Of a DNA stretch of 64,000 bases, positions 1-64,000 are shown piece by piece. The notes under the pieces are model-generated. The model had not been told where the DNA came from, made no database searches, and was given only the letters and a program-made list of their open reading frames with translations. Position 1 is the stretch's first letter; each line of letters starts with the position of its first letter. Source of the DNA: a bacterium (GTDB lineage: Bacteria > Krumholzibacteriota > Krumholzibacteriia > LZORAL124-64-63); the NCBI GenBank assembly GCA_031441465.1, contig JANOEP010000046.1:32001-96000 (forward strand). The letters run 5' to 3'. A program made the position numbers and the translations under genes.

Positions 1-1020
1 CCACAGCGAGGCCGGGACGTAGGCGCGGCTGGCGGCGGAGCACTTCTGGCCCTGGTACTCGAAGGCGCCGCGCACCAGCGCGGTGACCAGCGCCACCGGG
101 TCGGCCGAGGCATGGGCGAAGACGAAGTCCTTGCCGCCGGTCTCCCCCACGATGCGCGGGTAGCAGGCGTACTTGCGGATGTTGGCGCCGATGGTCCCCC
201 ACATGTTCTGAAAGACCTCGGTGCTGCCGGTGAAGTGGACGCCGCCGAGGTCCGGGTGCTCGATGACCGGGTTGCCCACCTGGCCGCCGCTGCCGGGGAT
301 CAGGTTGATGACGCCGTCGGGCAGTCCCGCCTCGCGCAGGATCTCCATGATGTACCAGGCCGAGTAGACGGCGCTCGAAGCCGGCTTCCACAGCACCGTG
401 TTGCCCATCAGCGCCGGCGCCGTCGGCAGGTTGCCGGCGATGCTGGTGAAGTTGAACGGGGTCACGGCGAAAACGAAACCGTCCAGGGGCCGCTGCTCGA
501 GCATGTTCCACATGCCGGGTCCGGATTCGGGCTGCTCGCTCATGATGTCGTGGGCGAAGGCGGGGTTGAAGCGCCAGAAATCGATCAGCTCGCAGGCGGA
601 ATCGATCTCGGCCTGGTAGGCGGTCTTGCTCTGGCCGAGCATGGTCGCGGCGTTCAGGGTGCTGCGGCGGCGCCCGGCCAGCAGTTCGGCGGCCTTCAGG
701 AAGACCGCGGCGCGCGCCTCCCAGGACAGCGCGGCCCAGTCCTTCTTGGCCTTACGCGCCGCCGTGGCGGCGGCCTGAACGTGCTTCGCGCCCGCCTTGT
801 GGTAGACGCCCAGCAGGTGACGGTGGTCGTGGGGCATGCGGCACTCCGCGAGGTCGCCCGTGGCGACGTCCTTGCCGCCGATGACCAGCGGGATCTCGAT
901 GCGGGCGCCGGCCAGCTCCTTGAGCTTCGCCTTCAGCGCGGCCTTCTCGGGCGATCCGGGCAGGTAGCTCAGGATGGGTTCGTTCATCGGCAGCGGCGGG
1001 ATGGGCAGCATCTGGGACAT
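1..1020 (-). CDS. pruA: L-glutamate gamma-semialdehyde (P5C) dehydrogenase, 3' end outside window
   Basis: Not in ORF track; manual translation gives MSQMLPIPPLPMNEPILSYLPGSPEK, later YPRIVGETGGKDF and catalytic FEYQGQKCSAASR; GGAGG RBS before ATG at 1020. Confidence 0.9.
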   Translation of the reverse strand, partial: MSQMLPIPPLPMNEPILSYLPGSPEKAALKAKLKELAGARIEIPLVIGGKDVATGDLAECRMPHDHRHLLGVYHKAGAKHVQAAATAARKAKKDWAALSWEARAAVFLKAAELLAGRRRSTLNAATMLGQSKTAYQAEIDSACELIDFWRFNPAFAHDIMSEQPESGPGMWNMLEQRPLDGFVFAVTPFNFTSIAGNLPTAPALMGNTVLWKPASSAVYSAWYIMEILREAGLPDGVINLIPGSGGQVGNPVIEHPDLGGVHFTGSTEVFQNMWGTIGANIRKYACYPRIVGETGGKDFVFAHASADPVALVTALVRGAFEYQGQKCSAASRAYVPASLW

Positions 1021-1231
1021 GACGTTCCTCCGTGTCGTGCTGACGGATCGGGTCGCGGACGGACCGCGGCGCCTGGCGGTAAGCGCCTGCCAAACGATGG
1101 ACAACCGGCCCGCCGGCCGCAACCCCGGACTGTCGCCCGCCCGCATCCTGATCTCGCCAGCATCCCGCACTCGCCCTGCGCCGCCATCCCTGCTACATTG
1201 GTGGCCGCCTTCAACCTGTAGCGGGAGCGCC

Positions 1232-2251
1232 ATGCCGAACAAGAATCTCCTGAACGTCGAGAGCCACATCCTGGACATGCAGCGCCTGCACCCGAGCGCC
1301 AGCGGCGATTTCACCAGCCTGCTGGGGGACATCGCGTTTGCGGCCAAGGTCATCGCCCGCGAGGTGACCCGCGCCGGCCTGGTGGACATCCTGGGCAGCA
1401 CCGGCGCCAGCAACATCCAGGGCGAGACCGTCCAGAAACTGGACGACTACGCCAACGCCATCATGCTGAAGTTCGTGGGCCGCCGCGGCCAGGTCTGCCT
1501 GATGGCATCCGAGGAAATGCCTGACCCGGTCCGGATCGACTTCCGCGAGGGCAGCGGCAAGTACGTCGTGGTCTTCGACCCGCTCGACGGCAGCAGCAAC
1601 ATCGACGCAAACGTCTCGATCGGCACGATCTTCAGCATCTATCGCCGCCGCTCGCGCATCGCCGCGATCTGCGACGACGACCTGCTGCAGCCCGGACGCG
1701 AACTGGCGGCCGCCGGCTACGTGGTGTACGGATCGTCGACGATGTTCGTCCACACCACCGGCCACGGCGTCCACGGCTACACCCTGGACCCCGGGATCGG
1801 CGAGTTCCTGCTCAGCCACGAGAACATCAAGATCCCCTTCGCCGCGGGGATCTACTCGGTGAACGAGGGCAACGAACCGCTGTGGTCGCCCGCCGTGCGC
1901 GAAGTCGTGCGACAGCTGAAGTACGGCCGGCAGGAGAGCGGCGGCATGTCCGCGCGCTACATCGGCTCGCTCGTGGCCGACTTCCACCGCAACCTGCTCT
2001 ACGGCGGCGTCTTCCTCTACCCACCCACCGCCAAGGCCCCCCGGGGCAAGCTGCGCCTGCTCTACGAGGCGGCGCCGCTGGCCATGATCGCCGAAAACGC
2101 CGGCGGCTACGCGAGCGACGGCGCCGGGCCCATCCTCGACCTCGTGCCGCAGGGCGTACACCAGCGGACGCCCCTTTACCTGGGCAGCCGCGAGACCGTG
2201 CTGTGGATCGAAAAGATGCTGTCCGATCCGACGTTCGGCGCCGGCGGCTGA
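1232..2251 (+). CDS. fbp: class 1 fructose-1,6-bisphosphatase
   Basis: Motifs GETVQKLD, SEE, FDPLDGSSNID, ARYIGSLVADFHR, GKLRLLYE; start at MPNKNLL after GGGAG. Confidence 0.93.
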   Translation: MPNKNLLNVESHILDMQRLHPSASGDFTSLLGDIAFAAKVIAREVTRAGLVDILGSTGASNIQGETVQKLDDYANAIMLKFVGRRGQVCLMASEEMPDPVRIDFREGSGKYVVVFDPLDGSSNIDANVSIGTIFSIYRRRSRIAAICDDDLLQPGRELAAAGYVVYGSSTMFVHTTGHGVHGYTLDPGIGEFLLSHENIKIPFAAGIYSVNEGNEPLWSPAVREVVRQLKYGRQESGGMSARYIGSLVADFHRNLLYGGVFLYPPTAKAPRGKLRLLYEAAPLAMIAENAGGYASDGAGPILDLVPQGVHQRTPLYLGSRETVLWIEKMLSDPTFGAGG

Positions 2252-2273
2252 GGCGGGGAAGCGGGAAGTCCGA

Positions 2274-2594
2274 TCAGCGGTCCTTGGTCTGCAGCCCTTT
2301 GGTCTCGGTGACCAGCGCCAGGGCCATGGCCTTGCACCGCGGCCGGTGGACGGTGCCGGCGGGGATCAGCATGGCCTCCCCCTGCTTGACCGTGATCGTG
2401 GTGCGGTTCATCTCGATGTCGATCATGCCCTCGAGGATGTAGATGAATTCATCGGCCGAGTGGCTGTGGGCGATGTAGTCCCCGCTGTAGCGGACGATGA
2501 AGGCGTGGTAGGCGCCGTCCAGTTCCGCGACTTCCACGGGTCGGAACGGTTGGGCCAGATCGCGGGCGCGCTTCAGCACGGGAATCTTGGGCAC
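2274..2594 (-). CDS. small cupin domain protein
   Basis: HSHSADEFIYILEG and IPAGTVHRP cupin motifs; GTG start after AGGAAAGGAG. Confidence 0.8.
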   Translation of the reverse strand: MPKIPVLKRARDLAQPFRPVEVAELDGAYHAFIVRYSGDYIAHSHSADEFIYILEGMIDIEMNRTTITVKQGEAMLIPAGTVHRPRCKAMALALVTETKGLQTKDR

Positions 2595-2632
2595 GAGCGC
2601 TCCTTTCCTCGACTCATCGTTCGGGCGACACT

Positions 2633-3427
2633 CTACTCGGCCAACAGGGACTCCGCCAGAACCGCCGCCTCGGAGCCGGGGAACTCGGTTTGCAGGCGGC
2701 CGAGCAGGTCGCGCGCTTCGGCGTCCCGACCGAGCGCGTGGGCCGCGGCGACCGCCTTGTGCAACCCGTCGGGCCGGCGGTCGGAATCGGGGTACCGGTC
2801 CAGCAAGATCTGCAAGCGGTCCAGGGCGGCCTGGTGGTCGCCGTCGGCGGCGGCCATGGCGGCCAGCCAGTACTCGGCATCGTCGGCCTGCTCGCTGCGC
2901 GGGTAACGGTTCAGGAAGTCCTCGAAACCCTGACGGGCCGCGGCGAACTCGCCCCTGCTGCGGTCCGACATGGCCGCGTTGAACAGGGCCCGGCCTTCTT
3001 CCGGCAGCGCGCCGAGATCGGCGCCGCCCGGAGGCGCCGGCTTGAACTCGCCGAGCGTGGGGATGCCCAAGCGTGTGGTCAACAGGTCCACGCGGGCCGA
3101 CAGGTTGCGCATGTATTCCTGATTGTCCGTCTGCTGGCTCGCGGCCTGATCCAGACGGGCCAGGATCTGGGAGAGATGGGCCTGGAGACGCGCATCGGTC
3201 TCCAGGCCCGATCCCTGGCCGCTGCGCAGCATCGCCAGCAGGGCCGTGACGTCGCGCCGCAGCGCGGTCTGCTCGTCGGTCAGCCGCTGGATCTCGGCCG
3301 AGTTGCCGTCGACGGCCGTCTCGAGCGACTCGAACTGCGGGGCGCATCCTGCCGCCAGAGCAGCCAAGTGTGCCCCGGCCAACCAGACGGCGATCCCACC
3401 CGTGCGGCGCAGTCGCATGGCGGTCAC
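2633..3427 (-). CDS. cpoB: tol-pal system protein CpoB/YbgF
   Basis: Lipobox-like LAAGC, coiled coil, C-terminal TPRs (FLNRYPRSEQADDAEYWL); directly after pal. Confidence 0.85.
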   Translation of the reverse strand: MTAMRLRRTGGIAVWLAGAHLAALAAGCAPQFESLETAVDGNSAEIQRLTDEQTALRRDVTALLAMLRSGQGSGLETDARLQAHLSQILARLDQAASQQTDNQEYMRNLSARVDLLTTRLGIPTLGEFKPAPPGGADLGALPEEGRALFNAAMSDRSRGEFAAARQGFEDFLNRYPRSEQADDAEYWLAAMAAADGDHQAALDRLQILLDRYPDSDRRPDGLHKAVAAAHALGRDAEARDLLGRLQTEFPGSEAAVLAESLLAE

Positions 3428-3961
3428 CTACGGGCGCGCGAAGTGGGCGCGGCGGTTCTTGGACCAGGAGGCCTCGGTGCTGCCGGAGACGAAGGGACGC
3501 TCCTCGCCGTAGCTCGTCACGCGCAGCTGGCCGGCCTTCACGCCCAGGCTCGTCAGGTAGTTGCGCACGGCGTTCGCGCGCTTCTCGCCCAGGGCCAGGT
3601 TGTACTCGACCGTACCGCGTTCGTCGCAGTGGCCTTCGACGACGTACATGACGTCGCTGTGCTCCTTCATGATCTTCGCGTTCGCGGTCAGCGTGCTCAT
3701 GGTGGCGGCGCTGAGTGTGTACTCGTTGTAGGCGAAGTACACGTCCCCGATGCCGTATTCCTGCGGCGACATCGTCGCGTAGTTGGTGACGGCGGCGGGA
3801 GTCTCGGCGACCGGCGTCTCTTCGACGACCTCTTCGACGGGCGCCGGCGTGACGACCGTGGCGGTGTTGTCCACGACCGGAACGTTTTTCTTGCCGCCGC
3901 AACCGACGGTCACGAGCAGGGCGGCCAACAGCATGCCGATCAGCGCAAAGGTCCGCAACAT
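3428..3961 (-). CDS. pal: peptidoglycan-associated lipoprotein Pal
   Basis: Lipobox TVGC; EGHCDERGTVEYNLALGEKRA; SYGEERP; KNRRA. Confidence 0.95.
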   Translation of the reverse strand: MLRTFALIGMLLAALLVTVGCGGKKNVPVVDNTATVVTPAPVEEVVEETPVAETPAAVTNYATMSPQEYGIGDVYFAYNEYTLSAATMSTLTANAKIMKEHSDVMYVVEGHCDERGTVEYNLALGEKRANAVRNYLTSLGVKAGQLRVTSYGEERPFVSGSTEASWSKNRRAHFARP

Positions 3962-4018
3962 GGCTATCTGACTCCTTTTCTGAAGAAACTCAACCTGCCG
4001 GATTCCATATTCCGGCCC

Positions 4019-4047
4019 AACATAACACGAATTGTCATTGTGACCAA
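4019..4047 (-). promoter_or_regulatory. putative internal sigma70 promoter for pal
   Basis: TTGGTC-17 nt-TATGTT with extended TG, in an AT-rich patch at the tolB 3' end. Confidence 0.4.
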
Positions 4048-5309
4048 TCAGGAGTTGTATCGGGTTCCCCGCCCTTCGTCAACTGCCGGATCGATCCGTC
4101 CTCCACGTCCAGGACATAGAGCTTGAAGACCCCGGAACGGTCCGAGGCGAAGACCACGTGGCGGCCGTCCGGGGCCCAGCTGGGGTCCTCGCAGTTGCGC
4201 CACGACAGGTCGGTCAGCAAGCGGCGGTTCTCCCCACCCGCCTCGATGAGCATGAGTTGGGTGATGTCCTGCTCGCGGCAGGCGTAGACGATCCGGTCCC
4301 CGCGGGGCGACCAGTCGGCCGAGTCGTTGTACTTACCCTCGAAGGTCAGGCGCCGCCGTCCGGTGCCGTCGGCATCCATGATGTAGAGCTGGGGCGAGCC
4401 GGTCCGGTCGCTGGTGTACACGAGGTCGTGACCGCTCGGGGACCAACCCGGCGACACCTCGATGGACTCCGAAACGGTCAACCGCCGGATCACGCGACCG
4501 TCCAGCCCGAGCCGGTAGATGTCCGGCTGGCCGGCCTTCGACAGGGCCACCACCAGTTCCTGCCCTCCGGGGTGCCAGCACGGTCCCAGGTTCGAGCCGC
4601 TGGTCTCGCCGACCATGCGCACCGTCCCGGTCGCCGCCTCGAGCAGGTAGGTGCCCTGCTGGCCCTGCCGGAAGGACATGAACGCGATCTGCTTGTTGTC
4701 CGGGGACCAGGAGGGGAACAGGTTCAGGGTGCGGTTGGACGTCAGCCGCAGCAGGCCCTCGCCGTCGTAGTCGACGCACCAGATGTCCCGGCGATCCCCG
4801 CTGCCGCGCGCGAAGACGATGCGCGACAGGCTGATGCCCGGCAGGTCGGTCAGCATGAGAATGACCTGCTCCACGAAGTGGTGCGCCGTGGCCCGCAGCC
4901 GGTCGGGACCCGGCTGGTAACGCTTCGAGAGCAGCACCTGACTCCCGGGCTCCGACAGCAGCCGCAACGTGAGGGCCGGAGACGAGCCGCCGCCGGTCGG
5001 CAGGCCCGCCAGCACGCCGTCGATCCGATAGTGCCCCCGGGTCTTGCCGGTGACTTGGTCGCGCGTCAGCAGACTGAACAGCCCGCTGTGGTCCAGGTCC
5101 GCGCGCACGGCCGCCTCGACGGTGCCGGCCGCGACCTGGGCCTCGGCCCCGCCCGCCTGCACTTCCAGGGGCAGCACCAGGACATCGGCCAACTGGGAGG
5201 CCGTCCCCTCGGCGCGCATGATGTACTCGTCCTGAGCGACGGCAGGCGTCGCCGCCGCCAGGACCACGGCGATCGTCGCCGCCAGGTAACGCGTGAGGCT
5301 CAGGTGCAT
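4035..5309 (-). CDS. tolB: Tol-Pal beta-propeller protein TolB
   Basis: Signal peptide, ADLDHSGLF N-domain, repeated PSWSPD/PD40 motifs; alternative TTG start at 5315. Confidence 0.9.
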   Translation of the reverse strand: MHLSLTRYLAATIAVVLAAATPAVAQDEYIMRAEGTASQLADVLVLPLEVQAGGAEAQVAAGTVEAAVRADLDHSGLFSLLTRDQVTGKTRGHYRIDGVLAGLPTGGGSSPALTLRLLSEPGSQVLLSKRYQPGPDRLRATAHHFVEQVILMLTDLPGISLSRIVFARGSGDRRDIWCVDYDGEGLLRLTSNRTLNLFPSWSPDNKQIAFMSFRQGQQGTYLLEAATGTVRMVGETSGSNLGPCWHPGGQELVVALSKAGQPDIYRLGLDGRVIRRLTVSESIEVSPGWSPSGHDLVYTSDRTGSPQLYIMDADGTGRRRLTFEGKYNDSADWSPRGDRIVYACREQDITQLMLIEAGGENRRLLTDLSWRNCEDPSWAPDGRHVVFASDRSGVFKLYVLDVEDGSIRQLTKGGEPDTTPDWSQ

Positions 5310-5311
5310 GT

Positions 5312-6046
5312 TCAATTCTCCGCCGTCAGCGAGAAGATGTACGTGATGCCGAGGCCGCGGGCGGCCATGCCGGCGGGGATCGGCAGGAAGGTCCCGACCG
5401 ACTCCACGGCCCGCAGCGCTTCGCGGTCCATCAGGGGCACGCCCGAGGAGGCCGCCACCGTGGCGCGCGTGAGGCTGCCGTCCGGCTCCACCTGGAAGTG
5501 CACCGAGCAGACCACCGGGGCGCCGCTGCGGAAACCCAACCGCCGCGGCTGCCAGTTGCGGGCGATCCGCTGCTCGAGCAGGTCGAGGTAGTAGACGTAT
5601 TGCGGCGGGACGTTGATGTCCGTTCCGATCCGGGACGACGACCCGGCCAGCCCGGCGCGGGCCGCCCCGGCGGCGCCGGAGCCCGCCGCATCGCCCCCGG
5701 TCGTCGTGCTGCCTGTCGTCGTGCTGCCGGCGGCGGCGGTCCCGGCGGATTTGCGGTCGGCGGGGTCGGGCTTCGCCGACGTTTTCGCCGCGGGTTTCGC
5801 CGCCTGCTTCGGCACCGGCTTCTGCCCGGCCGCCTTCGGCAGGACCGCGGGTCGGGGCGGCTGCGTGGCTGCCGGCAGCGACTGCGCCCGCTGGCCCTGG
5901 GGACGCGAACCGGGCAGCTCGGCCAGGCGGACCGAGATGGCCCGCTGGCGGGGCAGCGGTTGCTGGGCGACGCGGGCGCCGAACAGCAGCAGCACCGTCA
6001 GGAACAGGGCGTGGACCAGGAGTGACGCCGGCAGCGCGCGGTTCAC
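5312..6046 (-). CDS. tolA: TolA/TonB family protein
   Basis: TM helix with SLLVH (SHLS-type) motif, Pro/Lys/Ala-rich linker, TonB-C-like domain (IARNW...SSGVPLMDREALRAV). Confidence 0.75.
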   Translation of the reverse strand: MNRALPASLLVHALFLTVLLLFGARVAQQPLPRQRAISVRLAELPGSRPQGQRAQSLPAATQPPRPAVLPKAAGQKPVPKQAAKPAAKTSAKPDPADRKSAGTAAAGSTTTGSTTTGGDAAGSGAAGAARAGLAGSSSRIGTDINVPPQYVYYLDLLEQRIARNWQPRRLGFRSGAPVVCSVHFQVEPDGSLTRATVAASSGVPLMDREALRAVESVGTFLPIPAGMAARGLGITYIFSLTAEN

Positions 6047-6459
6047 GGGCGCTCCCTCTCCCCGAGGTCCTGGTCCGCCACGAGGCTCAGGTTGGAGAAG
6101 CCTTCCTTTTCGATCGCGGCCATGACCTTCAGGACGAAACCGTAGGGCACGTCCTCGTCGGCGCGCAGGTAGACCGGCAGCGTCGCGCGGCGGTCTGCGA
6201 ACACGCTGAGGCGGGCGGCGAGATCGGACAGGACGATCTGGTCATCGTCGAAGTGGAGCGTGCGCTCGCGGGTCACGGTGACCACCGGACCCTCCTCGAC
6301 GACCACTTCACGCGTCTCGGCCTGCGGCAGGTTCACCTCGACGCCGCCCTGCATGAACGGCGCCGTGAGCATGAAGATGATCAGCAGGCACAGCACGACA
6401 TCCACCAGCGAGGTGATGTTGATCTCCGAAAAGCCGCGGTAGGCCGAGCGGCGTCTCAT
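6043..6459 (-). CDS. tolR: TolR/ExbD
   Basis: SEINITSLVDVVLCLLIIFMLTAP and LRADEDVPYGFV; ATGA overlap with tolQ stop. Confidence 0.88.
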   Translation of the reverse strand: MRRRSAYRGFSEINITSLVDVVLCLLIIFMLTAPFMQGGVEVNLPQAETREVVVEEGPVVTVTRERTLHFDDDQIVLSDLAARLSVFADRRATLPVYLRADEDVPYGFVLKVMAAIEKEGFSNLSLVADQDLGERERP

Positions 6460-7217
6460 AGGATCCGTTCCTTCTCGTGCATCTCGGGTCGTCGCGGCTG
6501 ACCGGCCCGCGCCTCCCCGGCCGACGGCGCCATGTCCTCCATGATGGAGCGCAGGCGCTCGAGTTCGTTGCCCACCAGGTCGATCTTGCGCACGAAGAGG
6601 TTGAAGGAGACCACGGCCGGGATGGCGGCCGCCAGACCCGCGGTGGTCGAGATCAGGGCCTCGGCGATGCCCGGCGCCACGACCGTGAGGTTGGCGCTGC
6701 GCAGCAGCGACATCTCCCAGAACGCCTGCATCAGACCCCAGACCGTGCCCAGCAGGCCCATGAAGGGCGCGACGGTGACGGTCGTCGAGAGGATGAGCAG
6801 GTAACGCTCCAGGTTCTCGGTCTCGGCGTAAGAGACGCGCTCGGCGGAACGGCGCACGGCCTGGCTCGTGGTCTGCGACGCCGTCTCGCGCCACAGGTTG
6901 GCCAGGGGCAGCTCGGGGTGGGCGCGGCACCAGGCTTCCATACCGTTGCGGCTCAGCCTCCCCTGCAGCCAGTCCTCGCACTGCACCCAGAATTCGCGGT
7001 GGCCGCGGCGCACGGCGGTGAGCAGGCGCCCGCGATCGAACATGACGGCCCAGCACAGGACCGACATCAGGACCAAGGCCACCACCACGAGGAGGCCCAG
7101 GAACGACAACTTGCGCAGGAGGTCGAGCATCTCGGCCGTCCCAAGGGACCCTAGGAAGAGGGACGCCGGGAAGAGGGACGCCAGGTTGAGGGACGCCTGG
7201 AAGGGGGCGATGGTCAT
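6456..7217 (-). CDS. tolQ: TolQ/ExbB (MotA family) proton channel
   Basis: APFMGLLGTVWG and VAPGIAEALISTTAGLAAAIPAV; start at 7217 (GAAGGAG RBS) or 7130. Confidence 0.88.
   Translation of the reverse strand: MTIAPFQASLNLASLFPASLFLGSLGTAEMLDLLRKLSFLGLLVVVALVLMSVLCWAVMFDRGRLLTAVRRGHREFWVQCEDWLQGRLSRNGMEAWCRAHPELPLANLWRETASQTTSQAVRRSAERVSYAETENLERYLLILSTTVTVAPFMGLLGTVWGLMQAFWEMSLLRSANLTVVAPGIAEALISTTAGLAAAIPAVVSFNLFVRKIDLVGNELERLRSIMEDMAPSAGEARAGQPRRPEMHEKERIL
7141..7210. repeat. imperfect 15-bp tandem repeat, about 4.5 copies, in the tolQ 5' region
   Basis: Units ccaagggaccctagg / aagagggacgccggg / aagagggacgccagg / ttgagggacgcctgg / aagggggcga. Confidence 0.75.
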
Positions 7218-7295
7218 GTCAGCTCCTTCTGCGGTGGGCCGGCGCCGCTCCGGACGCCGGGTGCCGGCCGGCGAAGGCGCCGGGCAGCCGCGCCC

Positions 7296-7323
7296 ATTGT
7301 ACTACCCCGGCGCGGGCGTTCAA
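7296..7323 (-). promoter_or_regulatory. putative sigma70 promoter of the tol-pal operon
   Basis: TTGAAC-16 nt-TACAAT. Confidence 0.55.
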
Positions 7324-7368
7324 GGCCGGAGTCTGGGGAAACCCCCCGGACCGGCCCGGGGTTCCGGG

Positions 7369-8496
7369 TCAGCCCAGTACCCGGTCGTAGAGGTCGACGT
7401 AGCGCTTCAGGATGCAGGGCGTGCCGAAGCGGGAGACGGCCTCGCGCAGGCCGTCGTCGCGGATCTGGCGGTGCAGCACCGGATCCTGCAGGAGGCGGAC
7501 GCCGGTGGCGGCCATGCCGGCGATGTCGTCGGGGTCGCAGAGGAAACCCGTCTGGCCGTGGTCGATGAACTCCGAGGTGCCGCCGCGGTCGGTGGCGATG
7601 ACCGGAGCCCCGCAGGCCATCGCCTCCAACGCGACCAGCCCGAAGGACTCGTGGCGCGAGGGCAGCAGGCAGAGATCGGACAGGGCCAGGATCTCTTCGA
7701 GGTTCTCGACCTGGCCGAGGCAGCGCACCCGGTCGGCCACGCCGAGCTGGGCGGCGAGTTGTTCGCACAGCGTGCGCTCGGGTCCCTCCCCCACCAGCAG
7801 CAGCTGCGCTGGTACACGGCTCGTGATCTCCGCGAACACCCGCACCACGTGGGAAGCGTTCTTCACGGGCCGGAAGTTCGAGGCGTGGACCACGATCTTC
7901 TCGTCCGGTGTCGCGAACAACGCGCGCGGGCCGTCGGCGCGCGGCCGGAAGCGCTGCGGGTCCACGAAATTGGGGATCACTTCGACTTCGCGTCGCGGAG
8001 CGAAAACGCGGAGCGTCTCGTCGCGCAGCCAACCGCTGACGGCGGTCACGGCGTCGCTCTCGTCGATCAGGAAGCGCGTCATCTCGAAGTAGGACGGTTC
8101 CTGGCCCACGAGCGTGATGTCGGTGCCGTGCAGGGTCGTGATCATCTTCAGGCGCTCCGGGCCGATCATGGCCCGGGCCAGGTAGGCGCTGGCCGCGTGC
8201 GGGATGGCGTAGTGGACGTGCAGCAGGTCGAGGCCGTGGCGTCGGGCGACCTCGCTCATCTTGGTGGCGAGCGCCAGGGTGTAGGGCGTGTGCTGGAAGA
8301 CGGGGTAGGTGACCGCCTCGACCGGGTGGAAGAAGATGTTGGCTTCGTAGCGGCGAAGGCGCAGCGGCATCTCGCTGGTGATGAAGTGCACCTCGTAGCC
8401 GCGGCGGGCCAGGTTTAGTCCCAGCTCGCTGGCCACCACCCCGCTGCCGCCCTGCGTGGGGTAGCACGTGATCCCGATGACCGGCAGGCGGCTCAC
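7369..8496 (-). CDS. bshA: N-acetyl-alpha-D-glucosaminyl L-malate synthase BshA (GT4)
   Basis: IGITCYPTQGGSGVVASELG, LHVHYAIPHA, TTLHGTDITLVG, HASNFRPVK, ESFGLVALEAM; GTGA overlap. Confidence 0.93.
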   Translation of the reverse strand: MSRLPVIGITCYPTQGGSGVVASELGLNLARRGYEVHFITSEMPLRLRRYEANIFFHPVEAVTYPVFQHTPYTLALATKMSEVARRHGLDLLHVHYAIPHAASAYLARAMIGPERLKMITTLHGTDITLVGQEPSYFEMTRFLIDESDAVTAVSGWLRDETLRVFAPRREVEVIPNFVDPQRFRPRADGPRALFATPDEKIVVHASNFRPVKNASHVVRVFAEITSRVPAQLLLVGEGPERTLCEQLAAQLGVADRVRCLGQVENLEEILALSDLCLLPSRHESFGLVALEAMACGAPVIATDRGGTSEFIDHGQTGFLCDPDDIAGMAATGVRLLQDPVLHRQIRDDGLREAVSRFGTPCILKRYVDLYDRVLG

Positions 8497-9284
8497 ACCC
8501 AGCGCTCCGTCGGCAGATCGACCAGCAACGGCGCCTGCTCGGTGGCGAAGGCTTCGGCCAGCGGGACGCCCGCCTGGAAGCCCCAGGCGCGGGACCAGCG
8601 TTCCACCTGGTCCAGGAAGGCCGGCTCGTTGATGACGGTCGGCCGCGCGCCCTCGGCCCGCTCCAGCTGGGTCGCGTAGCAGCGCAGGGCCGCCAGCTTG
8701 TCCGGCCAGCTCGCCGTCACGTCCACATAGAGGTTCGGACGGTCGCCCGGCGCGCAGACGGTCAGGACCGTCTCGCAGATCCACAGCGGTGCGGGCGGCG
8801 GCACGACGGCGGTCGCGGGCCAGGCACGCAGCTCGGGCAGCGCCGCCGGCCAGGCCGCCAGCCGGGCCATGAAAGCCGCCTTGCGCACCAGGGCGGGGAT
8901 CGCCTGATGGTCGGGATGGCGCCGCGGGACCGGCGCCGCCAGCAGCCAGCGGGGGCGCAGGCTGCGGATGACGGCCGCGACCGCGGCCACCTGTTCGGGT
9001 CGCTCGGCCGAGATGAAGCCGTCCGGCAACGCGGCCTGCAACCGGCCGGCGATGCCCAGCGCCGCCGACGCCCGGGCCGCCTCCACCCAGCGTTCGTCGG
9101 GAGTGCCGTTGGAACCGAGTTCGCCGCGCGTCAGGTCGAGCAGCCAGATGCTGCGGCCTCGGGCGGCGAGCCCGGCCAGCGTGCCGCCGCAGGCGATCTC
9201 CGCATCGTCGGTGTGCGGGCTGACGCAGAGCAGGTCGACTCCCGCGGTCGCCACGGCGTCCGCTGTGCGCATGTCGTCGGTCAT
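8493..9284 (-). CDS. bshB1: bacillithiol biosynthesis deacetylase BshB1 (PIG-L family)
   Basis: SPHTDDAEIACGGTL, DLTRGELGSNGT, RHPDH; lies between bshC and bshA. Confidence 0.88.
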   Translation of the reverse strand: MTDDMRTADAVATAGVDLLCVSPHTDDAEIACGGTLAGLAARGRSIWLLDLTRGELGSNGTPDERWVEAARASAALGIAGRLQAALPDGFISAERPEQVAAVAAVIRSLRPRWLLAAPVPRRHPDHQAIPALVRKAAFMARLAAWPAALPELRAWPATAVVPPPAPLWICETVLTVCAPGDRPNLYVDVTASWPDKLAALRCYATQLERAEGARPTVINEPAFLDQVERWSRAWGFQAGVPLAEAFATEQAPLLVDLPTERWV

Positions 9285-9293
9285 GTTCCCACC

Positions 9294-10907
9294 TCAGCTG
9301 CCTGCCAAAGGTCGCGGATCCACGCGGATCCACCAGTCGCGCCAATCTCCGTCGGCCCCACGGTCGAAGTGGGCTTCCGCCGCCTCGATCACGGCGGGTG
9401 CCAGGCCGTCGCCCCACAGCGCCGTGGCCCAGTGCAGGGCCAGCGCACGCTCCTGCCGGACGCCGTCCGGGGCGACCCACGACGGCGCCGCCGATGGCGG
9501 TGGCTGGTCGCCGGCCGCACGCCGCACTCGCAGCGTCGCGCGCACCTCGTCGCGCCAGACGCGGGTCGAACGGGCGGCGAGCGCCTGCGCCCGCTGGTCC
9601 GGCAGGCCGGCGAGGTCCACCAGCGCGCGGGCCAGGGTCGCGGCGATCGCGGCCGCGGCGGCGTCGCCGGCCTTGTCGTCCACCAAGGGCGCAGCGGCGG
9701 CGGCATCGCGGCGGGGATCGTCGCTGAGCCGGGCGAACAGCCGCGGCAGCAACGCCGGTTGGTCCAGCCCCAGCGCCGCGTGCAGGGGTCGCAGCTGCTC
9801 CAGATAGGCGAGTTCCCCCGGGCCCGCCACGATGCCGGCCGGTCGGAAGAACCAATCCTGGACCAGGGTCCGCAGCAACACGCCGGGACGCAGATCCTGC
9901 GGCGAGGCGAGCAGGGCTACGGGATCGACCACCCGTTCACGGCCGTCACCCCGGCGCACGTGGAAGGGCGCGGCCAGCGAAGCGCCGCTAATCTGGGCAT
10001 GGTAGCCCAGCGCCGTCAGTTCCGCACCGCGCACCGCCGCGAGTTCCGCCAGCTCGGCGCGGCGCGCGATCAGGTCCGCGGTGAAGGGTGCGGCGGCGCG
10101 GTACAGGCCGCCGTCGTCTCCCGAAACCGTCAGCAGGCCGTGGCCGGCGAACACGCACAGCAGGGCCCGCCTCTGCAACCGTCCCCAGGTCCAGCCCTCA
10201 TGCCGGGCGCGGGTCCAGAGTGCGGACAGTTCGGCGCCGAGACGATCAGCGTCGAGTCTTCCGGCGCCGGGACTCCCGTCCGCGACCCCGCCCCCGGTAG
10301 GCCCACCTGCGGTGAGGCGTTCCGCGAGCCAGCCGGCTTCCGGGGCCGCCCAGACGTCCGCCGGCGCCGCGCCGATCACGAGGTCGTCGGGACCCGGGGG
10401 CGGCGGCGCCCCGAGCAGCGCGCGCCGGCGCGGGTCGTACAGGCGGGGAGCGAAGGCTTCGCGCCGGTCGTCGTCGTCGTCGCCGCACCAGAACAGCGGG
10501 ATCGTCGGATGGCCGGCGGCGGTGCGCGCCCGGGCGGCGGCGATGCAGGCGGCGACCTTGTAGAGCGTCAGCAAGGGCCCGCCCAGGAACCCGGGCTGCT
10601 GGCCCGTGACCACGACCTCCGCTTCTCCTGCCGCCAGGGCGGCCACGGCCGACGCCGCGGCGATGCGCGCCGGGTCGTCCGGCAGGTCCGCCGACAATTC
10701 CGCCAGCCAGGCCTCGCGCCAAGCGGGGTGGAGCCACGCCGGGGCCGTGCCGACGGCCGCAGCCCCGAGGTAGCGGCGCCACTCGACCGACGCGCCGGCG
10801 AAGGGACCGTCGCCCCGCAGCCAAGCGCGCACGAGCAGGCTGAGGTCCGGCAGGTCGGCGAGCGCGAGACCGGGTTCGCTCCGGAACGGCAGCGTCGTCA
10901 CGTTCAC
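9294..10907 (-). CDS. bshC: bacillithiol biosynthesis cysteine-adding enzyme BshC
   Basis: VVTGQQPGFLGGPLLTLYK, PLFW, LRPGVLLRTLVQD, GPGELAY; operon context. Confidence 0.82.
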   Translation of the reverse strand: MNVTTLPFRSEPGLALADLPDLSLLVRAWLRGDGPFAGASVEWRRYLGAAAVGTAPAWLHPAWREAWLAELSADLPDDPARIAAASAVAALAAGEAEVVVTGQQPGFLGGPLLTLYKVAACIAAARARTAAGHPTIPLFWCGDDDDDRREAFAPRLYDPRRRALLGAPPPPGPDDLVIGAAPADVWAAPEAGWLAERLTAGGPTGGGVADGSPGAGRLDADRLGAELSALWTRARHEGWTWGRLQRRALLCVFAGHGLLTVSGDDGGLYRAAAPFTADLIARRAELAELAAVRGAELTALGYHAQISGASLAAPFHVRRGDGRERVVDPVALLASPQDLRPGVLLRTLVQDWFFRPAGIVAGPGELAYLEQLRPLHAALGLDQPALLPRLFARLSDDPRRDAAAAAPLVDDKAGDAAAAAIAATLARALVDLAGLPDQRAQALAARSTRVWRDEVRATLRVRRAAGDQPPPSAAPSWVAPDGVRQERALALHWATALWGDGLAPAVIEAAEAHFDRGADGDWRDWWIRVDPRPLAGS

Positions 10908-11683
10908 ACTCCCCGCTCGTAGATCAGCAGCCAGCGTTCGGCCGCCGCGGCGTCGAACCCCCGGCCGTCGTACCCGCCGAACGACGCGACGCGGACGAGC
11001 CCCGCCTCGCGGCACAGTTCGTCGAGTTCCTCGGGCGCGAACAGGGCGACCGACTCGGTGTAGTCCAGACCCTGCGGCGGCACGCCCTCCGTCGCCGAGC
11101 GGTCGCCGCCGCCGTACGGCCGGATGCGCACGTCCTTCAGCACGTGCCGCCCGCCGGGGCCGAGCCGCCGCTGCTCGCGGACCAGGCACGCGCCGAGGCG
11201 CCGTTCCCGCACGGCGTCGCCCGCGGCCAGCTCCCGGCGCACGTCGTGGGCGTTGAGGTGGTCGAGGCACCAACGGCCGCCGGGAGCGAGCACGCGGGCG
11301 ATCTCCCGCAGCAGCGGCGCGTGGTCGTCGAGATCCCCGAAGTAGCCGAAGGAGGTGAACAGCGAGAGCACGGCCCGGCATCTCCCGTCGCGCAGCGGCA
11401 GGCAACGCATGTCGGCGCGCACCGGCGGCAGCGCGACGGCACCGGACACGCGGGCGGCCTCGGCGAGCAGATCGGGCGACAGGTCGAGCGCCAGGCCCCA
11501 GGCGCCTTGGGCCGCCAGCGACGACAGGTGGCGGCCGGCGCCGCAACCCAGATCGACGACCGGCCCGTCCCACGGCGGCAGCCAGGGCGCGATCGTCGCG
11601 ATGCAGGCGGCGGCTTCGTGCCCGTCCCGGTGGGCGTAGAGATGCCGGTAGTGGGCGCCGAAGGCGGTGCGGTACCAGTTCAT
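10904..11683 (-). CDS. class I SAM-dependent methyltransferase, candidate bacillithiol N-methyltransferase (NmbA-like)
   Basis: VDLGCGAGRH, LDLS, ADMR, LFTSFGYF; N-terminus WYRTAFGAHYRHLYAHRD; stop overlaps bshC start. Confidence 0.8.
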   Translation of the reverse strand: MNWYRTAFGAHYRHLYAHRDGHEAAACIATIAPWLPPWDGPVVDLGCGAGRHLSSLAAQGAWGLALDLSPDLLAEAARVSGAVALPPVRADMRCLPLRDGRCRAVLSLFTSFGYFGDLDDHAPLLREIARVLAPGGRWCLDHLNAHDVRRELAAGDAVRERRLGACLVREQRRLGPGGRHVLKDVRIRPYGGGDRSATEGVPPQGLDYTESVALFAPEELDELCREAGLVRVASFGGYDGRGFDAAAAERWLLIYERGV

Positions 11684-13338
11684 GACCCGGCCGCCGGCGG
11701 CGGCTCGCTCGCGGCCAGGGGCCGACCGCGGCCGACGAGGGTCTCGCGCGGCGCGTGCGGGTCCTTGTCCGGATGGTCCAGCGTCTTGTGCAAACCGCGG
11801 CTCTCGCGGCGCTCGCGGGCGCAGAGGATGATCAGCTCGGCGACCAGGGCGATGTTGCGCAGTTCGACGAGGTCGGGGTTCGCCAGTGACCGGGCGTAGA
11901 TGCCCTCGACGGTGGCGCGGATGGCGCGCACGCGGTCCAGCGCGATGTCCAGCCGGCTGCGCGAGCGCACGATGCCCACGTAGTCCCACATGACGCGGCG
12001 CACCGAGTTCCAGTCGTGCTCGAGGACCACGGCTTCGGGGCCGCTCGACATCGCCGAGGGGAAGCTGTCCTGGAAGGGCAGGCCCGCGGGCGGGACGCCC
12101 GCCGCGGCGCTGTCGGCGACGGCGGCGCCGGCCGCCGTTTCCGCGAAGAACACCGCTTCGAGCAGGGAGTTGCTGGCCAGGCGGTTCGCTCCGTGGACGC
12201 CGGTCCAGGCCACCTCGCCGATCGCGTAGAGGCCCGGCAGGCTGCTGCGGCCGTGGCCGTCCACCTTGACCCCGCCGCACATGTAGTGGGCGGCCGGCAC
12301 GACCGGGACCGGTTCGCCCGCCATGTCGATGCCGTAGGTGGCGCAGGTGGCCGAGAGGTTCGGGAACCGCTGCTCGACGAACGCGCGCCCGAGGTGCCGC
12401 AGGTCCAGGTACACGCAGGAATCGCCGGTGCGCTTCATCTCCTGGTCGATGGCCCGTGCGACGATGTCCCGCGGCGCGAGTTCCCGGCGCGGGTCGTAGC
12501 GCTCCATGAAGCGTTCCCCGTGGCCGTTGATCAGGTGCGCCCCCTCCCCGCGCACCGCTTCGGAGATCAGGAAGCTTTTGGCCCGCGGGTGGTAGAGGCA
12601 GGTCGGGTGGAACTGGACGAATTCCAGGTTGGCCAGCAGGGCGCCGGCCCGGTAGGCCATGGCCAGCCCGTCGCCGGTGGCGATGTCCGGGTTCGACGTG
12701 TAGGCGTAGACCTTGCCGCAGCCGCCCGTGGCGAGGATCGTGGCCGGGGCCAGGTAGACGCGCCGCCGCAGCGTGTCGCGGTCCAGGACCCAGCAACCGA
12801 CGACCCGACGGGAATCGCCCTCGCGACGCAGGTCGGACTCGCGGATCAGGTCCAGCCCGAGGTGATCCTCGTCCATGGCGATGTGCGGGTGGCGGCGGCA
12901 GGCCTCGAGCAGGCGGCGCTCCAGCTCCCTGCCCGTGAGGTCGGCGGCGTGCAGGATGCGGTGGTGCGAATGGCCGCCCTCGCGCGTGAGCGCGTAGGGG
13001 GCGTCCGCCTGCTCGCCGTCGCGCGTGAAGCGCACGCCGTGGGCCAGGAGCCGCTCGATGAGGCGCGGCGCGGCCCCGACCATGGCCCGCACGACCGCCT
13101 CGTCGCAGAGCCCGTCTCCGGCGATCAGCGTGTCGCGCACGTGGGATTCGAAATCGTCCAGCGGCGAGAGCACCGCGGCGATGCCGCCCTGCGCGTAGTT
13201 CGTGTTGCTCTCCGAGGAATCCTTCTTGGTCACGATGCGCACGTCGCCGTGCTCGGCGGCCAGGAGCGCGAACTGCAGGCCGGCGATGCCGGTGCCCGCC
13301 ACGAGGAAACGGCTGGTCACGGGTTCGGCCGGGTGCAT
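11680..13338 (-). CDS. nadB: L-aspartate oxidase
   Basis: GTGIAG, SNTNYAQGGIAA, REGGHS, QFHPT, LISEAVRGEG, PAAHYMCGG, GVHGANRLASNSLLE, RRESRGLH. Confidence 0.93.
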   Translation of the reverse strand: MHPAEPVTSRFLVAGTGIAGLQFALLAAEHGDVRIVTKKDSSESNTNYAQGGIAAVLSPLDDFESHVRDTLIAGDGLCDEAVVRAMVGAAPRLIERLLAHGVRFTRDGEQADAPYALTREGGHSHHRILHAADLTGRELERRLLEACRRHPHIAMDEDHLGLDLIRESDLRREGDSRRVVGCWVLDRDTLRRRVYLAPATILATGGCGKVYAYTSNPDIATGDGLAMAYRAGALLANLEFVQFHPTCLYHPRAKSFLISEAVRGEGAHLINGHGERFMERYDPRRELAPRDIVARAIDQEMKRTGDSCVYLDLRHLGRAFVEQRFPNLSATCATYGIDMAGEPVPVVPAAHYMCGGVKVDGHGRSSLPGLYAIGEVAWTGVHGANRLASNSLLEAVFFAETAAGAAVADSAAAGVPPAGLPFQDSFPSAMSSGPEAVVLEHDWNSVRRVMWDYVGIVRSRSRLDIALDRVRAIRATVEGIYARSLANPDLVELRNIALVAELIILCARERRESRGLHKTLDHPDKDPHAPRETLVGRGRPLAASEPPPAAGS

Positions 13339-13339
13339 C

Positions 13340-14425
13340 TCAGCCCTCCAGGAGACGCAGGACGACGCGCTCGACGGCGTCGGGACCCTGCCAGGTGAGT
13401 TCCAGACCGACGGTGAACAACGGCGGCGCCCCGGACGGCCACACGTCCGACAATTTAACACGATCCTTGGCCGTGGTCAGCCAGCAGGCGGCGCCGCGCC
13501 GCGATCCCTCGGCCAGCAGGCGCGCGACCCGGCGGCGGTCGTAAGCGGCGTGGTCGGCACAGCGCACCGCCAGCACCGGCGGCGCGCCGCAGAGGCGCCC
13601 GCAAGCCCGTTCGAAGCGCTCGGGACGCGCGATGCCCGACACCACGGCGTAGGGCGCGCCCCGGTCGGGCGCCTTCCCGTCGGACCAGACCTCGCGGCGC
13701 GCGAAGGCCAGCACGACGACGCCCGCCGGCCCGCGCAGCTGCTCGTCCACGCCGTCGCGCGCTTCCACGAGCCAGAGGCGCGCGCGCGTGGCGCCCGCGA
13801 CGCTCTCGCGCCCCGGTCCCCAAGGTAGGCGACGCGCCGGCGAGGGGACGACCAGACCCGCAACCCGCTCCCAACGGTCCAGGACCAGCACGTCGAGGTG
13901 CCGCGGCAGACCGGCGGTCTGGTGCGCGTCTTCGAGCAGCACGAGGTCGCAGGCGGGATCGTCGCGCAGCAGGAAGTCGAGACCCTCCCGGCGGCGGCGC
14001 GACTGGATGATGGTCACTGCGGGCAGCGCGGCTGCCAGCAGCCTCGCTTCGTCGCCGCAGTTCGGGTCGCCTGGTTCCACGCGCAGGGGGCCCGCGGCGC
14101 GCCCCCCGTGGCCGCGGGTCAGTACGGCCACGCGCAGACCCGCGCCGCCCAGTCGCCGCACGAGATCCAGCACCACCGGGGTCTTGCCGGTGCCACCGGC
14201 GACGAGGTTGCCCACCGAGACCAGTCGGGGTCGCGCCGGCGGTTCGCCGCGCGAGGACAGACGACGGTGCAGTTCGTGGTCACCGCACGCGTCGGTCCAG
14301 GGCTCGATCCGGCCGGCGAGCCACGGCAAGCGGGGCTCCCAGCGCCGCCAGGCATCCTCGACGCGGGCGCGCACCCCGCCGCGCAGGTCCAGCATGTCGA
14401 CGTCGTGCCGCTCCCCGCCCGTCAC
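13340..14425 (-). CDS. lpxK: tetraacyldisaccharide 4'-kinase
   Basis: SVGNLVAGGTGKTP, LTRGHGG, GDEARLLA, LLEDAHQ, SGIARPERF, DH, TTAKDRVK. Confidence 0.85.
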   Translation of the reverse strand: MTGGERHDVDMLDLRGGVRARVEDAWRRWEPRLPWLAGRIEPWTDACGDHELHRRLSSRGEPPARPRLVSVGNLVAGGTGKTPVVLDLVRRLGGAGLRVAVLTRGHGGRAAGPLRVEPGDPNCGDEARLLAAALPAVTIIQSRRRREGLDFLLRDDPACDLVLLEDAHQTAGLPRHLDVLVLDRWERVAGLVVPSPARRLPWGPGRESVAGATRARLWLVEARDGVDEQLRGPAGVVVLAFARREVWSDGKAPDRGAPYAVVSGIARPERFERACGRLCGAPPVLAVRCADHAAYDRRRVARLLAEGSRRGAACWLTTAKDRVKLSDVWPSGAPPLFTVGLELTWQGPDAVERVVLRLLEG

Positions 14426-15042
14426 GCGCCGCCCCTCTCGCCGGTCAGCCACGACCCCAGCGCGGCGGTCGCCGCCGCGCAGGCCGCGGCGTCCGCCTCG
14501 CGGGGGACCGACACGTCCGCACCCTCCTCGATCGCCACCGACGCCCAGGGCAGCGGGACGATCGTCCGATCCCAGGTTCGCAGGGACAGGTGCCGCCCGG
14601 GCCGAGCACGCAGTGGCACGACCGGCGCGCCGGACAGGCGGGCCAGCAGGACCGCGCCCTCGCGGACGGTGCCGAAGGGCCCGCGCGGTCCGTCCACGGC
14701 GAGGCCGACGGCGCCGCCGCCGCGCAGGACTTCCAGCAGGGAGCGCAGGGCGTCGGCGCCGTCCTTGCCGGTCGAGCCCCGCACGAAGCCGAAGCCGTCG
14801 GGTCCGAGCGTGCGGATTAGGATGTCGCCGTCGCGGCTCTGGCTGACCAGCAGCGCAACCCGCGCCGGCAGCACGTGCAGGGCGGCGGGGATCAGGTCGC
14901 GGTGGAGGCTGGCGAAGATGACCGCGCCGCGGCGCGCCGTCCCGGCGGCGGGGTCGCGGCGCACGGTGGTCGCCAGCAGGCGCCAGGCGGGCCTCGCCAG
15001 AGCGAGCTTCAGCGCCTGCACCCGGCCCAAGCCGGCGTTCAT
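14422..15042 (-). CDS. DUF374 / lysophospholipid acyltransferase family protein
   Basis: LVSQSRDGD, VRGST, LAVDGPRGP, TWDRTIVPLPW. Confidence 0.8.
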   Translation of the reverse strand: MNAGLGRVQALKLALARPAWRLLATTVRRDPAAGTARRGAVIFASLHRDLIPAALHVLPARVALLVSQSRDGDILIRTLGPDGFGFVRGSTGKDGADALRSLLEVLRGGGAVGLAVDGPRGPFGTVREGAVLLARLSGAPVVPLRARPGRHLSLRTWDRTIVPLPWASVAIEEGADVSVPREADAAACAAATAALGSWLTGERGGA

Positions 15043-16223
15043 CGTCCGACTCCGGTCCGCTCGCGCCAGAGGGACACGACCGCGTCGGCGGCGCGGTCCC
15101 AGAATCCGGCGCCGCCGAGGCGCGCGCGCAGTTCGTCCACGCCGGCGGCGAAGTGTGCCCTTCGCGCGTCGGAAGCGAGCCAATCGCGCAGGTCGGCGGC
15201 CAGGGCGTCGGGCCGCGCCGCGTCCTGGACGAACTCGCGCACCAAGGGGCTTTCGCGGGGACGCTCCAGCACCAGGTTGGCCAGCCCGATCCAATCCAGG
15301 CGCACCAGCCGGCGAGCCAGGGCGTAAGTCAGCGGCGAGGTGCGGTAGACCAGGGCGTGCGGCACGCCGGCCAGAGCGACCTCGAGCGAGGCCGTCCCGC
15401 TACAGACCAGCGCCAGATCGAGGTCGCGGGTCAGGGAGGCGAGCGGCTCCTCGCTGACGCGCAGGCCCGCCCCGGGATCGTCCGGCACGGGCGCCCCGGG
15501 TGCGCGGCTGACGACACCCTGGAAGACGCGGCTCGGCGAGCCCGCCTGCAGCTGGACGAAGGCCTCGCGCAGCACCGGCAGCAAGGCGCGCACCTCCTGG
15601 GCGCGGCTGCCCGGCAGCAGGCCGACCGTCAACGGCGCCGCGGGATCGCGCCGGCGTTCTTCGCGCCGCCGCAACGCGCGGTCGACCTCCGGCTGGGGGT
15701 GGTCCTCGACCAGGGGATGGCCGAGGGACACGGCGGGGATGCCGCGATCGCGGAAATAGCGCTCCTCGAAGGGCAGCACGACCCCGAGGCGATCCACCGC
15801 GCGGCGCACGCCGCCGGCGCGCCAGGCGCCCCAGGCCCAAAGCTGCGGGGCGATCAGGTAGAACACGGGCACTCCGGCGGTGCGGGCGTGACGGGCCAGA
15901 CCGAGGTTGAAGCCGGGATAGTCGACGGGCAGGAAGAGGTCCACGTCGCCGCCCGACAGCAGCGCGCGCAGCCGACGGCGGGCGGCCAGCAACGGCCGCA
16001 GCGCCGCGAACACCTCGGCCAGCCCCATCACCGACAACCCGTCGGACGGCTGCACGATGTCGGCGCCGGCCGCGCGCAGCGCCTCACCGCCCAGAGCCGA
16101 GAAGCGCGCGGCGGGCAGGCGCTCGCGCAGGGCCGTCAGCAACGCCGCGCCGTAGCGGTCGCCGCTCGCCTCGCCGCAGGACAGCAGGATGTGGGGAGAC
16201 GTGGAGGCCGGGCGGGTCGTCAC
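15039..16223 (-). CDS. lpxB: lipid-A-disaccharide synthase
   Basis: GEASGD, VMGLAEV, VDYPGFN, APQLWAW, LPFE, GHP, LLPGSR, SGTASLE. Confidence 0.92.
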   Translation of the reverse strand: MTTRPASTSPHILLSCGEASGDRYGAALLTALRERLPAARFSALGGEALRAAGADIVQPSDGLSVMGLAEVFAALRPLLAARRRLRALLSGGDVDLFLPVDYPGFNLGLARHARTAGVPVFYLIAPQLWAWGAWRAGGVRRAVDRLGVVLPFEERYFRDRGIPAVSLGHPLVEDHPQPEVDRALRRREERRRDPAAPLTVGLLPGSRAQEVRALLPVLREAFVQLQAGSPSRVFQGVVSRAPGAPVPDDPGAGLRVSEEPLASLTRDLDLALVCSGTASLEVALAGVPHALVYRTSPLTYALARRLVRLDWIGLANLVLERPRESPLVREFVQDAARPDALAADLRDWLASDARRAHFAAGVDELRARLGGAGFWDRAADAVVSLWRERTGVGR

Positions 16224-16285
16224 CGGTTTCCCCCGGGATCCGACGGCGGCCGCGGAGCCGCCGTCTCCGGTTGCGCGGGCCGCCG

Positions 16286-17107
16286 TCAGCGGACGATGCC
16301 GCGCTCGGAACGGCGGATGAAGGCCATCAATTCCTCGATGTAGGGATCGAGGGCGCAGTCCAGGGCGATCCGCTCGAGCGCCTGGCTCACGTTCAGGCCG
16401 CTGCGGAACAGCAGGCGGTAGGCGGTCTTGAGGTTCATCAACGTCGCCTCGTCGAAGCCGCGGCGCTTCAGGCCGACGCTGTTGAGGCCGTGGACCTCCA
16501 CCGGATTGCCCGCGACCCGGATGTAGGGGGCCACGTCCTGGGCCATGCGGCTGCCGCCGCCGATGAAGGCGTGCTCGCCGATGCGCACGAACTGGTGGAC
16601 GGGCGTCATGCCGCCGACGATCGCCCAGCGGCCGATCTCCACGTGCCCGGCCAGGTTCACCGCGTTGGCCAGGATGCAGTGGTCCTGGATCAGGCAGTTG
16701 TGGGCCACGTGCACGTAGGCCATCAGCATGTTGCCGTCGCCGATGCGGGTCTTCTCGTTCTCGCCGGTCGCCAGGTGGACGGTGACGAACTCGCGGATGA
16801 CGTTGTTGTCGCCGATCTCGATGTGGCTGAGTTCGCCGCGGTACTTGAGGTCCTGCGGCTCGGTGCCGATGACCGCGCCGTGGAACACGCGGTTGCCGCG
16901 ACCGAGCGTGGTGTGGCCGTCGACCAGGACCGAGGAGCCGATCTCGCACTCGGGTCCGATCTCGACGTGGGGACCGATGATGGCGAACGGGCCCACCTTG
17001 ACGCCGTGCCCGAGGCGCGCGTCGGGATGGACCACCGCGGTCGGGTGGATCTCGGGCGGACGGACCGGCCTGATCTCGCCCGCGCGCTTGATGATCGGAG
17101 TCGCCAC
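16286..17107 (-). CDS. lpxA: acyl-ACP--UDP-N-acetylglucosamine O-acyltransferase
   Basis: IHPTAVV, hexapeptide repeats, PQDLKY, IREFVTVH, HVAHNC, VHQFVRIG, GLNSVGLKRRGF. Confidence 0.94.
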   Translation of the reverse strand: MATPIIKRAGEIRPVRPPEIHPTAVVHPDARLGHGVKVGPFAIIGPHVEIGPECEIGSSVLVDGHTTLGRGNRVFHGAVIGTEPQDLKYRGELSHIEIGDNNVIREFVTVHLATGENEKTRIGDGNMLMAYVHVAHNCLIQDHCILANAVNLAGHVEIGRWAIVGGMTPVHQFVRIGEHAFIGGGSRMAQDVAPYIRVAGNPVEVHGLNSVGLKRRGFDEATLMNLKTAYRLLFRSGLNVSQALERIALDCALDPYIEELMAFIRRSERGIVR

Positions 17108-17129
17108 GATGAACCCTCCCCGGGACCGT

Positions 17130-18443
17130 TCAGCGGTCCACGATCGTCGACATGAGGTCGGCCTCGGCCACCAGTTCGCCGTCCACGTAGGCGCATCCCC
17201 GCATCTTGCAGAGGGGGCCCCGCAACTTCACGAGTTCCAGTTCGAACCGGATCTGGTCGCCGGGTGTGACCGGCCGGCGGAATCTTGCACCGTCGATGCC
17301 GCTGAAGTAAACAAGTTTCGTCTCCGGATGGTCGACGCTGCTCATCAGCAGCACGCCGCCGACCTGGGCCATCGCCTCGGTGATCAGGACCGCCGGCATG
17401 ATCGGATGACCCGGGAAGTGGCCCACGAAGAACGGCTCGTTGATCGTCACGTTCTTGAGACCCACGACGCGCTTGCCGATCTCCAGCTCCAGGATCCGGT
17501 CCACCAGCAGCAGCGGGTAGCGGTGCGGCATCACCTTCATGATCGAGGCGATGTCCCAGTAGGCGGGCGCGCGCGGCGGGTAGATCCGCGTGCCGCGACG
17601 CTCGCGTTCCGCGAGCAGGGACGCCAGCCGGATGTTGGCGTCGTGGCCGGAGCGCCGCGCCGTCACGTGGCCCTGCAGGGGCACGCCGACGAGCGCCAGA
17701 TCGCCGATCAGGTCCAGGATCTTGTGGCGGACGAACTCGTCCGGGAACCGCAGCGGCGAGTCGTTGAGCAGCTGCCCGTCAGCCACGACCATCGCGTTCT
17801 CCAGCGTGCCGCCCTTGCCCAGCCCCATGGCCTTGAGCTTCTCGACGTCGCGTTGCAGCGCGAAGGTGCGGCAGGGGGCGATCTCGTGCCGGTAGACGTC
17901 CGGCGTGATCAGGAAGGAGGCGACCTGCACCCCGATCAGGGGGTCGTCGTAGTCGATGTGGAAGGTGATGCGCAGCCCGTCGTCCGGGACGGCCTCCAGC
18001 GACACGTCCCCGTCGCGGAAGCTGACGGGCACCTCGACCCGGTGGAAGGCCGCCGGCAGACCCTGGTCCACGATCACGGCCTGGTCGATCATGGCCACGA
18101 AATCGAGCGTGCTGCCGGCGCGGGGCTCCGGGGGCTCGGGCCCGTCCAGCTCGACGTAGCAGTTGGTGACGCCCATGCCGCTCAGGGCGGACAGGACGTG
18201 CTCCACGGTCAGGATCCGGGCGCCGTCGCGTTCGAGCGTGGTGTTGCGCACGCCGTGGTGGCCCACCGGCACGCACTCGGAGCGGGCCGGGATCTCCACC
18301 TGGCCGTGCGGACCAGGCACGCGGAACACCAGGCCGGTGTTGGGCGGCGCCGGACAGAAGGCGACCGTGGCCTCGGAGCCGGAATGCAGCCCCCGTCCGG
18401 TCATCGCCACGCGGCGGCCCAGCGTCTTCTGCAGGATCAGCAC
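17130..18443 (-). CDS. lpxC-fabZ: bifunctional LpxC deacetylase / FabZ dehydratase
   Basis: [32 protein letters not shown], then [26 protein letters not shown]. Confidence 0.93.
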
Positions 18444-18444
18444 G

Positions 18445-19479
18445 TCAGTCCTTCTCCCCTTCGTGCCGGCGGCCCAGCGCGGCCTCGACCTTCGCCAGGC
18501 GCTGGAACAGCTCGGGCAATCGGTGCGTGAGGGCCACGACCTTGAATCCCTTGCGGAACTCGATCGCCGGGTAGCCGAAGATCGACTGGCCGGCGGGAAC
18601 GTCGCGGGTGATCCCGCTCTTGGCCGCCACCTTGACCCCGTCGCCCAGGGCGAGGTGGTCGGCCATGCCGACCTGCCCGCCGAGCGTCACCCCGTCGCCC
18701 AGGCGGCAGCTGCCCGAGATCCCGCTCTGGGCCGAGATCGCGCAGTGGCTGCCCAGGGACACGTTGTGGGCGATCTGGACCAGGTTGTCCAGCTTGGTCC
18801 CTTCGCCGATACTGGTCACGCCGGTGGTGGCGCGGTCGATGCACGTGTTGGCGCCGACTTCCACCCGCGAGCCGAGCATCACGATCCCGATCTGCGGGAT
18901 CTTGACGAGGCCCGCCCGACCCGGATGGTAGCCGAAACCGTCGCTGCCGACCACGGCTCCGCCGTGCAGGATCACCTCGTCGCCCAGGACGCAGCGCTCG
19001 CGCACCTGCGCCGCCGCGTGCAGCAGGCAGCGCTCGCCCAGGACCGCGTCGGCCTCGACCACCACGTGGGGTCCCAGCCGGCAGCCCGCGCCGATCCTGG
19101 CGCCCGGACCCACCACGCAGTAGGGCCCCAGGGCGACATCCGGGGCCAGCTCGGCCGTCGGGTCCACCACGGCGGTCGGATGCCGCCCGTCCGGGAACAC
19201 GCGCGCCAGGGGCGGCGCGAACAGCGCCAGCAACTGGCTGAAGGCGGCCCGGGGATCGGCGGCCCGCAGCACCGGCAACGGGCAAGGCACGCCGGGACGC
19301 GCCACGACGGCGGCGGCCCGGGTGCCGGCGAGGCCGGCCTCGCGCTTGCGGTCGACCGCGAAGGTGAGGTCACCGGGACCGGCGTCCTCGAAACCCGCCA
19401 CGCCCCGGATCTCCGGATCGGCCGCACCTTCCCAGGGAAGGCCCAGTCGTTGCGCCAGTTCGCTCAGTCGGTAACCCAT
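18445..19479 (-). CDS. lpxD: UDP-3-O-acylglucosamine N-acyltransferase
   Basis: [33 protein letters not shown]. Confidence 0.94.
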
Positions 19480-19567
19480 GCGGCCGGATCCCCGATCACG
19501 AAACGACCCCGCTCCATCCGGGTTGCGAACGAAGGGGGGCGCGTCGCTCGTTGAAAAAGACGATCAA

Positions 19568-19596
19568 AATGTCGTGCTGCAGGCCCGCCGTGTCAA
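19568..19596 (-). promoter_or_regulatory. putative sigma70 promoter upstream of lpxD
   Basis: TTGACA-17 nt-GACATT. Confidence 0.55.
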
Positions 19597-19610
19597 CTGA
19601 AAACACGTCA

Positions 19611-20147
19611 TCATTTTTCCGTGCCGCTGACCAGGGCCGTCAGGACTTCATCCGTCAGATCGACATCCGCGTCGATGTACAGCGTGGTCAGGGAAGCGGC
19701 ATCCACGATGATCCCGTACCCCTGTTCCTTGCCGATGCGCTCGGCGATGAGCTTCACCTGGTCGATGATGGGCTGGATCTTGGCCTTGTATTCGCCCTCG
19801 GCGCGGCCCTCGAGGCCCTGCCGGAACTGGTAGTAGTCCGCTTTCTGGCTCTCGAATTCCTGCATCTTCGCGCGCAGGGCGTCCTCCCCCAGCAGCATGC
19901 GCTGGCTTTCGATCTGCTCGGCGGCGCGCTGCAGGTCCTTTTCGCGGTCGCTGATGTCCTGCTCCAGGCCCTGCAGGAACTTCTGGTACTGGGCCTGCGC
20001 GTCGCGGGCCACGCCGTACTCCTGGACGATGCGCTCGGAGTCGACCACCGCCAGGGGCTTGGCCTCCTTGGCGGCGGCGCCGAGGGGCGCCAGCAGGCAG
20101 AACAGGCACAGCGCGACGGCGGTGCGGAAAATCAGGATGCGGCTCAT
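19611..20147 (-). CDS. skp: OmpH/Skp periplasmic chaperone
   Basis: Signal peptide, LAVVDSERIV, long coiled coil, DLTDEVL; between bamA and lpxD. Confidence 0.88.
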   Translation of the reverse strand: MSRILIFRTAVALCLFCLLAPLGAAAKEAKPLAVVDSERIVQEYGVARDAQAQYQKFLQGLEQDISDREKDLQRAAEQIESQRMLLGEDALRAKMQEFESQKADYYQFRQGLEGRAEGEYKAKIQPIIDQVKLIAERIGKEQGYGIIVDAASLTTLYIDADVDLTDEVLTALVSGTEK

Positions 20148-20184
20148 GGTACCTCCGGCGCCGAGGGGCGCGTTGTCCGGCGTC

Positions 20185-22488
20185 CTAGAAGAAGGTGCCG
20201 AAGTTGAAGTGCGGCTCCCAGCCGGCCCCGCCGGCGCGGTCGAACCCGTAACCGTAGTCGAAGCCGATCGTGCCCATCATGGGCACCTCCACGCGCACGC
20301 CGAAGCCGGCGCCCTTGCGGAGATTCGTGAAGTCGGCCTCGGTGAAGCTGTTCCAGGTATCGCCCTGGTCGACGAAACCTAGCAGTTGGACGGCCTTCGT
20401 CAAGGGATAGAGGATTTCGGCGTTCATGATCGTGTAGAAACGCCCGCCGATGAAGCCGGGATTGCCGCGGGGCACGACCTCCAGATCGCGGTACCCGCGC
20501 AACGGGTAGATCCGGTTACCCCCGAGGCGGAACTTCTCGTAGTCCGGCACGCCGTCCGCCGTGCCCAGGCCCACGATCAGGCCCAGCGAGGTGCGCAGGT
20601 TCAGGGCGAAGCCCCCGGGCAGTTTCTGGAAGTAGGACTGCTTGAGTTCGTGCTTGTGGTAGTCGATCTCGCCCCCGAGCAGGCCGCCGGACACCTCGGC
20701 GCTGTAGGTGGTCTTCGAGCCCTGCGTCGGGAAGAAGGGATTGTCGGTGGAATTGCGCGACAGGCTCAGGGTGATGGCGCTCTTGGTGCGGGGCCAGTCG
20801 ACCTCGTCGAGGCGCTCGTAGGGGATGTCGTCGGCGCCGATCTGGTCCTCGAGCACGTCGAGGTAGTTGACGTAGGCCGAACTGAAGTTCGACAGGCGCG
20901 TCTCGGACAGCTCGTAGCGCAGGCCGACCCGCGAATAGCGGGTGCCGGGGATGCGGCGGCCGAGGCGCAGGGCGAGACCCTTGACGCGGCTCTCGTAGAA
21001 GTCGTCGAAGTTGTACTGGTAGCGGTCGAAGAGGTCGGCGCCGACCAGCGTCGGCGTGCCGCGGAACCAGGGCTCGGTGAAGTTCAGATCGACGTAGCGC
21101 TGCCGCGAGCCGAACTGCCAGGCCACGCCCAGGTTCTGCCCCTTGCCGCGGAAGTTGGTCTCCTGGACCTGGATGAAGCCGGTCGCCGAGGTCTGCGCGC
21201 TGTAGGCCATGCCGAAGGAGAACTGGCCGGTCTGCTTCTCCTTGACCTTCATCACCAGGTCGATGTCGCCCTCGGTGTCCGCGGGCGCGAAGTCGACCTG
21301 CACGTCCTCGAAGAATCCCAGCTGGAAGATGTCCCGCTGCGAGAGGCCGACCAGGGAGTTGCTGAACACGTCGCCGGGGAAGACCTGCATCTCGCGCAGG
21401 ACCACCGCGTCGTGCGTCTTGAGGTTGTCGACGACCTGGACGTTGCGCACGTGCGCCGGGGATCCTTCCTGGAAGCGGAACGTGAGGCCGACCACCTGCT
21501 CGCGGATGTGCCGCTCCGGCTCGATCGTGATGTAGATGTAGCCGGAATCCCAGTACAGCGCGTGCAGGGCCTGCAGCGTCTCCTGGTATTCGCCTTCGCG
21601 GAAGGTCTGCCCCTTCTCCAGCGTGATCAGGCGCGCCACGGCGATGTCGTCGTAGACGACGTTCCCCTCCCAGTTCACGTCGCCGACGCTGTAGAGCGGG
21701 CCCTCGGCGACCCGCAGGGTCAGGTCGACCTTCTCGCGGTCCTCCACGAACGCCAGCTCGTCGGCTTCGACCGTCGCGTCGAGGTAGCCGTGGTCCTGAT
21801 ACCAGGCGACGATCCGCGCCTTGTCCTCCTCGAACTGCTGCTTCTTGAAGGTCGAACTCTTCAGGAACCCGCCCGTGGACTGCTTCATCTGCTTGCGCAG
21901 CTGCTCGTCGGAGAAGACCGCGTTGCCCTCGAACTCGATGCGTCGCGCCTTGATCTTGCCGCCCTCGTCGATCGTCACCACGACCGTCTCGAGGTTGCCG
22001 GCGTCCACCGTCGAGGAATCGAGGTGGGCGGACATGCTGTAGTAGCCCTTCTCCTGGTAGATGACGCGCAGCGGCTCGAGTTCGCGGGTCAGGACCGCGG
22101 GGTTGGCGAACTGGCCCACGGCCGGTGGGTAGGCCGTGCGCAGGTCCTCCTCCTTGACCTTGTCGTTGCCGCGGAAGACCACCTGCCGGATGCGGGGGAA
22201 CTCCTGGAGGTTGATCGTGAGCCGCACGCCGGCAGGGTCGTCCTGGCGGTAGACCCGCACGTCGGAGAACTTGCCGGTGGCGAAGAGGTTGCGGATGGCC
22301 GCGGCCACCAGATCGGCCGAGTATTCGCGCCCCTCCTCCAGTTCCGACCACGACGCCACCTGGCGCGCGCCGACGGTCCGGGCGCCGACCACGTCGATGG
22401 CGGTGATCGGTGAGGCTGCGGCCGCACCCGCCAGGCAGGCGGCGGCGATCGCCAGGGCGGCCGCGCGCAGGGTCCAGTGGAGATTCAT
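20185..22488 (-). CDS. bamA: outer membrane protein assembly factor BamA
   Basis: POTRA repeats, NFRGKGQ, FTEPW, LRGY motif, C-terminal FNFGTFF. Confidence 0.93.
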   Translation of the reverse strand: MNLHWTLRAAALAIAAACLAGAAAASPITAIDVVGARTVGARQVASWSELEEGREYSADLVAAAIRNLFATGKFSDVRVYRQDDPAGVRLTINLQEFPRIRQVVFRGNDKVKEEDLRTAYPPAVGQFANPAVLTRELEPLRVIYQEKGYYSMSAHLDSSTVDAGNLETVVVTIDEGGKIKARRIEFEGNAVFSDEQLRKQMKQSTGGFLKSSTFKKQQFEEDKARIVAWYQDHGYLDATVEADELAFVEDREKVDLTLRVAEGPLYSVGDVNWEGNVVYDDIAVARLITLEKGQTFREGEYQETLQALHALYWDSGYIYITIEPERHIREQVVGLTFRFQEGSPAHVRNVQVVDNLKTHDAVVLREMQVFPGDVFSNSLVGLSQRDIFQLGFFEDVQVDFAPADTEGDIDLVMKVKEKQTGQFSFGMAYSAQTSATGFIQVQETNFRGKGQNLGVAWQFGSRQRYVDLNFTEPWFRGTPTLVGADLFDRYQYNFDDFYESRVKGLALRLGRRIPGTRYSRVGLRYELSETRLSNFSSAYVNYLDVLEDQIGADDIPYERLDEVDWPRTKSAITLSLSRNSTDNPFFPTQGSKTTYSAEVSGGLLGGEIDYHKHELKQSYFQKLPGGFALNLRTSLGLIVGLGTADGVPDYEKFRLGGNRIYPLRGYRDLEVVPRGNPGFIGGRFYTIMNAEILYPLTKAVQLLGFVDQGDTWNSFTEADFTNLRKGAGFGVRVEVPMMGTIGFDYGYGFDRAGGAGWEPHFNFGTFF

Positions 22489-22535
22489 CCCGTCTTTCCG
22501 GTTCGAGGTCCGGGGCAGCCGTGGAAAACCGGGGC

Positions 22536-22564
22536 ATGGTAGCAGAGGGTGCGCTCCCCGGCAA
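22536..22564 (-). promoter_or_regulatory. putative sigma70 promoter of bamA
   Basis: TTGCCG-17 nt-TACCAT with extended TG. Confidence 0.5.
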
Positions 22565-22695
22565 CAGCGCAGCGCGCCGCCGGCGGTTCAACATGCGGCC
22601 GCCTGCGGGGTTCCACCGAATGTGGACACCGGCGCCCCCGAACGCAAGAGCGGGAAGCCGTCGGCTCCCCGCCCTGGGTCCCGTTGCGGTTCGGG

Positions 22696-25176
<2,481 letters not shown>

Positions 25177-25241
25177 GCTCTCGCGCCTCCGTTCGCCGTA
25201 CTGGCCGCCAAGCGGCGGGGGACCGTCCGGTCACCGCGCTC

Positions 25242-25278
25242 AATATACAGCAGGCCGCCCGCCGGGACCACCGGCGGG
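25242..25278 (-). promoter_or_regulatory. putative clpC promoter with inverted repeat around the -35 position
   Basis: TGGTCC-17 nt-TATATT; inverted repeat cccgccgg-gacca-ccggcggg at 25258-25278. Confidence 0.4.
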
Positions 25279-25330
25279 GGTGCTCCCGGACGTTATCGGT
25301 CGGCGCCGGAGGGGCTTGAGCCTGCGATGG

Positions 25331-26023
25331 TCAACCGAGACCGGCGGGGGCCGCCGCCAGTCGCCCGTCGCGCAGTTCGAGGATGCGGTCGGCGCGGGCG
25401 GCCAGGGTCAGGTCGTGGGTCACCACGATCAGGGAGCAGCCTTCGTCGCGGCCCAGGGACAGCAGCAGGTCGGCCAGTTCGCGGCCCTTCTGCAGGTCGA
25501 GGTTGCCGAAGGGTTCGTCGGCGAGCACGAGCCGCGGCGCGTTCATGTAGGCGCGGGCCACGGCGACGCGCTGCTGTTCGCCGCCGGACAGCTCGCCCGG
25601 GAGGTGCTCGGCGCGGTCGGCCAGGCCCATCCGCTCCAGCAGCGCCAGCGCCCGCTCTTGCGCCGCCGGGCCGGCCGCGCCGCGCAGCCGCGCCGGCATC
25701 AAGACATTTTCCAGGGCGGAGAAGTCGGGCAGCAGGAAATGGAACTGGAAGACGAACCCGACGTGGCCGCGGCGCCAGTCGGCCCAACCGTCGGGATTCA
25801 GACCGGTCAGCGGTTCCCCGTCGTAGAGGACTTCGCCGGCGGTCGGGGCGTCCAGGCCGCTGACCAGGTTCAGGAAGGTGCTCTTGCCGGCGCCGCTCGG
25901 GCCGATGATGGCGACGTTCTCCCCGGGAGCCAGCGCGAATTCGCAGCCCTGCAGGACGGTCACGATCCCCCCGGTGCGGGGGAAACTCTTGTCCAGCCGG
26001 CGGGCTTCGAGGATGGGTGCCAC
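25331..26023 (-). CDS. lolD: lipoprotein-releasing ABC transporter ATPase
   Basis: [34 protein letters not shown]; follows lolC/E. Confidence 0.87.
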
Positions 26024-26033
26024 CGTCGCCTCT

Positions 26034-27284
26034 CTAGGTGTAGCGGATGATGTCCATGGGCCGCAGGCGGGCGGCCTCGCCGCTGGGCAGCAGCGTCGCC
26101 AGCAGGGTGATCACCAGCGCGGCCGCGGCCACGCCCAGGAAATCGCCCGTCTGGGCCACGACCGGCACGTGGTCCATGAAGTAGACGTCGCCGGGAATGC
26201 GGATCCCGATCCGGTCGAGGTACACGGTGCCCAGCCAGCCCAGCAGCGTCCCGAGCGCCGTGCCCCAGAAACCCACGTAGCAGCCCTCGATCAGGAAGAT
26301 CGTCTGGATCTGGCGGCGCCGGGCGCCCATGGACAGCAGGATGCCGATCTCGCGCCGCCGCTCGCCCACCATCATGGTCAGGATGCCGACGATGTTGAAG
26401 GCCGCGACCAGGATGACCAGTCCCAGCAGCAGGAACATCATGACCTTCTCGTAACGGACCCAGTCGAACAGGTTGCGGTTCAGGGCGATCCAGTCGTTGG
26501 CGGCGTAGTCGAAGGGGCCCAGCTCCCGGCGGATCGCCTCGCCGAGTTCGGGCGCCGCCATCATGTCGCTGGCGCGCACGCCGACCGCCGTCGCGCCGCC
26601 GGGCGCGTAGCCGAAAAACTCCTGCGCGGCCGCCAGCGGCATGTAGACGAAGCGGGCGTCGAAGTCGTAGAGGCCGGTGTCCAGGAAGCCGGCGACCACG
26701 AAGCGCCGGCTCTCGGAGGTGAGGTTCTGCAGGTCGAGCTCGCCGCGGGGCGCGGTGATCACCAGGGTATCGCCGAGGCCCGCGTAGAGCGAGGCGGCCA
26801 GCTCGGCGCCCACGACCACCGCCGGCATGCCGGTGCCGCCGCGCAGGGCCCGCAGGCTGCCCTCGGGCGGCAGCAGGTGCCGCGACAGGGGGGTCACCGT
26901 CTCCTGCAGGTCGGGCTCGACGCCCCAGACCACGGCGGCGCGGTGCTGGGCCGGCACGCCCCGCCGTCCGAAGCTGGCGACCACCTCCTGGCGGACGAAG
27001 GGGGCCACGCCCTCCACGCCGGGCACGGCGCCGATGCGGTCCATGATCGCGCCCACGTCCTGCATGCCCTCGGGCCGGGTCGAGACGATCGTCACCATGG
27101 GCATGTTGTCGACGAAGGTGCGGCGCAGCTCGACGTGCAGCCCGTTCATGATCGCCAGCGTCAGGTCCAGGACCATGACGCCGATCGTGATGCCGGCGAT
27201 GGCCGTCACCGTGACCCGGTTCACGAACCGGGAACGGCGACGGCTGCGCAGGTGGCGGCGGGCGATGTAGGCGGCGAAGCGCAT
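26034..27284 (-). CDS. lipoprotein-releasing ABC transporter permease LolC/E
   Basis: AYIARRHLRSRRR, AIMNG, VAAFNIVGILTMMVGERRREIGIL, AARLRPMDIIRY. Confidence 0.87.
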   Translation of the reverse strand: MRFAAYIARRHLRSRRRSRFVNRVTVTAIAGITIGVMVLDLTLAIMNGLHVELRRTFVDNMPMVTIVSTRPEGMQDVGAIMDRIGAVPGVEGVAPFVRQEVVASFGRRGVPAQHRAAVVWGVEPDLQETVTPLSRHLLPPEGSLRALRGGTGMPAVVVGAELAASLYAGLGDTLVITAPRGELDLQNLTSESRRFVVAGFLDTGLYDFDARFVYMPLAAAQEFFGYAPGGATAVGVRASDMMAAPELGEAIRRELGPFDYAANDWIALNRNLFDWVRYEKVMMFLLLGLVILVAAFNIVGILTMMVGERRREIGILLSMGARRRQIQTIFLIEGCYVGFWGTALGTLLGWLGTVYLDRIGIRIPGDVYFMDHVPVVAQTGDFLGVAAAALVITLLATLLPSGEAARLRPMDIIRYT

Positions 27285-27291
27285 GTCCCGC

Positions 27292-28767
27292 TCATTCCTC
27301 CGGGCGCATGGCCGGAAACAGCAACACGTCGCGGATCGCGTGGCAGTCCGTGAACAGCATCACCAGACGGTCGAGGCCGACGCCCAGGCCGCCGGTCGGC
27401 GGCATGCCGATCTCCAGGGCCTCCAGGTAGTCCTCGTCCATGACCTGGGCCTCGTCGTCCCCCTTGGCCCGCAGGTCCATCTGGTCGGCGAAGCGGCGGC
27501 GCTGCTCGCGCGGGTCGTTCAGCTCGGAGAACGAGTTGCAGATCTCGAAACCGGCCGCGAAGCCCTCGAAGCGCTCGACCAGGGCCGGGTCGTCGCGGTG
27601 CCCCTTGGCCAGCGGCGACAGCTCCTTGGGGTGGTCCATCACGAACGTCGGCTGGATCAGGGTCGGCTCGACCAGCTCGCCGAACAGGGCGTCGAGGATC
27701 TTGTCGGCGCCCATCTCGGGCCGCACCGGCACGCCGAGCCGCTCGGCGTGCGCTCGGACCTCCTCGCGGCCGAGGCCGCGGAAGTCGACGCCGGTCTGTT
27801 GCTGCAGGCCGTCCAGGAAGCGCAGGCGCCGGAAGCCGCCGGAGAAGTCCAGCTCGTGGTCGCCGTACGCGACGCGGCCGTCCCGGCCGAACTTGTCGGC
27901 CAGCTGCCGCAGGAGCGCCTCGAACAGGTCCATCATGTCGTGGTAGTCCCAGTAGGCCGCGTAGCACTCCATCATCGTGAACTCGGGGTTGTGGGTGCGG
28001 TCCATCCCCTCGTTGCGGAAGTCCTTGCAGAACTCGAAGACGCGCTCGAGGCCGCCCACGATCAGGCGCTTGAGGTACAGCTCGTCGGCGATGCGCAGGT
28101 AGAGGCGCTGGTCGAGCGCGTTGTGGTGCGTCGAGAAGGGGCGCGCCGTGGCGCCGCCGTACAGCGGCTGCAGGACCGGCGTCTCGACCTCCAGGAAGTC
28201 CCGGTCGATCAGGAAGCGCCGCACGTGGTCCAGCAGCGCCGAGCGGCGGCGGAAGCGGTCGCGGGACTCCGGGTTCATGATCAGGTCGAGGTGGCGCTTG
28301 CGGCTGCGCAGCTCCAGGCTCATGTCGTGGAACTTCTCGGGCAGGGGCCGCAGGGACTTGGCCAGCAGCTCCCAGGCGGCGACGTGCACCGTCAGCTCGC
28401 CGGTGTGCGTCCGAAAGAGCTTCCCGGAAACGCCGATCAGGTCGCCGAGGTCCAGCAGCTTCTTGAAGGCCTCGTAGTCCTCTTCGCCGAGGTCGTCGCG
28501 GCGGGCGTAGATCTGGATGCGGCCCTCGCCGTCCTGCAGGGGCAGGAAGATCGTCTTGCCGGCGCTGCGCTTGGCCATGATGCGCCCGGCGATGCGGACG
28601 GTGGCGCCGGAGGCCACGAGCTCGGCCTCGGCGGCGGCCAGGGCGGCGCTGGTGTGCGTGCGGTCGTAGCGGTACGGGTAGGGATCCCCGCGCGCGGCGA
28701 GGGCCTCCAGCTTGCGCAGTCGCTCCTCGACCAGGCGGTGCAGGGGCTGCGGCTCGTTCTCGGACAC
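27292..28767 (-). CDS. lysS: lysine--tRNA ligase (class II)
   Basis: KSLRPLPEK, EVETP, YLRIADELYLKRL, FRNEG, HNPEFT, GMPPTGGLGVGLDRL; GAGGAGG RBS. Confidence 0.95.
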   Translation of the reverse strand: MSENEPQPLHRLVEERLRKLEALAARGDPYPYRYDRTHTSAALAAAEAELVASGATVRIAGRIMAKRSAGKTIFLPLQDGEGRIQIYARRDDLGEEDYEAFKKLLDLGDLIGVSGKLFRTHTGELTVHVAAWELLAKSLRPLPEKFHDMSLELRSRKRHLDLIMNPESRDRFRRRSALLDHVRRFLIDRDFLEVETPVLQPLYGGATARPFSTHHNALDQRLYLRIADELYLKRLIVGGLERVFEFCKDFRNEGMDRTHNPEFTMMECYAAYWDYHDMMDLFEALLRQLADKFGRDGRVAYGDHELDFSGGFRRLRFLDGLQQQTGVDFRGLGREEVRAHAERLGVPVRPEMGADKILDALFGELVEPTLIQPTFVMDHPKELSPLAKGHRDDPALVERFEGFAAGFEICNSFSELNDPREQRRRFADQMDLRAKGDDEAQVMDEDYLEALEIGMPPTGGLGVGLDRLVMLFTDCHAIRDVLLFPAMRPEE

Positions 28768-28784
28768 GGGGCCTCCTCGGCCGC

Positions 28785-29889
28785 TCAGCGGGCGGCGCGG
28801 CTGGTCTGACGCAGGTACGCGTCGATGAAGGGCTCGAGATCCCCGTCCAGGACACCGACGGCGTTGCCCGTCTCCTGCTCGGTGCGGTGGTCCTTGACCT
28901 TGGTGTAGGGCTGCAGCACGTAGGAGCGGATCTGGCTGCCCCAGGCGATCTCCATCTTCTCGTCCTCGATGGCCGCCCGCTTCTGCCGCTCCTCCTCCAG
29001 CTTCCGCATGTAGAGCTTCGCCCGCAGCATCGTCATGGCGCTCTCGCGGTTGCGCAGCTGGGACCGCTCGCTCTGGCACTGGACCACCAGGCCGGTCGGC
29101 AGGTGGGTCATGCGCACGGCGCTGTCGGTCTTATTGACGTGCTGGCCGCCCGCCCCGCTGGCGCGGAAGGTGTCGATCCGCAGGTCCTGCTCGTTGATCT
29201 CCACCTCGACCTCATCCTCGATGAGCGGAAACACGAACACCGAGGCGAACGAGGTGTGGCGCCGGCTCTGCGCGTCGAAGGGCGAGATGCGCACCAGGCG
29301 GTGCACGCCGGACTCGCTCTTGAGGTAGCCGTAGGCGAACTCGGACTTGATCTCCAGGATGGCGCTCTTGACGCCGGCCTCTTCGCCCGCCTGAAGGTCC
29401 AGGACCTCGAAGGAGAGCTTGTTGCGCTCGAGGTAGCGGCGGTACATGCGCAGCAGCATCTCGGCCCAGTCCTGGCTCTCGGTGCCGCCGGCGCCGGGGT
29501 GGATCTCCAGCAGGGCGCCGCGCGCATCGTCGGGCCCGCTGAGCAGGAACTGCGATTCCAGCCGATCCAGCTGCCGGACCAGTTCGGCGACGCCGTCGCG
29601 GACCTCGCCGGCCGCGCTCTCGTCGTTCTCCTGCTGGGCCAGTTCGGCCAGCACCGCGAGATCGGCGACGGCCGACTCGGCCGCCGCGACCGGCTCCAGC
29701 CAGCTCTTGAGCACGCGCAGGCGGCGGGTCACCTGCTCGGCGGCCGCCCGGTCCTGCCAGAAACCCGGCTCGGATTGCCGTGCCTGCAAGACCCCGAATT
29801 CCGACTGCAGTTGCGGGAGGTCAAAGCCCCTCCTTCAAGCGCGCGAGCCGGTCCTGCTGGGCGCGGAGTTCGTCGAACTGCTCCTTCAT
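28785..29889 (-). CDS. prfB: peptide chain release factor 2 with programmed +1 frameshift
   Basis: ATG at 29889 reads MKEQFDELRAQQDRLARLKEGL to CTT TGA C; +1 frame carries GGTES, SPF and GAGGQHVN. Confidence 0.93.
29820..29835 (-). promoter_or_regulatory. prfB programmed ribosomal frameshift site
   Basis: AAG GAG GGG CTT TGA C: internal SD-like element plus CUU-UGA-C. Confidence 0.9.
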
Positions 29890-30569
29890 GGCCCCTCCTG
29901 GGGTGGTGCTTCCGGGTGCCGCAGCGCCGGCGCGCGTGCGGCGACCAGCGCGCGCACCGCGCTGCGCAGGTCGTCGGGATCGCCCTCGTTCCGCAAGACG
30001 ACGTCGGCGTGGGCGAAGGCGTCCAGCAGGGAACGCTGGGCCTCGGCGCGGACGCGGGCCGCCGCGGCGTCGAACCGGCCCGAGGCGGCCAGGCGGCTCA
30101 CCCTGAGTTCCGGGGCGGCGTCGACCGCCACCACCAGATCCACCGGTCCGAACGGCGGAAGCAGAAAGTACACGGCGGCCTCCACGACCGCAAGACCCGG
30201 CTCCAGGGCCGCCGCCTCGAACTCCCGCAGGCGCGCGTCGAGACGCGCCGCGAGGCCGGGGTGCGTCAGGGCGTTCAGCCGCGCCAGCGCGACCGGATCG
30301 GCGAAGACGAGCGCGGCGACCGCGGCGCGGTCCACCTCGCCCCCGCGCAGCACCCCGGGACCTAGGGCGGCCGCGACGGCCGCCGGCATCCCCGGCTCGC
30401 GCAGCAGGGCCCGGCCCTCGGCGTCGGCGTCGACGACCCGCGCGCCCAGGGCGGCCAGTTCGGACACGGCCAGGGATTTCCCCGCGCCGATGGGCCCGGT
30501 CACCACCCAGCGCAGCAGGCGGCGTGCGGCCGGCGGCGGCAGTTCATCCATGGGCGGCAGCTCAACCAT
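29886..30569 (-). CDS. coaE: dephospho-CoA kinase
   Basis: VTGPIGAGKS, VVDAD, VDRAAVAALVF, LNALTHP; alternative start ATG 30551. Confidence 0.88.
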   Translation of the reverse strand: MVELPPMDELPPPAARRLLRWVVTGPIGAGKSLAVSELAALGARVVDADAEGRALLREPGMPAAVAAALGPGVLRGGEVDRAAVAALVFADPVALARLNALTHPGLAARLDARLREFEAAALEPGLAVVEAAVYFLLPPFGPVDLVVAVDAAPELRVSRLAASGRFDAAAARVRAEAQRSLLDAFAHADVVLRNEGDPDDLRSAVRALVAARAPALRHPEAPPQEGP

Positions 30570-33369
30570 GGGCGGCCGCCCAGTCGGCGCCCTCGTGCAC
30601 GTCCACGACCAGCGGCACCGCGAGGTCGGCGACCTGTTCCATGGCCGTGCGCACCAGCGTGGTCACGACCGCGAGTTCGTCGCGCGGGACCTCCAGCAGC
30701 AGCTCGTCGTGGACCTGCAGCAGCAGCAGCGCGCGGGAGCCGCTCTGCTGCAGCTCGCGGTCGACGCGCAGCATCGCCTGCTTGATAAGGTCGGCGGCGG
30801 CGCCTTGGATCGGGGTGTTGACCGCCATGCGCTCGGCGAGGCTGCGCCGTCGCGGGTCGTCGGACGCGATGTCCGGCAGCGGGCGCCGCCGGCCCGACAT
30901 GGTCGTGACGCCGCCGTCGCGGCGGGCGGCGGACTTCGTCGCTTCGATGTAGTCGCGCACCCCCGGGTACGTCCGGAAGTAGGCGTCGATGAAGGCAGCC
31001 GCTTCGCGCACGCTCACCGTGATCCGGCGGGCCAGGGCGCGGGCGCCCATCCCGTAGATCACGCCGAAATTGATGGCCTTGGCGCGCGAACGCATCAGCG
31101 GCGTCACCTCGGCCACGGGGATCGCGTTGATCAGGGCCGCCGTGCGGCGGTGCACGTCGCCGGCGGCGTGGAAGGTGGTGATCAGCTCCGCGTCGCCGCT
31201 GAGGTGCGCCAGCAGGCGCAGTTCGATCTGCGAATAGTCGGCCGAGAGGAAGACCGCGCCGGGATCGCGCGGCACGAAGGCGCGGCGGATCAGCCGGCCG
31301 TTCTCCGAGCGCACGGGGATGTTCTGCAGGTTCGGGTCCGAGGAGGACAGGCGCCCCGTCGCGGCCACCGCCTGGTTGAACGAGGTGTGGACCAGGCCGC
31401 TGTCCGGGTTCACCAGCTGGACGAGCGCCTCGACGTAAGTTCCCAGCAGTTTCGCCAGTTGCCGGTGTTCCAGCACCAGGGCGGGCAGCGGGTGTTCCGC
31501 CGCGAGATCCTCGAGCACCGAGACGTCGGTGCTCCAGCCCGAGGATGTCTTCTTGGAGGGCTTCAGCTTCAGGCGCCCGAACAGGACCTCGGCCAGCTGC
31601 TTCGGGGACTGCACGTTGAACGGGCCGCCGGCCTGCTCGTGGATGCGCACCTCGAGGGCGGCGAGTTCCTCGCGGAAGCGGTCGCCGACCGCCGCCAGCA
31701 TCGCCGTGTCGACGCGGATGCCGCGGCGCTCCATCCGGTAGAGGATCTCCGAGAGCGGCATCTCCAGATCGCGGAACAGCCGCTGCAATCCCGGCGCCGC
31801 CACGAGTTCCGCGGCGAAGCGCACACGCAGGCGCAGGGTCAGGTCGGCGTCCTCCGCCGCGTAGGCGCAGAGGCGTGCGAGCGGCACGCCGAGGATGTCG
31901 CGGACGCGGTCGCCCTCGCCGAACAGGGCCGCGTACGGGATCGGCGTTGTGCCGAGGCAATCCTCGGACAACGCGTCGAGGCCGAAGCTCAGGCGCGACG
32001 GGTCCAGGACGAAGGCGGCCACCATGGTGTCGAAGCGGGGTCCTGCCAGGGGCAGGCCGTGGCGCGCGAGGATCCACTCGTCGAATTTCAGATTCTGGCC
32101 GACCTTCTCGCGCGTGGGGTCCGCCAGGACCGGCGCGAGCAGGGGGCGGACCCACGCCAGGTGGTCGATCTCGGCCGCGGCGGCGAAGAGGGAGCCCTGG
32201 GCCTCGCCGCGCCGCTCCAGCACCGGGATGTAAACCGCGGCGCCTGGCCGGACCGCCAGCGAGACGCCCACCAGGCGGGCGCGGTCGGTCCGCAGCCCGT
32301 CGGTCTCGGTGTCGACGGCCAGGGGCGCGCCCGGGGGCAGTTCCTTCAGCCAGGCCGCGAGGTCCGCCGGCGTCGCGAGCAGCCGGTAGTCCGGCCAGTC
32401 CGCCGGCGCCGGGGTCGCCCGCTCGTCCACCGCGTCCACCACGGCGTCCGGCGCCGCGACCGACCCCGAGTATGGGGGTCCGGCGCCAATGCCGCGCGCG
32501 ACGAGCCGGTCGCTGAGCGCCACGACCTGCCGCAGGCCCAGCTCGGCCAGCAGGGCGCGCGCGGTGTCGTTCGCCGGCAGCACCGTGCGCAACGACTCCC
32601 AGTCCGGTACGAGCGGGACCTGCTCGTCGATGGTGAACAGGCGGCGCGAAAGTTCGACCTGCTCGCGGTTCTCCAGCAGGATCCGGCGCAGGCGCGTGGT
32701 GACGCCCGGCCGTTCCAGGTTGCGGTACAGGTCGTCGAGGGAGCCCGCCTCGGCCACGAGCTTGGCCGCGGTCTTGATCCCGATGCCGGGAGCGCCCGGG
32801 ATGTTGTCGCTGCTGTCGCCGGAGAGGGCGAAGACGTCGATCAGGGTCCGCGGCGCCACGCCGTATTCGCGCTGCACGTCCCGCGGGCCCACTTCGACGA
32901 TGTCGGCGCCGCGCGCCCCGGGCTTCAGCATGCCCGTCCGATCGTCCAGCAACTGCTGGAAGTCCTTGTCGCCGGTGTAGAACCACACCCGGTCGGCCAC
33001 GCCCGCGCTGAGCCGGGCCAGCGTGCCCATCAGGTCATCCGCCTCGTAGCCGTCGAGTTCCAGCACCGCGACACCCCAGGCGGACAGCACCTCGCGCAAC
33101 CGCGGCAGCTGGGAGGCGAGTTCCGGGGGCATGGGTTTGCGGTTGGCCTTGTAGGCCGGGAACATCTGGTGGCGGAAGACGGGGCCCGGGCGGTCGAAGA
33201 CCACGGCCAGGTACTCCGGCCGGCGCTCCTCGATCACACGCAGCACGCCCATGCAGAACCCGAAGGCGACCGATGTCGGCTCGCCGGCCGGCGAATTCAG
33301 CGGCCGGCCCGCGAACGCGAAGTGCGCCCGGTAGACCAGGGCCGAACCGTCGACCAGGATCAGCGACAA
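30562..33369 (-). CDS. polA: DNA polymerase I
   Basis: LVDGSALVYRAHF, YKANR, EADD, GDSSDNIPG, ExoI DTET, TGRLSSSDPNLQNIP, ADYSQIELR, KAINFGVIYG, LQVHDEL; TTG start after AAAGGA. Confidence 0.95.
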   Translation of the reverse strand: MSLILVDGSALVYRAHFAFAGRPLNSPAGEPTSVAFGFCMGVLRVIEERRPEYLAVVFDRPGPVFRHQMFPAYKANRKPMPPELASQLPRLREVLSAWGVAVLELDGYEADDLMGTLARLSAGVADRVWFYTGDKDFQQLLDDRTGMLKPGARGADIVEVGPRDVQREYGVAPRTLIDVFALSGDSSDNIPGAPGIGIKTAAKLVAEAGSLDDLYRNLERPGVTTRLRRILLENREQVELSRRLFTIDEQVPLVPDWESLRTVLPANDTARALLAELGLRQVVALSDRLVARGIGAGPPYSGSVAAPDAVVDAVDERATPAPADWPDYRLLATPADLAAWLKELPPGAPLAVDTETDGLRTDRARLVGVSLAVRPGAAVYIPVLERRGEAQGSLFAAAAEIDHLAWVRPLLAPVLADPTREKVGQNLKFDEWILARHGLPLAGPRFDTMVAAFVLDPSRLSFGLDALSEDCLGTTPIPYAALFGEGDRVRDILGVPLARLCAYAAEDADLTLRLRVRFAAELVAAPGLQRLFRDLEMPLSEILYRMERRGIRVDTAMLAAVGDRFREELAALEVRIHEQAGGPFNVQSPKQLAEVLFGRLKLKPSKKTSSGWSTDVSVLEDLAAEHPLPALVLEHRQLAKLLGTYVEALVQLVNPDSGLVHTSFNQAVAATGRLSSSDPNLQNIPVRSENGRLIRRAFVPRDPGAVFLSADYSQIELRLLAHLSGDAELITTFHAAGDVHRRTAALINAIPVAEVTPLMRSRAKAINFGVIYGMGARALARRITVSVREAAAFIDAYFRTYPGVRDYIEATKSAARRDGGVTTMSGRRRPLPDIASDDPRRRSLAERMAVNTPIQGAAADLIKQAMLRVDRELQQSGSRALLLLQVHDELLLEVPRDELAVVTTLVRTAMEQVADLAVPLVVDVHEGADWAAAHG

Positions 33370-33968
33370 GGGGTGTCCTTTCGATGACCGTACAGCCCGC
33401 GTTCGCTGACATAGGCGGCGACCGCGGGCGGCAACAGGTCCGCGGCCGCCTGTCCCCGGCGCAGCCGCTCGCGGATCTCGCGGCTGGCGTCCGGCGCCGC
33501 GAAGTCCGGCAGCACCACCGAACCCGGCGGCAAGTCCGCCGGAACCGGCGCTCGCCCGTCGCGGGAGAGCACGATCGGTCGGGCCAGCGCCAACACGCGC
33601 CCGGGCCGGCGCCATCCGGCCAATCCCCGCCAGGCGTCCTCCCCCAGCACGAGCCAGAGCTGGTCCTGCGGGTGGAGCGCGGCGAGGGACTCGAGCGTGT
33701 CGACTGTCCAGCTGGTTCCGTCACGCACGACCTCGCCGTCCCAGACCTCGACGCCGCCGAGACCCTCGACGCCGAGACTCGCGACACCGAGGCGGACCAT
33801 GGCCAGACGGTCGTCAGCCGTGGCCTGCGCCGGCGGTTTCAGGGGCGATTGCCCCGCGGGCACCACCAGCACCCGGTCGCAGAGGTCTCGGGCCAGCAGT
33901 TCGCGGATCACGGCCAGATGGCCGCCGTGGAAGGGATCGAAGGCGCCGCCGAACACCGCCAACCTCAT
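33360..33968 (-). CDS. nadD: nicotinate-nucleotide adenylyltransferase
   Basis: FGGAFDPFHGGH, SWTVDTL, LGED, ASREIRERL, GLY. Confidence 0.88.
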   Translation of the reverse strand: MRLAVFGGAFDPFHGGHLAVIRELLARDLCDRVLVVPAGQSPLKPPAQATADDRLAMVRLGVASLGVEGLGGVEVWDGEVVRDGTSWTVDTLESLAALHPQDQLWLVLGEDAWRGLAGWRRPGRVLALARPIVLSRDGRAPVPADLPPGSVVLPDFAAPDASREIRERLRRGQAAADLLPPAVAAYVSERGLYGHRKDTPCR

Positions 33969-33987
33969 GATTCCGTCCGCCTCACGA

Positions 33988-34752
33988 TCACGGCGCGACG
34001 GCCGGCAACCCGTCGAGGAGCCGCCGCGATTCGGCTGCGAATTTGCCATCTGGCTGCTCGCGCAGGAGCGTCTCCAGGACTTCGCGGGCCCGCGGCGCCT
34101 CGTTCTGGCGCAACGCGAGCCGGGCCCGGTCCATCAGGATCCGGTCCCGGTACTGCGTCTCCGGCTCCTCGGCGATGAGCCGGTCGAGGGTGACCGCCAT
34201 CGCGTCGGGCTTGTGGAGCTGGCGGTAGACTTCGATCACGCCGAGTTGCTTGAGCGCCAAGACGTCGCTGATCTCCACGAGGTGAGACCGGGCCGCGTCG
34301 GCGCGCGGCGAGGTCGGGTAGGTCTGCAGGAAGCTGCGGAACAGCACGCGGGCTTCGCGGGCCGGCGTGACGTCCCGCTGCACGCTGCCGACCTGGAGCA
34401 GGTGCGAGCGCGCCTCCTCGAACAGGGCCTCCTCGACCAGGTCGCTGTTGGGGTACTCCTGGCGCAGGATCTGCAACTCGACCGCGGCGAGGGGGTACTC
34501 CTCGGTGACGAGGTAGGAACGGGCCTTCTCCAACTGGGCGCGGGCGGCCAGGCTGTCGGTCGGGCTGCGGCGCAGGAACGCGGTGTAGGCGTCGACGGCT
34601 TCGCGGTGCTTGCCGCGGTCGGCGTAGGCCAGCGCGCGCTCGTAGGAGCCGGCAGGGTGGGGGTTGGTGTACCCGCAGCCGGCGAGCGCGGCGGCCACGC
34701 AGGCCGCCGTGATCAGGAACGGCCATCGCGTCGTGGAGCGGCTTGCCTGCAC
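33988..34752 (-). CDS. bamD: outer membrane assembly lipoprotein BamD
   Basis: Lipobox LAGC, TPR repeats, QRDVTPAREA, FLQTYPTS, LALKQLGVIEVY. Confidence 0.75.
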   Translation of the reverse strand: MQASRSTTRWPFLITAACVAAALAGCGYTNPHPAGSYERALAYADRGKHREAVDAYTAFLRRSPTDSLAARAQLEKARSYLVTEEYPLAAVELQILRQEYPNSDLVEEALFEEARSHLLQVGSVQRDVTPAREARVLFRSFLQTYPTSPRADAARSHLVEISDVLALKQLGVIEVYRQLHKPDAMAVTLDRLIAEEPETQYRDRILMDRARLALRQNEAPRAREVLETLLREQPDGKFAAESRRLLDGLPAVAP

Positions 34753-34778
34753 GTGTCCTCCCGGGTTCCGGCGGCGAT

Positions 34779-35465
34779 TCAGTTGCCGGAGTTGGCGAAA
34801 TAGACCGCCACGAGGCCGGTCAGGGCGCCCACGACGACGAGTTCCTCGAGGATCGCGCGCACCCCTCCCTCGGCGGGTTCGGCGGTGGTGAAGGCGTAGG
34901 TCGCCGCATCCACGGCTGCGAGGTGTTGCGCCGGGATCCGGTCGGTGTAGCCGCGGGCCAGCCTCTTGTCGAGCAGCAGGCGCCCGGTGGCCTTCTCGAG
35001 CACCGTCACCTGCACGACCGCCTGGAACTCCCGGTCCAACCAGCGGCGCCAGAGGCCGAAGCGCCGGCCCACCCGCGGGTAGCTCAGGTCCACGTCCTCG
35101 ATGTAGTAGCGGAACTCGTAGTCGGCCCCGACTACGGTCGCCGTCTTGGTCGCCGCCACGTCCGTCTCGTCCAGCAGGACCGCGTGACCGGCGGCCGTCA
35201 ACTCGGCGAAGGCGGCCGTGTCGAAGAGCGGCTGGGCGACGTGCTTGGCGCGGGGGCGCAGCGCGACGCGGGAACTGTCGGGCGGCAGCACCGCGGCGGC
35301 CTCGCGCACGATGTCGGCGAACAGAGCCCGGGTCAGCCAGAGGTTCGTGCGCACGGTGTCGGGACCGGCGGCGGCGAAGGGGGGCGGCGCGTCCTGGGCC
35401 GCGACGGCGCCGGACAGCGCCAGGCTCAAGGTCAGGGCCGTCGCAACGGCGGCGAGCAGTCTCAT
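34779..35465 (-). CDS. hypothetical exported protein with C-terminal TM anchor
   Basis: Signal peptide MRLLAAVATALTLSLALSGAVAA; hydrophobic tail LVVVGALTGLVAVYF; ATGA overlap with rimO. Confidence 0.65.
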   Translation of the reverse strand: MRLLAAVATALTLSLALSGAVAAQDAPPPFAAAGPDTVRTNLWLTRALFADIVREAAAVLPPDSSRVALRPRAKHVAQPLFDTAAFAELTAAGHAVLLDETDVAATKTATVVGADYEFRYYIEDVDLSYPRVGRRFGLWRRWLDREFQAVVQVTVLEKATGRLLLDKRLARGYTDRIPAQHLAAVDAATYAFTTAEPAEGGVRAILEELVVVGALTGLVAVYFANSGN

Positions 35466-36874
35466 CGAAATTCCTTTCCCCGCGCCGCGGCCCGCACGCC
35501 CAGGACGTCGAAGGGCGTGACGGCGGCGAAGCGGGCCGTGAGCCAGTCCCCGGCGGCGAGACCGCGCCCGTCGAGCAGCACGACCCCGTCCGTTTCGTAG
35601 GCGAAATGCCGGCTGCGGGCGACGGCGACCGGTCCCGCGGCCAGCGAACCCGGATCCGCGGTCCCGGGTTCCCGATCCCCGCCGGCGAGGTCCTCCAGCA
35701 GGTCCGCCCACTCGGCGCCGTCGCCGACGCTGTCGACGACGACGTCGAACTCCTCCCCCAGCCTGGTGAGCTGCCGATCGCGGGCGATCTCCGACTGGAG
35801 GTCCATGATGCGGGCCTCGCGGTCGGCGACCTCCTCGGTGTCGGGCGCGTCGTCGAAGCCAGCGCCGGCGGTCCCCGCCTCGGGAGAATAGCGGTAGGTG
35901 CCCACGTGGTCAAACCGGATGCGCTCCAGGAAGTCCGCCGTGACTTCGATGTCCTCCTCCTGCTCACCCGGGAATCCCAGCAGCAGCGTGGTGCGCAGCA
36001 CCAGGTCGGGACGGTCGCGGCGCAGTTCTTCGAAGAAGCGCGCCAGCTTCTCCGTGTCGAAGGGCCGGTTCATGCGGCGCAGCACCGCCGGCGAGGCGTG
36101 CTGGACCGGCATGTCCACGTAAGGCAGCACCTTGGGCAGGTCGAGCAGGCGGCGGAAACGGTCCACCCCGATCAGGCCCGGGTAGAGGTAGTGCAGCCGT
36201 ACCCAGCGCAGATCGGCGACCTCCGCCAGCGCCGCCGCGAGGTCGAACAGGTCTTCGCCGGCCCCGCGGCCGAAATCGCTGGTGTTCTGGGAGACCAGCA
36301 TCAGCTCGCGCACCCCCCGCGCCGCCAGCCGGCGGGCCTCGTCGACCAGTTCGGCGACCGGCCGCGAACGCTGGTCGCCGCGAATCAGGGGGATGCGGCA
36401 GAAGGCGCAGCGGAAGTTGCAGCCCTCGGACACCTTCATGAATGCCAAGTGCGGCGGCGTCAGCAGGGGGCGGTCGGCCATCCCCTCGTAGCGGGCCTCT
36501 TCGGGGCGCGCCACGGGGACCCGGTCCTGTCCCAGTTCCAGGGCGTCGAGCAGCCGATCGAAGTTGCCGACGCCGTTGACCAGGTCGATCCCGGGATGGT
36601 CGCGCGCGATGCTCTCGCCGTGCTCCTGGGTCAGGCAGCCCGTCACCACGAGGGTGCGCCCACCCTTGGTGGCGCACATTTCGGCGATGGCTTCGTAGCT
36701 GTCGAGGCGCGCGGCCTCGATGAAGCCACAGGTGTTCAGCACCCAGATGTCGGCGCCGGCGGGGTCGGCCGTGGTGGGGATGCCCCGCGCGACGAAGCGG
36801 CCGAGCAGCGCCTCGCTGTCCACCAGGTTCTTGTCGCAGCCGAGGGTGCGGCAGTGGACGGTGCGCCGGGTCAC
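35462..36874 (-). CDS. rimO: ribosomal protein S12 methylthiotransferase RimO
   Basis: LGCDKNLVDSE, NTCGFIEAA, EGCNFRCAFCRIP (CxxxCxxC), WVRLHYLYP, ETDG. Confidence 0.92.
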   Translation of the reverse strand: MTRRTVHCRTLGCDKNLVDSEALLGRFVARGIPTTADPAGADIWVLNTCGFIEAARLDSYEAIAEMCATKGGRTLVVTGCLTQEHGESIARDHPGIDLVNGVGNFDRLLDALELGQDRVPVARPEEARYEGMADRPLLTPPHLAFMKVSEGCNFRCAFCRIPLIRGDQRSRPVAELVDEARRLAARGVRELMLVSQNTSDFGRGAGEDLFDLAAALAEVADLRWVRLHYLYPGLIGVDRFRRLLDLPKVLPYVDMPVQHASPAVLRRMNRPFDTEKLARFFEELRRDRPDLVLRTTLLLGFPGEQEEDIEVTADFLERIRFDHVGTYRYSPEAGTAGAGFDDAPDTEEVADREARIMDLQSEIARDRQLTRLGEEFDVVVDSVGDGAEWADLLEDLAGGDREPGTADPGSLAAGPVAVARSRHFAYETDGVVLLDGRGLAAGDWLTARFAAVTPFDVLGVRAAARGKEFR

Positions 36875-39247
36875 GTGAGGCTGTCCTCCTCGAATTCGCG
36901 CAGGGCGCTGAGGTCGTCGGGCTTCATGACGACCTCGCGGGCCTTGCTGCCGATGAACGGCCCCACCACGCCCGCCTGCTCGAGCAGGTCCATGAGCCGT
37001 CCGGCGCGCGCATAACCGATCTGCAGCTTGCGCTGCAGCATCGAGGTCGACCCGTGCTGGGACAGCACGATGATCTCGCGCGCCTTCTCGAACAGCGGGT
37101 CGTCGTCGAGATCCAGCACGGAGGCCTCCTCGCGCTCCTCCTGCAGGGTGATGGGCCGCGTGACGTGCTTGAACTGTCGCCAGTGGGCGGCCAGGGCCTC
37201 GCACTCCTCGATGTCGATGAACGCGCCGTGGACGCGCACCGGCGTGGCCCGGCCCGGCTGCAGGTACAGCATGTCGCCCTTGCCCAGGAGCTTCTCGGCT
37301 CCGTTCGCGTCCAGGATGGTGCGCGAGTCGTTCTTCTGGATGACCCGGAAGGCGATGCGGCAGGGGATGTTGGCCTTGATCACGCCGGTCAGCACGTCGA
37401 CGCTCGGGCGCTGCGTCGCCAGCACCAGGTGGATGCCCACGGCGCGCGCCTTCTGGGCGATCCGGGTGATCGGCATCTCGATCTCCTGGCCGAGCTGGAT
37501 CATGAGATCCGCCAGTTCGTCGACGATGCAGACGTAGTAGGGCATCGGCTCGCTGATCGCAACGCCGTCGTCGCCTGCAATCTCGCCGGCGGCCACCTTG
37601 CGGTTGTAACCCTCGATGTTGCGCACGCTGTGGCGCGAGAGGCGCCGGTAGCGGTGGTCCATCTGGGCTTCCATCCACTTCAGCGCCCGCAGCGCGTCCT
37701 TGGGGTCGGTCACCACCGGCAGCAGCAGGTGCGGGATGTCGTTGTAGACGTTCAGCTCCAGCATCTTGGGATCGATCAGCAGCAGCCGGACCAGGGAGGG
37801 GTCGCAGCGCAGCAGCAGCGAGCTGATCATGGCGTTGACGCAGACGCTCTTGCCGCTGCCGGTCGAGCCGGCCACCAGCAGGTGGGGCTGCTCGGCGAGG
37901 TCGATCGTCACCGCCTCGCCGAAGACGTCGCGGCCCAGCACCACGCTCAGCGGGGTGCGCATGCGGTCGGCGGCCTGGACGAAGACCTCCTTCATCGAGA
38001 CGATCTGCTGCGTCGGGTTGGGGATCTCGATGCCGACGGCCGCCTTGCCGGGGATGGGAGCCTCCATGCGGATGGAGCGGGCCTTCATCGCCAGGGCGAG
38101 GTCGTCGGAACGCTGCACGATGGCGTTGACCTTGATCCCGGACGCCGGCTGGTACTCGTAGGTGGTCACCACGGGGCCGGGCCGGACGTCCTTGACCGCG
38201 CCCTCGACGCCGAACGAGCGCAGCGTCTCCTCGAGCAGGTCGGCCGCGGCGTGCAGCAATTCCGCGGAAACGGCCACGCGGTCGGTCGGCGGTTCGCGCA
38301 GCACCGAGAGGTCGGGCAGCGGCAGCGGCACCGCCGGATCCACCAGTCCCGAGGTGACTTCGGCGAATCCCTCGGCAGAGCCGGCGGCCGAGGCGCGGCG
38401 GCCCGCCACCGGCGGTCCGTCATCTTCGTCGAAATCCCTCGCCGAGGCGCGGTCGTGGTCGGGCGGGGCGTGCACGACGCGCGGGGTTGCGGCGGCCGGG
38501 GCCGGTTCCGCACGGGAACGGGCGGGCGCGACGGCCGACGCCACGGCCGCGGGCTTCACGACGCGCCGTTCGGCCTCGTCCCTGGCCGTCGCGGCCGCGC
38601 CGCGCCAGGTCCGGGCGATCCCGCGCACCAGACGCCACGGCAACATCAGAACCCAGAGCAACGCGCGCCAGGCGGCCACCAGTCCCGTGCCCAGCGCCTC
38701 TCCCCAGGGTCCCAAGCGGCCGAGGAAGGCCGGCAACCAGGGGTGCGTGGCGCGCAGCACGGCGGTCAACAGCAGGAACGACAGGAAGATGCCGGCGCCC
38801 CAGCGTCCGAAGAGGGCGCCGAATCCGCGCGCGAGGCCGTAACCGGGAGCCCCGCCCCACGCCGCGGCCGGCGCCGCTTCCAGCGGCCAGCCGGATTGCC
38901 CCAGCCAGGCGACCGAGGCAAGGCACAGCGGGATCAACCGGCTGCCCAAGTACAGTCGAGGCGCCTCACCGCGCGCCAGCAGGACCAGGCCGCGGATCGC
39001 CAGCAGCAACGGCAGGGCCCAGCACCAGAGCGCGCCCAGACCGGCGCGCAGCGCCAGCGCGACCAGGGCGCCGACCGGACCGCCGGGGTTGCCCTGGGGC
39101 ATCAATTCGGAGCCGGGATCGCCGTTCGCCAGGGACCACCAAGAGGCGGCCGGGCCGCTGAGCGCGAGCGCCGCGTAGACGGCCAGCACCACGTGCAGCA
39201 GGCCGCCGAGCCGCGGGGACCGCCACCAGCTTGCGGCGTTGGTCTGG

Positions 39248-39270
<23 letters not shown>
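36871..39270 (-). CDS. ftsK: DNA translocase FtsK
   Basis: N-terminal TMs, [46 protein letters not shown], gamma domain [14 protein letters not shown]. Confidence 0.93.
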
Positions 39271-40633
<1,363 letters not shown>

Positions 40634-40697
40634 CCGCGTCTCTCCTGTCGTGGCTCGGTACGGGAACGGCGGCGGCGGCGGCCGCTGCCGCCGGACG

Positions 40698-40726
40698 ATT
40701 GTCCGGCCGGCGCCGGAAAATGGCAA
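40698..40726 (-). promoter_or_regulatory. putative sigma70 promoter of accC
   Basis: TTGCCA-17 nt-GACAAT. Confidence 0.5.
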
Positions 40727-40745
40727 GCCTGGAAGCGGGACGGGA

Positions 40746-40776
40746 GCGGCGCGCGCCCCCCGGGGACGCGCGCCGC
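40746..40776 (-). terminator. GC hairpin after accB (terminator or RNA-stability element)
   Basis: 10-bp perfect stem gcggcgcgcg/cgcgcgccgc; no U-tract. Confidence 0.35.
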
Positions 40777-40790
40777 GGCTGGACGACGGT

Positions 40791-41255
40791 TCAGGCGGGA
40801 TCCACGAGGAACAGGATCGCCTCGGCTTCCACCGGCGTGGCGTTCTCGACCAGGATCTCTTTGATGACCCCGCCGAATTCGGCCTCGATCTCGTTCATGA
40901 CCTTCATGGCTTCGATGATGCACAAGGTCTGGCCCGGCTTGATGGTGTCACCCGTGTTGACGAAGTTCGGCACGTCCGGCGCGGGACCCCGGTACAGCGT
41001 GCCGACGATGGGCGAGCGGATCTCGCGCCACTTCGCCCGTTCGGGGTTGGCCGCGGGAGCGGCGGGCGCCGCCGTCGCGGAGGCGGCGACCGGCGCGGCC
41101 GCCGCCGGGGGCAACGTGGCGGCGTAGGCCAGGTGGGCCGACGGCGCGGCGTGCTTCTGGATGCGGATGGTGGTGTCCTTGTCGATCACTTCGAGTTCGT
41201 CGATGCGGCTGTCCTCGACCAGCTTGACAAGCTCGCGCACCTTGCTGAGATCCAT
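40791..41255 (-). CDS. accB: biotin carboxyl carrier protein
   Basis: Ala/Pro linker, [20 protein letters not shown] biotinylation motif. Confidence 0.94.
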
Positions 41256-41279
41256 GGTCTCCCCTTCCGGCCGGAGGCG

Positions 41280-41837
41280 TCAGACGCGCCCCAGGTACTT
41301 GCCCGTGCGGGTGTCGATCTTGAGGACCTCGCCCTCCTCGATGAACAGCGGCACCTGGACGACGAGCCCCGTCTCCAGGGTCGCCGGCTTGGAGGCGCCC
41401 TGGGCGGTGTCGCCACGCAGACCGGGATCGGTCTGGGCCACCTTCAGCTCGACGGTGTTGGGCGCCTCGACGGTCACCGGCACGCCGTCGCGCAGGAGCA
41501 TGTTGACCGTCTCGCTCTCCTTGACGTACTTGGCCACATCGCCCAGCGTGTCCCGGGGCAGCGAGATCTGCTCGTAGGTCTCGAGGTTCATGAAGGTCAG
41601 AAAATCGCCGTCCACGTAGAGGAACTGGAAGTCGCGACGCTCGAGCCGGACCTCCTCGAACTTCTCCCCGGAACGGAACGTGTCCTCGACGACCTTCCCG
41701 GTGGAAACGTTCTTCAGCTTCGTGCGCACGAAGGCCGAGCCCTTGCCCGGCTTGACGTGCTGGAAATCGACGATGGCCCAGAGACTGTTCTTGTAGTTCA
41801 GGACCATGCCGTTGCGAAAATCGCTCGTGTCAGCCAA
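41280..41837 (-). CDS. efp: elongation factor P
   Basis: HVKPGKGSAFVRTKLKN, RGDTAQGASKPATLETG, IDTRTGKY; TTG start after AGGAGAGG. Confidence 0.94.
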   Translation of the reverse strand: MADTSDFRNGMVLNYKNSLWAIVDFQHVKPGKGSAFVRTKLKNVSTGKVVEDTFRSGEKFEEVRLERRDFQFLYVDGDFLTFMNLETYEQISLPRDTLGDVAKYVKESETVNMLLRDGVPVTVEAPNTVELKVAQTDPGLRGDTAQGASKPATLETGLVVQVPLFIEEGEVLKIDTRTGKYLGRV

Positions 41838-41892
41838 CTCGGCCTCTCCTGTGCGAGTGACGCCCTGCCGGGCAGCGTGAAAATGCCCACTA

Positions 41893-41921
41893 TTGATAAC
41901 ATCTGTTCCGCGAGATGGCAA
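41893..41921 (-). promoter_or_regulatory. putative sigma70 promoter of efp-accB
   Basis: TTGCCA-17 nt-TATCAA in AT-rich gap. Confidence 0.45.
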
Positions 41922-42374
41922 TCAGGCGTTGCCGTCTCCCAGCAGCCCCTTCACGCCCCGCAGGGCAAGGCGGTAGCTGTCGACGCCGAAACCGCAGATC
42001 GAAGCCCTGACGACGTCCCGCAGCAGGTTCTGCCGGCGGAACGGCTCGCGGGCGTCGGGATTGGAAAGGTGGACTTCGACCACGGGCGTCGCCACGCAGA
42101 GCAGCGCGTCGCGCACCGCCACCGAGGTGTGGGTGTAGGCGGCGGCGTTGACCACCAGCGCCGCGGCCTCGTTCCCCCAGTGATGGATCAGGGTCACGAG
42201 TTCGCCCTCGACCTCGGTCTGGTGGCAGACGACGCGCAGCCCCAGCGCGGCACCTTCGGCCACACAGACGGCGTCGAGCTGCGCCAAGGTGAGCGCGGGG
42301 TAATGCTCGGCCTCGCGACGGCCGAGCTGGCTCAGGTTCGGCCCGTTCAGGACCGCGACCAGGGGTGCGGTCAC
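41922..42374 (-). CDS. aroQ: type II 3-dehydroquinate dehydratase
   Basis: LNGPNL..LGRRE, NAAAYTHTSVAVRDA, EVHLSN..AREPFR. Confidence 0.92.
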   Translation of the reverse strand: MTAPLVAVLNGPNLSQLGRREAEHYPALTLAQLDAVCVAEGAALGLRVVCHQTEVEGELVTLIHHWGNEAAALVVNAAAYTHTSVAVRDALLCVATPVVEVHLSNPDAREPFRRQNLLRDVVRASICGFGVDSYRLALRGVKGLLGDGNA

Positions 42375-43213
42375 GCCGGGCCGCCCTGCTGCCGGTCGAT
42401 CCAGGCTTCGAAGCGGGCGCGGTTGTGGTCGGCCGGCGGTGAGCCGGCGACGGGAGCCGCCGGTTCCGGCGCCGCGGCGCCGGCGGGGACGCCCCCTGCC
42501 GCTCCCGGCGCACAGGGCGTCGCGTCCGCCGTCGCGTCGACCGCTTCCAGGCTGGCGATTTCACGGGCCACGTCGGCGCGCTCCGGGTGCTCGGCCAGCA
42601 GCCGGCGCAGGATCGCGAGCGCCTTCTGACGGTGTCCCTGGGCCAGATAGATCTCGGCCAGGGTCTGGGTCAGGAATCGCGGCGCCGGGCCGATGTCCGC
42701 GACGGGTGGGGACGCCGCCACCGCCGGCGCGGTCTCGGCTGGCGGCGCCCACGGCTGATCGGCCCCGGCCGCCGGTTCGTCGTCGGTCGCCGCATCGGCC
42801 GGGATCATGTCTTCCTGGATCGCAGCTACCGGGAACACTTCCGTCGGGCCACCACCGACCGGCACGTCGACGAATGTCGCCGTTGCGGCCGCGATCCCGG
42901 CGGGCGCCGCCGGTTCGCGATCCGGCAGGGCCAGCAACTGTGGCGCTTCACGGTGGCCGGCATCGCGATCGAGCACCGCGCGGGCCAGGTCGCGCGCCTC
43001 GGCCGGTCGTCCTTGATCACGGCGGACGCGGGCTAGGACGACCCGGGCCGACAGGGAGTCGGCGCACCGTTCGAGCCCCTCCTCGAGCAGGGCCGAGGCG
43101 GCTTCCAGCCGGCCTTCCGCCCGGTAGAGTTCGGCCAGAGGGATGAAGAACCGGTCGCGCGGCCGGCGGTCCTGCTGCATCTCGAAGTAGCGGATCATGC
43201 GATCGTGGGTCAC
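42371..43213 (-). CDS. tetratricopeptide repeat protein with acidic Pro/Ala linker
   Basis: FIPLAELYRAEGRLEAA and TLAEIYLAQGHRQKALAIL TPR motifs; GTG start after GAAGGA. Confidence 0.75.
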   Translation of the reverse strand: MTHDRMIRYFEMQQDRRPRDRFFIPLAELYRAEGRLEAASALLEEGLERCADSLSARVVLARVRRDQGRPAEARDLARAVLDRDAGHREAPQLLALPDREPAAPAGIAAATATFVDVPVGGGPTEVFPVAAIQEDMIPADAATDDEPAAGADQPWAPPAETAPAVAASPPVADIGPAPRFLTQTLAEIYLAQGHRQKALAILRRLLAEHPERADVAREIASLEAVDATADATPCAPGAAGGVPAGAAAPEPAAPVAGSPPADHNRARFEAWIDRQQGGPA

Positions 43214-43297
43214 GCCGTTTCCTTCAACCAACTGGTGATCGTCGCTGCAACGAGCGTGTCGGTCGCGACCCGCGGCGGGCCCGCTGGCCGACGGTTC

Positions 43298-43327
43298 AGT
43301 CTAGGCACTCGCATGGTCCGCCGTCAA
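43298..43327 (-). promoter_or_regulatory. putative sigma70 promoter of TPR-aroQ
   Basis: TTGACG-18 nt-TAGACT. Confidence 0.5.
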
Positions 43328-43345
43328 GCCGCCTGCGGGAATCGT

Positions 43346-44038
43346 TCACAAGATACCCAACCAGGGCCCCAACAGTTCCTGGAACCTGCCGACCAGCAGC
43401 GCCACGCGCCCCATGACGGCCGAACCGAAGGAGGCGCCGAAGGTGATCATCAGCACCAGCAGGCCCCAGCGGGCCACCCGCCCGTAGGCGCCCTTCTGTT
43501 CGCGCGTGTTGACGAAATAGACCAGGCCGCTGACCGTGCCGGCCAGCACCAGCAACTGGGCCAGGCTCTCCTGCCAGAGCCAGCGGCCGGCCGCCGTCGG
43601 GGCCAGCCCCGCGCCGATGGTCGCCTGGATCTGGTAGAGGAAGTCCGAACGCAGGTAACGGACCAGCGAATAGCCGGCGGTGGTGCCGAGGGCGAACGCG
43701 GTGGGCCACTTGCCGAGCCAGGACAACCGCGGCCACAACCGCGCCAGCATCAGCAGACCCAGCGCCGCGGGGATCAGGGCCACGGGGTCCCAGGCGCCCA
43801 CCGGCGCCTCGGGGCTGGACCAGCGGCCAGCGGCCGGGAAGAGCTTCAACACGAGGGCGGGCCACAGGGTCGTCCAGAAGCCCATCACCATCCAGTAGGC
43901 CGCCGACACGCCGACGAACACGTGCTCGGCGAACTTGTAGAACGGGTTGTCCCGCCACAGGAAGGAGAAGACCATCAGGGTCAGCAGCGCGCCGATCCAG
44001 ACCTGCAAGTCCCCGCTGAGGTGGATCGCGGCGATCAC
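43346..44038 (-). CDS. uncharacterised multi-pass membrane protein (DUF6754 cassette gene 4)
   Basis: About 6 hydrophobic segments; motifs RDNPFYKFAEHVFVGVSAAY and MITFGASFGSAVMGR; GTGA overlap. Confidence 0.75.
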   Translation of the reverse strand: MIAAIHLSGDLQVWIGALLTLMVFSFLWRDNPFYKFAEHVFVGVSAAYWMVMGFWTTLWPALVLKLFPAAGRWSSPEAPVGAWDPVALIPAALGLLMLARLWPRLSWLGKWPTAFALGTTAGYSLVRYLRSDFLYQIQATIGAGLAPTAAGRWLWQESLAQLLVLAGTVSGLVYFVNTREQKGAYGRVARWGLLVLMITFGASFGSAVMGRVALLVGRFQELLGPWLGIL

Positions 44039-44910
44039 GGCGTCCTCCGGCGCGCGAGGCGGCGCAGCAGCAGACCCGCGTTGCCCAGCAGGATGAAGGC
44101 GACGATCACCAGGTGCGCCGCCGACTGGGGGCCCATCCCGCGGGTGGCCTGCTGATTGGCGGCCACGAACTCGGGATGGCCCCGGGCGAGCGCGCCCTCG
44201 TACTCGGCCGCCCCCTTCAAGGCGCTCATCAGGCCGAGGATCTGCAACGGGTAGTAGGGGAAGAACTGCGGGGCGCCCACGCCGGTACAACCGCCGGCGA
44301 GCGGCACGTCCAGCACATCGCCGGCGTAGAGGATCCACTCCTTGAGACCCGGCTGCCCCGCCGAAAGGCTGACGATCAGGCCGAAGTCGGCCAGGCCGCG
44401 CACGCCGCGCAGCGCGGCGATCTGCCGCAGCGGCCGGCCGGCGACGTCCGTGGGGTAGCGCGCGGTCAGCGAATCGCGCAGGCTGTTGATGAGCATCTCC
44501 CCGCCGACCTGGAAGCCGAGCGAGACCCAGTCGCGGCCGGGGGCGGCCTGCGGGAATTCCCGCGCGATGACGCGCTCCTCCACGCGCGAGATCATGTTGT
44601 TGCCCGTGGGGTACAGCGACATGTAGCAGATCGGGTGGCCGGTCAGCAGCGCGTGCTGGGTCAAGGCGTCGGCCATGGGCTCGAGTTCCGGGGCGGAGCT
44701 GGGCGAGTAGTCCAGCGACAACAGGATCGGCGCTCCGGCCGGCAGGTTTTCGATGCGGTCGTAGATCGGCTGAACGACGGAGGTGGCCCGATCGGGCGTG
44801 CTCACGCCGGTGAGCAGCGACACCACGACGACCGCGGCCAGCACCAGGAAGATCCAGCGCCGGTCCAGGGACTCCAGCCGCGAGGCGAGCCGATCGTACC
44901 GGTGGATCAC
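44035..44910 (-). CDS. uncharacterised membrane-anchored protein (DUF6754 cassette gene 3)
   Basis: N- and C-terminal TM around a soluble domain; SLDYSPSSAPELEPM, LKGAAEYE, GMGPQSAAHL. Confidence 0.75.
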   Translation of the reverse strand: MIHRYDRLASRLESLDRRWIFLVLAAVVVVSLLTGVSTPDRATSVVQPIYDRIENLPAGAPILLSLDYSPSSAPELEPMADALTQHALLTGHPICYMSLYPTGNNMISRVEERVIAREFPQAAPGRDWVSLGFQVGGEMLINSLRDSLTARYPTDVAGRPLRQIAALRGVRGLADFGLIVSLSAGQPGLKEWILYAGDVLDVPLAGGCTGVGAPQFFPYYPLQILGLMSALKGAAEYEGALARGHPEFVAANQQATRGMGPQSAAHLVIVAFILLGNAGLLLRRLARRRTP

Positions 44911-45632
44911 GACCCGTCACCTCCGGAGCGGGGGTCCTTCTCCAGGCCGGCGATCATGCGCACCGCCAGGGCGATGACGCCCAGGGCGATCCCGATCATC
45001 AGGGCCCGCTGCCCGGCGGTGTTGGGCACGCGCAGGATCCAGAGGGACAGTTCCTCGACCCGCAGGAAGGCGACGGGCTCCGGGATCCAGGCCGTCAGGT
45101 AGCGCCCGGCGGGGATGCGGCCGAGCAGGACCACCAGGGCCGAGGCCAGCAGCAGGGTCGACTCGAGGGACCGCGCGCGGAAGGCGCGGTACGAGGCCGA
45201 CGCGATGTAGAAGGCCAGCAGGCTGTAGAGCGTCGCGTGCAGCGGGCTGAGCACCGCATCGAACACCGTGCTCAGCCAGCTGCCGGGCGCGGTGACGTCG
45301 CCCTGCAGGCCGGGCGGGCCGCCCAGCTTGGCCATGCCGACCACCAGCACGATCACGAACGAGACCAGGGTGACGAGGGAGTAGTAGCGGTCCGGACCGC
45401 GGTCCCTGATCTTCACCAGGTGCGTCGCGACGAGGTTCAAGCCGCCGAGCAGGAAAGCGAAGACCGTCAGGATGCTGAACCAGGTGGCGAACTCCTGGTC
45501 GGCGAAAGCCAGCATCCGCTGCACGTAGGGCGCGTTCCCGTCCTCGGGACGGGCGATGAAAGCCGAGATGATCAGCAGCACCGCCGTGACGGACAGGATG
45601 ATCTGCGGCACGCGCTGCTTCACGGGGCTCAC
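44907..45632 (-). CDS. uncharacterised multi-pass membrane protein (DUF6754 cassette gene 2)
   Basis: About 6 TM; YSLLAFYIASASYRAFRAR, LLGRIP, WILRVPNTAGQRALMIG; GTGA overlap (alternative GTG 45623). Confidence 0.75.
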   Translation of the reverse strand: MSPVKQRVPQIILSVTAVLLIISAFIARPEDGNAPYVQRMLAFADQEFATWFSILTVFAFLLGGLNLVATHLVKIRDRGPDRYYSLVTLVSFVIVLVVGMAKLGGPPGLQGDVTAPGSWLSTVFDAVLSPLHATLYSLLAFYIASASYRAFRARSLESTLLLASALVVLLGRIPAGRYLTAWIPEPVAFLRVEELSLWILRVPNTAGQRALMIGIALGVIALAVRMIAGLEKDPRSGGDGS

Positions 45633-46441
45633 CCCGCCCGGAAGACGTTGAGGAAGGCGTCGCGCAGGAACGTCCAAGGCGCCGCCCCGGTCACGTCCGC
45701 CACGGTCACCACCAGGCTGCCCGCGACGAGGCAGACCGCGGCCGCGAGTTTGCAGAGATCCTGGCCGCGCAGGCTGCCGAGCCGGGCGGCGTCGCCCTCC
45801 AGGGAAGCGGCCGCGGCGAAGAGTTCCTCGCCGAGCAGCACGTGATCGCACGACGCCACCAGGAAGGGCAGCTGGACCGCGCTGGCGGTGCCCGCGATCT
45901 GGACCGCTCCGACCTGGTGCCCACCTTCGGCCAGCAGCAGCGATTCCGAGGCGAAGAAGCCCATCAGGACGCAGAGGCCAGGGCGCTCGCGGGCGATGAG
46001 CCCGTCCACCCGCGCCACGAAACCGAGGTGGTCGTCCGAGATGTAGGCCACCCAGTCGTCGCGCCAGAGATCGGCGCGGCCGGCGTCGGCGTAGGCGAGG
46101 CGGCAGATCTCACGCGCGTTGTCCATGACCAGGCTGCGGTTGGTCGGGACGAACAGGCGGCCGCCGGCTTCGGCGACCTTGCGCGCGAGCGGCCGCAGCA
46201 CGGCCAGCGCCGCGACCGTCTGCATGTTGTCGAGATCCTGGGAGCCGGCGACGAAGTAGACGGGCCGTCCGGCGGCGACGGCGTCGGCGACGGCGCGGTC
46301 GAGGGCGAGCAGAGGCGGCAGGGCGCGCACCGACACCGTGGCGCCGCGGCGGGCCCGCAGGACCGAGAACCCGATCAGGGCGCACACGAACGCGCCGACC
46401 AGGGCGACGTTCCAGGTCCCGGGTGCGAGCCAGCCGCTCAC
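45629..46441 (-). CDS. DUF6754-like membrane-anchored protein (cassette gene 1)
   Basis: GRPVYF, FFASESLLLAEGG, GAVQIAGT, QLPFLVASCDHVLLGEELFAA, LGSLRGQD; family name from recall. Confidence 0.72.
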   Translation of the reverse strand: MSGWLAPGTWNVALVGAFVCALIGFSVLRARRGATVSVRALPPLLALDRAVADAVAAGRPVYFVAGSQDLDNMQTVAALAVLRPLARKVAEAGGRLFVPTNRSLVMDNAREICRLAYADAGRADLWRDDWVAYISDDHLGFVARVDGLIARERPGLCVLMGFFASESLLLAEGGHQVGAVQIAGTASAVQLPFLVASCDHVLLGEELFAAAASLEGDAARLGSLRGQDLCKLAAAVCLVAGSLVVTVADVTGAAPWTFLRDAFLNVFRAG

Positions 46442-46731
46442 GGGCCCGTCTCCGGACGCGGGCCTTCCAGCAGGTCCAGCAGGCGGTCGAAGTGGCAGCG
46501 CTGCTCCAGGATGCGCGCCAGGCGCGCCGTACCGGAGCGCGGCACCACGAGATCGCAGAAGGGACTCGCGACGTGCAGGGCCTGCGAGCCCAGGAACGAC
46601 AGCGGGCTGGAACTCGCGAGCCACAGCAGGGCCGGCGTCGCCAGGCCCGCGCCGCGCACGCGCGCCGCCAGGCCGGCGAGGAACGCGTCGTCGGCGGGGT
46701 CGAGGCTCGGCGGGCGGCCGGCGTCGCTCAT
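46438..46731 (-). CDS. small hypothetical protein
   Basis: 97-aa ORF overlapping both neighbours by ATGA/GTGA; GLATPALLWLASSSPLSFLGSQAL. Confidence 0.65.
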   Translation of the reverse strand: MSDAGRPPSLDPADDAFLAGLAARVRGAGLATPALLWLASSSPLSFLGSQALHVASPFCDLVVPRSGTARLARILEQRCHFDRLLDLLEGPRPETGP

Positions 46732-48389
46732 GTCACCTTCGCCTTCACGTGGGCGGTCACCACCACCATGTCGTCCAGCAGCCCCTCGCTACAGGCGAGC
46801 GGATCGCTGCACGCGAGCTTGGCCAGGAACTCGCGCGGGGTCTCCCCGTCCGGCGGCAGAACGGCGACCGCACAACCGGCGGCGCAGGTCGCGGCGCCGT
46901 CGCGCACGGCCGCCAGGGCCAGGCGGGCGTTCACCCGGCTCATCACGGCGACGGCCGCCGCCTCGGCGTACCCCGCCGCGGCCAGCGCGGCCGCGCGGCG
47001 GCAGAAGGCGCCGGCCACCTCGCAGGCGGTCATCATGTCGGCCAGACGGAACAGCACCGACTGGCGGCCGTTCGTCTTGCGGGCGTGCACGAACTGGATC
47101 GTCGCGTTGAGGTCGCGGACGGCCGCGGCGGCGAGACCGGCGCCCACCTCGCCGTGGGAGACGTGGAGCGCGTCGAGGCCGGCGGCTGCTTCCTCGTACC
47201 AGGCGCCCCGGGTGCGCACGGTCGACTTCCAGCGGTACAGACCGATGATGCTCTGCTGGATCTCGCTGGTGCCTTCGTAGATCGTCGTGATGCGAACGTC
47301 GCGCTTGATCTTCTCGACCATGTACTCGCGTGCGTAGCCGTAGCCGCCCAGGGCCTGGATGGCCGCCTCGGCCGCCCGGTTGCCGGCCTCGGTGCACCAG
47401 TACTTGGCGATCGAGCCCTCGACCTGCAGGTCGCGCTCGCCGCCGTCGAGGCGCAGGGCGATCTCCTCCACGTAGGCGCGGCCGGCGGCCAGCGCGATCC
47501 AGTGGGGCGTGATGAGCTTGCTGCTGTAGCCTTCCTTGTCGATCAGAGGCGCGCCGAACTGGATGCGTTCGCGGGCGTAGCGCACGGCCCGGTCGAGCGC
47601 CGCCTGGCCGGCGCCCAGGCCGAACGCGCCGACCATCACCCGCGTGTAGCCGAACACGGCGTTGGCCTGTTTCAGCCCCTGGCCCTCCACGCCGCCGATC
47701 AAATGGGAGACCGGGACCTCCACGTCCTCCAGCACGACGCCGCTGGTGTCCGAGGCGCGGATGCCGTGCTTGTCCTCGTGCTTGCCGGCGCTGAGGCCGG
47801 GTGTCGCGCGCTCCACGACGAAGAACGAGGGACCATCGGGCGTCTTGGCCAGGATGGTGTACAGCTCGGCCACGCCGCCGTTGGTGATGAACTGCTTGGT
47901 GCCGTTGAGGCGGTACCCGGTGACGGCGCCGGCGGCGTCGGTCAGGCGGTCGGCGCGCGTCTGCAGCGCGGCCACGTTGCTGCCGGCGGCGGGTTCGGTC
48001 ACGCCGTAGGCGACGATCAGGCCTTCGGCGGCGATGCGGCCCAGCCAGTGGTCCTTCTGCTGCGGCGTGCCGCCGACGATGATCGGGTCGGTGCCCAGGC
48101 AGATCGCCAGGAAGGCGGTCGCCACGCCCAGGTCGATGGCGGCCATCTCCTCGCTGACGCGGCAGATGTCCAGGGCGCCGCCGCCGAGCCCGCCGACGGC
48201 CTCGGGCAGGAAGATCAGGTGCAGGCCGACGTTGGGCGAGAGCAGCTCCCTGATGAAGGCGACGGGGAACTCGTCGCGCGCATCCAGGCCGAGCAGGATG
48301 TCGTCGGGCAGGTCCCGTTGCACGACCTGGCGCAGCGTCTGGACGATCATCTCGCGCATCTCGGGCGACAGGCCGGCGGTCTGGGTCAT
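46728..48389 (-). CDS. acyl-CoA dehydrogenase with C-terminal extension
   Basis: AYGVTEPAAGSN, LNGTKQFITNG, KHGIRAS, ERIQFG, QALGGYGY, catalytic IYEGTSEIQ; AGGAG RBS. Confidence 0.9.
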   Translation of the reverse strand: MTQTAGLSPEMREMIVQTLRQVVQRDLPDDILLGLDARDEFPVAFIRELLSPNVGLHLIFLPEAVGGLGGGALDICRVSEEMAAIDLGVATAFLAICLGTDPIIVGGTPQQKDHWLGRIAAEGLIVAYGVTEPAAGSNVAALQTRADRLTDAAGAVTGYRLNGTKQFITNGGVAELYTILAKTPDGPSFFVVERATPGLSAGKHEDKHGIRASDTSGVVLEDVEVPVSHLIGGVEGQGLKQANAVFGYTRVMVGAFGLGAGQAALDRAVRYARERIQFGAPLIDKEGYSSKLITPHWIALAAGRAYVEEIALRLDGGERDLQVEGSIAKYWCTEAGNRAAEAAIQALGGYGYAREYMVEKIKRDVRITTIYEGTSEIQQSIIGLYRWKSTVRTRGAWYEEAAAGLDALHVSHGEVGAGLAAAAVRDLNATIQFVHARKTNGRQSVLFRLADMMTACEVAGAFCRRAAALAAAGYAEAAAVAVMSRVNARLALAAVRDGAATCAAGCAVAVLPPDGETPREFLAKLACSDPLACSEGLLDDMVVVTAHVKAKVT

Positions 48390-48430
48390 GATTCACTCCT
48401 GATGAACGGTGGCGGATGGTGGCGACGGTC

Positions 48431-49357
48431 TCAGAGGACCGAACCCTGATCGAAGCGCAGGCGGCCTTGTGCGAGCAGGACGCCGTGCCCGCCCACGCGG
48501 ATCGCGCCGCAACGGCCGTCGTGGACCTCGGCCTCGGCGTACAGGCGGCTCGGGCGCCTCATTTCCAGTCCCTGCTCGCAGACGATGCGGACGTGGGGCT
48601 GCGGCGGCACCAGGCGGTGCTTGATCATGTACGCGATCAAGGCGCCCGCGGCGCTGCCGGTCGCCGCGTCCTCGGGGATGCCGAAGTCCTGGGCGAACAT
48701 GCGGCAGTGCACGTCGACCCCGGCGCCCTCGGCCTCGCAGGTGAAGACGAAGAGGTCGCCGAAGCCGAGGTCGCGGGAGATCTCCCGCGCCGCGGCCCGA
48801 TCGAAGCGGATGGACTGCACGGCCTCGAGCGAACCCATCGGGACGATGTGGATGGGCAGGCCCGCCGAGACGATCTCGCAGGGCAGGCCCGTGATGGCGA
48901 TGTCCGTTTCCTCGACGCCCAGCGCCCGGGCCACCTTGCCCCGCTGGTAGTACTGCCCGATGAACTCCGCGGGCTCGTGGACCAGCGAGTACAGCGTGGC
49001 GCCGTCGACTTCCGACAGCACGACGGGGAACTCGCCGGCCTCGGTCCGCCAGTGGAAGCGGGTCTCGTCGCCCCCCCGTGCGATCCGGCCGCAGGCGTCC
49101 AGGCCGCAGGTGGCGCCCAGGATCGAAAGCCCCGACAAGGGGATCTCCCCCTTGGGCGTGAAGATCCGCAGCCGGGCGCGGTTGACGCCGCCGGGGTCCG
49201 GCTCCGCGAACACCGTCTCGCCGGTGCCCATCTCGCGGGCGATGACCTGGAGCAGGGCGGTCGGCACGCCGGCCGCGTCGGGGAACAGCGTCAGACGGCT
49301 GCCGCCGAACGGCACGCGCGTGTACAGGTCCAGGTGCATGAATTCGCGTTCGAACAA
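48431..49357 (-). CDS. PhzF family (DapF-like fold) isomerase
   Basis: GETVF, LRIFTP.GEIP, VSAGLP, CRMFA, EDAATGSA, EQGLEMRRPS; start uncertain (TTG 49357, ATG 49339 or ATG 49402). Confidence 0.82.
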   Translation of the reverse strand: MFEREFMHLDLYTRVPFGGSRLTLFPDAAGVPTALLQVIAREMGTGETVFAEPDPGGVNRARLRIFTPKGEIPLSGLSILGATCGLDACGRIARGGDETRFHWRTEAGEFPVVLSEVDGATLYSLVHEPAEFIGQYYQRGKVARALGVEETDIAITGLPCEIVSAGLPIHIVPMGSLEAVQSIRFDRAAAREISRDLGFGDLFVFTCEAEGAGVDVHCRMFAQDFGIPEDAATGSAAGALIAYMIKHRLVPPQPHVRIVCEQGLEMRRPSRLYAEAEVHDGRCGAIRVGGHGVLLAQGRLRFDQGSVL

Positions 49358-49400
49358 GCGGATCCCCGTGGTTGCGTTGGGCTGCGGCAACTCAGCGGGC

Positions 49401-49429
49401 ATCCTAACCGCTCGCCCGCGGCGGTGCAA
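49401..49429 (-). promoter_or_regulatory. putative sigma70 promoter of phzF-ACAD-DUF6754 unit
   Basis: TTGCAC-17 nt-TAGGAT. Confidence 0.5.
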
Positions 49430-49468
49430 GCAGGGGATGACGGGCAGGGGTGGCGGGGGGGGGCGCCG

Positions 49469-49837
49469 TCAGTCGAGGACCACGACGGCCATGGCGATCT
49501 CGCGCTCGTGGCTGAGGGACAGCAGGACGCGCCCTCCCCCGCGCTCGCGCAGGGCCTCCGCCGCGCCGCCGTGCAACCGCAGGACCGCAGGACCGCCCTC
49601 GCAGTGGACGACCTCGACGTCGCGGTAGGCGATCGGGCCGGCGACTCCGATCGCCTTGACGAAGGCCTCCTTCGCCGCCCAACGCGAGGCGAGGGTGGCC
49701 GGACCCTGGGCGCCGCGCCGCGCCGCCAGGGCGATCTCGTCGGGCCGGAAGCAGCGCTGCAGGAAGCGATCGCCGTGACGCTCGACCGCGGTGCGGATGC
49801 GCGCGACCTCGACGATGTCGCTGCCGAGCCCGCGCAT
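49469..49837 (-). CDS. acpS: holo-ACP synthase
   Basis: GLGSDIVEVARI, LASRWAAKEAFVKA, LSLSHE. Confidence 0.92.
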   Translation of the reverse strand: MRGLGSDIVEVARIRTAVERHGDRFLQRCFRPDEIALAARRGAQGPATLASRWAAKEAFVKAIGVAGPIAYRDVEVVHCEGGPAVLRLHGGAAEALRERGGGRVLLSLSHEREIAMAVVVLD

Positions 49838-50538
49838 CAGTAGGCTCCCTTGCGCTCGATCACGGCGGGGATCGTGCGCGACAGGATCCGCAGGTCGAAG
49901 ACCGGCCCGCGCCGCCGCACGTACTCGAGATCCAGTTCCATCCAGTCCTCGAAATCCAAGTGGCTGCGCCCCGACACCTGCCACAGGCAGGTCAGCCCGG
50001 GCTTCACCTGGAGCCGCCGCGCCTGGGCGGGCGTGTACGCGGCCACCTCGCTGGGGATCTGCGGACGCGGGCCGACCACCGACATCTCGCCGCGCAGCAC
50101 GTTGTACAGCTGCGGGAACTCGTCGAGGCTGCTGCGCCGCAGGAAACGGCCGACGCCGGTGATGCGGGGGTCGCGCTCGATCTTGAAGGCGGCGCCGCTG
50201 GCCTCGTTCAGGTGGGCGAGGTCGTCCTTGCGGGTCTCGGCGTCCACGACCATCGAGCGGAACTTGTAGCAGTCGAAGGCGCGCCCCCGCAGGCCGACGC
50301 GGCGCTGGCGGAAGAACACCGGGCCCGGGGTGTCGAGCCTGATCAGGATGACGAGCAGCGGGAAGACCGGCAGCACCAGCAGCAGGCCGACGGCGGCTCC
50401 CAGGAGGTCCACGAGGCGCTTGACCGCGGCGCCGGCGGGATTGGCGGTGGGCACGGGCCCGTGGGGGTCGCGCGCGATGAAGGCGGCGTAGCCGCCGGCG
50501 GCGGCGTAGACATCCGCGTCGTCGAGGTGAGGGCTCAC
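49837..50538 (-). CDS. small monotopic phosphoglycosyl transferase (bacterial sugar transferase)
   Basis: KRLVD, GPVFFRQRRVG, YKFRSM, DPRIT, SLDEFPQLYNVLRGEMSVVGPRP, KPGLTCLWQVSGR. Confidence 0.9.
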   Translation of the reverse strand: MSPHLDDADVYAAAGGYAAFIARDPHGPVPTANPAGAAVKRLVDLLGAAVGLLLVLPVFPLLVILIRLDTPGPVFFRQRRVGLRGRAFDCYKFRSMVVDAETRKDDLAHLNEASGAAFKIERDPRITGVGRFLRRSSLDEFPQLYNVLRGEMSVVGPRPQIPSEVAAYTPAQARRLQVKPGLTCLWQVSGRSHLDFEDWMELDLEYVRRRGPVFDLRILSRTIPAVIERKGAY

Positions 50539-52112
50539 CGGACGGCCTCCCCGCCCGCCGCGGGCGCGCGCCGCCAGTGCAGGGCGGTCACGCCGGGGAA
50601 CTCGCGCACCGCGACCACGTCGCCCAGATCGTCGAGCGCCGCCGGGAAGTGATGGCCCGGGTCGAGCGTCCCGCTGCGGCACAGGACCAGCCAGGCCTGG
50701 TCGGCGTCGCCGATCCGTTCGGACAAGGCGCCGACCACGGCGTCGCGGCCGACGAGCGCCCCGAGACCCCAGAAGTCGCGCACCTCGCCGCGGCCGTCGT
50801 AGTAGAGCCGGAACAGGTCGGTGACCACGGGCACGAGCACCGGGTCGCCCGCGGCGTCCTGGTTCGCGATCCAGACCGCGGCAGCCCGCACGTCGTCCTT
50901 GGCGTAGCGAGGATCGAGGTGGTAACTGCCCGACGACCACAGGGTCAACCCGAGCAGGGCCAGGCTCGCCACCCTCACCGTCCAGCCGTGCATCACGCTG
51001 AGCCCGTGTCCGGCCGCCAGCAGCAGGAAGGGGGCCGCCACCGCCAGGTAGCGGGGCGTGAAGGTCTTCACGTCGAGCAGGCGCATCGCGATGAGAGCGA
51101 CGAACGGCACCACGATCCACAGCGCCGTTTCCCGGCGCCGCCGGCTGCGCCACCAGCCCGTGACCGTCGGGAAAGCGGCCGCGAGCGCGCCTGCGGCCAA
51201 CAATGGCAGGTAGCGGCGGACGATCTCCAGGCGGTCGGGCCGGTGCAACTCCTCCAGCGTCGGGCCGAGGCTGAAGCCGTAGAAGAATGTGAACAGGGCG
51301 TAGGGGACGGCCAGGGGCGTCAGGCGTTCCTGGCCCTCGGGCAGCAGCCCGCCCCCGCCTCCCGGCGCCAGGCGTCCGGGATACCAGTAGCCTGTCGCCT
51401 GCAGCAGCCAGGGCAGGATGATCAGACCGGTCACCCCGAAGGCGACCGCCCAGCCGCGCCGGGCCTCGCCGCTTTGCGGGCGGTGCAGCAGGACCACACC
51501 CAGGACGTGGGCCACGATCAGCAACAGGGCCGACATGTTGCTCAGCACGGCGAGTCCGGCGAGCAGGCCGTAGGTCAACCCGCCCCGCGTCGAGGCGCCG
51601 TGCCGCTGCATGCGCAGCAGCTGCAGGGTCGCCGCCATGGCGAGCAGGACCATCAGGGAATAGCCGCGCGCTTCCTGCCCGTACCAGACGTGGAACGGGT
51701 TGAGGGCGAGCAGCAGGGCCGCCCAGGCACCGGTCGACCGGTCGCGCCATTCGCTGCCGAGTTTGTACATCAGCGGGACGGCCAGGATGCCGGCCAGCGC
51801 CGCCGGCAGCCGCAATAGCCATTCGGGGGAGGCCGGTTGCCCGGGGCGCCAGCTCAGCAGCAGGTACAGGGGCCCCTGGATGTTGTCGCGGAACTGCTCC
51901 CAGAGCCCGTGGCCGGCGCCGGGATGGAGGTTGTGCCAGGTCTGGTACTCGTCGATCCAGAGCGGCGAAGCGCCGAGGTGGTAACCGCGCAGGATGGCCG
52001 CCGCGGCCGTCACCAGGATCACGAACAGGAGCCTTTCGCTGCGCCGACCGGCGGGATCGAGCGCGGGCATGGCCCCCAGTCGAAAGTCGGCGTGCTCCCG
52101 GCGCGAACTCAT
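50535..52112 (-). CDS. GT-C fold membrane glycosyltransferase (GT39/PMT-2 or ArnT-like)
   Basis: LWIDE acidic motif after TM1, PLY, LRLP, NPFHVWYGQEARGYSL, PRYL; many TMs. Confidence 0.78.
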   Translation of the reverse strand: MSSRREHADFRLGAMPALDPAGRRSERLLFVILVTAAAAILRGYHLGASPLWIDEYQTWHNLHPGAGHGLWEQFRDNIQGPLYLLLSWRPGQPASPEWLLRLPAALAGILAVPLMYKLGSEWRDRSTGAWAALLLALNPFHVWYGQEARGYSLMVLLAMAATLQLLRMQRHGASTRGGLTYGLLAGLAVLSNMSALLLIVAHVLGVVLLHRPQSGEARRGWAVAFGVTGLIILPWLLQATGYWYPGRLAPGGGGGLLPEGQERLTPLAVPYALFTFFYGFSLGPTLEELHRPDRLEIVRRYLPLLAAGALAAAFPTVTGWWRSRRRRETALWIVVPFVALIAMRLLDVKTFTPRYLAVAAPFLLLAAGHGLSVMHGWTVRVASLALLGLTLWSSGSYHLDPRYAKDDVRAAAVWIANQDAAGDPVLVPVVTDLFRLYYDGRGEVRDFWGLGALVGRDAVVGALSERIGDADQAWLVLCRSGTLDPGHHFPAALDDLGDVVAVREFPGVTALHWRRAPAAGGEAVR

Positions 52113-52939
52113 GGCCGGACCTCCGATGACAGGGGACGGCCGAGCCGGAACGATTTCAAGGAAGCGTCGATGGCGCCGACCTTCACTTTCGTCTTCATGA
52201 GCACGGGCAGGCGGTGCTCGTCGTCGCTCAGCCAGATCGTGAGGTCGCCCTCGAACTGGAAGAGCCCTTCGCCCTGGATGACCGGCTGCACGACGAGGCA
52301 GTCGAACGTGCCGGCCGCCACGGTGATCCGCTCGCGTCCCTGGACGTTGACAACGAGGTCGTAGGTCTTGCGCGAACTGTGCGTGGTCACGAGCGCCGGC
52401 TGCCCTGGTTCCAGCGGCAGGGTGCGGACGAAGTAGAACGCCGACAAAATGTCCTGGACCCCGGTCGGAACGTCCTCGTCGTGGCCGTCGAGATGGCGGG
52501 CCTTCCCCGCCTCCTGTTCGTAACGGATCGCCACGTTCTTGCGATAGTCGCCTTCGCGCAGCCGCTTGCTGAAGTAGCGCGTCGCGAGTGTCCGCACGTC
52601 GATGTGGGTGATGACCTTGTCCCGGACGAGGTAGAACGCCGAGAAGAATCGGTTGGACGTGGCCTTGCTCTCCACGGGATAGCACGGGTGGCCGCCGGAA
52701 TCGATGACCTCCCCGACTTCCAGGGAGGCCTCGCCGGCGTTGACGGGTCCGTAGTCGATCGAAAAGACCAACAGCTCGCCCGGCCCGTAGGGAACCGGGT
52801 GGATCGCGGCGGCAGTATCCGGTGCGGAGGCGGTCGTTTCCGCGCCAGCGGCCACGGCGGGGGCGGTCGCCAGGACGGCGAGCGCCGCCGCGGCCAGGGC
52901 CGCCGGCAGGGTTCCCGCCCGGCCTCGTCGCAGGTTCAT
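52109..52939 (-). CDS. DUF3108 domain exported protein
   Basis: Signal peptide, GELLVFSIDYG, QDILSAFY, VAAGTFDC, IWLSDDEHRLPV. Confidence 0.78.
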   Translation of the reverse strand: MNLRRGRAGTLPAALAAAALAVLATAPAVAAGAETTASAPDTAAAIHPVPYGPGELLVFSIDYGPVNAGEASLEVGEVIDSGGHPCYPVESKATSNRFFSAFYLVRDKVITHIDVRTLATRYFSKRLREGDYRKNVAIRYEQEAGKARHLDGHDEDVPTGVQDILSAFYFVRTLPLEPGQPALVTTHSSRKTYDLVVNVQGRERITVAAGTFDCLVVQPVIQGEGLFQFEGDLTIWLSDDEHRLPVLMKTKVKVGAIDASLKSFRLGRPLSSEVRP

Positions 52940-54009
52940 GTGGCCTCCCTCGCTGCGCCCCGCAGGCGCTCCAGAATGGTATCCAGGGCCTCCAGCACGC
53001 GTTCGGCACGCAGACCGGTCATGCAGGGATGACCGGCCACCGGACACTCCAACAAGTCGCAGGGGGAACATGGTTCCCCGGTTCGCACCATGATATGCAA
53101 GGGATGTTCCGGGTTCCAGCCTCGCGGGTCCGTCGGGCCGAACAGGGTGACCGTCGGCACGCCCAGACCGGCGGCGATGTGGCGCGGGCCGCAGTCGGTC
53201 GCCACCAGGACGTCGAGCCGGCTCAGGAGGCCGGTCAGATCCAGCAGATCCGTGTTCGGGGCGACCGGCAGACTGGGATCTTCCGCCCGGACGGCCGCCA
53301 CGAGCGCGCCGTCGCCGGGACCCGGAATCAGCAACACGGCGGCGCCGCGCGCGACGAGAGCCTGCATCAGTCGCACGGCCTCGGCGGCCGGCCAAGCCTT
53401 GACGGGCCACGTCGCACTCAGGGTCAGGCCGATCCGGGGGCGGCCTCCGGTTCCGGGCCAGCCGATCCCGGGCGCCGCCGCGACCCGGTCCGGCCCAGCT
53501 GGTTCCGCGGTGAAATCGCCGGGCCGCCAGGGCTCGGCCTCGGCGCCCAGGGTCCGGACGAGATCCAGAAATCCTTCGGCCGCGAACTGCCGCAATCGCC
53601 GCCCCTCGAGACGGTCGCGCGGCACCGGCAGGTTGTAGGCCCATCGGCGCCAGCGCAGTGCGTAGCCGGCCCGCCAGCGGGCGCCGCTCAAGGCGGTCCA
53701 CAGGGCCGTGCGCGGCGTGCTCAGGACGTCCACCACCAGGTCGTACCGCTGCGCGCGCAGGTGGGGGATCCAACCCGCCGGCGCGTCCGCACGCTCCGGA
53801 GGCCAACCCACCACCCGGATGCGGTCGGCGACTTCGCGCAACAAGGGGACGAAAGGCCGGTCCACGAGCAGATCGACCTCGGCCTGCGGGCAAGCCGCGG
53901 CCAGCGCCCGCACCGCCGGCAGCGTGACCACGACGTCGCCGAGGGCTCGCCGGCGGATCACCAGGATCCGGCGCAGCTGCGGCAGCTCGGCGAAGAAGGA
54001 CCGGTTCAT
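52936..54009 (-). CDS. glycosyltransferase family 9 (heptosyltransferase-like)
   Basis: RILVIRRRALGDVV, KAWP, TDCGPRHIAAGLGVPTVTLFGPT, CSPC. Confidence 0.88.
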   Translation of the reverse strand: MNRSFFAELPQLRRILVIRRRALGDVVVTLPAVRALAAACPQAEVDLLVDRPFVPLLREVADRIRVVGWPPERADAPAGWIPHLRAQRYDLVVDVLSTPRTALWTALSGARWRAGYALRWRRWAYNLPVPRDRLEGRRLRQFAAEGFLDLVRTLGAEAEPWRPGDFTAEPAGPDRVAAAPGIGWPGTGGRPRIGLTLSATWPVKAWPAAEAVRLMQALVARGAAVLLIPGPGDGALVAAVRAEDPSLPVAPNTDLLDLTGLLSRLDVLVATDCGPRHIAAGLGVPTVTLFGPTDPRGWNPEHPLHIMVRTGEPCSPCDLLECPVAGHPCMTGLRAERVLEALDTILERLRGAAREAT

Positions 54010-55157
54010 CGTCCGGCCCCCGGACCGCCGAGTGCCGACAGCGCCTCGGCGACGACGGCGGGCGACAAGGCGGGCAGGCAGACGAATTCCTCCGGTGGGC
54101 AGGCGTGGCGGTCGCAGGGATGGCAGGCGGGCCGCGTGCACAGCACCCGGTAGGGCCCGAAGCTCTCGTAGGGGAACCAGATCGCGGGATCCGTCGGACC
54201 GAACAACGCCAGCGTGGGCCGGCCGCAGGCCACCGCAGCGTGGGTGAGGCCGCCGTCGACCGCCACGACCGCATCCGCGCCGGCGACCACCGCCAGCGCA
54301 GCGGCCAGTCCCAGCAACGGCAGTCGTCCGCCCGGCGTACCGTCGGTCCACGCGCCGCCCGTCAGCACGCCGCCGGGCGCGGCAAGCTCAACGACGGGCC
54401 GCCGGTCCGTAACGGCCAAACGGGTGTGCAAGTCGTCCCACGACGCGCGGGGCCAGGCCTTGGCCGGCCAGGTGGCGCCGGGCGCGAACAGCAGGTACGG
54501 TCGGCCCGCGCCGATGCCGAGCGCCGCCAGCGCGGCGCCGGCCGCGGCGCTGGGCGCCACGTGCAGACGTGGCGGCAATCCCCGCGGGTATTCGCGCAGG
54601 TACCAGTCCCGGAACGACAGACCGCTCGGGACGTGCGCCAACGGCAGCAGACGGCCGAGGAGTTCGCCCAGCCCGCCGGGAGCGGCGGCGCGGAACGCCG
54701 GGTCCTGCTGCAGCGACGGGACGCTGACGGGATGCGTGGCGAGTCGGCGGCGCCATCCCCGATCACCGCCGATGCGCCGCGGCGCACCGGCCAGGCGCAG
54801 CAGCAGGGCGCTGCGCGGGTTGGCGAAGAGGTCCACGGAGAGGTCGTAGCGGGCGCGCCGCAAGTCGCCGACCGTCGCCGCCGCGGTGCGGCCTCCCGGC
54901 CCGTCGGCGGGCGCCGTCGGGCGCGAGGCGGCGCCGGAGCCGCGCGCGTCCCGCGCCAGCACGTGCAGGCGCTGCAGGCGCGGGTCACCGGCGAGCAGGG
55001 GGGCGGCCGGCGACTCGCAGAGGTAACCGAGGCGCAGTTCGGGATCGCCGCGGCGCAGGACTTCGAGCACGACGGTCGACATCACCACGTCGCCGAGGAA
55101 GCGCAGCCGGCTGACCAGGATCGCGCCGAGGGGGCGCCCGTCGAGGGTCCAACTCAC
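54006..55157 (-). CDS. glycosyltransferase family 9 (heptosyltransferase-like)
   Basis: ILVSRLRFLGDVV, PGATWPAKAWP, VDGGLTHAAVACGRPTLALFGPT, CHPC. Confidence 0.86.
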   Translation of the reverse strand: MSWTLDGRPLGAILVSRLRFLGDVVMSTVVLEVLRRGDPELRLGYLCESPAAPLLAGDPRLQRLHVLARDARGSGAASRPTAPADGPGGRTAAATVGDLRRARYDLSVDLFANPRSALLLRLAGAPRRIGGDRGWRRRLATHPVSVPSLQQDPAFRAAAPGGLGELLGRLLPLAHVPSGLSFRDWYLREYPRGLPPRLHVAPSAAAGAALAALGIGAGRPYLLFAPGATWPAKAWPRASWDDLHTRLAVTDRRPVVELAAPGGVLTGGAWTDGTPGGRLPLLGLAAALAVVAGADAVVAVDGGLTHAAVACGRPTLALFGPTDPAIWFPYESFGPYRVLCTRPACHPCDRHACPPEEFVCLPALSPAVVAEALSALGGPGAGR

Positions 55158-56821
55158 GCCTTCGCCTCCCGCAGGACATGATCGACGGCGCGGGCCAGGT
55201 TCGCCACGGTGGGCACGCGCCAGGCCGGATCGAGGTCGCGGGCGCTCAGGTTGCCCTTGCCCGTGCGCACCAACACGGCGCTCAGGCCCGCATGACGCGC
55301 GAGCAGCACGTCGGACACCTTGTCGCCCACCATCCAGGCGCGCGCGGGCTCCCACGCATAGTGGCGGGCAGCGGCCTGGAGCAGGCCGGGGCGCGGCTTG
55401 CGGCAATGGCAGTCCGCATCGGGCGCGTGCGGGCAGTAGTAGACGCCGTCGAGGTACACGTCGTCCGCGGCGAGCAGGGCGTCGACGCGCTTCTGGACGG
55501 CGGCGAACTCCTCGAACGTGTAGTAGCCGCGGCCCAGCCCCGACTGGTTGGTGAGCATGATCAGGCGGAACCCGGCCAACTGGGCCTTGCGCAGGGCCGC
55601 GCCGGCGCCCGCGATCAGCGCCACGGCGCGCGGGTCGTGGAGGTAGTCGCCGTCGTGGATGACCACACCGTCGCGGTCCAGGAACAGGGTCGGCCGTACG
55701 GGCTGCGGCTCCCTCACGCCCAGAGGTTTCCAGACACCCGCCTCCCCCGACTCCTGCCCGGGGACCAGGGAGCGGGCCGCGGCCAGGACGCGGCGCGGTG
55801 TGATCGTCTCGAGGCAGAAGCGCGGCTCGGGGCACGTGCGCAGGAAGCAGGGATGACAGGGGAAATCCTCGACCGCCACGACCGTGGTGCGCGCGCCGCG
55901 GGGTCCCGTCCAGATGGGACTGGAAGAGCCGAACAGCCCCACCGTCGGCGTGCCGAGGGCCGCCGCCAAGTGCATCGGCCCGCTGTCGTTGCCCACGAAG
56001 AGGTCCGCCCCGCGCAACAGCGCGGCCAGGCCGGGCAGGCTCGTGCGACCGACCATATCACAGCAGCCGGGCGTCGTGCCGGGGTTGCCGGTCCCCTGGT
56101 CGTCCGACCAGGGGGCGCCGCAGGCAGCGCGCACGCGTTCGGCCAGCCGGCGCGCCGGCGGGTCGCCGATCAGCACGACGCGCGCGCCGGCCTCGGCAAC
56201 GGCCAGTTCGACGAAGCCGGCGACGGCGTCTGGTGGCCAGCTCTTCGCGTCGCCGTAGGTCGTGCCGACGGACACGACCCAGACGGGCGGCCCGGGCGGG
56301 ATGGGCGGCGCGGCCTCGGAACACACCTTGCCCGCCAGGGTCGGCGCCGGCGCCGCGGACCATTCCCCGCCGCGCCATGCCTGCGCCAGCAGGGCGAGTT
56401 CCTCGGTGTAGTGGCGCGAACAGCGCGGCGGTCTGGGCAGCGCGTCGGTCAGCAGGGCGCCGCGCTGCTCGCCGCGGAACCCCAGGCGCCTCGGGATCCC
56501 GGCCAACCGCGCCACCGCGGCCGCGCGCAGCGACGGCGGCAACACGAACACGGCGTCGAAGTCTCCCTCGCGCCACTGCCGCGCCAGGCGCAGCGCGCCT
56601 CGCCAGCCCGCGTGGTCGCCTTCGCGTTCGTAGATCAGGAGTCCGTGGAGGCGGGGGTCGCCTTCCAGCAAGGGAGCCCAGCGGTCCCGCACCGCGACGT
56701 GGATTTCGGGCGGCGCCTCGCCTTCCCGCGCCGCGACCAAGGAGGCCAACAGCGAGGTCGACATCACGAGGTCCCCGAGCCAGTTCGGGGCCACGACGAG
56801 CAGGCGCGGCCGTCGGGACAT
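55154..56821 (-). CDS. waaF-gmhB: fused heptosyltransferase II (WaaF) / heptose-1,7-bisphosphate phosphatase (GmhB)
   Basis: APNWLGDLVM, YGDAKSWP, NDSGPMHLAAA, then in frame LFLDRDGVV, TNQSGLGRGYY, CPH...CHCRKP, MVGD; alternative start 56839. Confidence 0.88.
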   Translation of the reverse strand: MSRRPRLLVVAPNWLGDLVMSTSLLASLVAAREGEAPPEIHVAVRDRWAPLLEGDPRLHGLLIYEREGDHAGWRGALRLARQWREGDFDAVFVLPPSLRAAAVARLAGIPRRLGFRGEQRGALLTDALPRPPRCSRHYTEELALLAQAWRGGEWSAAPAPTLAGKVCSEAAPPIPPGPPVWVVSVGTTYGDAKSWPPDAVAGFVELAVAEAGARVVLIGDPPARRLAERVRAACGAPWSDDQGTGNPGTTPGCCDMVGRTSLPGLAALLRGADLFVGNDSGPMHLAAALGTPTVGLFGSSSPIWTGPRGARTTVVAVEDFPCHPCFLRTCPEPRFCLETITPRRVLAAARSLVPGQESGEAGVWKPLGVREPQPVRPTLFLDRDGVVIHDGDYLHDPRAVALIAGAGAALRKAQLAGFRLIMLTNQSGLGRGYYTFEEFAAVQKRVDALLAADDVYLDGVYYCPHAPDADCHCRKPRPGLLQAAARHYAWEPARAWMVGDKVSDVLLARHAGLSAVLVRTGKGNLSARDLDPAWRVPTVANLARAVDHVLREAKA

Positions 56822-56835
56822 GACTTCCTCTCGGC

Positions 56836-57909
56836 TCATCGAGCGGCGCGGATCGCCGCGAACGCGTCCAGCAGGGTGTCGGGATCGATCCGCTGCCCGT
56901 CCTTGACGCGCAGGATCCGCACCTGCGGCTGCTCGGTGGGCACCCACTCGGGCCCGTCCTGCTCCAGGAACAGGCCCAGGGTCGGCACGCCGGCCGCCGC
57001 CGCGAAATGGAAGAGGTCCGTGTTGCCGGCGATCACCACGTCACAGACCGCAGCGAACAGCACGACGTCGAACAGCGTGTCGCACGGCAGGCTCATCGGG
57101 GCCGCGCCGAGACCGGCCACCAGGGACGCGACACGCTCGGTGTCCGCGGACACGGTCAGGGGCAGCACCCGGCACGGGACCTGGCTCTCCAGCTGGCGCA
57201 ACAGGTGATGGAAGTTCGGCGCCGCCAGCGCGACACCCGACTTGCCCGCCGTCGGATCGAAGCCCACCAGGACCTCGTCCTGCCGCGGCTTGTTGAAGTG
57301 CACGAGCTGGCGCGCGCGCCGCAGTTTCTCGTCCGGCAAGGGCCAACCGCGACGGGCCGCTTGGCGGGGCAACCCCAGGAACGGGGCCGCCGCCGCCAGA
57401 CACTCGCCGCGGTAGCGCACACCGTCGTCGCGGCGGCGGATCTCGAAGTTGACCGCCGGGTAAGCGCCCGGGTGCGACGGCCCCATCCGCAACGGCGCTC
57501 CGGTCGCCAGCGACACCGTCTCGAGGGCGGGTTGCGGCGCGAAGGACATCACCAGGCTGAAGTCGTACGCTTCCTTGCGCACGCTCTTGAGCAGGGCGTG
57601 GCAGGAGGGGCTCCACAGTTTCAACTGGCGCGGCTGGTAGACCAGGCACTGGCGCGCGATCCCGCTGGGCGCGACCAGGGACACGTGCGCCTCGGGCAGC
57701 AGGAAATCGATGCGGGCGCGCGGATGGCGCTCGCGGATCGCCTGCAGCAGCGGCATGTGGAACAGCAGATCGGACAGGTCGCCGGTGTCGATGGCCAGCA
57801 GCAGCGGCTCATCCCCCAGCTCCCCCGGCAGCGAGAAACCCTCGCTCCCGCCCCGCAGGAAGAAACGGTCGACGAGGCTCCTGACCAGTCTGCCCTCGGC
57901 GAAGCTCAT
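56836..57909 (-). CDS. divergent glycosyltransferase family 9 protein
   Basis: [25 protein letters not shown] and [20 protein letters not shown] resemble GT9 motifs. Confidence 0.68.
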
Positions 57910-57925
57910 GGCCGGCCGCCGGCGC

Positions 57926-60355
57926 TCACGAGGTGAACTCCTCGGGGAAGAGTTCCGCCCAGACCTCCTCGACGCGCTTCACGCAGACGAACTCGATGTC
58001 GCGGGACACCTCGGTCGGGATCTCTTCGAGATCGTGCTCGTTCTCCTTGGGCAGCAGGAGGCGGCGGATGCCGGCGCGGTGCGCGGCCAGGACCTTCTCC
58101 AGCAGCCCGCCGATGGGCAGCACGTCGCCGGTCAGCGTGATCTCCCCGGTCATGGCCGTGCGCCGGTCGACCGGGCGACCCACCATCAAGGAGAAGAGCA
58201 CCGTCGCCATGGTGATGCCGGCGCTCGGGCCGTCCTTGGGCACCGCCCCGGCCGGGATATGGATGTGGAGGTCGTGCTCGCGGAAGAAGGCGCGGTGGCG
58301 TTCGCGGTCGCCGTAGCGGGCGCGCAGGTAGGAGTAGGCGGCGGCCGCCGACTCCTGCATGACGCTGCCGAGCTGGCCGGTCAGGCGCAGCTGGCCGGAG
58401 CCCGCCGGCAGGGCCACGCCTTCGAGGTAGAGGATCTTGCCGCCGGCCGAGGTCCAGGCCAAGCCCGTGGCGACGCCCACGCGGGCGCGGCTGCGCAGCC
58501 GGTCGGGATCGTAGTCGGGCTGGCCCAGATACTCGGGCAGGGTCTGGGCGGTGATCGCGTGCCGGCGCCGGCGGCCGCGCGCCACGGTCTTGGCGACCTT
58601 GCGGCACACGGCGCCGATCTTGCGCTCGAGGCCGCGCACACCGGCCTCGCGGGTGTGGCCGTTGATCAGGGCGCGCAGGCCGGCGTCGGTGAAGCCCACG
58701 TGCTTGGCGGTCAGGCCGTTCTCCTGGAGCTGCCTCGGCACCAGGTAGCGCTTGGCGATCTCCAGCTTCTCGAGGTTGGTGTAGCCGGGCAGCTGGATGA
58801 CCTCCATGCGGTCCAGCAGGGGGCGCGGGATGGTGTCCATCATGTTGGCCGTGGTGATGAACAGGGTGTGCGAGAGGTCGAACGGCAGCGACAGGTAGTG
58901 GTCGGTGAAGGAGAAGTTCTGCTCCGGGTCGAGGACCTCCAGCAGGGCGCTGGCGGGGTCGCCGCGGAAATCCTGGCCCAGCTTGTCGATCTCGTCGAGC
59001 ATGATCAGCGGGTTGTTGGTGCCGCAGTCCTTCAGGCCGGCGATGATGCGCCCCGGCATGGCGCCGACGTAGGTGCGGCGGTGCCCGCGGATCTCGGCCT
59101 CGTCGCGCATGCCGCCGAGCGAGAAGCGGAAGAACTTGCGGCCGATCGCCTCGGCGATGCTCCGCCCCAGCGAGGTCTTGCCCACGCCGGGCGGCCCGAC
59201 CAGGCAGATGATGGGCCCGCGGTGGTCGTTCTTGAGCTTCCGCACGGCCAGGAACTCTAGGATGCGCTCCTTGACGTCGGCGAGGCCGTAGTGGTCGCGC
59301 TCCAGGATCGCCTCGGCGCGCTTGATGTCCAGCTTGTCCTCGCTGGACACGAGCCAGGGCAGGTCCAGCAGCCAGTCGATGTACGTCTTGCTGACCGTGT
59401 ACTCGCTGGCGCCCGGGGACATGCGGGCCAGACGGTCGACTTCCTTCTCGGCGACGGCGCGCACGTGCTCCGGCAGCTGGGCCTGCGCCAGCCGCTCCTG
59501 CAGTTCCTCGATCTCCACCGTGCCGTCGTCGGTGTCGCCCAGCTCGCGCTGGATCGCCTTGAGCTGCTGGCGCAGGTAGTATTCGCGCTGGTCCTTGTCG
59601 ATGCTCTTGCGGACCTTGGACTGGAGCTTCTGCCCCAGCTCCGCGACTTCCAGTTCGCGCACGACGATCTTGGCCAGGATCTGCAGGCGCTCCAGGGGAG
59701 CGACGGCTTCCAGCACCTGCTGCTTCTCGGCGATCTCGATGTCGAGGTTGGTGGCGATCAGGTCGGCGAGCCGGCCCGGATCGTCGATGTTCATCACCAC
59801 GACCTTCAGCTCGTCCGAGAGGCTCTCGCTGGCGTCGACGATCTTCAGGAAATTGTTCGCGACGCCCCGCATGTAGGCCAGCGTGCGGGGGTCGGAGGCC
59901 TTCGGCTCCGGCAGCCCCTCCACTTCGGCCTTGAGGTACGGCTGTTCGGACACGAACTCGCCGATGCGAATCCGGGCCACGCCCTGGCCCAGCAGGCGCA
60001 TGCTGCCGTCGGGAAAGCGCAGCATCTTCTGGATCTTCACCGCCGTGCCGACGCGGTACAGCAGGTCCTTCTCGTCGGGATGGTCCTCGTGCTCGCCCGG
60101 CTCCCGCTGGGAAACCGCGCCGAGCATCTTGTCGCCGGCGAGGCAGTCGTCCGCCAGGCGGATGAGGTTCTCGTCGCTCAGCACGAGCGGGACCATCATG
60201 TAGGGGAAGATCACCGCGTCGCTGATCGGCAGGACCGGCAGCACCGCGGGCACCAGGGCCTCGGGCGCATCGCTCGACCGTCGCTGACGCTCGTCGCCGT
60301 TCATGGGCACAGTTCCTTCCGCGTCCGCCTTGCTCCGGCGCCGCTTACTTCCCAT
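57926..60355 (-). CDS. lon: ATP-dependent Lon protease
   Basis: LON-N domain, [35 protein letters not shown] catalytic Ser, GGLLEK; alternative start ATG 60304. Confidence 0.95.
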
Positions 60356-60800
60356 TGCGCACGTCCACGCGCCGCCGGCTGCCGCCGGCCGCCGGTCCCT
60401 TGCGGAACGTGACGTAGAGGAAACCGTTGCGATAGCGGGCGGCCGCGGTTTCGGGCTGCACCGACACCGGCACGACGATGCGCCGGGCGAACGGCCCGAC
60501 GCTGATCTCCATCTTCGAGTAGTGCTTCTTGCCGGCGGGCGCGATGTCCTGGCGCGTGCCGCGCACGGTCAGGGTCTCGCCGTCGGTGAAGACCTCGATC
60601 GCCGCGGGATCCATGCCCGCCAGGTCCATCTGCACGACGAAGGCTTCCTCGGTCTCGTAGGCGTCGGTGGCCGGCCGCCAGGTCAGGTCGTCGTCGAGGG
60701 GCAGCCGCCCCAACCCGCGGGCGTGGGCCGTGACCAGGATCTCGAAGATGTCGTCCACGGAACCGGAATCTCCGGCCTCGCGGGGTGCCGTCGTGATCAT
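60345..60800 (-). CDS. Hsp20/alpha-crystallin family protein
   Basis: WRPATDAYET, DLAGM, LTVRGTR, GPFARRI, ARYRNGFLYV; AAGGAGG RBS. Confidence 0.87.
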   Translation of the reverse strand: MITTAPREAGDSGSVDDIFEILVTAHARGLGRLPLDDDLTWRPATDAYETEEAFVVQMDLAGMDPAAIEVFTDGETLTVRGTRQDIAPAGKKHYSKMEISVGPFARRIVVPVSVQPETAAARYRNGFLYVTFRKGPAAGGSRRRVDVRNGK

Positions 60801-60830
60801 GGCGGGCCTCCTTGAGCGTTGACCCACCGC

Positions 60831-60859
60831 ATGCTAGCGGCGGGGAGGCGGGGCGTCAA
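60831..60859 (-). promoter_or_regulatory. putative sigma70 promoter of hsp20-lon
   Basis: TTGACG-17 nt-TAGCAT. Confidence 0.55.
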
Positions 60860-60888
60860 CCCGCGACCGGGAAGGGCGGGCGGGGCGC

Positions 60889-60918
60889 TTGTCCCGTGCG
60901 ACGGCTGCATGGTAGGAT
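60889..60918 (+). promoter_or_regulatory. putative sigma70 promoter of HIT gene
   Basis: TTGTCC-18 nt-TAGGAT with extended TG. Confidence 0.45.
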
Positions 60919-61004
60919 GCGGGGAAGTCGGGGCGGCGAGTCCCACCAACACCGGGACCCGGCGGCTGCTGGTCCCGGCACCTCCAGCCGAGAGGCGGCG
61001 CACG

Positions 61005-61349
61005 ATGGCCGACTGCCTGTTCTGCAAGATCGCCGCCGGTGCGATCCCCGCCGACATCATCCACGCGGACGACGAGTTCGTCGCCTTCCGGGACATCGCC
61101 CCCCGCGCCCCGGTCCACGTCCTGGTGATCCCCCGTCGTCACATCCCGTCGCCGGGAGACCTCGTCGACGGCGACGAAGCCCTGGCCGGGCGCCTGCTGG
61201 TCACCGCGGCGCGGATCGCGCGCGACTCGGGACTGGACGCCACGGGGTTCCGCTGGGTCCTGAACTGCGGCGCCGACGGGGGACAGACCGTCCCCCACCT
61301 CCACCTGCACCTGCTCGGCGGGCGAGAACTCGGCTGGCCGCCCGGGTAA
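61005..61349 (+). CDS. hinT: histidine triad nucleotide-binding protein (HinT-like)
   Basis: DCLFCKI, FRDIAPRAPVHVLVIP, GQTVPHLHLHLLGGRELGWPPG. Confidence 0.9.
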   Translation: MADCLFCKIAAGAIPADIIHADDEFVAFRDIAPRAPVHVLVIPRRHIPSPGDLVDGDEALAGRLLVTAARIARDSGLDATGFRWVLNCGADGGQTVPHLHLHLLGGRELGWPPG

Positions 61350-61375
61350 CGCAGGGCCGCCGACCGCACCCGCCG

Positions 61376-62050
61376 TCACTTCACCTTGTACTGGCCCCGT
61401 CCGGCGCTGACGAGGATCTTGCTCGTCGACAGGGTGCGCCGCAGCACGTTCGCGAAGTTACCGCTCTTGCTCTTGACGAGTTTTCCCTTGGCGATGGCGC
61501 CCAGGATGTCCTGGACGGACATTTTGCCGCCGTTGGCGCGGATCAGGCCCGCCACGACCGACTCCAGGGTGGCCTTGCCGGACTTCCCGGCGGCGGCTTT
61601 GCGGGACGCGCCCTTGGCGGGCGCCGCCTTCCCGGCGGCCTTCTTCTTCCCGACCGGCTTCTTCGCGGTCTTCTTCTTCGCGACCGGCTTCTTCGCCGAC
61701 GCCTTCTTGGCGATCTTCTTCTTCGCTCTGGTCGTCTGCGCGACGGTCTTCTTCGCCGCAGCCTTCTTCACGGCGACCTTCTTCGCCGGCTTCCTGGCCG
61801 ACTTCTTCACCGACTTCTTCGCTGCGGCTTTCCGGCGCGCCGGGCCCCGCCCGCGACGGGCCGCGACCGGCGCGGCGGCGACGGGACCGCCCTTCACGAG
61901 ATCGGCGATGGCGGTGCGGACCGCGGCGAGTTCGGTCTCGAGCTCGCTGCGCCGCGATTCCAGAACGGTGAGCTGTTCCTTGACGGCGAGGAGGCGTCGG
62001 AGATCGTCGAGGGAAAGCTCCCCGGCGAGTGCGGCGAACTTGCGCATCAT
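61376..62050 (-). CDS. Lys/Ala-rich putative nucleoid-associated DNA-binding protein
   Basis: N-terminal coiled coil, histone H1-like AKK repeats, C-terminal helical domain ending GRGQYKVK; GGAGG RBS. Confidence 0.7.
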   Translation of the reverse strand: MMRKFAALAGELSLDDLRRLLAVKEQLTVLESRRSELETELAAVRTAIADLVKGGPVAAAPVAARRGRGPARRKAAAKKSVKKSARKPAKKVAVKKAAAKKTVAQTTRAKKKIAKKASAKKPVAKKKTAKKPVGKKKAAGKAAPAKGASRKAAAGKSGKATLESVVAGLIRANGGKMSVQDILGAIAKGKLVKSKSGNFANVLRRTLSTSKILVSAGRGQYKVK

Positions 62051-62151
62051 CAAGAACCTCCGGGTTGGACTGTTCGGGCGGGCGAGAATATTACCGACAC
62101 CCTAGTTCCGGTGGCCGGGACTTGTCAACTGCGCGGTAAGATCGCGGGCGG

Positions 62152-63810
62152 TCAGCGCCGATCGGCGGGCGAGATCCACCAGTCCTGGACGTTCTGGTAG
62201 GTCGAGAGCACGTGGGGCGCCACGCCGCGCAACCGGCGCCGCACCGCCACCACCTGGTCGGGGTAATAAAGCGTGGCGACCGGCGAGTCGGCCACGATCA
62301 GACGCTGGAAGGCGTCCCAGACGGGTTTGGCCAGGGAGCGGTCGCGCTCGGCGAGCCCCCGGGCGAGCAGGGAGTCGGCCGCGGCGCTGGCGTAATGGCC
62401 GTAGTTGAACAGCGACCAGGCGTCCGAGGCGAAGCGCGGCGAGGGGTCCACCGCGAGCCGTTCGGAATAGACGCCCAGGTACGCTTCGAAGCGGCCGGAC
62501 TGGACGAGGTCGACGGCCGCGCCCATCTCCATGATCCGGGGCCGGCACTCCACCCCCACCCGCCCGAGATGGTCGCGGACGGCGGCGGCGCCGTTCTCCC
62601 GCACCGCGTCCCCTTTGCGCGTCACCAGGCTGAAACTCAGCGTCTCGCCGCCGCGCTCCCGCACGCCGTCGCCGTCGGCGTCGCGCCAACCGGCGGCGTC
62701 GAGCAGCTCCCGCGCGCGGGCGGGGTCGTAGGGTTCCGCCGGCAGCTCGCGGTCGAAGGCCCAGAGCGCGGGCGGCAGCGGGCCGCCGCCCGCGCGCGCG
62801 CAGCCCTCCAACAGCCCGTCCACGAAGAGCGAACGGTCGACGGCCAGCGACAGCGCGCGCCGCACGCGTGGGTCGGCGAAACGGGGGTCGGCCAGATTCC
62901 ACACGATCTGCCCCACCAGGCGTCCCGCCAACCGGTGCACGACCACATCGCCCCGCTGTTCCAGGCGGCCGAGCGCGTGCACGGGCACGTCCTCCAGCAG
63001 GTCCGCGCCGCCGGTCTCGAGTTCCACCAGGCGGGCCGTCTCGTCGGGGATGATCCGGAACACGAGCCGCTCGAGGCGGGGACGCGGCCCCGGGTAGGAC
63101 TCGTTGCGGCGCAGGACCAGCATCTGGTTGCGCTCCCAGGACTCCAGCACGAAGGGGCCGCTCGAGAGCGGGTGTTCGTTGAGCGTCCAAGCGCGCACCG
63201 CCGCCGGGTCGAGCGCGTCGGTGACGTGGGCGGGCAGGATGAAGTGGCCGAGCGTCGCCACGAGGTCGTTGCGGCTCTCCCGGAACTCGTAGCGCACGGT
63301 CGAGTCGTCCATCGCGGTGACGGACTTCACGTTGTTGAAACGGCCGCCGCCGCGCGGGCTCGCCACACGCGGGTCGACGAACAACCGGAACGACGCCGCG
63401 ACGTCGCGGGCCGTCAGCGGTGCGCCGTCGGACCAGCACCAGGGACGCAGCCGGACCGTCACCGCGAGGCTGTCGGGAGTGAATTCCAGACCGGCAGCGA
63501 TGCACGGCCGATAGGTGAAGTCCTCGCCCATTTCCACGAGGCCGTCGCCGAGCAGGTCGAGGATCTGGCCGGCGTGGGCGGAGGTGTAGAGCAGCGGGTT
63601 CAGGACGTCGGGATCGGCCGGGAACGCGATCACGGCCGTGCCGCCGGCGGTCGGCTCGTCGGCGGCTCCCGGCCGGGGTTTCGCCTCGCGGCCACAGCCG
63701 ATGGGCAGGACCGCCAGCACGGTCAACGCGACGAGCAACAGGGCGACGGCCGGCGACGGCGTCCCGACGTCTCCCGCCTCCGTGCCGGCGCTCCTGGTAT
63801 TCGCTCCCAT
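62152..63810 (-). CDS. ABC transporter solute-binding lipoprotein, family 5 (peptide/nickel)
   Basis: Lipobox-like LPIGC, DPDVLNP, WSDGAPLTARDV, SGPFVL, DPRVRRALSLAVDR, YDPARARELL. Confidence 0.88.
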   Translation of the reverse strand: MGANTRSAGTEAGDVGTPSPAVALLLVALTVLAVLPIGCGREAKPRPGAADEPTAGGTAVIAFPADPDVLNPLLYTSAHAGQILDLLGDGLVEMGEDFTYRPCIAAGLEFTPDSLAVTVRLRPWCWSDGAPLTARDVAASFRLFVDPRVASPRGGGRFNNVKSVTAMDDSTVRYEFRESRNDLVATLGHFILPAHVTDALDPAAVRAWTLNEHPLSSGPFVLESWERNQMLVLRRNESYPGPRPRLERLVFRIIPDETARLVELETGGADLLEDVPVHALGRLEQRGDVVVHRLAGRLVGQIVWNLADPRFADPRVRRALSLAVDRSLFVDGLLEGCARAGGGPLPPALWAFDRELPAEPYDPARARELLDAAGWRDADGDGVRERGGETLSFSLVTRKGDAVRENGAAAVRDHLGRVGVECRPRIMEMGAAVDLVQSGRFEAYLGVYSERLAVDPSPRFASDAWSLFNYGHYASAAADSLLARGLAERDRSLAKPVWDAFQRLIVADSPVATLYYPDQVVAVRRRLRGVAPHVLSTYQNVQDWWISPADRR

Positions 63811-63878
63811 GCTCCGCCTCCCCGCCGCGGGAAACGGCCCGGCCCCGTCGGGACCGGGCCGCTTCGGCAGCCCCGCGC

Positions 63879-63907
63879 AGTGTAGCGGGTGCGCCGGCCG
63901 CGGTCAA
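63879..63907 (-). promoter_or_regulatory. putative sigma70 promoter of the SBP gene
   Basis: TTGACC-17 nt-TACACT. Confidence 0.55.
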
Positions 63908-63918
63908 CGCGGCCGGCG
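63892..63918 (-). terminator. perfect 11-bp hairpin after the upstream gene stop
   Basis: cgccggccgcg-gtcaa-cgcggccggcg; no U-tract; overlaps the SBP -35 box. Confidence 0.35.
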
Positions 63919-63922
63919 GCGG

Positions 63923-64000
63923 CTATTTCACGAGCAGCATCTTCAAGGTGCTGCCCTCGGCGCCGCGCTGTGCGCGCAGGAAGTAGACGCCGCTGGCCTG
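63923..64000 (-). CDS. C-terminus of a protein with T9SS type A sorting / FlgD-Ig-like domain (partial)
   Basis: Manual translation QASGVYFLRAQRGAEGSTLKMLLVK-stop fits the SGVYF...K.ll.K consensus. Confidence 0.72.
   Translation of the reverse strand, partial: QASGVYFLRAQRGAEGSTLKMLLVK

Follow-up and report, generated by a model that had tools for sequence, protein, structure and literature searches.

The window, by which we mean the whole 64-kb stretch of DNA analysed here, carries on its minus strand the genes for four membrane proteins, subunits A, B, C and D, which are adjacent and follow one another in that order, together with a small gene, orf97, and a gene for an acyl-CoA dehydrogenase (Table 1). 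When the junctions were read base by base, the stop of orf97 and the start of A were found to overlap as GTGA (46441-46438), as were the stop of B and the start of C (44910-44907) and the stop of C and the start of D (44038-44035). A GTGA is also present where A ends and B begins (45632-45629). Because the consensus start MKRxVP in the alignment of B homologues falls on the next GTG, at 45623, this junction is ambiguous, being either a 4-nt overlap or a 5-nt gap. Three or four of the four junctions from orf97 to D are thus 4-nt overlaps, and the acyl-CoA dehydrogenase stop in turn overlaps the orf97 start as ATGA (46731-46728). The original prediction described four consecutive genes with GTGA at every junction; the genes and the B/C and C/D overlaps were as described, while the A/B overlap is left ambiguous. 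The unit is also larger than the four genes proposed, since orf97 is coupled to it through the GTGA at 46441, making five genes here and up to eight in relatives. In tblastn searches each gene had matches in other phyla (E 1e-30 to 1e-127), showing these to be real genes rather than artefacts of high GC content.

Table 1 Features of the module locus in the window
Feature	Position	Strand	Remarks
Acyl-CoA dehydrogenase, 553 aa	46728..48389	minus	Pfam Acyl-CoA_dh N/M/C, E 2e-16 to 4e-41
orf97, 97 aa, small soluble conserved protein	46438..46731	minus	opens the coupled unit here
Subunit A, 270 aa, TM-cytoplasmic Rossmann-like DUF6754-TM	45629..46441	minus	PF20539, E 1.5e-78
Subunit B, 241 aa (238 aa if GTG 45623 is the start), six-TM	44907..45632	minus	
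Subunit C, 291 aa, TM-Rossmann-like domain-TM	44035..44910	minus	AF2 model
Subunit D, 230 aa, five- to six-TM	43346..44038	minus	closes the coupled unit
Sigma-70-like promoter match, TTGACG-18 nt-TAGACT	43298..43327	minus	in the 114-nt gap between D and the TPR gene
TPR gene	42371-43231		downstream of D

The promoter match is the only promoter-like site within 41800-49600 (shuffle mean 0.1) and, judged from its fit to the consensus, likely marks where the coupled unit ends on its 3' side. The window and nine related loci contained no riboswitch or other Rfam element.

Architecture of the four membrane subunits

Subunit A is a full-length member of the DUF6754 family: it matched PF20539 with 263.9 bits against a gathering score of 27 bits, over model positions 5-249 of 257, and the domain was present in 120 of the 120 A homologues listed. 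Alignment-averaged hydropathy gave two hydrophobic helices around a soluble domain of ~200 aa, and 50 columns were invariant in 26 aligned sequences, among them C198-D199 and E205-E206. The AF2 model (mean pLDDT 85, pTM 0.77) had only generic Rossmann neighbours when compared with the PDB by Foldseek (TM <=0.35), and the A profile found nothing meaningful among PDB sequences (best E 0.11). The window copy is a short form that lacks a periplasmic N-terminal domain; longer homologues carry a signal peptide and an FN3 or PQQ-like propeller domain ahead of the first TM helix, which fixes A as N-out with its soluble domain in the cytoplasm. A search for longer A proteins returned 22, all with periplasmic N-terminal extensions and none fused to B or to Y377 or X605, two partner proteins described below.

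Subunit C also has two hydrophobic helices around a soluble domain of ~200 aa, as seen in its hydropathy. Its AF2 model (mean pLDDT 92, pTM 0.88) consists of a single Rossmann-like domain that matched only generic GT-B and SDR Rossmann folds in the PDB (Foldseek, TM <=0.35) and no SBP. A conserved DRR before TM1 and an RR-rich C-terminus suggest by the positive-inside rule that C is probably N-in/C-in, with its domain in the periplasm. The generic Rossmann likeness of A and C would suit enzymes or regulatory ligand-binding domains just as well as parts of a translocator.

Subunit B has six hydrophobic stretches whose positive-inside pattern points to an N-in/C-in topology, and two conserved motifs, LLAFxxASASYRAFRA and PNxAGQRAxMIGIALG. 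D has five to six hydrophobic stretches (alignment-averaged hydropathy) and the invariant motifs DNPxY..E and FGxxFG...M.R. Together B and D provide 11 to 12 TM helices with many invariant polar or charged residues; examples are R149 and R209 of B, D30, N31, E38 and R211 of D and, in C, Q262, H266 and N277. The topologies first read from the sequence, TM-soluble-TM for A and C and about six TM for B and D, agree with the averaged hydropathy, and the polar motifs quoted at that time all fall on columns that are invariant or nearly so across phyla.

B, C and D had no Pfam or NCBIfam family above threshold and no PDB sequence match; in profile searches of PDB sequences B and D gave nothing at E<=10 and the best value for C was 0.14. 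In a member-wise Pfam scan of 26 B and 26 D homologues no family appeared in more than six members and all matches were weak. The ESM Atlas returned unnamed clusters or no usable match for B and D, and held no model of the exact sequences. The description of the genes as a coupled membrane cassette of unknown function stands, A being a DUF and B-D having no family.

The D profile found 2,722 representative clusters (50% identity) at E<=1e-3. Three of the best 150 D relatives were C-D fusion proteins; a search for longer C proteins found none, and the extensions and insertions of long D forms had no Pfam match. We also considered an internal duplication relating A to C and B to D, and rejected it at the sequence level (hhalign probabilities of 1.3% and 0.1%). 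The 2+2 arrangement of the original prediction is thus not supported as two homologous pairs, and A and C appear to be oppositely sided. Strict co-inheritance and the natural C-D fusions make it plausible that A-D form a multi-subunit complex.

Conservation of the module and its ATPase-like partners

Relatives of A were confirmed in at least 606 genome stretches, of 624 listed, and 80 loci of the 606 were kept for analysis. Among the 96 A copies with 2,500 nt or more of sequence downstream, 90 were followed by B, C and D in this order and on the same strand, 86 of them within 2,900 nt. The carriers belong to many bacterial phyla, for example Acidobacteriota, Planctomycetota, Zixibacteria, Gemmatimonadota and the FCB group, and the module was found in diderm phyla. 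Conservation of the cassette as a unit in diverse uncultured bacteria, and the gene-order check proposed for it, were thus borne out; the suggested occurrence in archaea was not, as none of the 80 loci retained from the confirmed 606 was archaeal.

At least three A copies were present in 17 of the 80 loci, and Zixibacteria-type genomes carry ABCD in tandem triplications. These triplications are evidently ancient. Three complete modules were present in 11 loci, and for every copy in these the best match in another genome occupied the same array position (33/33 for each of A, B, C and D), indicating that the modules were never shuffled. Among tandem copies C had the lowest median identity of the subunits, 35% as against 47% for A; such divergence among paralogues is expected of a specificity-determining periplasmic part. 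The same-position pattern is also expected of linked genes inherited vertically. Genes inserted in Caldithrix-type modules (L017, L028) were considered as extra subunits; they differ between the two loci and, read from their N-termini, are putative mobile or toxin-antitoxin-type genes, on which ground they were rejected.

In relatives the full gene order is tm170-orf97-X605-Y377-A-B-C-D, and no neighbour beyond these eight genes is conserved across phyla. By tblastn orf97 was found in 22 of the 80 loci, ~3 kb upstream of A in all of them but L001, and the gap was filled by X605 and Y377 where these were detected. The orf97 alignment, which covers three phyla, has the conserved core P..L.LES.RPLNFLGSQAMHF..P ... 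LE.R, and the protein had no Pfam or NCBIfam match. X605 lay within 8 kb of A in at least 33 of the 80 loci and Y377, a 375-aa protein, in 36 of 80. In most such loci they are directly upstream of A or head an array; in five (L035, L036, L038, L052 and L071) they are on the opposite strand. One X605-Y377 pair heads or flanks two to three diverged ABCD modules.

X605 matched PF13941 (MutL) from end to end (E 5.5e-122) and, by its sequence, is a GlmL/MutL-type ASKHA ATPase-like protein of the GlmL/hydantoinase-A branch. It carries an additional C-terminal region of ~120 aa, and its profile found nothing among PDB sequences. Y377 gave weak signals: RnfC_N (E 5.8e-4, with 20.3 bits against a cutoff of 25.6), the rnfC subfamily (E 0.009) and, at the C-terminus, KOW/SPT5 in a PDB profile search (E 0.006).

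The window has neither an ASKHA gene of this type nor Y377 directly upstream of A. When the upstream genes of the related locus L019 were searched against the whole 64 kb by tblastn, only orf97 was present (E 2.9e-6), the best E values for X605, Y377 and tm170 being 1.1, 2.4 and 0.55. In a quick-search tree, where the window and L001 have long branches and a composition unlike the rest of the alignment, these two were sisters (support 100). The clade around them comprises 10 rows (support 100), and the remaining eight possess X605 and/or Y377. Because the window and L001 are nested inside a clade that bears them, the absence of X605 and Y377 from both is read as a secondary loss, and on this placement tm170, X605 and Y377 have been lost from the operon in the window's lineage.

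This lineage also deviates in A. At 89 conserved A columns the window departs at 15 and L001 at 12, compared with no more than 8 in the other 24 rows; both are ordinary in C (3 of 50 for the window, 1 for L001) and in D (1 of 56 in each). Five of the 15 deviations in the window lie in the cytoplasmic helix at 42-56, with loss of the GRATE motif. Decay confined to A, and its position in this cytoplasmic helix, would agree with A having been the part that contacted the cytoplasmic partners now lost. The ATP independence that was originally proposed is doubtful, since an ASKHA ATPase-like gene stands beside the module in at least 33 of 80 loci, among them all other loci of the window's clade for which upstream DNA exists, and was secondarily lost here.

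A candidate translocator and its alternatives

The module appears to match no described transporter or enzyme family, B and D being set apart by sequence alone. We propose, with a probability of roughly 0.45, that it is a novel hetero-oligomeric inner-membrane translocation machine, ancestrally driven or regulated by an ASKHA ATPase. The locus would supply orf97 and four cognate membrane subunits, and A-D would assemble as one inner-membrane complex with the conserved Rossmann-like domain of A in the cytoplasm and the different Rossmann-like domain of C in the periplasm. B and D would link a cytoplasmic event at A with an event on the periplasmic side at C, so that the complex may be a novel kind of transporter or translocase. 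X605 and Y377 would have provided the ancestral drive or regulation, the ATPase possibly docking on A; the window copy may act alone, like the ATPase-less modules 2 and 3 of the arrays, or borrow partners encoded elsewhere. The translational coupling, the conservation as a unit, the arrays, the C-D fusions, the A and C models and the linkage to the ATPase-like gene all argue for such a machine. GlmL-family proteins are known as accessories of soluble B12 mutases and are not known as transport ATPases, which weakens the proposal, and the lack of an Rfam element and of a conserved neighbour beyond the eight genes leaves it without a clue to the substrate.

A more specific version can be put forward only tentatively: A-B-C-D may be the membrane core of an undescribed class of envelope translocation systems that is powered or gated by a GlmL-type ASKHA protein and not by a P-loop ATPase, the arrays being sets of substrate-specific modules that share one ATPase. 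The window would then represent a derivative that shed the ATPase, and in which the docking helix of A decayed while the parts in the membrane and periplasm stayed constrained.

One alternative, which we regard as unlikely, is an envelope scaffold or morphogenetic complex in which the ASKHA protein is actin-like, as are MreB, FtsA and PilM, and A-D, comparable to MreC/MreD or PilN/PilO, form the anchor and periplasmic adaptor, organising cell-wall or outer-envelope assembly and moving no solute. The very high conservation of the ASKHA-fold partner (69% mean column identity) would suit such a role, as would the variable periplasmic FN3 or PQQ-like propeller domains of A, which are of protein- or glycan-binding type, and the observation of the system in diderm phyla; one locus (L018) also has between its modules putative NfeD- and SPFH-like genes, read from their N-termini. 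However, X605 belongs to the GlmL/hydantoinase-A branch and not to that of actin, MreB or FtsA, and three diverged tandem modules per ATPase pair resemble substrate-specific units more. In B, C and D many invariant polar residues lie within TM helices, and the window's lineage retains the module without the ASKHA gene.

Equally improbable is a membrane-bound enzyme complex, in which the cytoplasmic domain of A would catalyse a reaction on a substrate that is linked to a lipid or carrier and bound by B and D, and C would process the product outside. The density of invariant polar residues in the Rossmann-like domain of A is unusually high, Foldseek placed ligases, glycosyltransferase halves and dehydrogenases nearest to the A and C models, and GlmL-type proteins, by their family names, occur with enzymes. 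Yet these structural matches are all weak (TM <=0.35, E >=1e-4) and heterogeneous, no subunit has a nucleotide- or cofactor-binding Pfam signature, and conserved biosynthetic neighbours are absent across phyla.

An ion-translocating redox module of the Rnf/Nqr kind, with Y377 as the NqrA/RnfC-N-like subunit, A cytoplasmic, C periplasmic and B/D as the six-TM pair, is very unlikely: it is suggested by the weak barrel-sandwich (RnfC_N) and rnfC matches of Y377 and by an inferred parallel in subunit architecture, but B, C and D show neither an invariant Cys pair nor any motif for Fe-S, flavin or heme, a single one of 26 B members matched PF02508 (Rnf-Nqr), at E 0.2, the module is partnered by an ASKHA protein and not by an NADH- or ferredoxin-binding subunit, and Y377 is absent from the 64-kb window. 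We give no more credit to a module accessory to fatty-acid or acyl-CoA metabolism that imports or handles the substrate of the coupled acyl-CoA dehydrogenase, because this enzyme, although joined to orf97 by ATGA in the window and found ahead of the module in 11 of 80 loci, is confined to one Krumholzibacteria-type clade, has four genes between it and A in clade relatives, and is not adjacent in Acidobacteriota, Planctomycetota, Zixibacteria, Gemmatimonadota or other phyla. The dehydrogenase, which bears a C-terminal extension of ~170 aa and has NCBIfam matches all below cutoffs, is probably a clade-specific neighbour and not part of the core system.

A membrane system of four to eight genes is thus present in at least 606 species-level genomes with a single family-named subunit, a DUF. 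Systems so widespread and conserved usually serve basic envelope or transport tasks. Our literature searches found no paper mentioning DUF6754 (PF20539) or its cassette, and none relevant to the system when GlmL, MutL and ASKHA topics were included. If the translocator reading is true, an ASKHA-fold ATPase that energises or gates a translocator would be a new energy-coupling principle beside the ABC, P-type, V/F-type and AAA+ systems. The anciently diverged tandem modules and the natural ATPase-less derivative offer comparative handles, and the system is expected to be experimentally tractable as its carriers include the cultured genera Caldithrix, Phycisphaera and Singulisphaera.

Comparison with known systems

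The Pfam entry for DUF6754 describes one domain of unknown function and is silent on the B-C-D partners, the tandem arrays and the ATPase linkage seen here. The original view that the cassette shows no ABC, TRAP, TTT or ECF signature was confirmed by Pfam and NCBIfam scans. ABC_tran and ABC permease families had no significant match in seven window proteins and eight L019 proteins, the scan of B homologues giving weak matches in single members, and there was no match to TRAP, TTT or ECF families (DctQ/DctM, TctA/TctB, EcfT/S) in A-D or in 26 homologues each of B and D. The Foldseek comparison, which covered the A and C models, likewise gave generic Rossmann folds and no known transporter.

The X605 of relatives matches the Pfam family of GlmL/MutL (PF13941; NCBIfam NF040745 and NF040744), accessory proteins to the B12-dependent mutases acting on glutamate and ornithine, but scores far below the cutoffs of the NCBIfam equivalogs (209 against 475 bits and 205 against 600), and its gene sits with those of membrane proteins and not of mutase subunits. 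With Rnf/Nqr the module shares a pair of six-TM subunits, a subunit with a cytoplasmic domain and another with a periplasmic one, and weakly the RnfC-N-like barrel-sandwich of Y377, whose match is below the cutoff; it shows no significant similarity to them in sequence, lacks cofactor motifs and invariant Cys clusters, and is paired with another energising partner.

MreB-MreC-MreD and PilM-PilN-PilO are ASKHA-anchored envelope machines, and as here a cytoplasmic ASKHA-fold protein is encoded with bitopic and polytopic membrane proteins; A-D have no sequence match to MreC/D or PilN/O, however, A and C have no fold match to them, and X605 belongs to another ASKHA branch. In ECF group II transporters and in Mce/MceG, several membrane modules are served by one ATPase, which resembles the single X605-Y377 pair found with two to three ABCD modules. 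The present system differs from both in that it has no ABC NBD, EcfT, YrbE or MCE domain, and its ATPase is of the ASKHA fold.

The coupled genes and their products

Three start/stop overlaps with the sequence GTGA were located on the minus strand, together with a possible fourth at the junction of the membrane-protein genes A and B (Table). The original prediction had all four genes (A, B, C and D) joined to one another in this way; three junctions could be read as such, one of which couples A to the upstream gene orf97, and the A/B junction is ambiguous. It may be a 5-nt gap instead of an overlap, because in the alignment of B homologs the consensus N-terminus, MKRxVP, begins at the next GTG. 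The start of orf97 in turn overlaps the stop of an acyl-CoA dehydrogenase (ACAD) gene by ATGA, and the only sigma-70-like match within 41800-49600 lies behind D. Because orf97 overlaps A upstream and a gap follows D, the coupled unit of the window is orf97-A-B-C-D; the predicted four genes are present, but the unit starts further upstream. The genome has a G+C content of ~71% and long spurious ORFs are plentiful; despite this, all five genes of the unit have homologs in other phyla. The neighboring ACAD carries an Ala-rich C-terminal extension of ~170 aa past three ACAD domains and scored below every NCBIfam equivalog cutoff.

Features of the cassette and its surroundings (window positions)
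Feature	Position	Strand	Remark
aroQ (3-dehydroquinate dehydratase), efp, accB, accC, ftsK	36871-42374	-	after the TPR gene; named from translations alone
TPR protein	42371-43231	-	downstream of D; Pfam
Gap 3' of D	114 nt		holds sigma-70-like match
A, B, C, D	43346-46441	-	four genes
GTGA overlap	44038-44035	-	reverse-strand reading
GTGA overlap	44910-44907	-	reverse-strand reading
Aligned GTG start of B	45623	-	MKRxVP consensus
Possible GTGA, A/B	45632-45629	-
GTGA overlap, orf97/A	46441-46438	-	reverse-strand reading
orf97	46438-46731	-	97 aa; no Pfam or NCBIfam match
Acyl-CoA dehydrogenase	46728-48389	-	553 aa; Pfam, NCBIfam search
Upstream genes	48431-53009	-	putative PhzF-type isomerase, 4'-phosphopantetheinyl transferase (AcpS-like), sugar transferase, large ArnT/GT39-like membrane glycosyltransferase; read from translations

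As had been anticipated, A (270 aa) is a full-length DUF6754 protein (Pfam, E 1.5e-78). Like orf97, the other three (B, 241 aa; C, 291 aa; D, 230 aa) had no match in Pfam or NCBIfam, so that only A has a family name, a DUF. Single scans of 26 B and 26 D homologs gave no consistent weak family, sequence comparison of the A, B, C and D profiles with solved structures found no relative, and homology was not detectable between A and C or between B and D. The family searches placed no gene among ABC, TRAP, TTT or ECF transporters, in agreement with the original prediction. AlphaFold2 gave confident models of A and C (mean pLDDT 85 and 92), in which one TM helix precedes and another follows a parallel alpha/beta Rossmann-like sandwich. 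When the PDB was searched with Foldseek, the only neighbors were weak and heterogeneous Rossmann folds (TM ≤0.35): RCK domains, phosphopantoate-beta-alanine ligase and Moco carrier protein for A, GT-B halves and SDRs for C.

The predicted membrane layout was supported: A and C have a soluble domain between two TM helices, and hydrophobic stretches number six in B, where they follow a clean positive-inside alternation, and five or six in D. In longer homologs of A, a signal peptide and then an FN3, PQQ-like beta-propeller or unassigned domain come before the first TM helix; A is therefore N-out and its DUF6754 domain cytoplasmic. The domain of C is probably periplasmic, because a conserved DRR precedes TM1 and the C-terminus is Arg-rich. 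The motifs singled out in the prediction all fall on invariant or nearly invariant columns of the homolog alignments, and several of them are polar residues inside or beside TM helices. Invariant residues include C198, D199, E205 and E206 in A, R149 and R209 in B, and D30, N31 and E38 in D.

Conservation and tandem arrays

When one genome per GTDB species was scanned with a sequence pattern, at least 606 of 624 candidate stretches were confirmed as relatives of A, and the best 80 of these at least 606 loci were kept. Titles of carrier genomes include the cultured genera Caldithrix, Phycisphaera and Singulisphaera. Judged by title, the 80 loci come from Krumholzibacteriota-type MAGs (some labelled 'Fibrobacteraceae'), Zixibacteria, Eisenbacteria, Gemmatimonadota, Ignavibacteria, Calditrichota, Cloacimonadota, WOR-3, Acidobacteriota, Planctomycetota and delta-proteobacterial-type genomes; none of the 80 is archaeal, in contrast to the archaeal occurrence that had been suggested. 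All-against-all clustering of the ORFs in the 80 loci gave 117 copies of A in 77 loci, 109 of B in 73, 107 of C in 71 and 102 of D in 67. The anticipated gene order was kept, with B, C and D following in order for 90 of the 96 A copies that had at least 2,500 nt downstream (21 further copies, too close to a locus end, were left out), and 86 of these 90 sets lay within 2,900 nt. Five of the six exceptions involved a split or unclustered gene (in L055 a B or A ORF is split or duplicated, and in L048 and L068 B was unclustered); in the sixth (L062), D was found by tblastn yet unclustered. At E ≤1e-3, the D profile matched 2,722 representative clusters among 1.84 billion. Among the 150 best D relatives were three C-D fusion proteins (P0140, P0149 and P0163), which independently support a putative C-D partnership.

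Other variations were also seen. A D subfamily (P0188, P0209, P0210, P0235, P0248, P0268 and others) has a central loop enlarged by an insertion of ~250-350 aa, located between positions ~145 and 150 of the profile and unmatched in Pfam, and many of the other D homologs are extended by 60-225 aa at the N-terminus. In two Caldithrix-type loci, unrelated genes that differ between the loci interrupt the module between A/B and again C/D (L017, 8816-11217 and 12783-14402; L028, 8810-11614 and 13180-15192) and leave all four module genes intact; some of them are putatively PIN-like or NYN-like, as read from their N-termini.

Among the same best 80 of at least 606 loci, 21 had at least two A copies and 17 at least three, and the arrangement ABCD-ABCD-ABCD was found in Zixibacteria- and Ignavibacteria-type genomes. 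Three complete modules were present in 11 loci (L018, L012, L025, L031, L035, L036, L038, L049, L052, L066 and L071). L018 has a fourth A copy at its edge (15970) and, between modules 1 and 2 (6060-7414), putative NfeD- and SPFH-like genes, again read from N-termini. The array copies are old paralogs; median identity between them was 47% for A, 41% for B, 35% for C and 43% for D. A quick ML tree built from 116 A cores separated array positions 1, 2 and 3 into clades of their own. In the three-module loci, all 33 copies of each gene (A, B, C or D) had their best match in another genome at the corresponding array position; the four genes have thus been passed on together, as complete sets, ever since the modules were triplicated. 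Such position-faithful inheritance is expected of cognate partners, and tightly linked genes would show it likewise.

A larger operon and the short form in the window

The module belongs to an operon tm170-orf97-X605-Y377-A-B-C-D in Acidobacteriota, Planctomycetota and the clade of the window itself. X605 (~605 aa) has an ASKHA fold (Pfam MutL, PF13941, E 5.5e-122) and is related to GlmL, yet it scored far below the NCBIfam cutoffs. The only signals in Y377 were weak ones (RnfC_N barrel-sandwich and KOW-like), and sequence comparison found no solved relative of either protein. Within 8 kb of A, X605 was present in at least 33 and Y377 in at least 36 of the best 80 of at least 606 loci, counts that are lower bounds because many loci end early or show array positions 2 and 3 only. 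One X605-Y377 pair heads the array in L048, L059, L061 and L068, and the pair lies upstream on the opposite strand in L035, L036, L038, L052 and L071.

In the 64-kb window, tm170, X605 and Y377 were not found (best E-values 0.55, 1.1 and 2.4) and orf97 directly adjoins A; other parts of the genome may still encode X605 and Y377. The closest locus found, L001 (A identity 61%), has the same short arrangement. In the quick tree, which has long branches and in which the amino-acid composition of the window's clade is atypical, the window and L001 were sisters (support 100) within a 10-row clade (support 100). Because the other eight members all keep X605 and/or Y377, the short arrangement is a secondary loss from the operon. 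A TPR-aroQ neighborhood is common to the window and Krumholzibacteria-type relatives, and the window locus is thus positionally orthologous to their eight-gene operon.

The window's A departed from 15 of 89 conserved columns and that of L001 from 12, compared with at most 8 in the other 24 sequences. C was unremarkable (3 and 1 of 50), as was D (1 and 1 of 56), and B was intermediate (7 and 5 of 53; maximum elsewhere, 10). Of the 15 departures in the window's A, five fall within its first cytoplasmic helix (residues 42/43 to 56), where the conserved GRATE motif is replaced. We infer that the cytoplasmic partners, now lost, made contact with this helix and that the parts in the membrane and the periplasm still function.

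A putative membrane complex

The best-supported reading is that A-D form a putative hetero-oligomeric complex of the inner membrane, in which each face bears a domain and the TM core is polar, and we favor a translocator, that is, a transporter or translocase. Its specificity would reside chiefly in C and in the periplasmic extensions that vary among A homologs, and the ancestral form may have been driven or gated by the ASKHA protein. No riboswitch or other Rfam element, in the window or in 9 related loci, gave a clue to a substrate. That the same complex serves as an envelope scaffold seems unlikely, and we give a membrane-bound enzyme a similarly low chance. An Rnf/Nqr-like ion pump is highly improbable, and the family search placed none of the genes in Rnf/Nqr. 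A role as accessory to the overlapping ACAD is largely excluded, because ACAD is adjacent in only 11 of the best 80 loci, all of one clade.

A limited literature search found no publication on the A-B-C-D system. As analogies only, the system resembles shared-ATPase transporters and ASKHA-anchored envelope machines.
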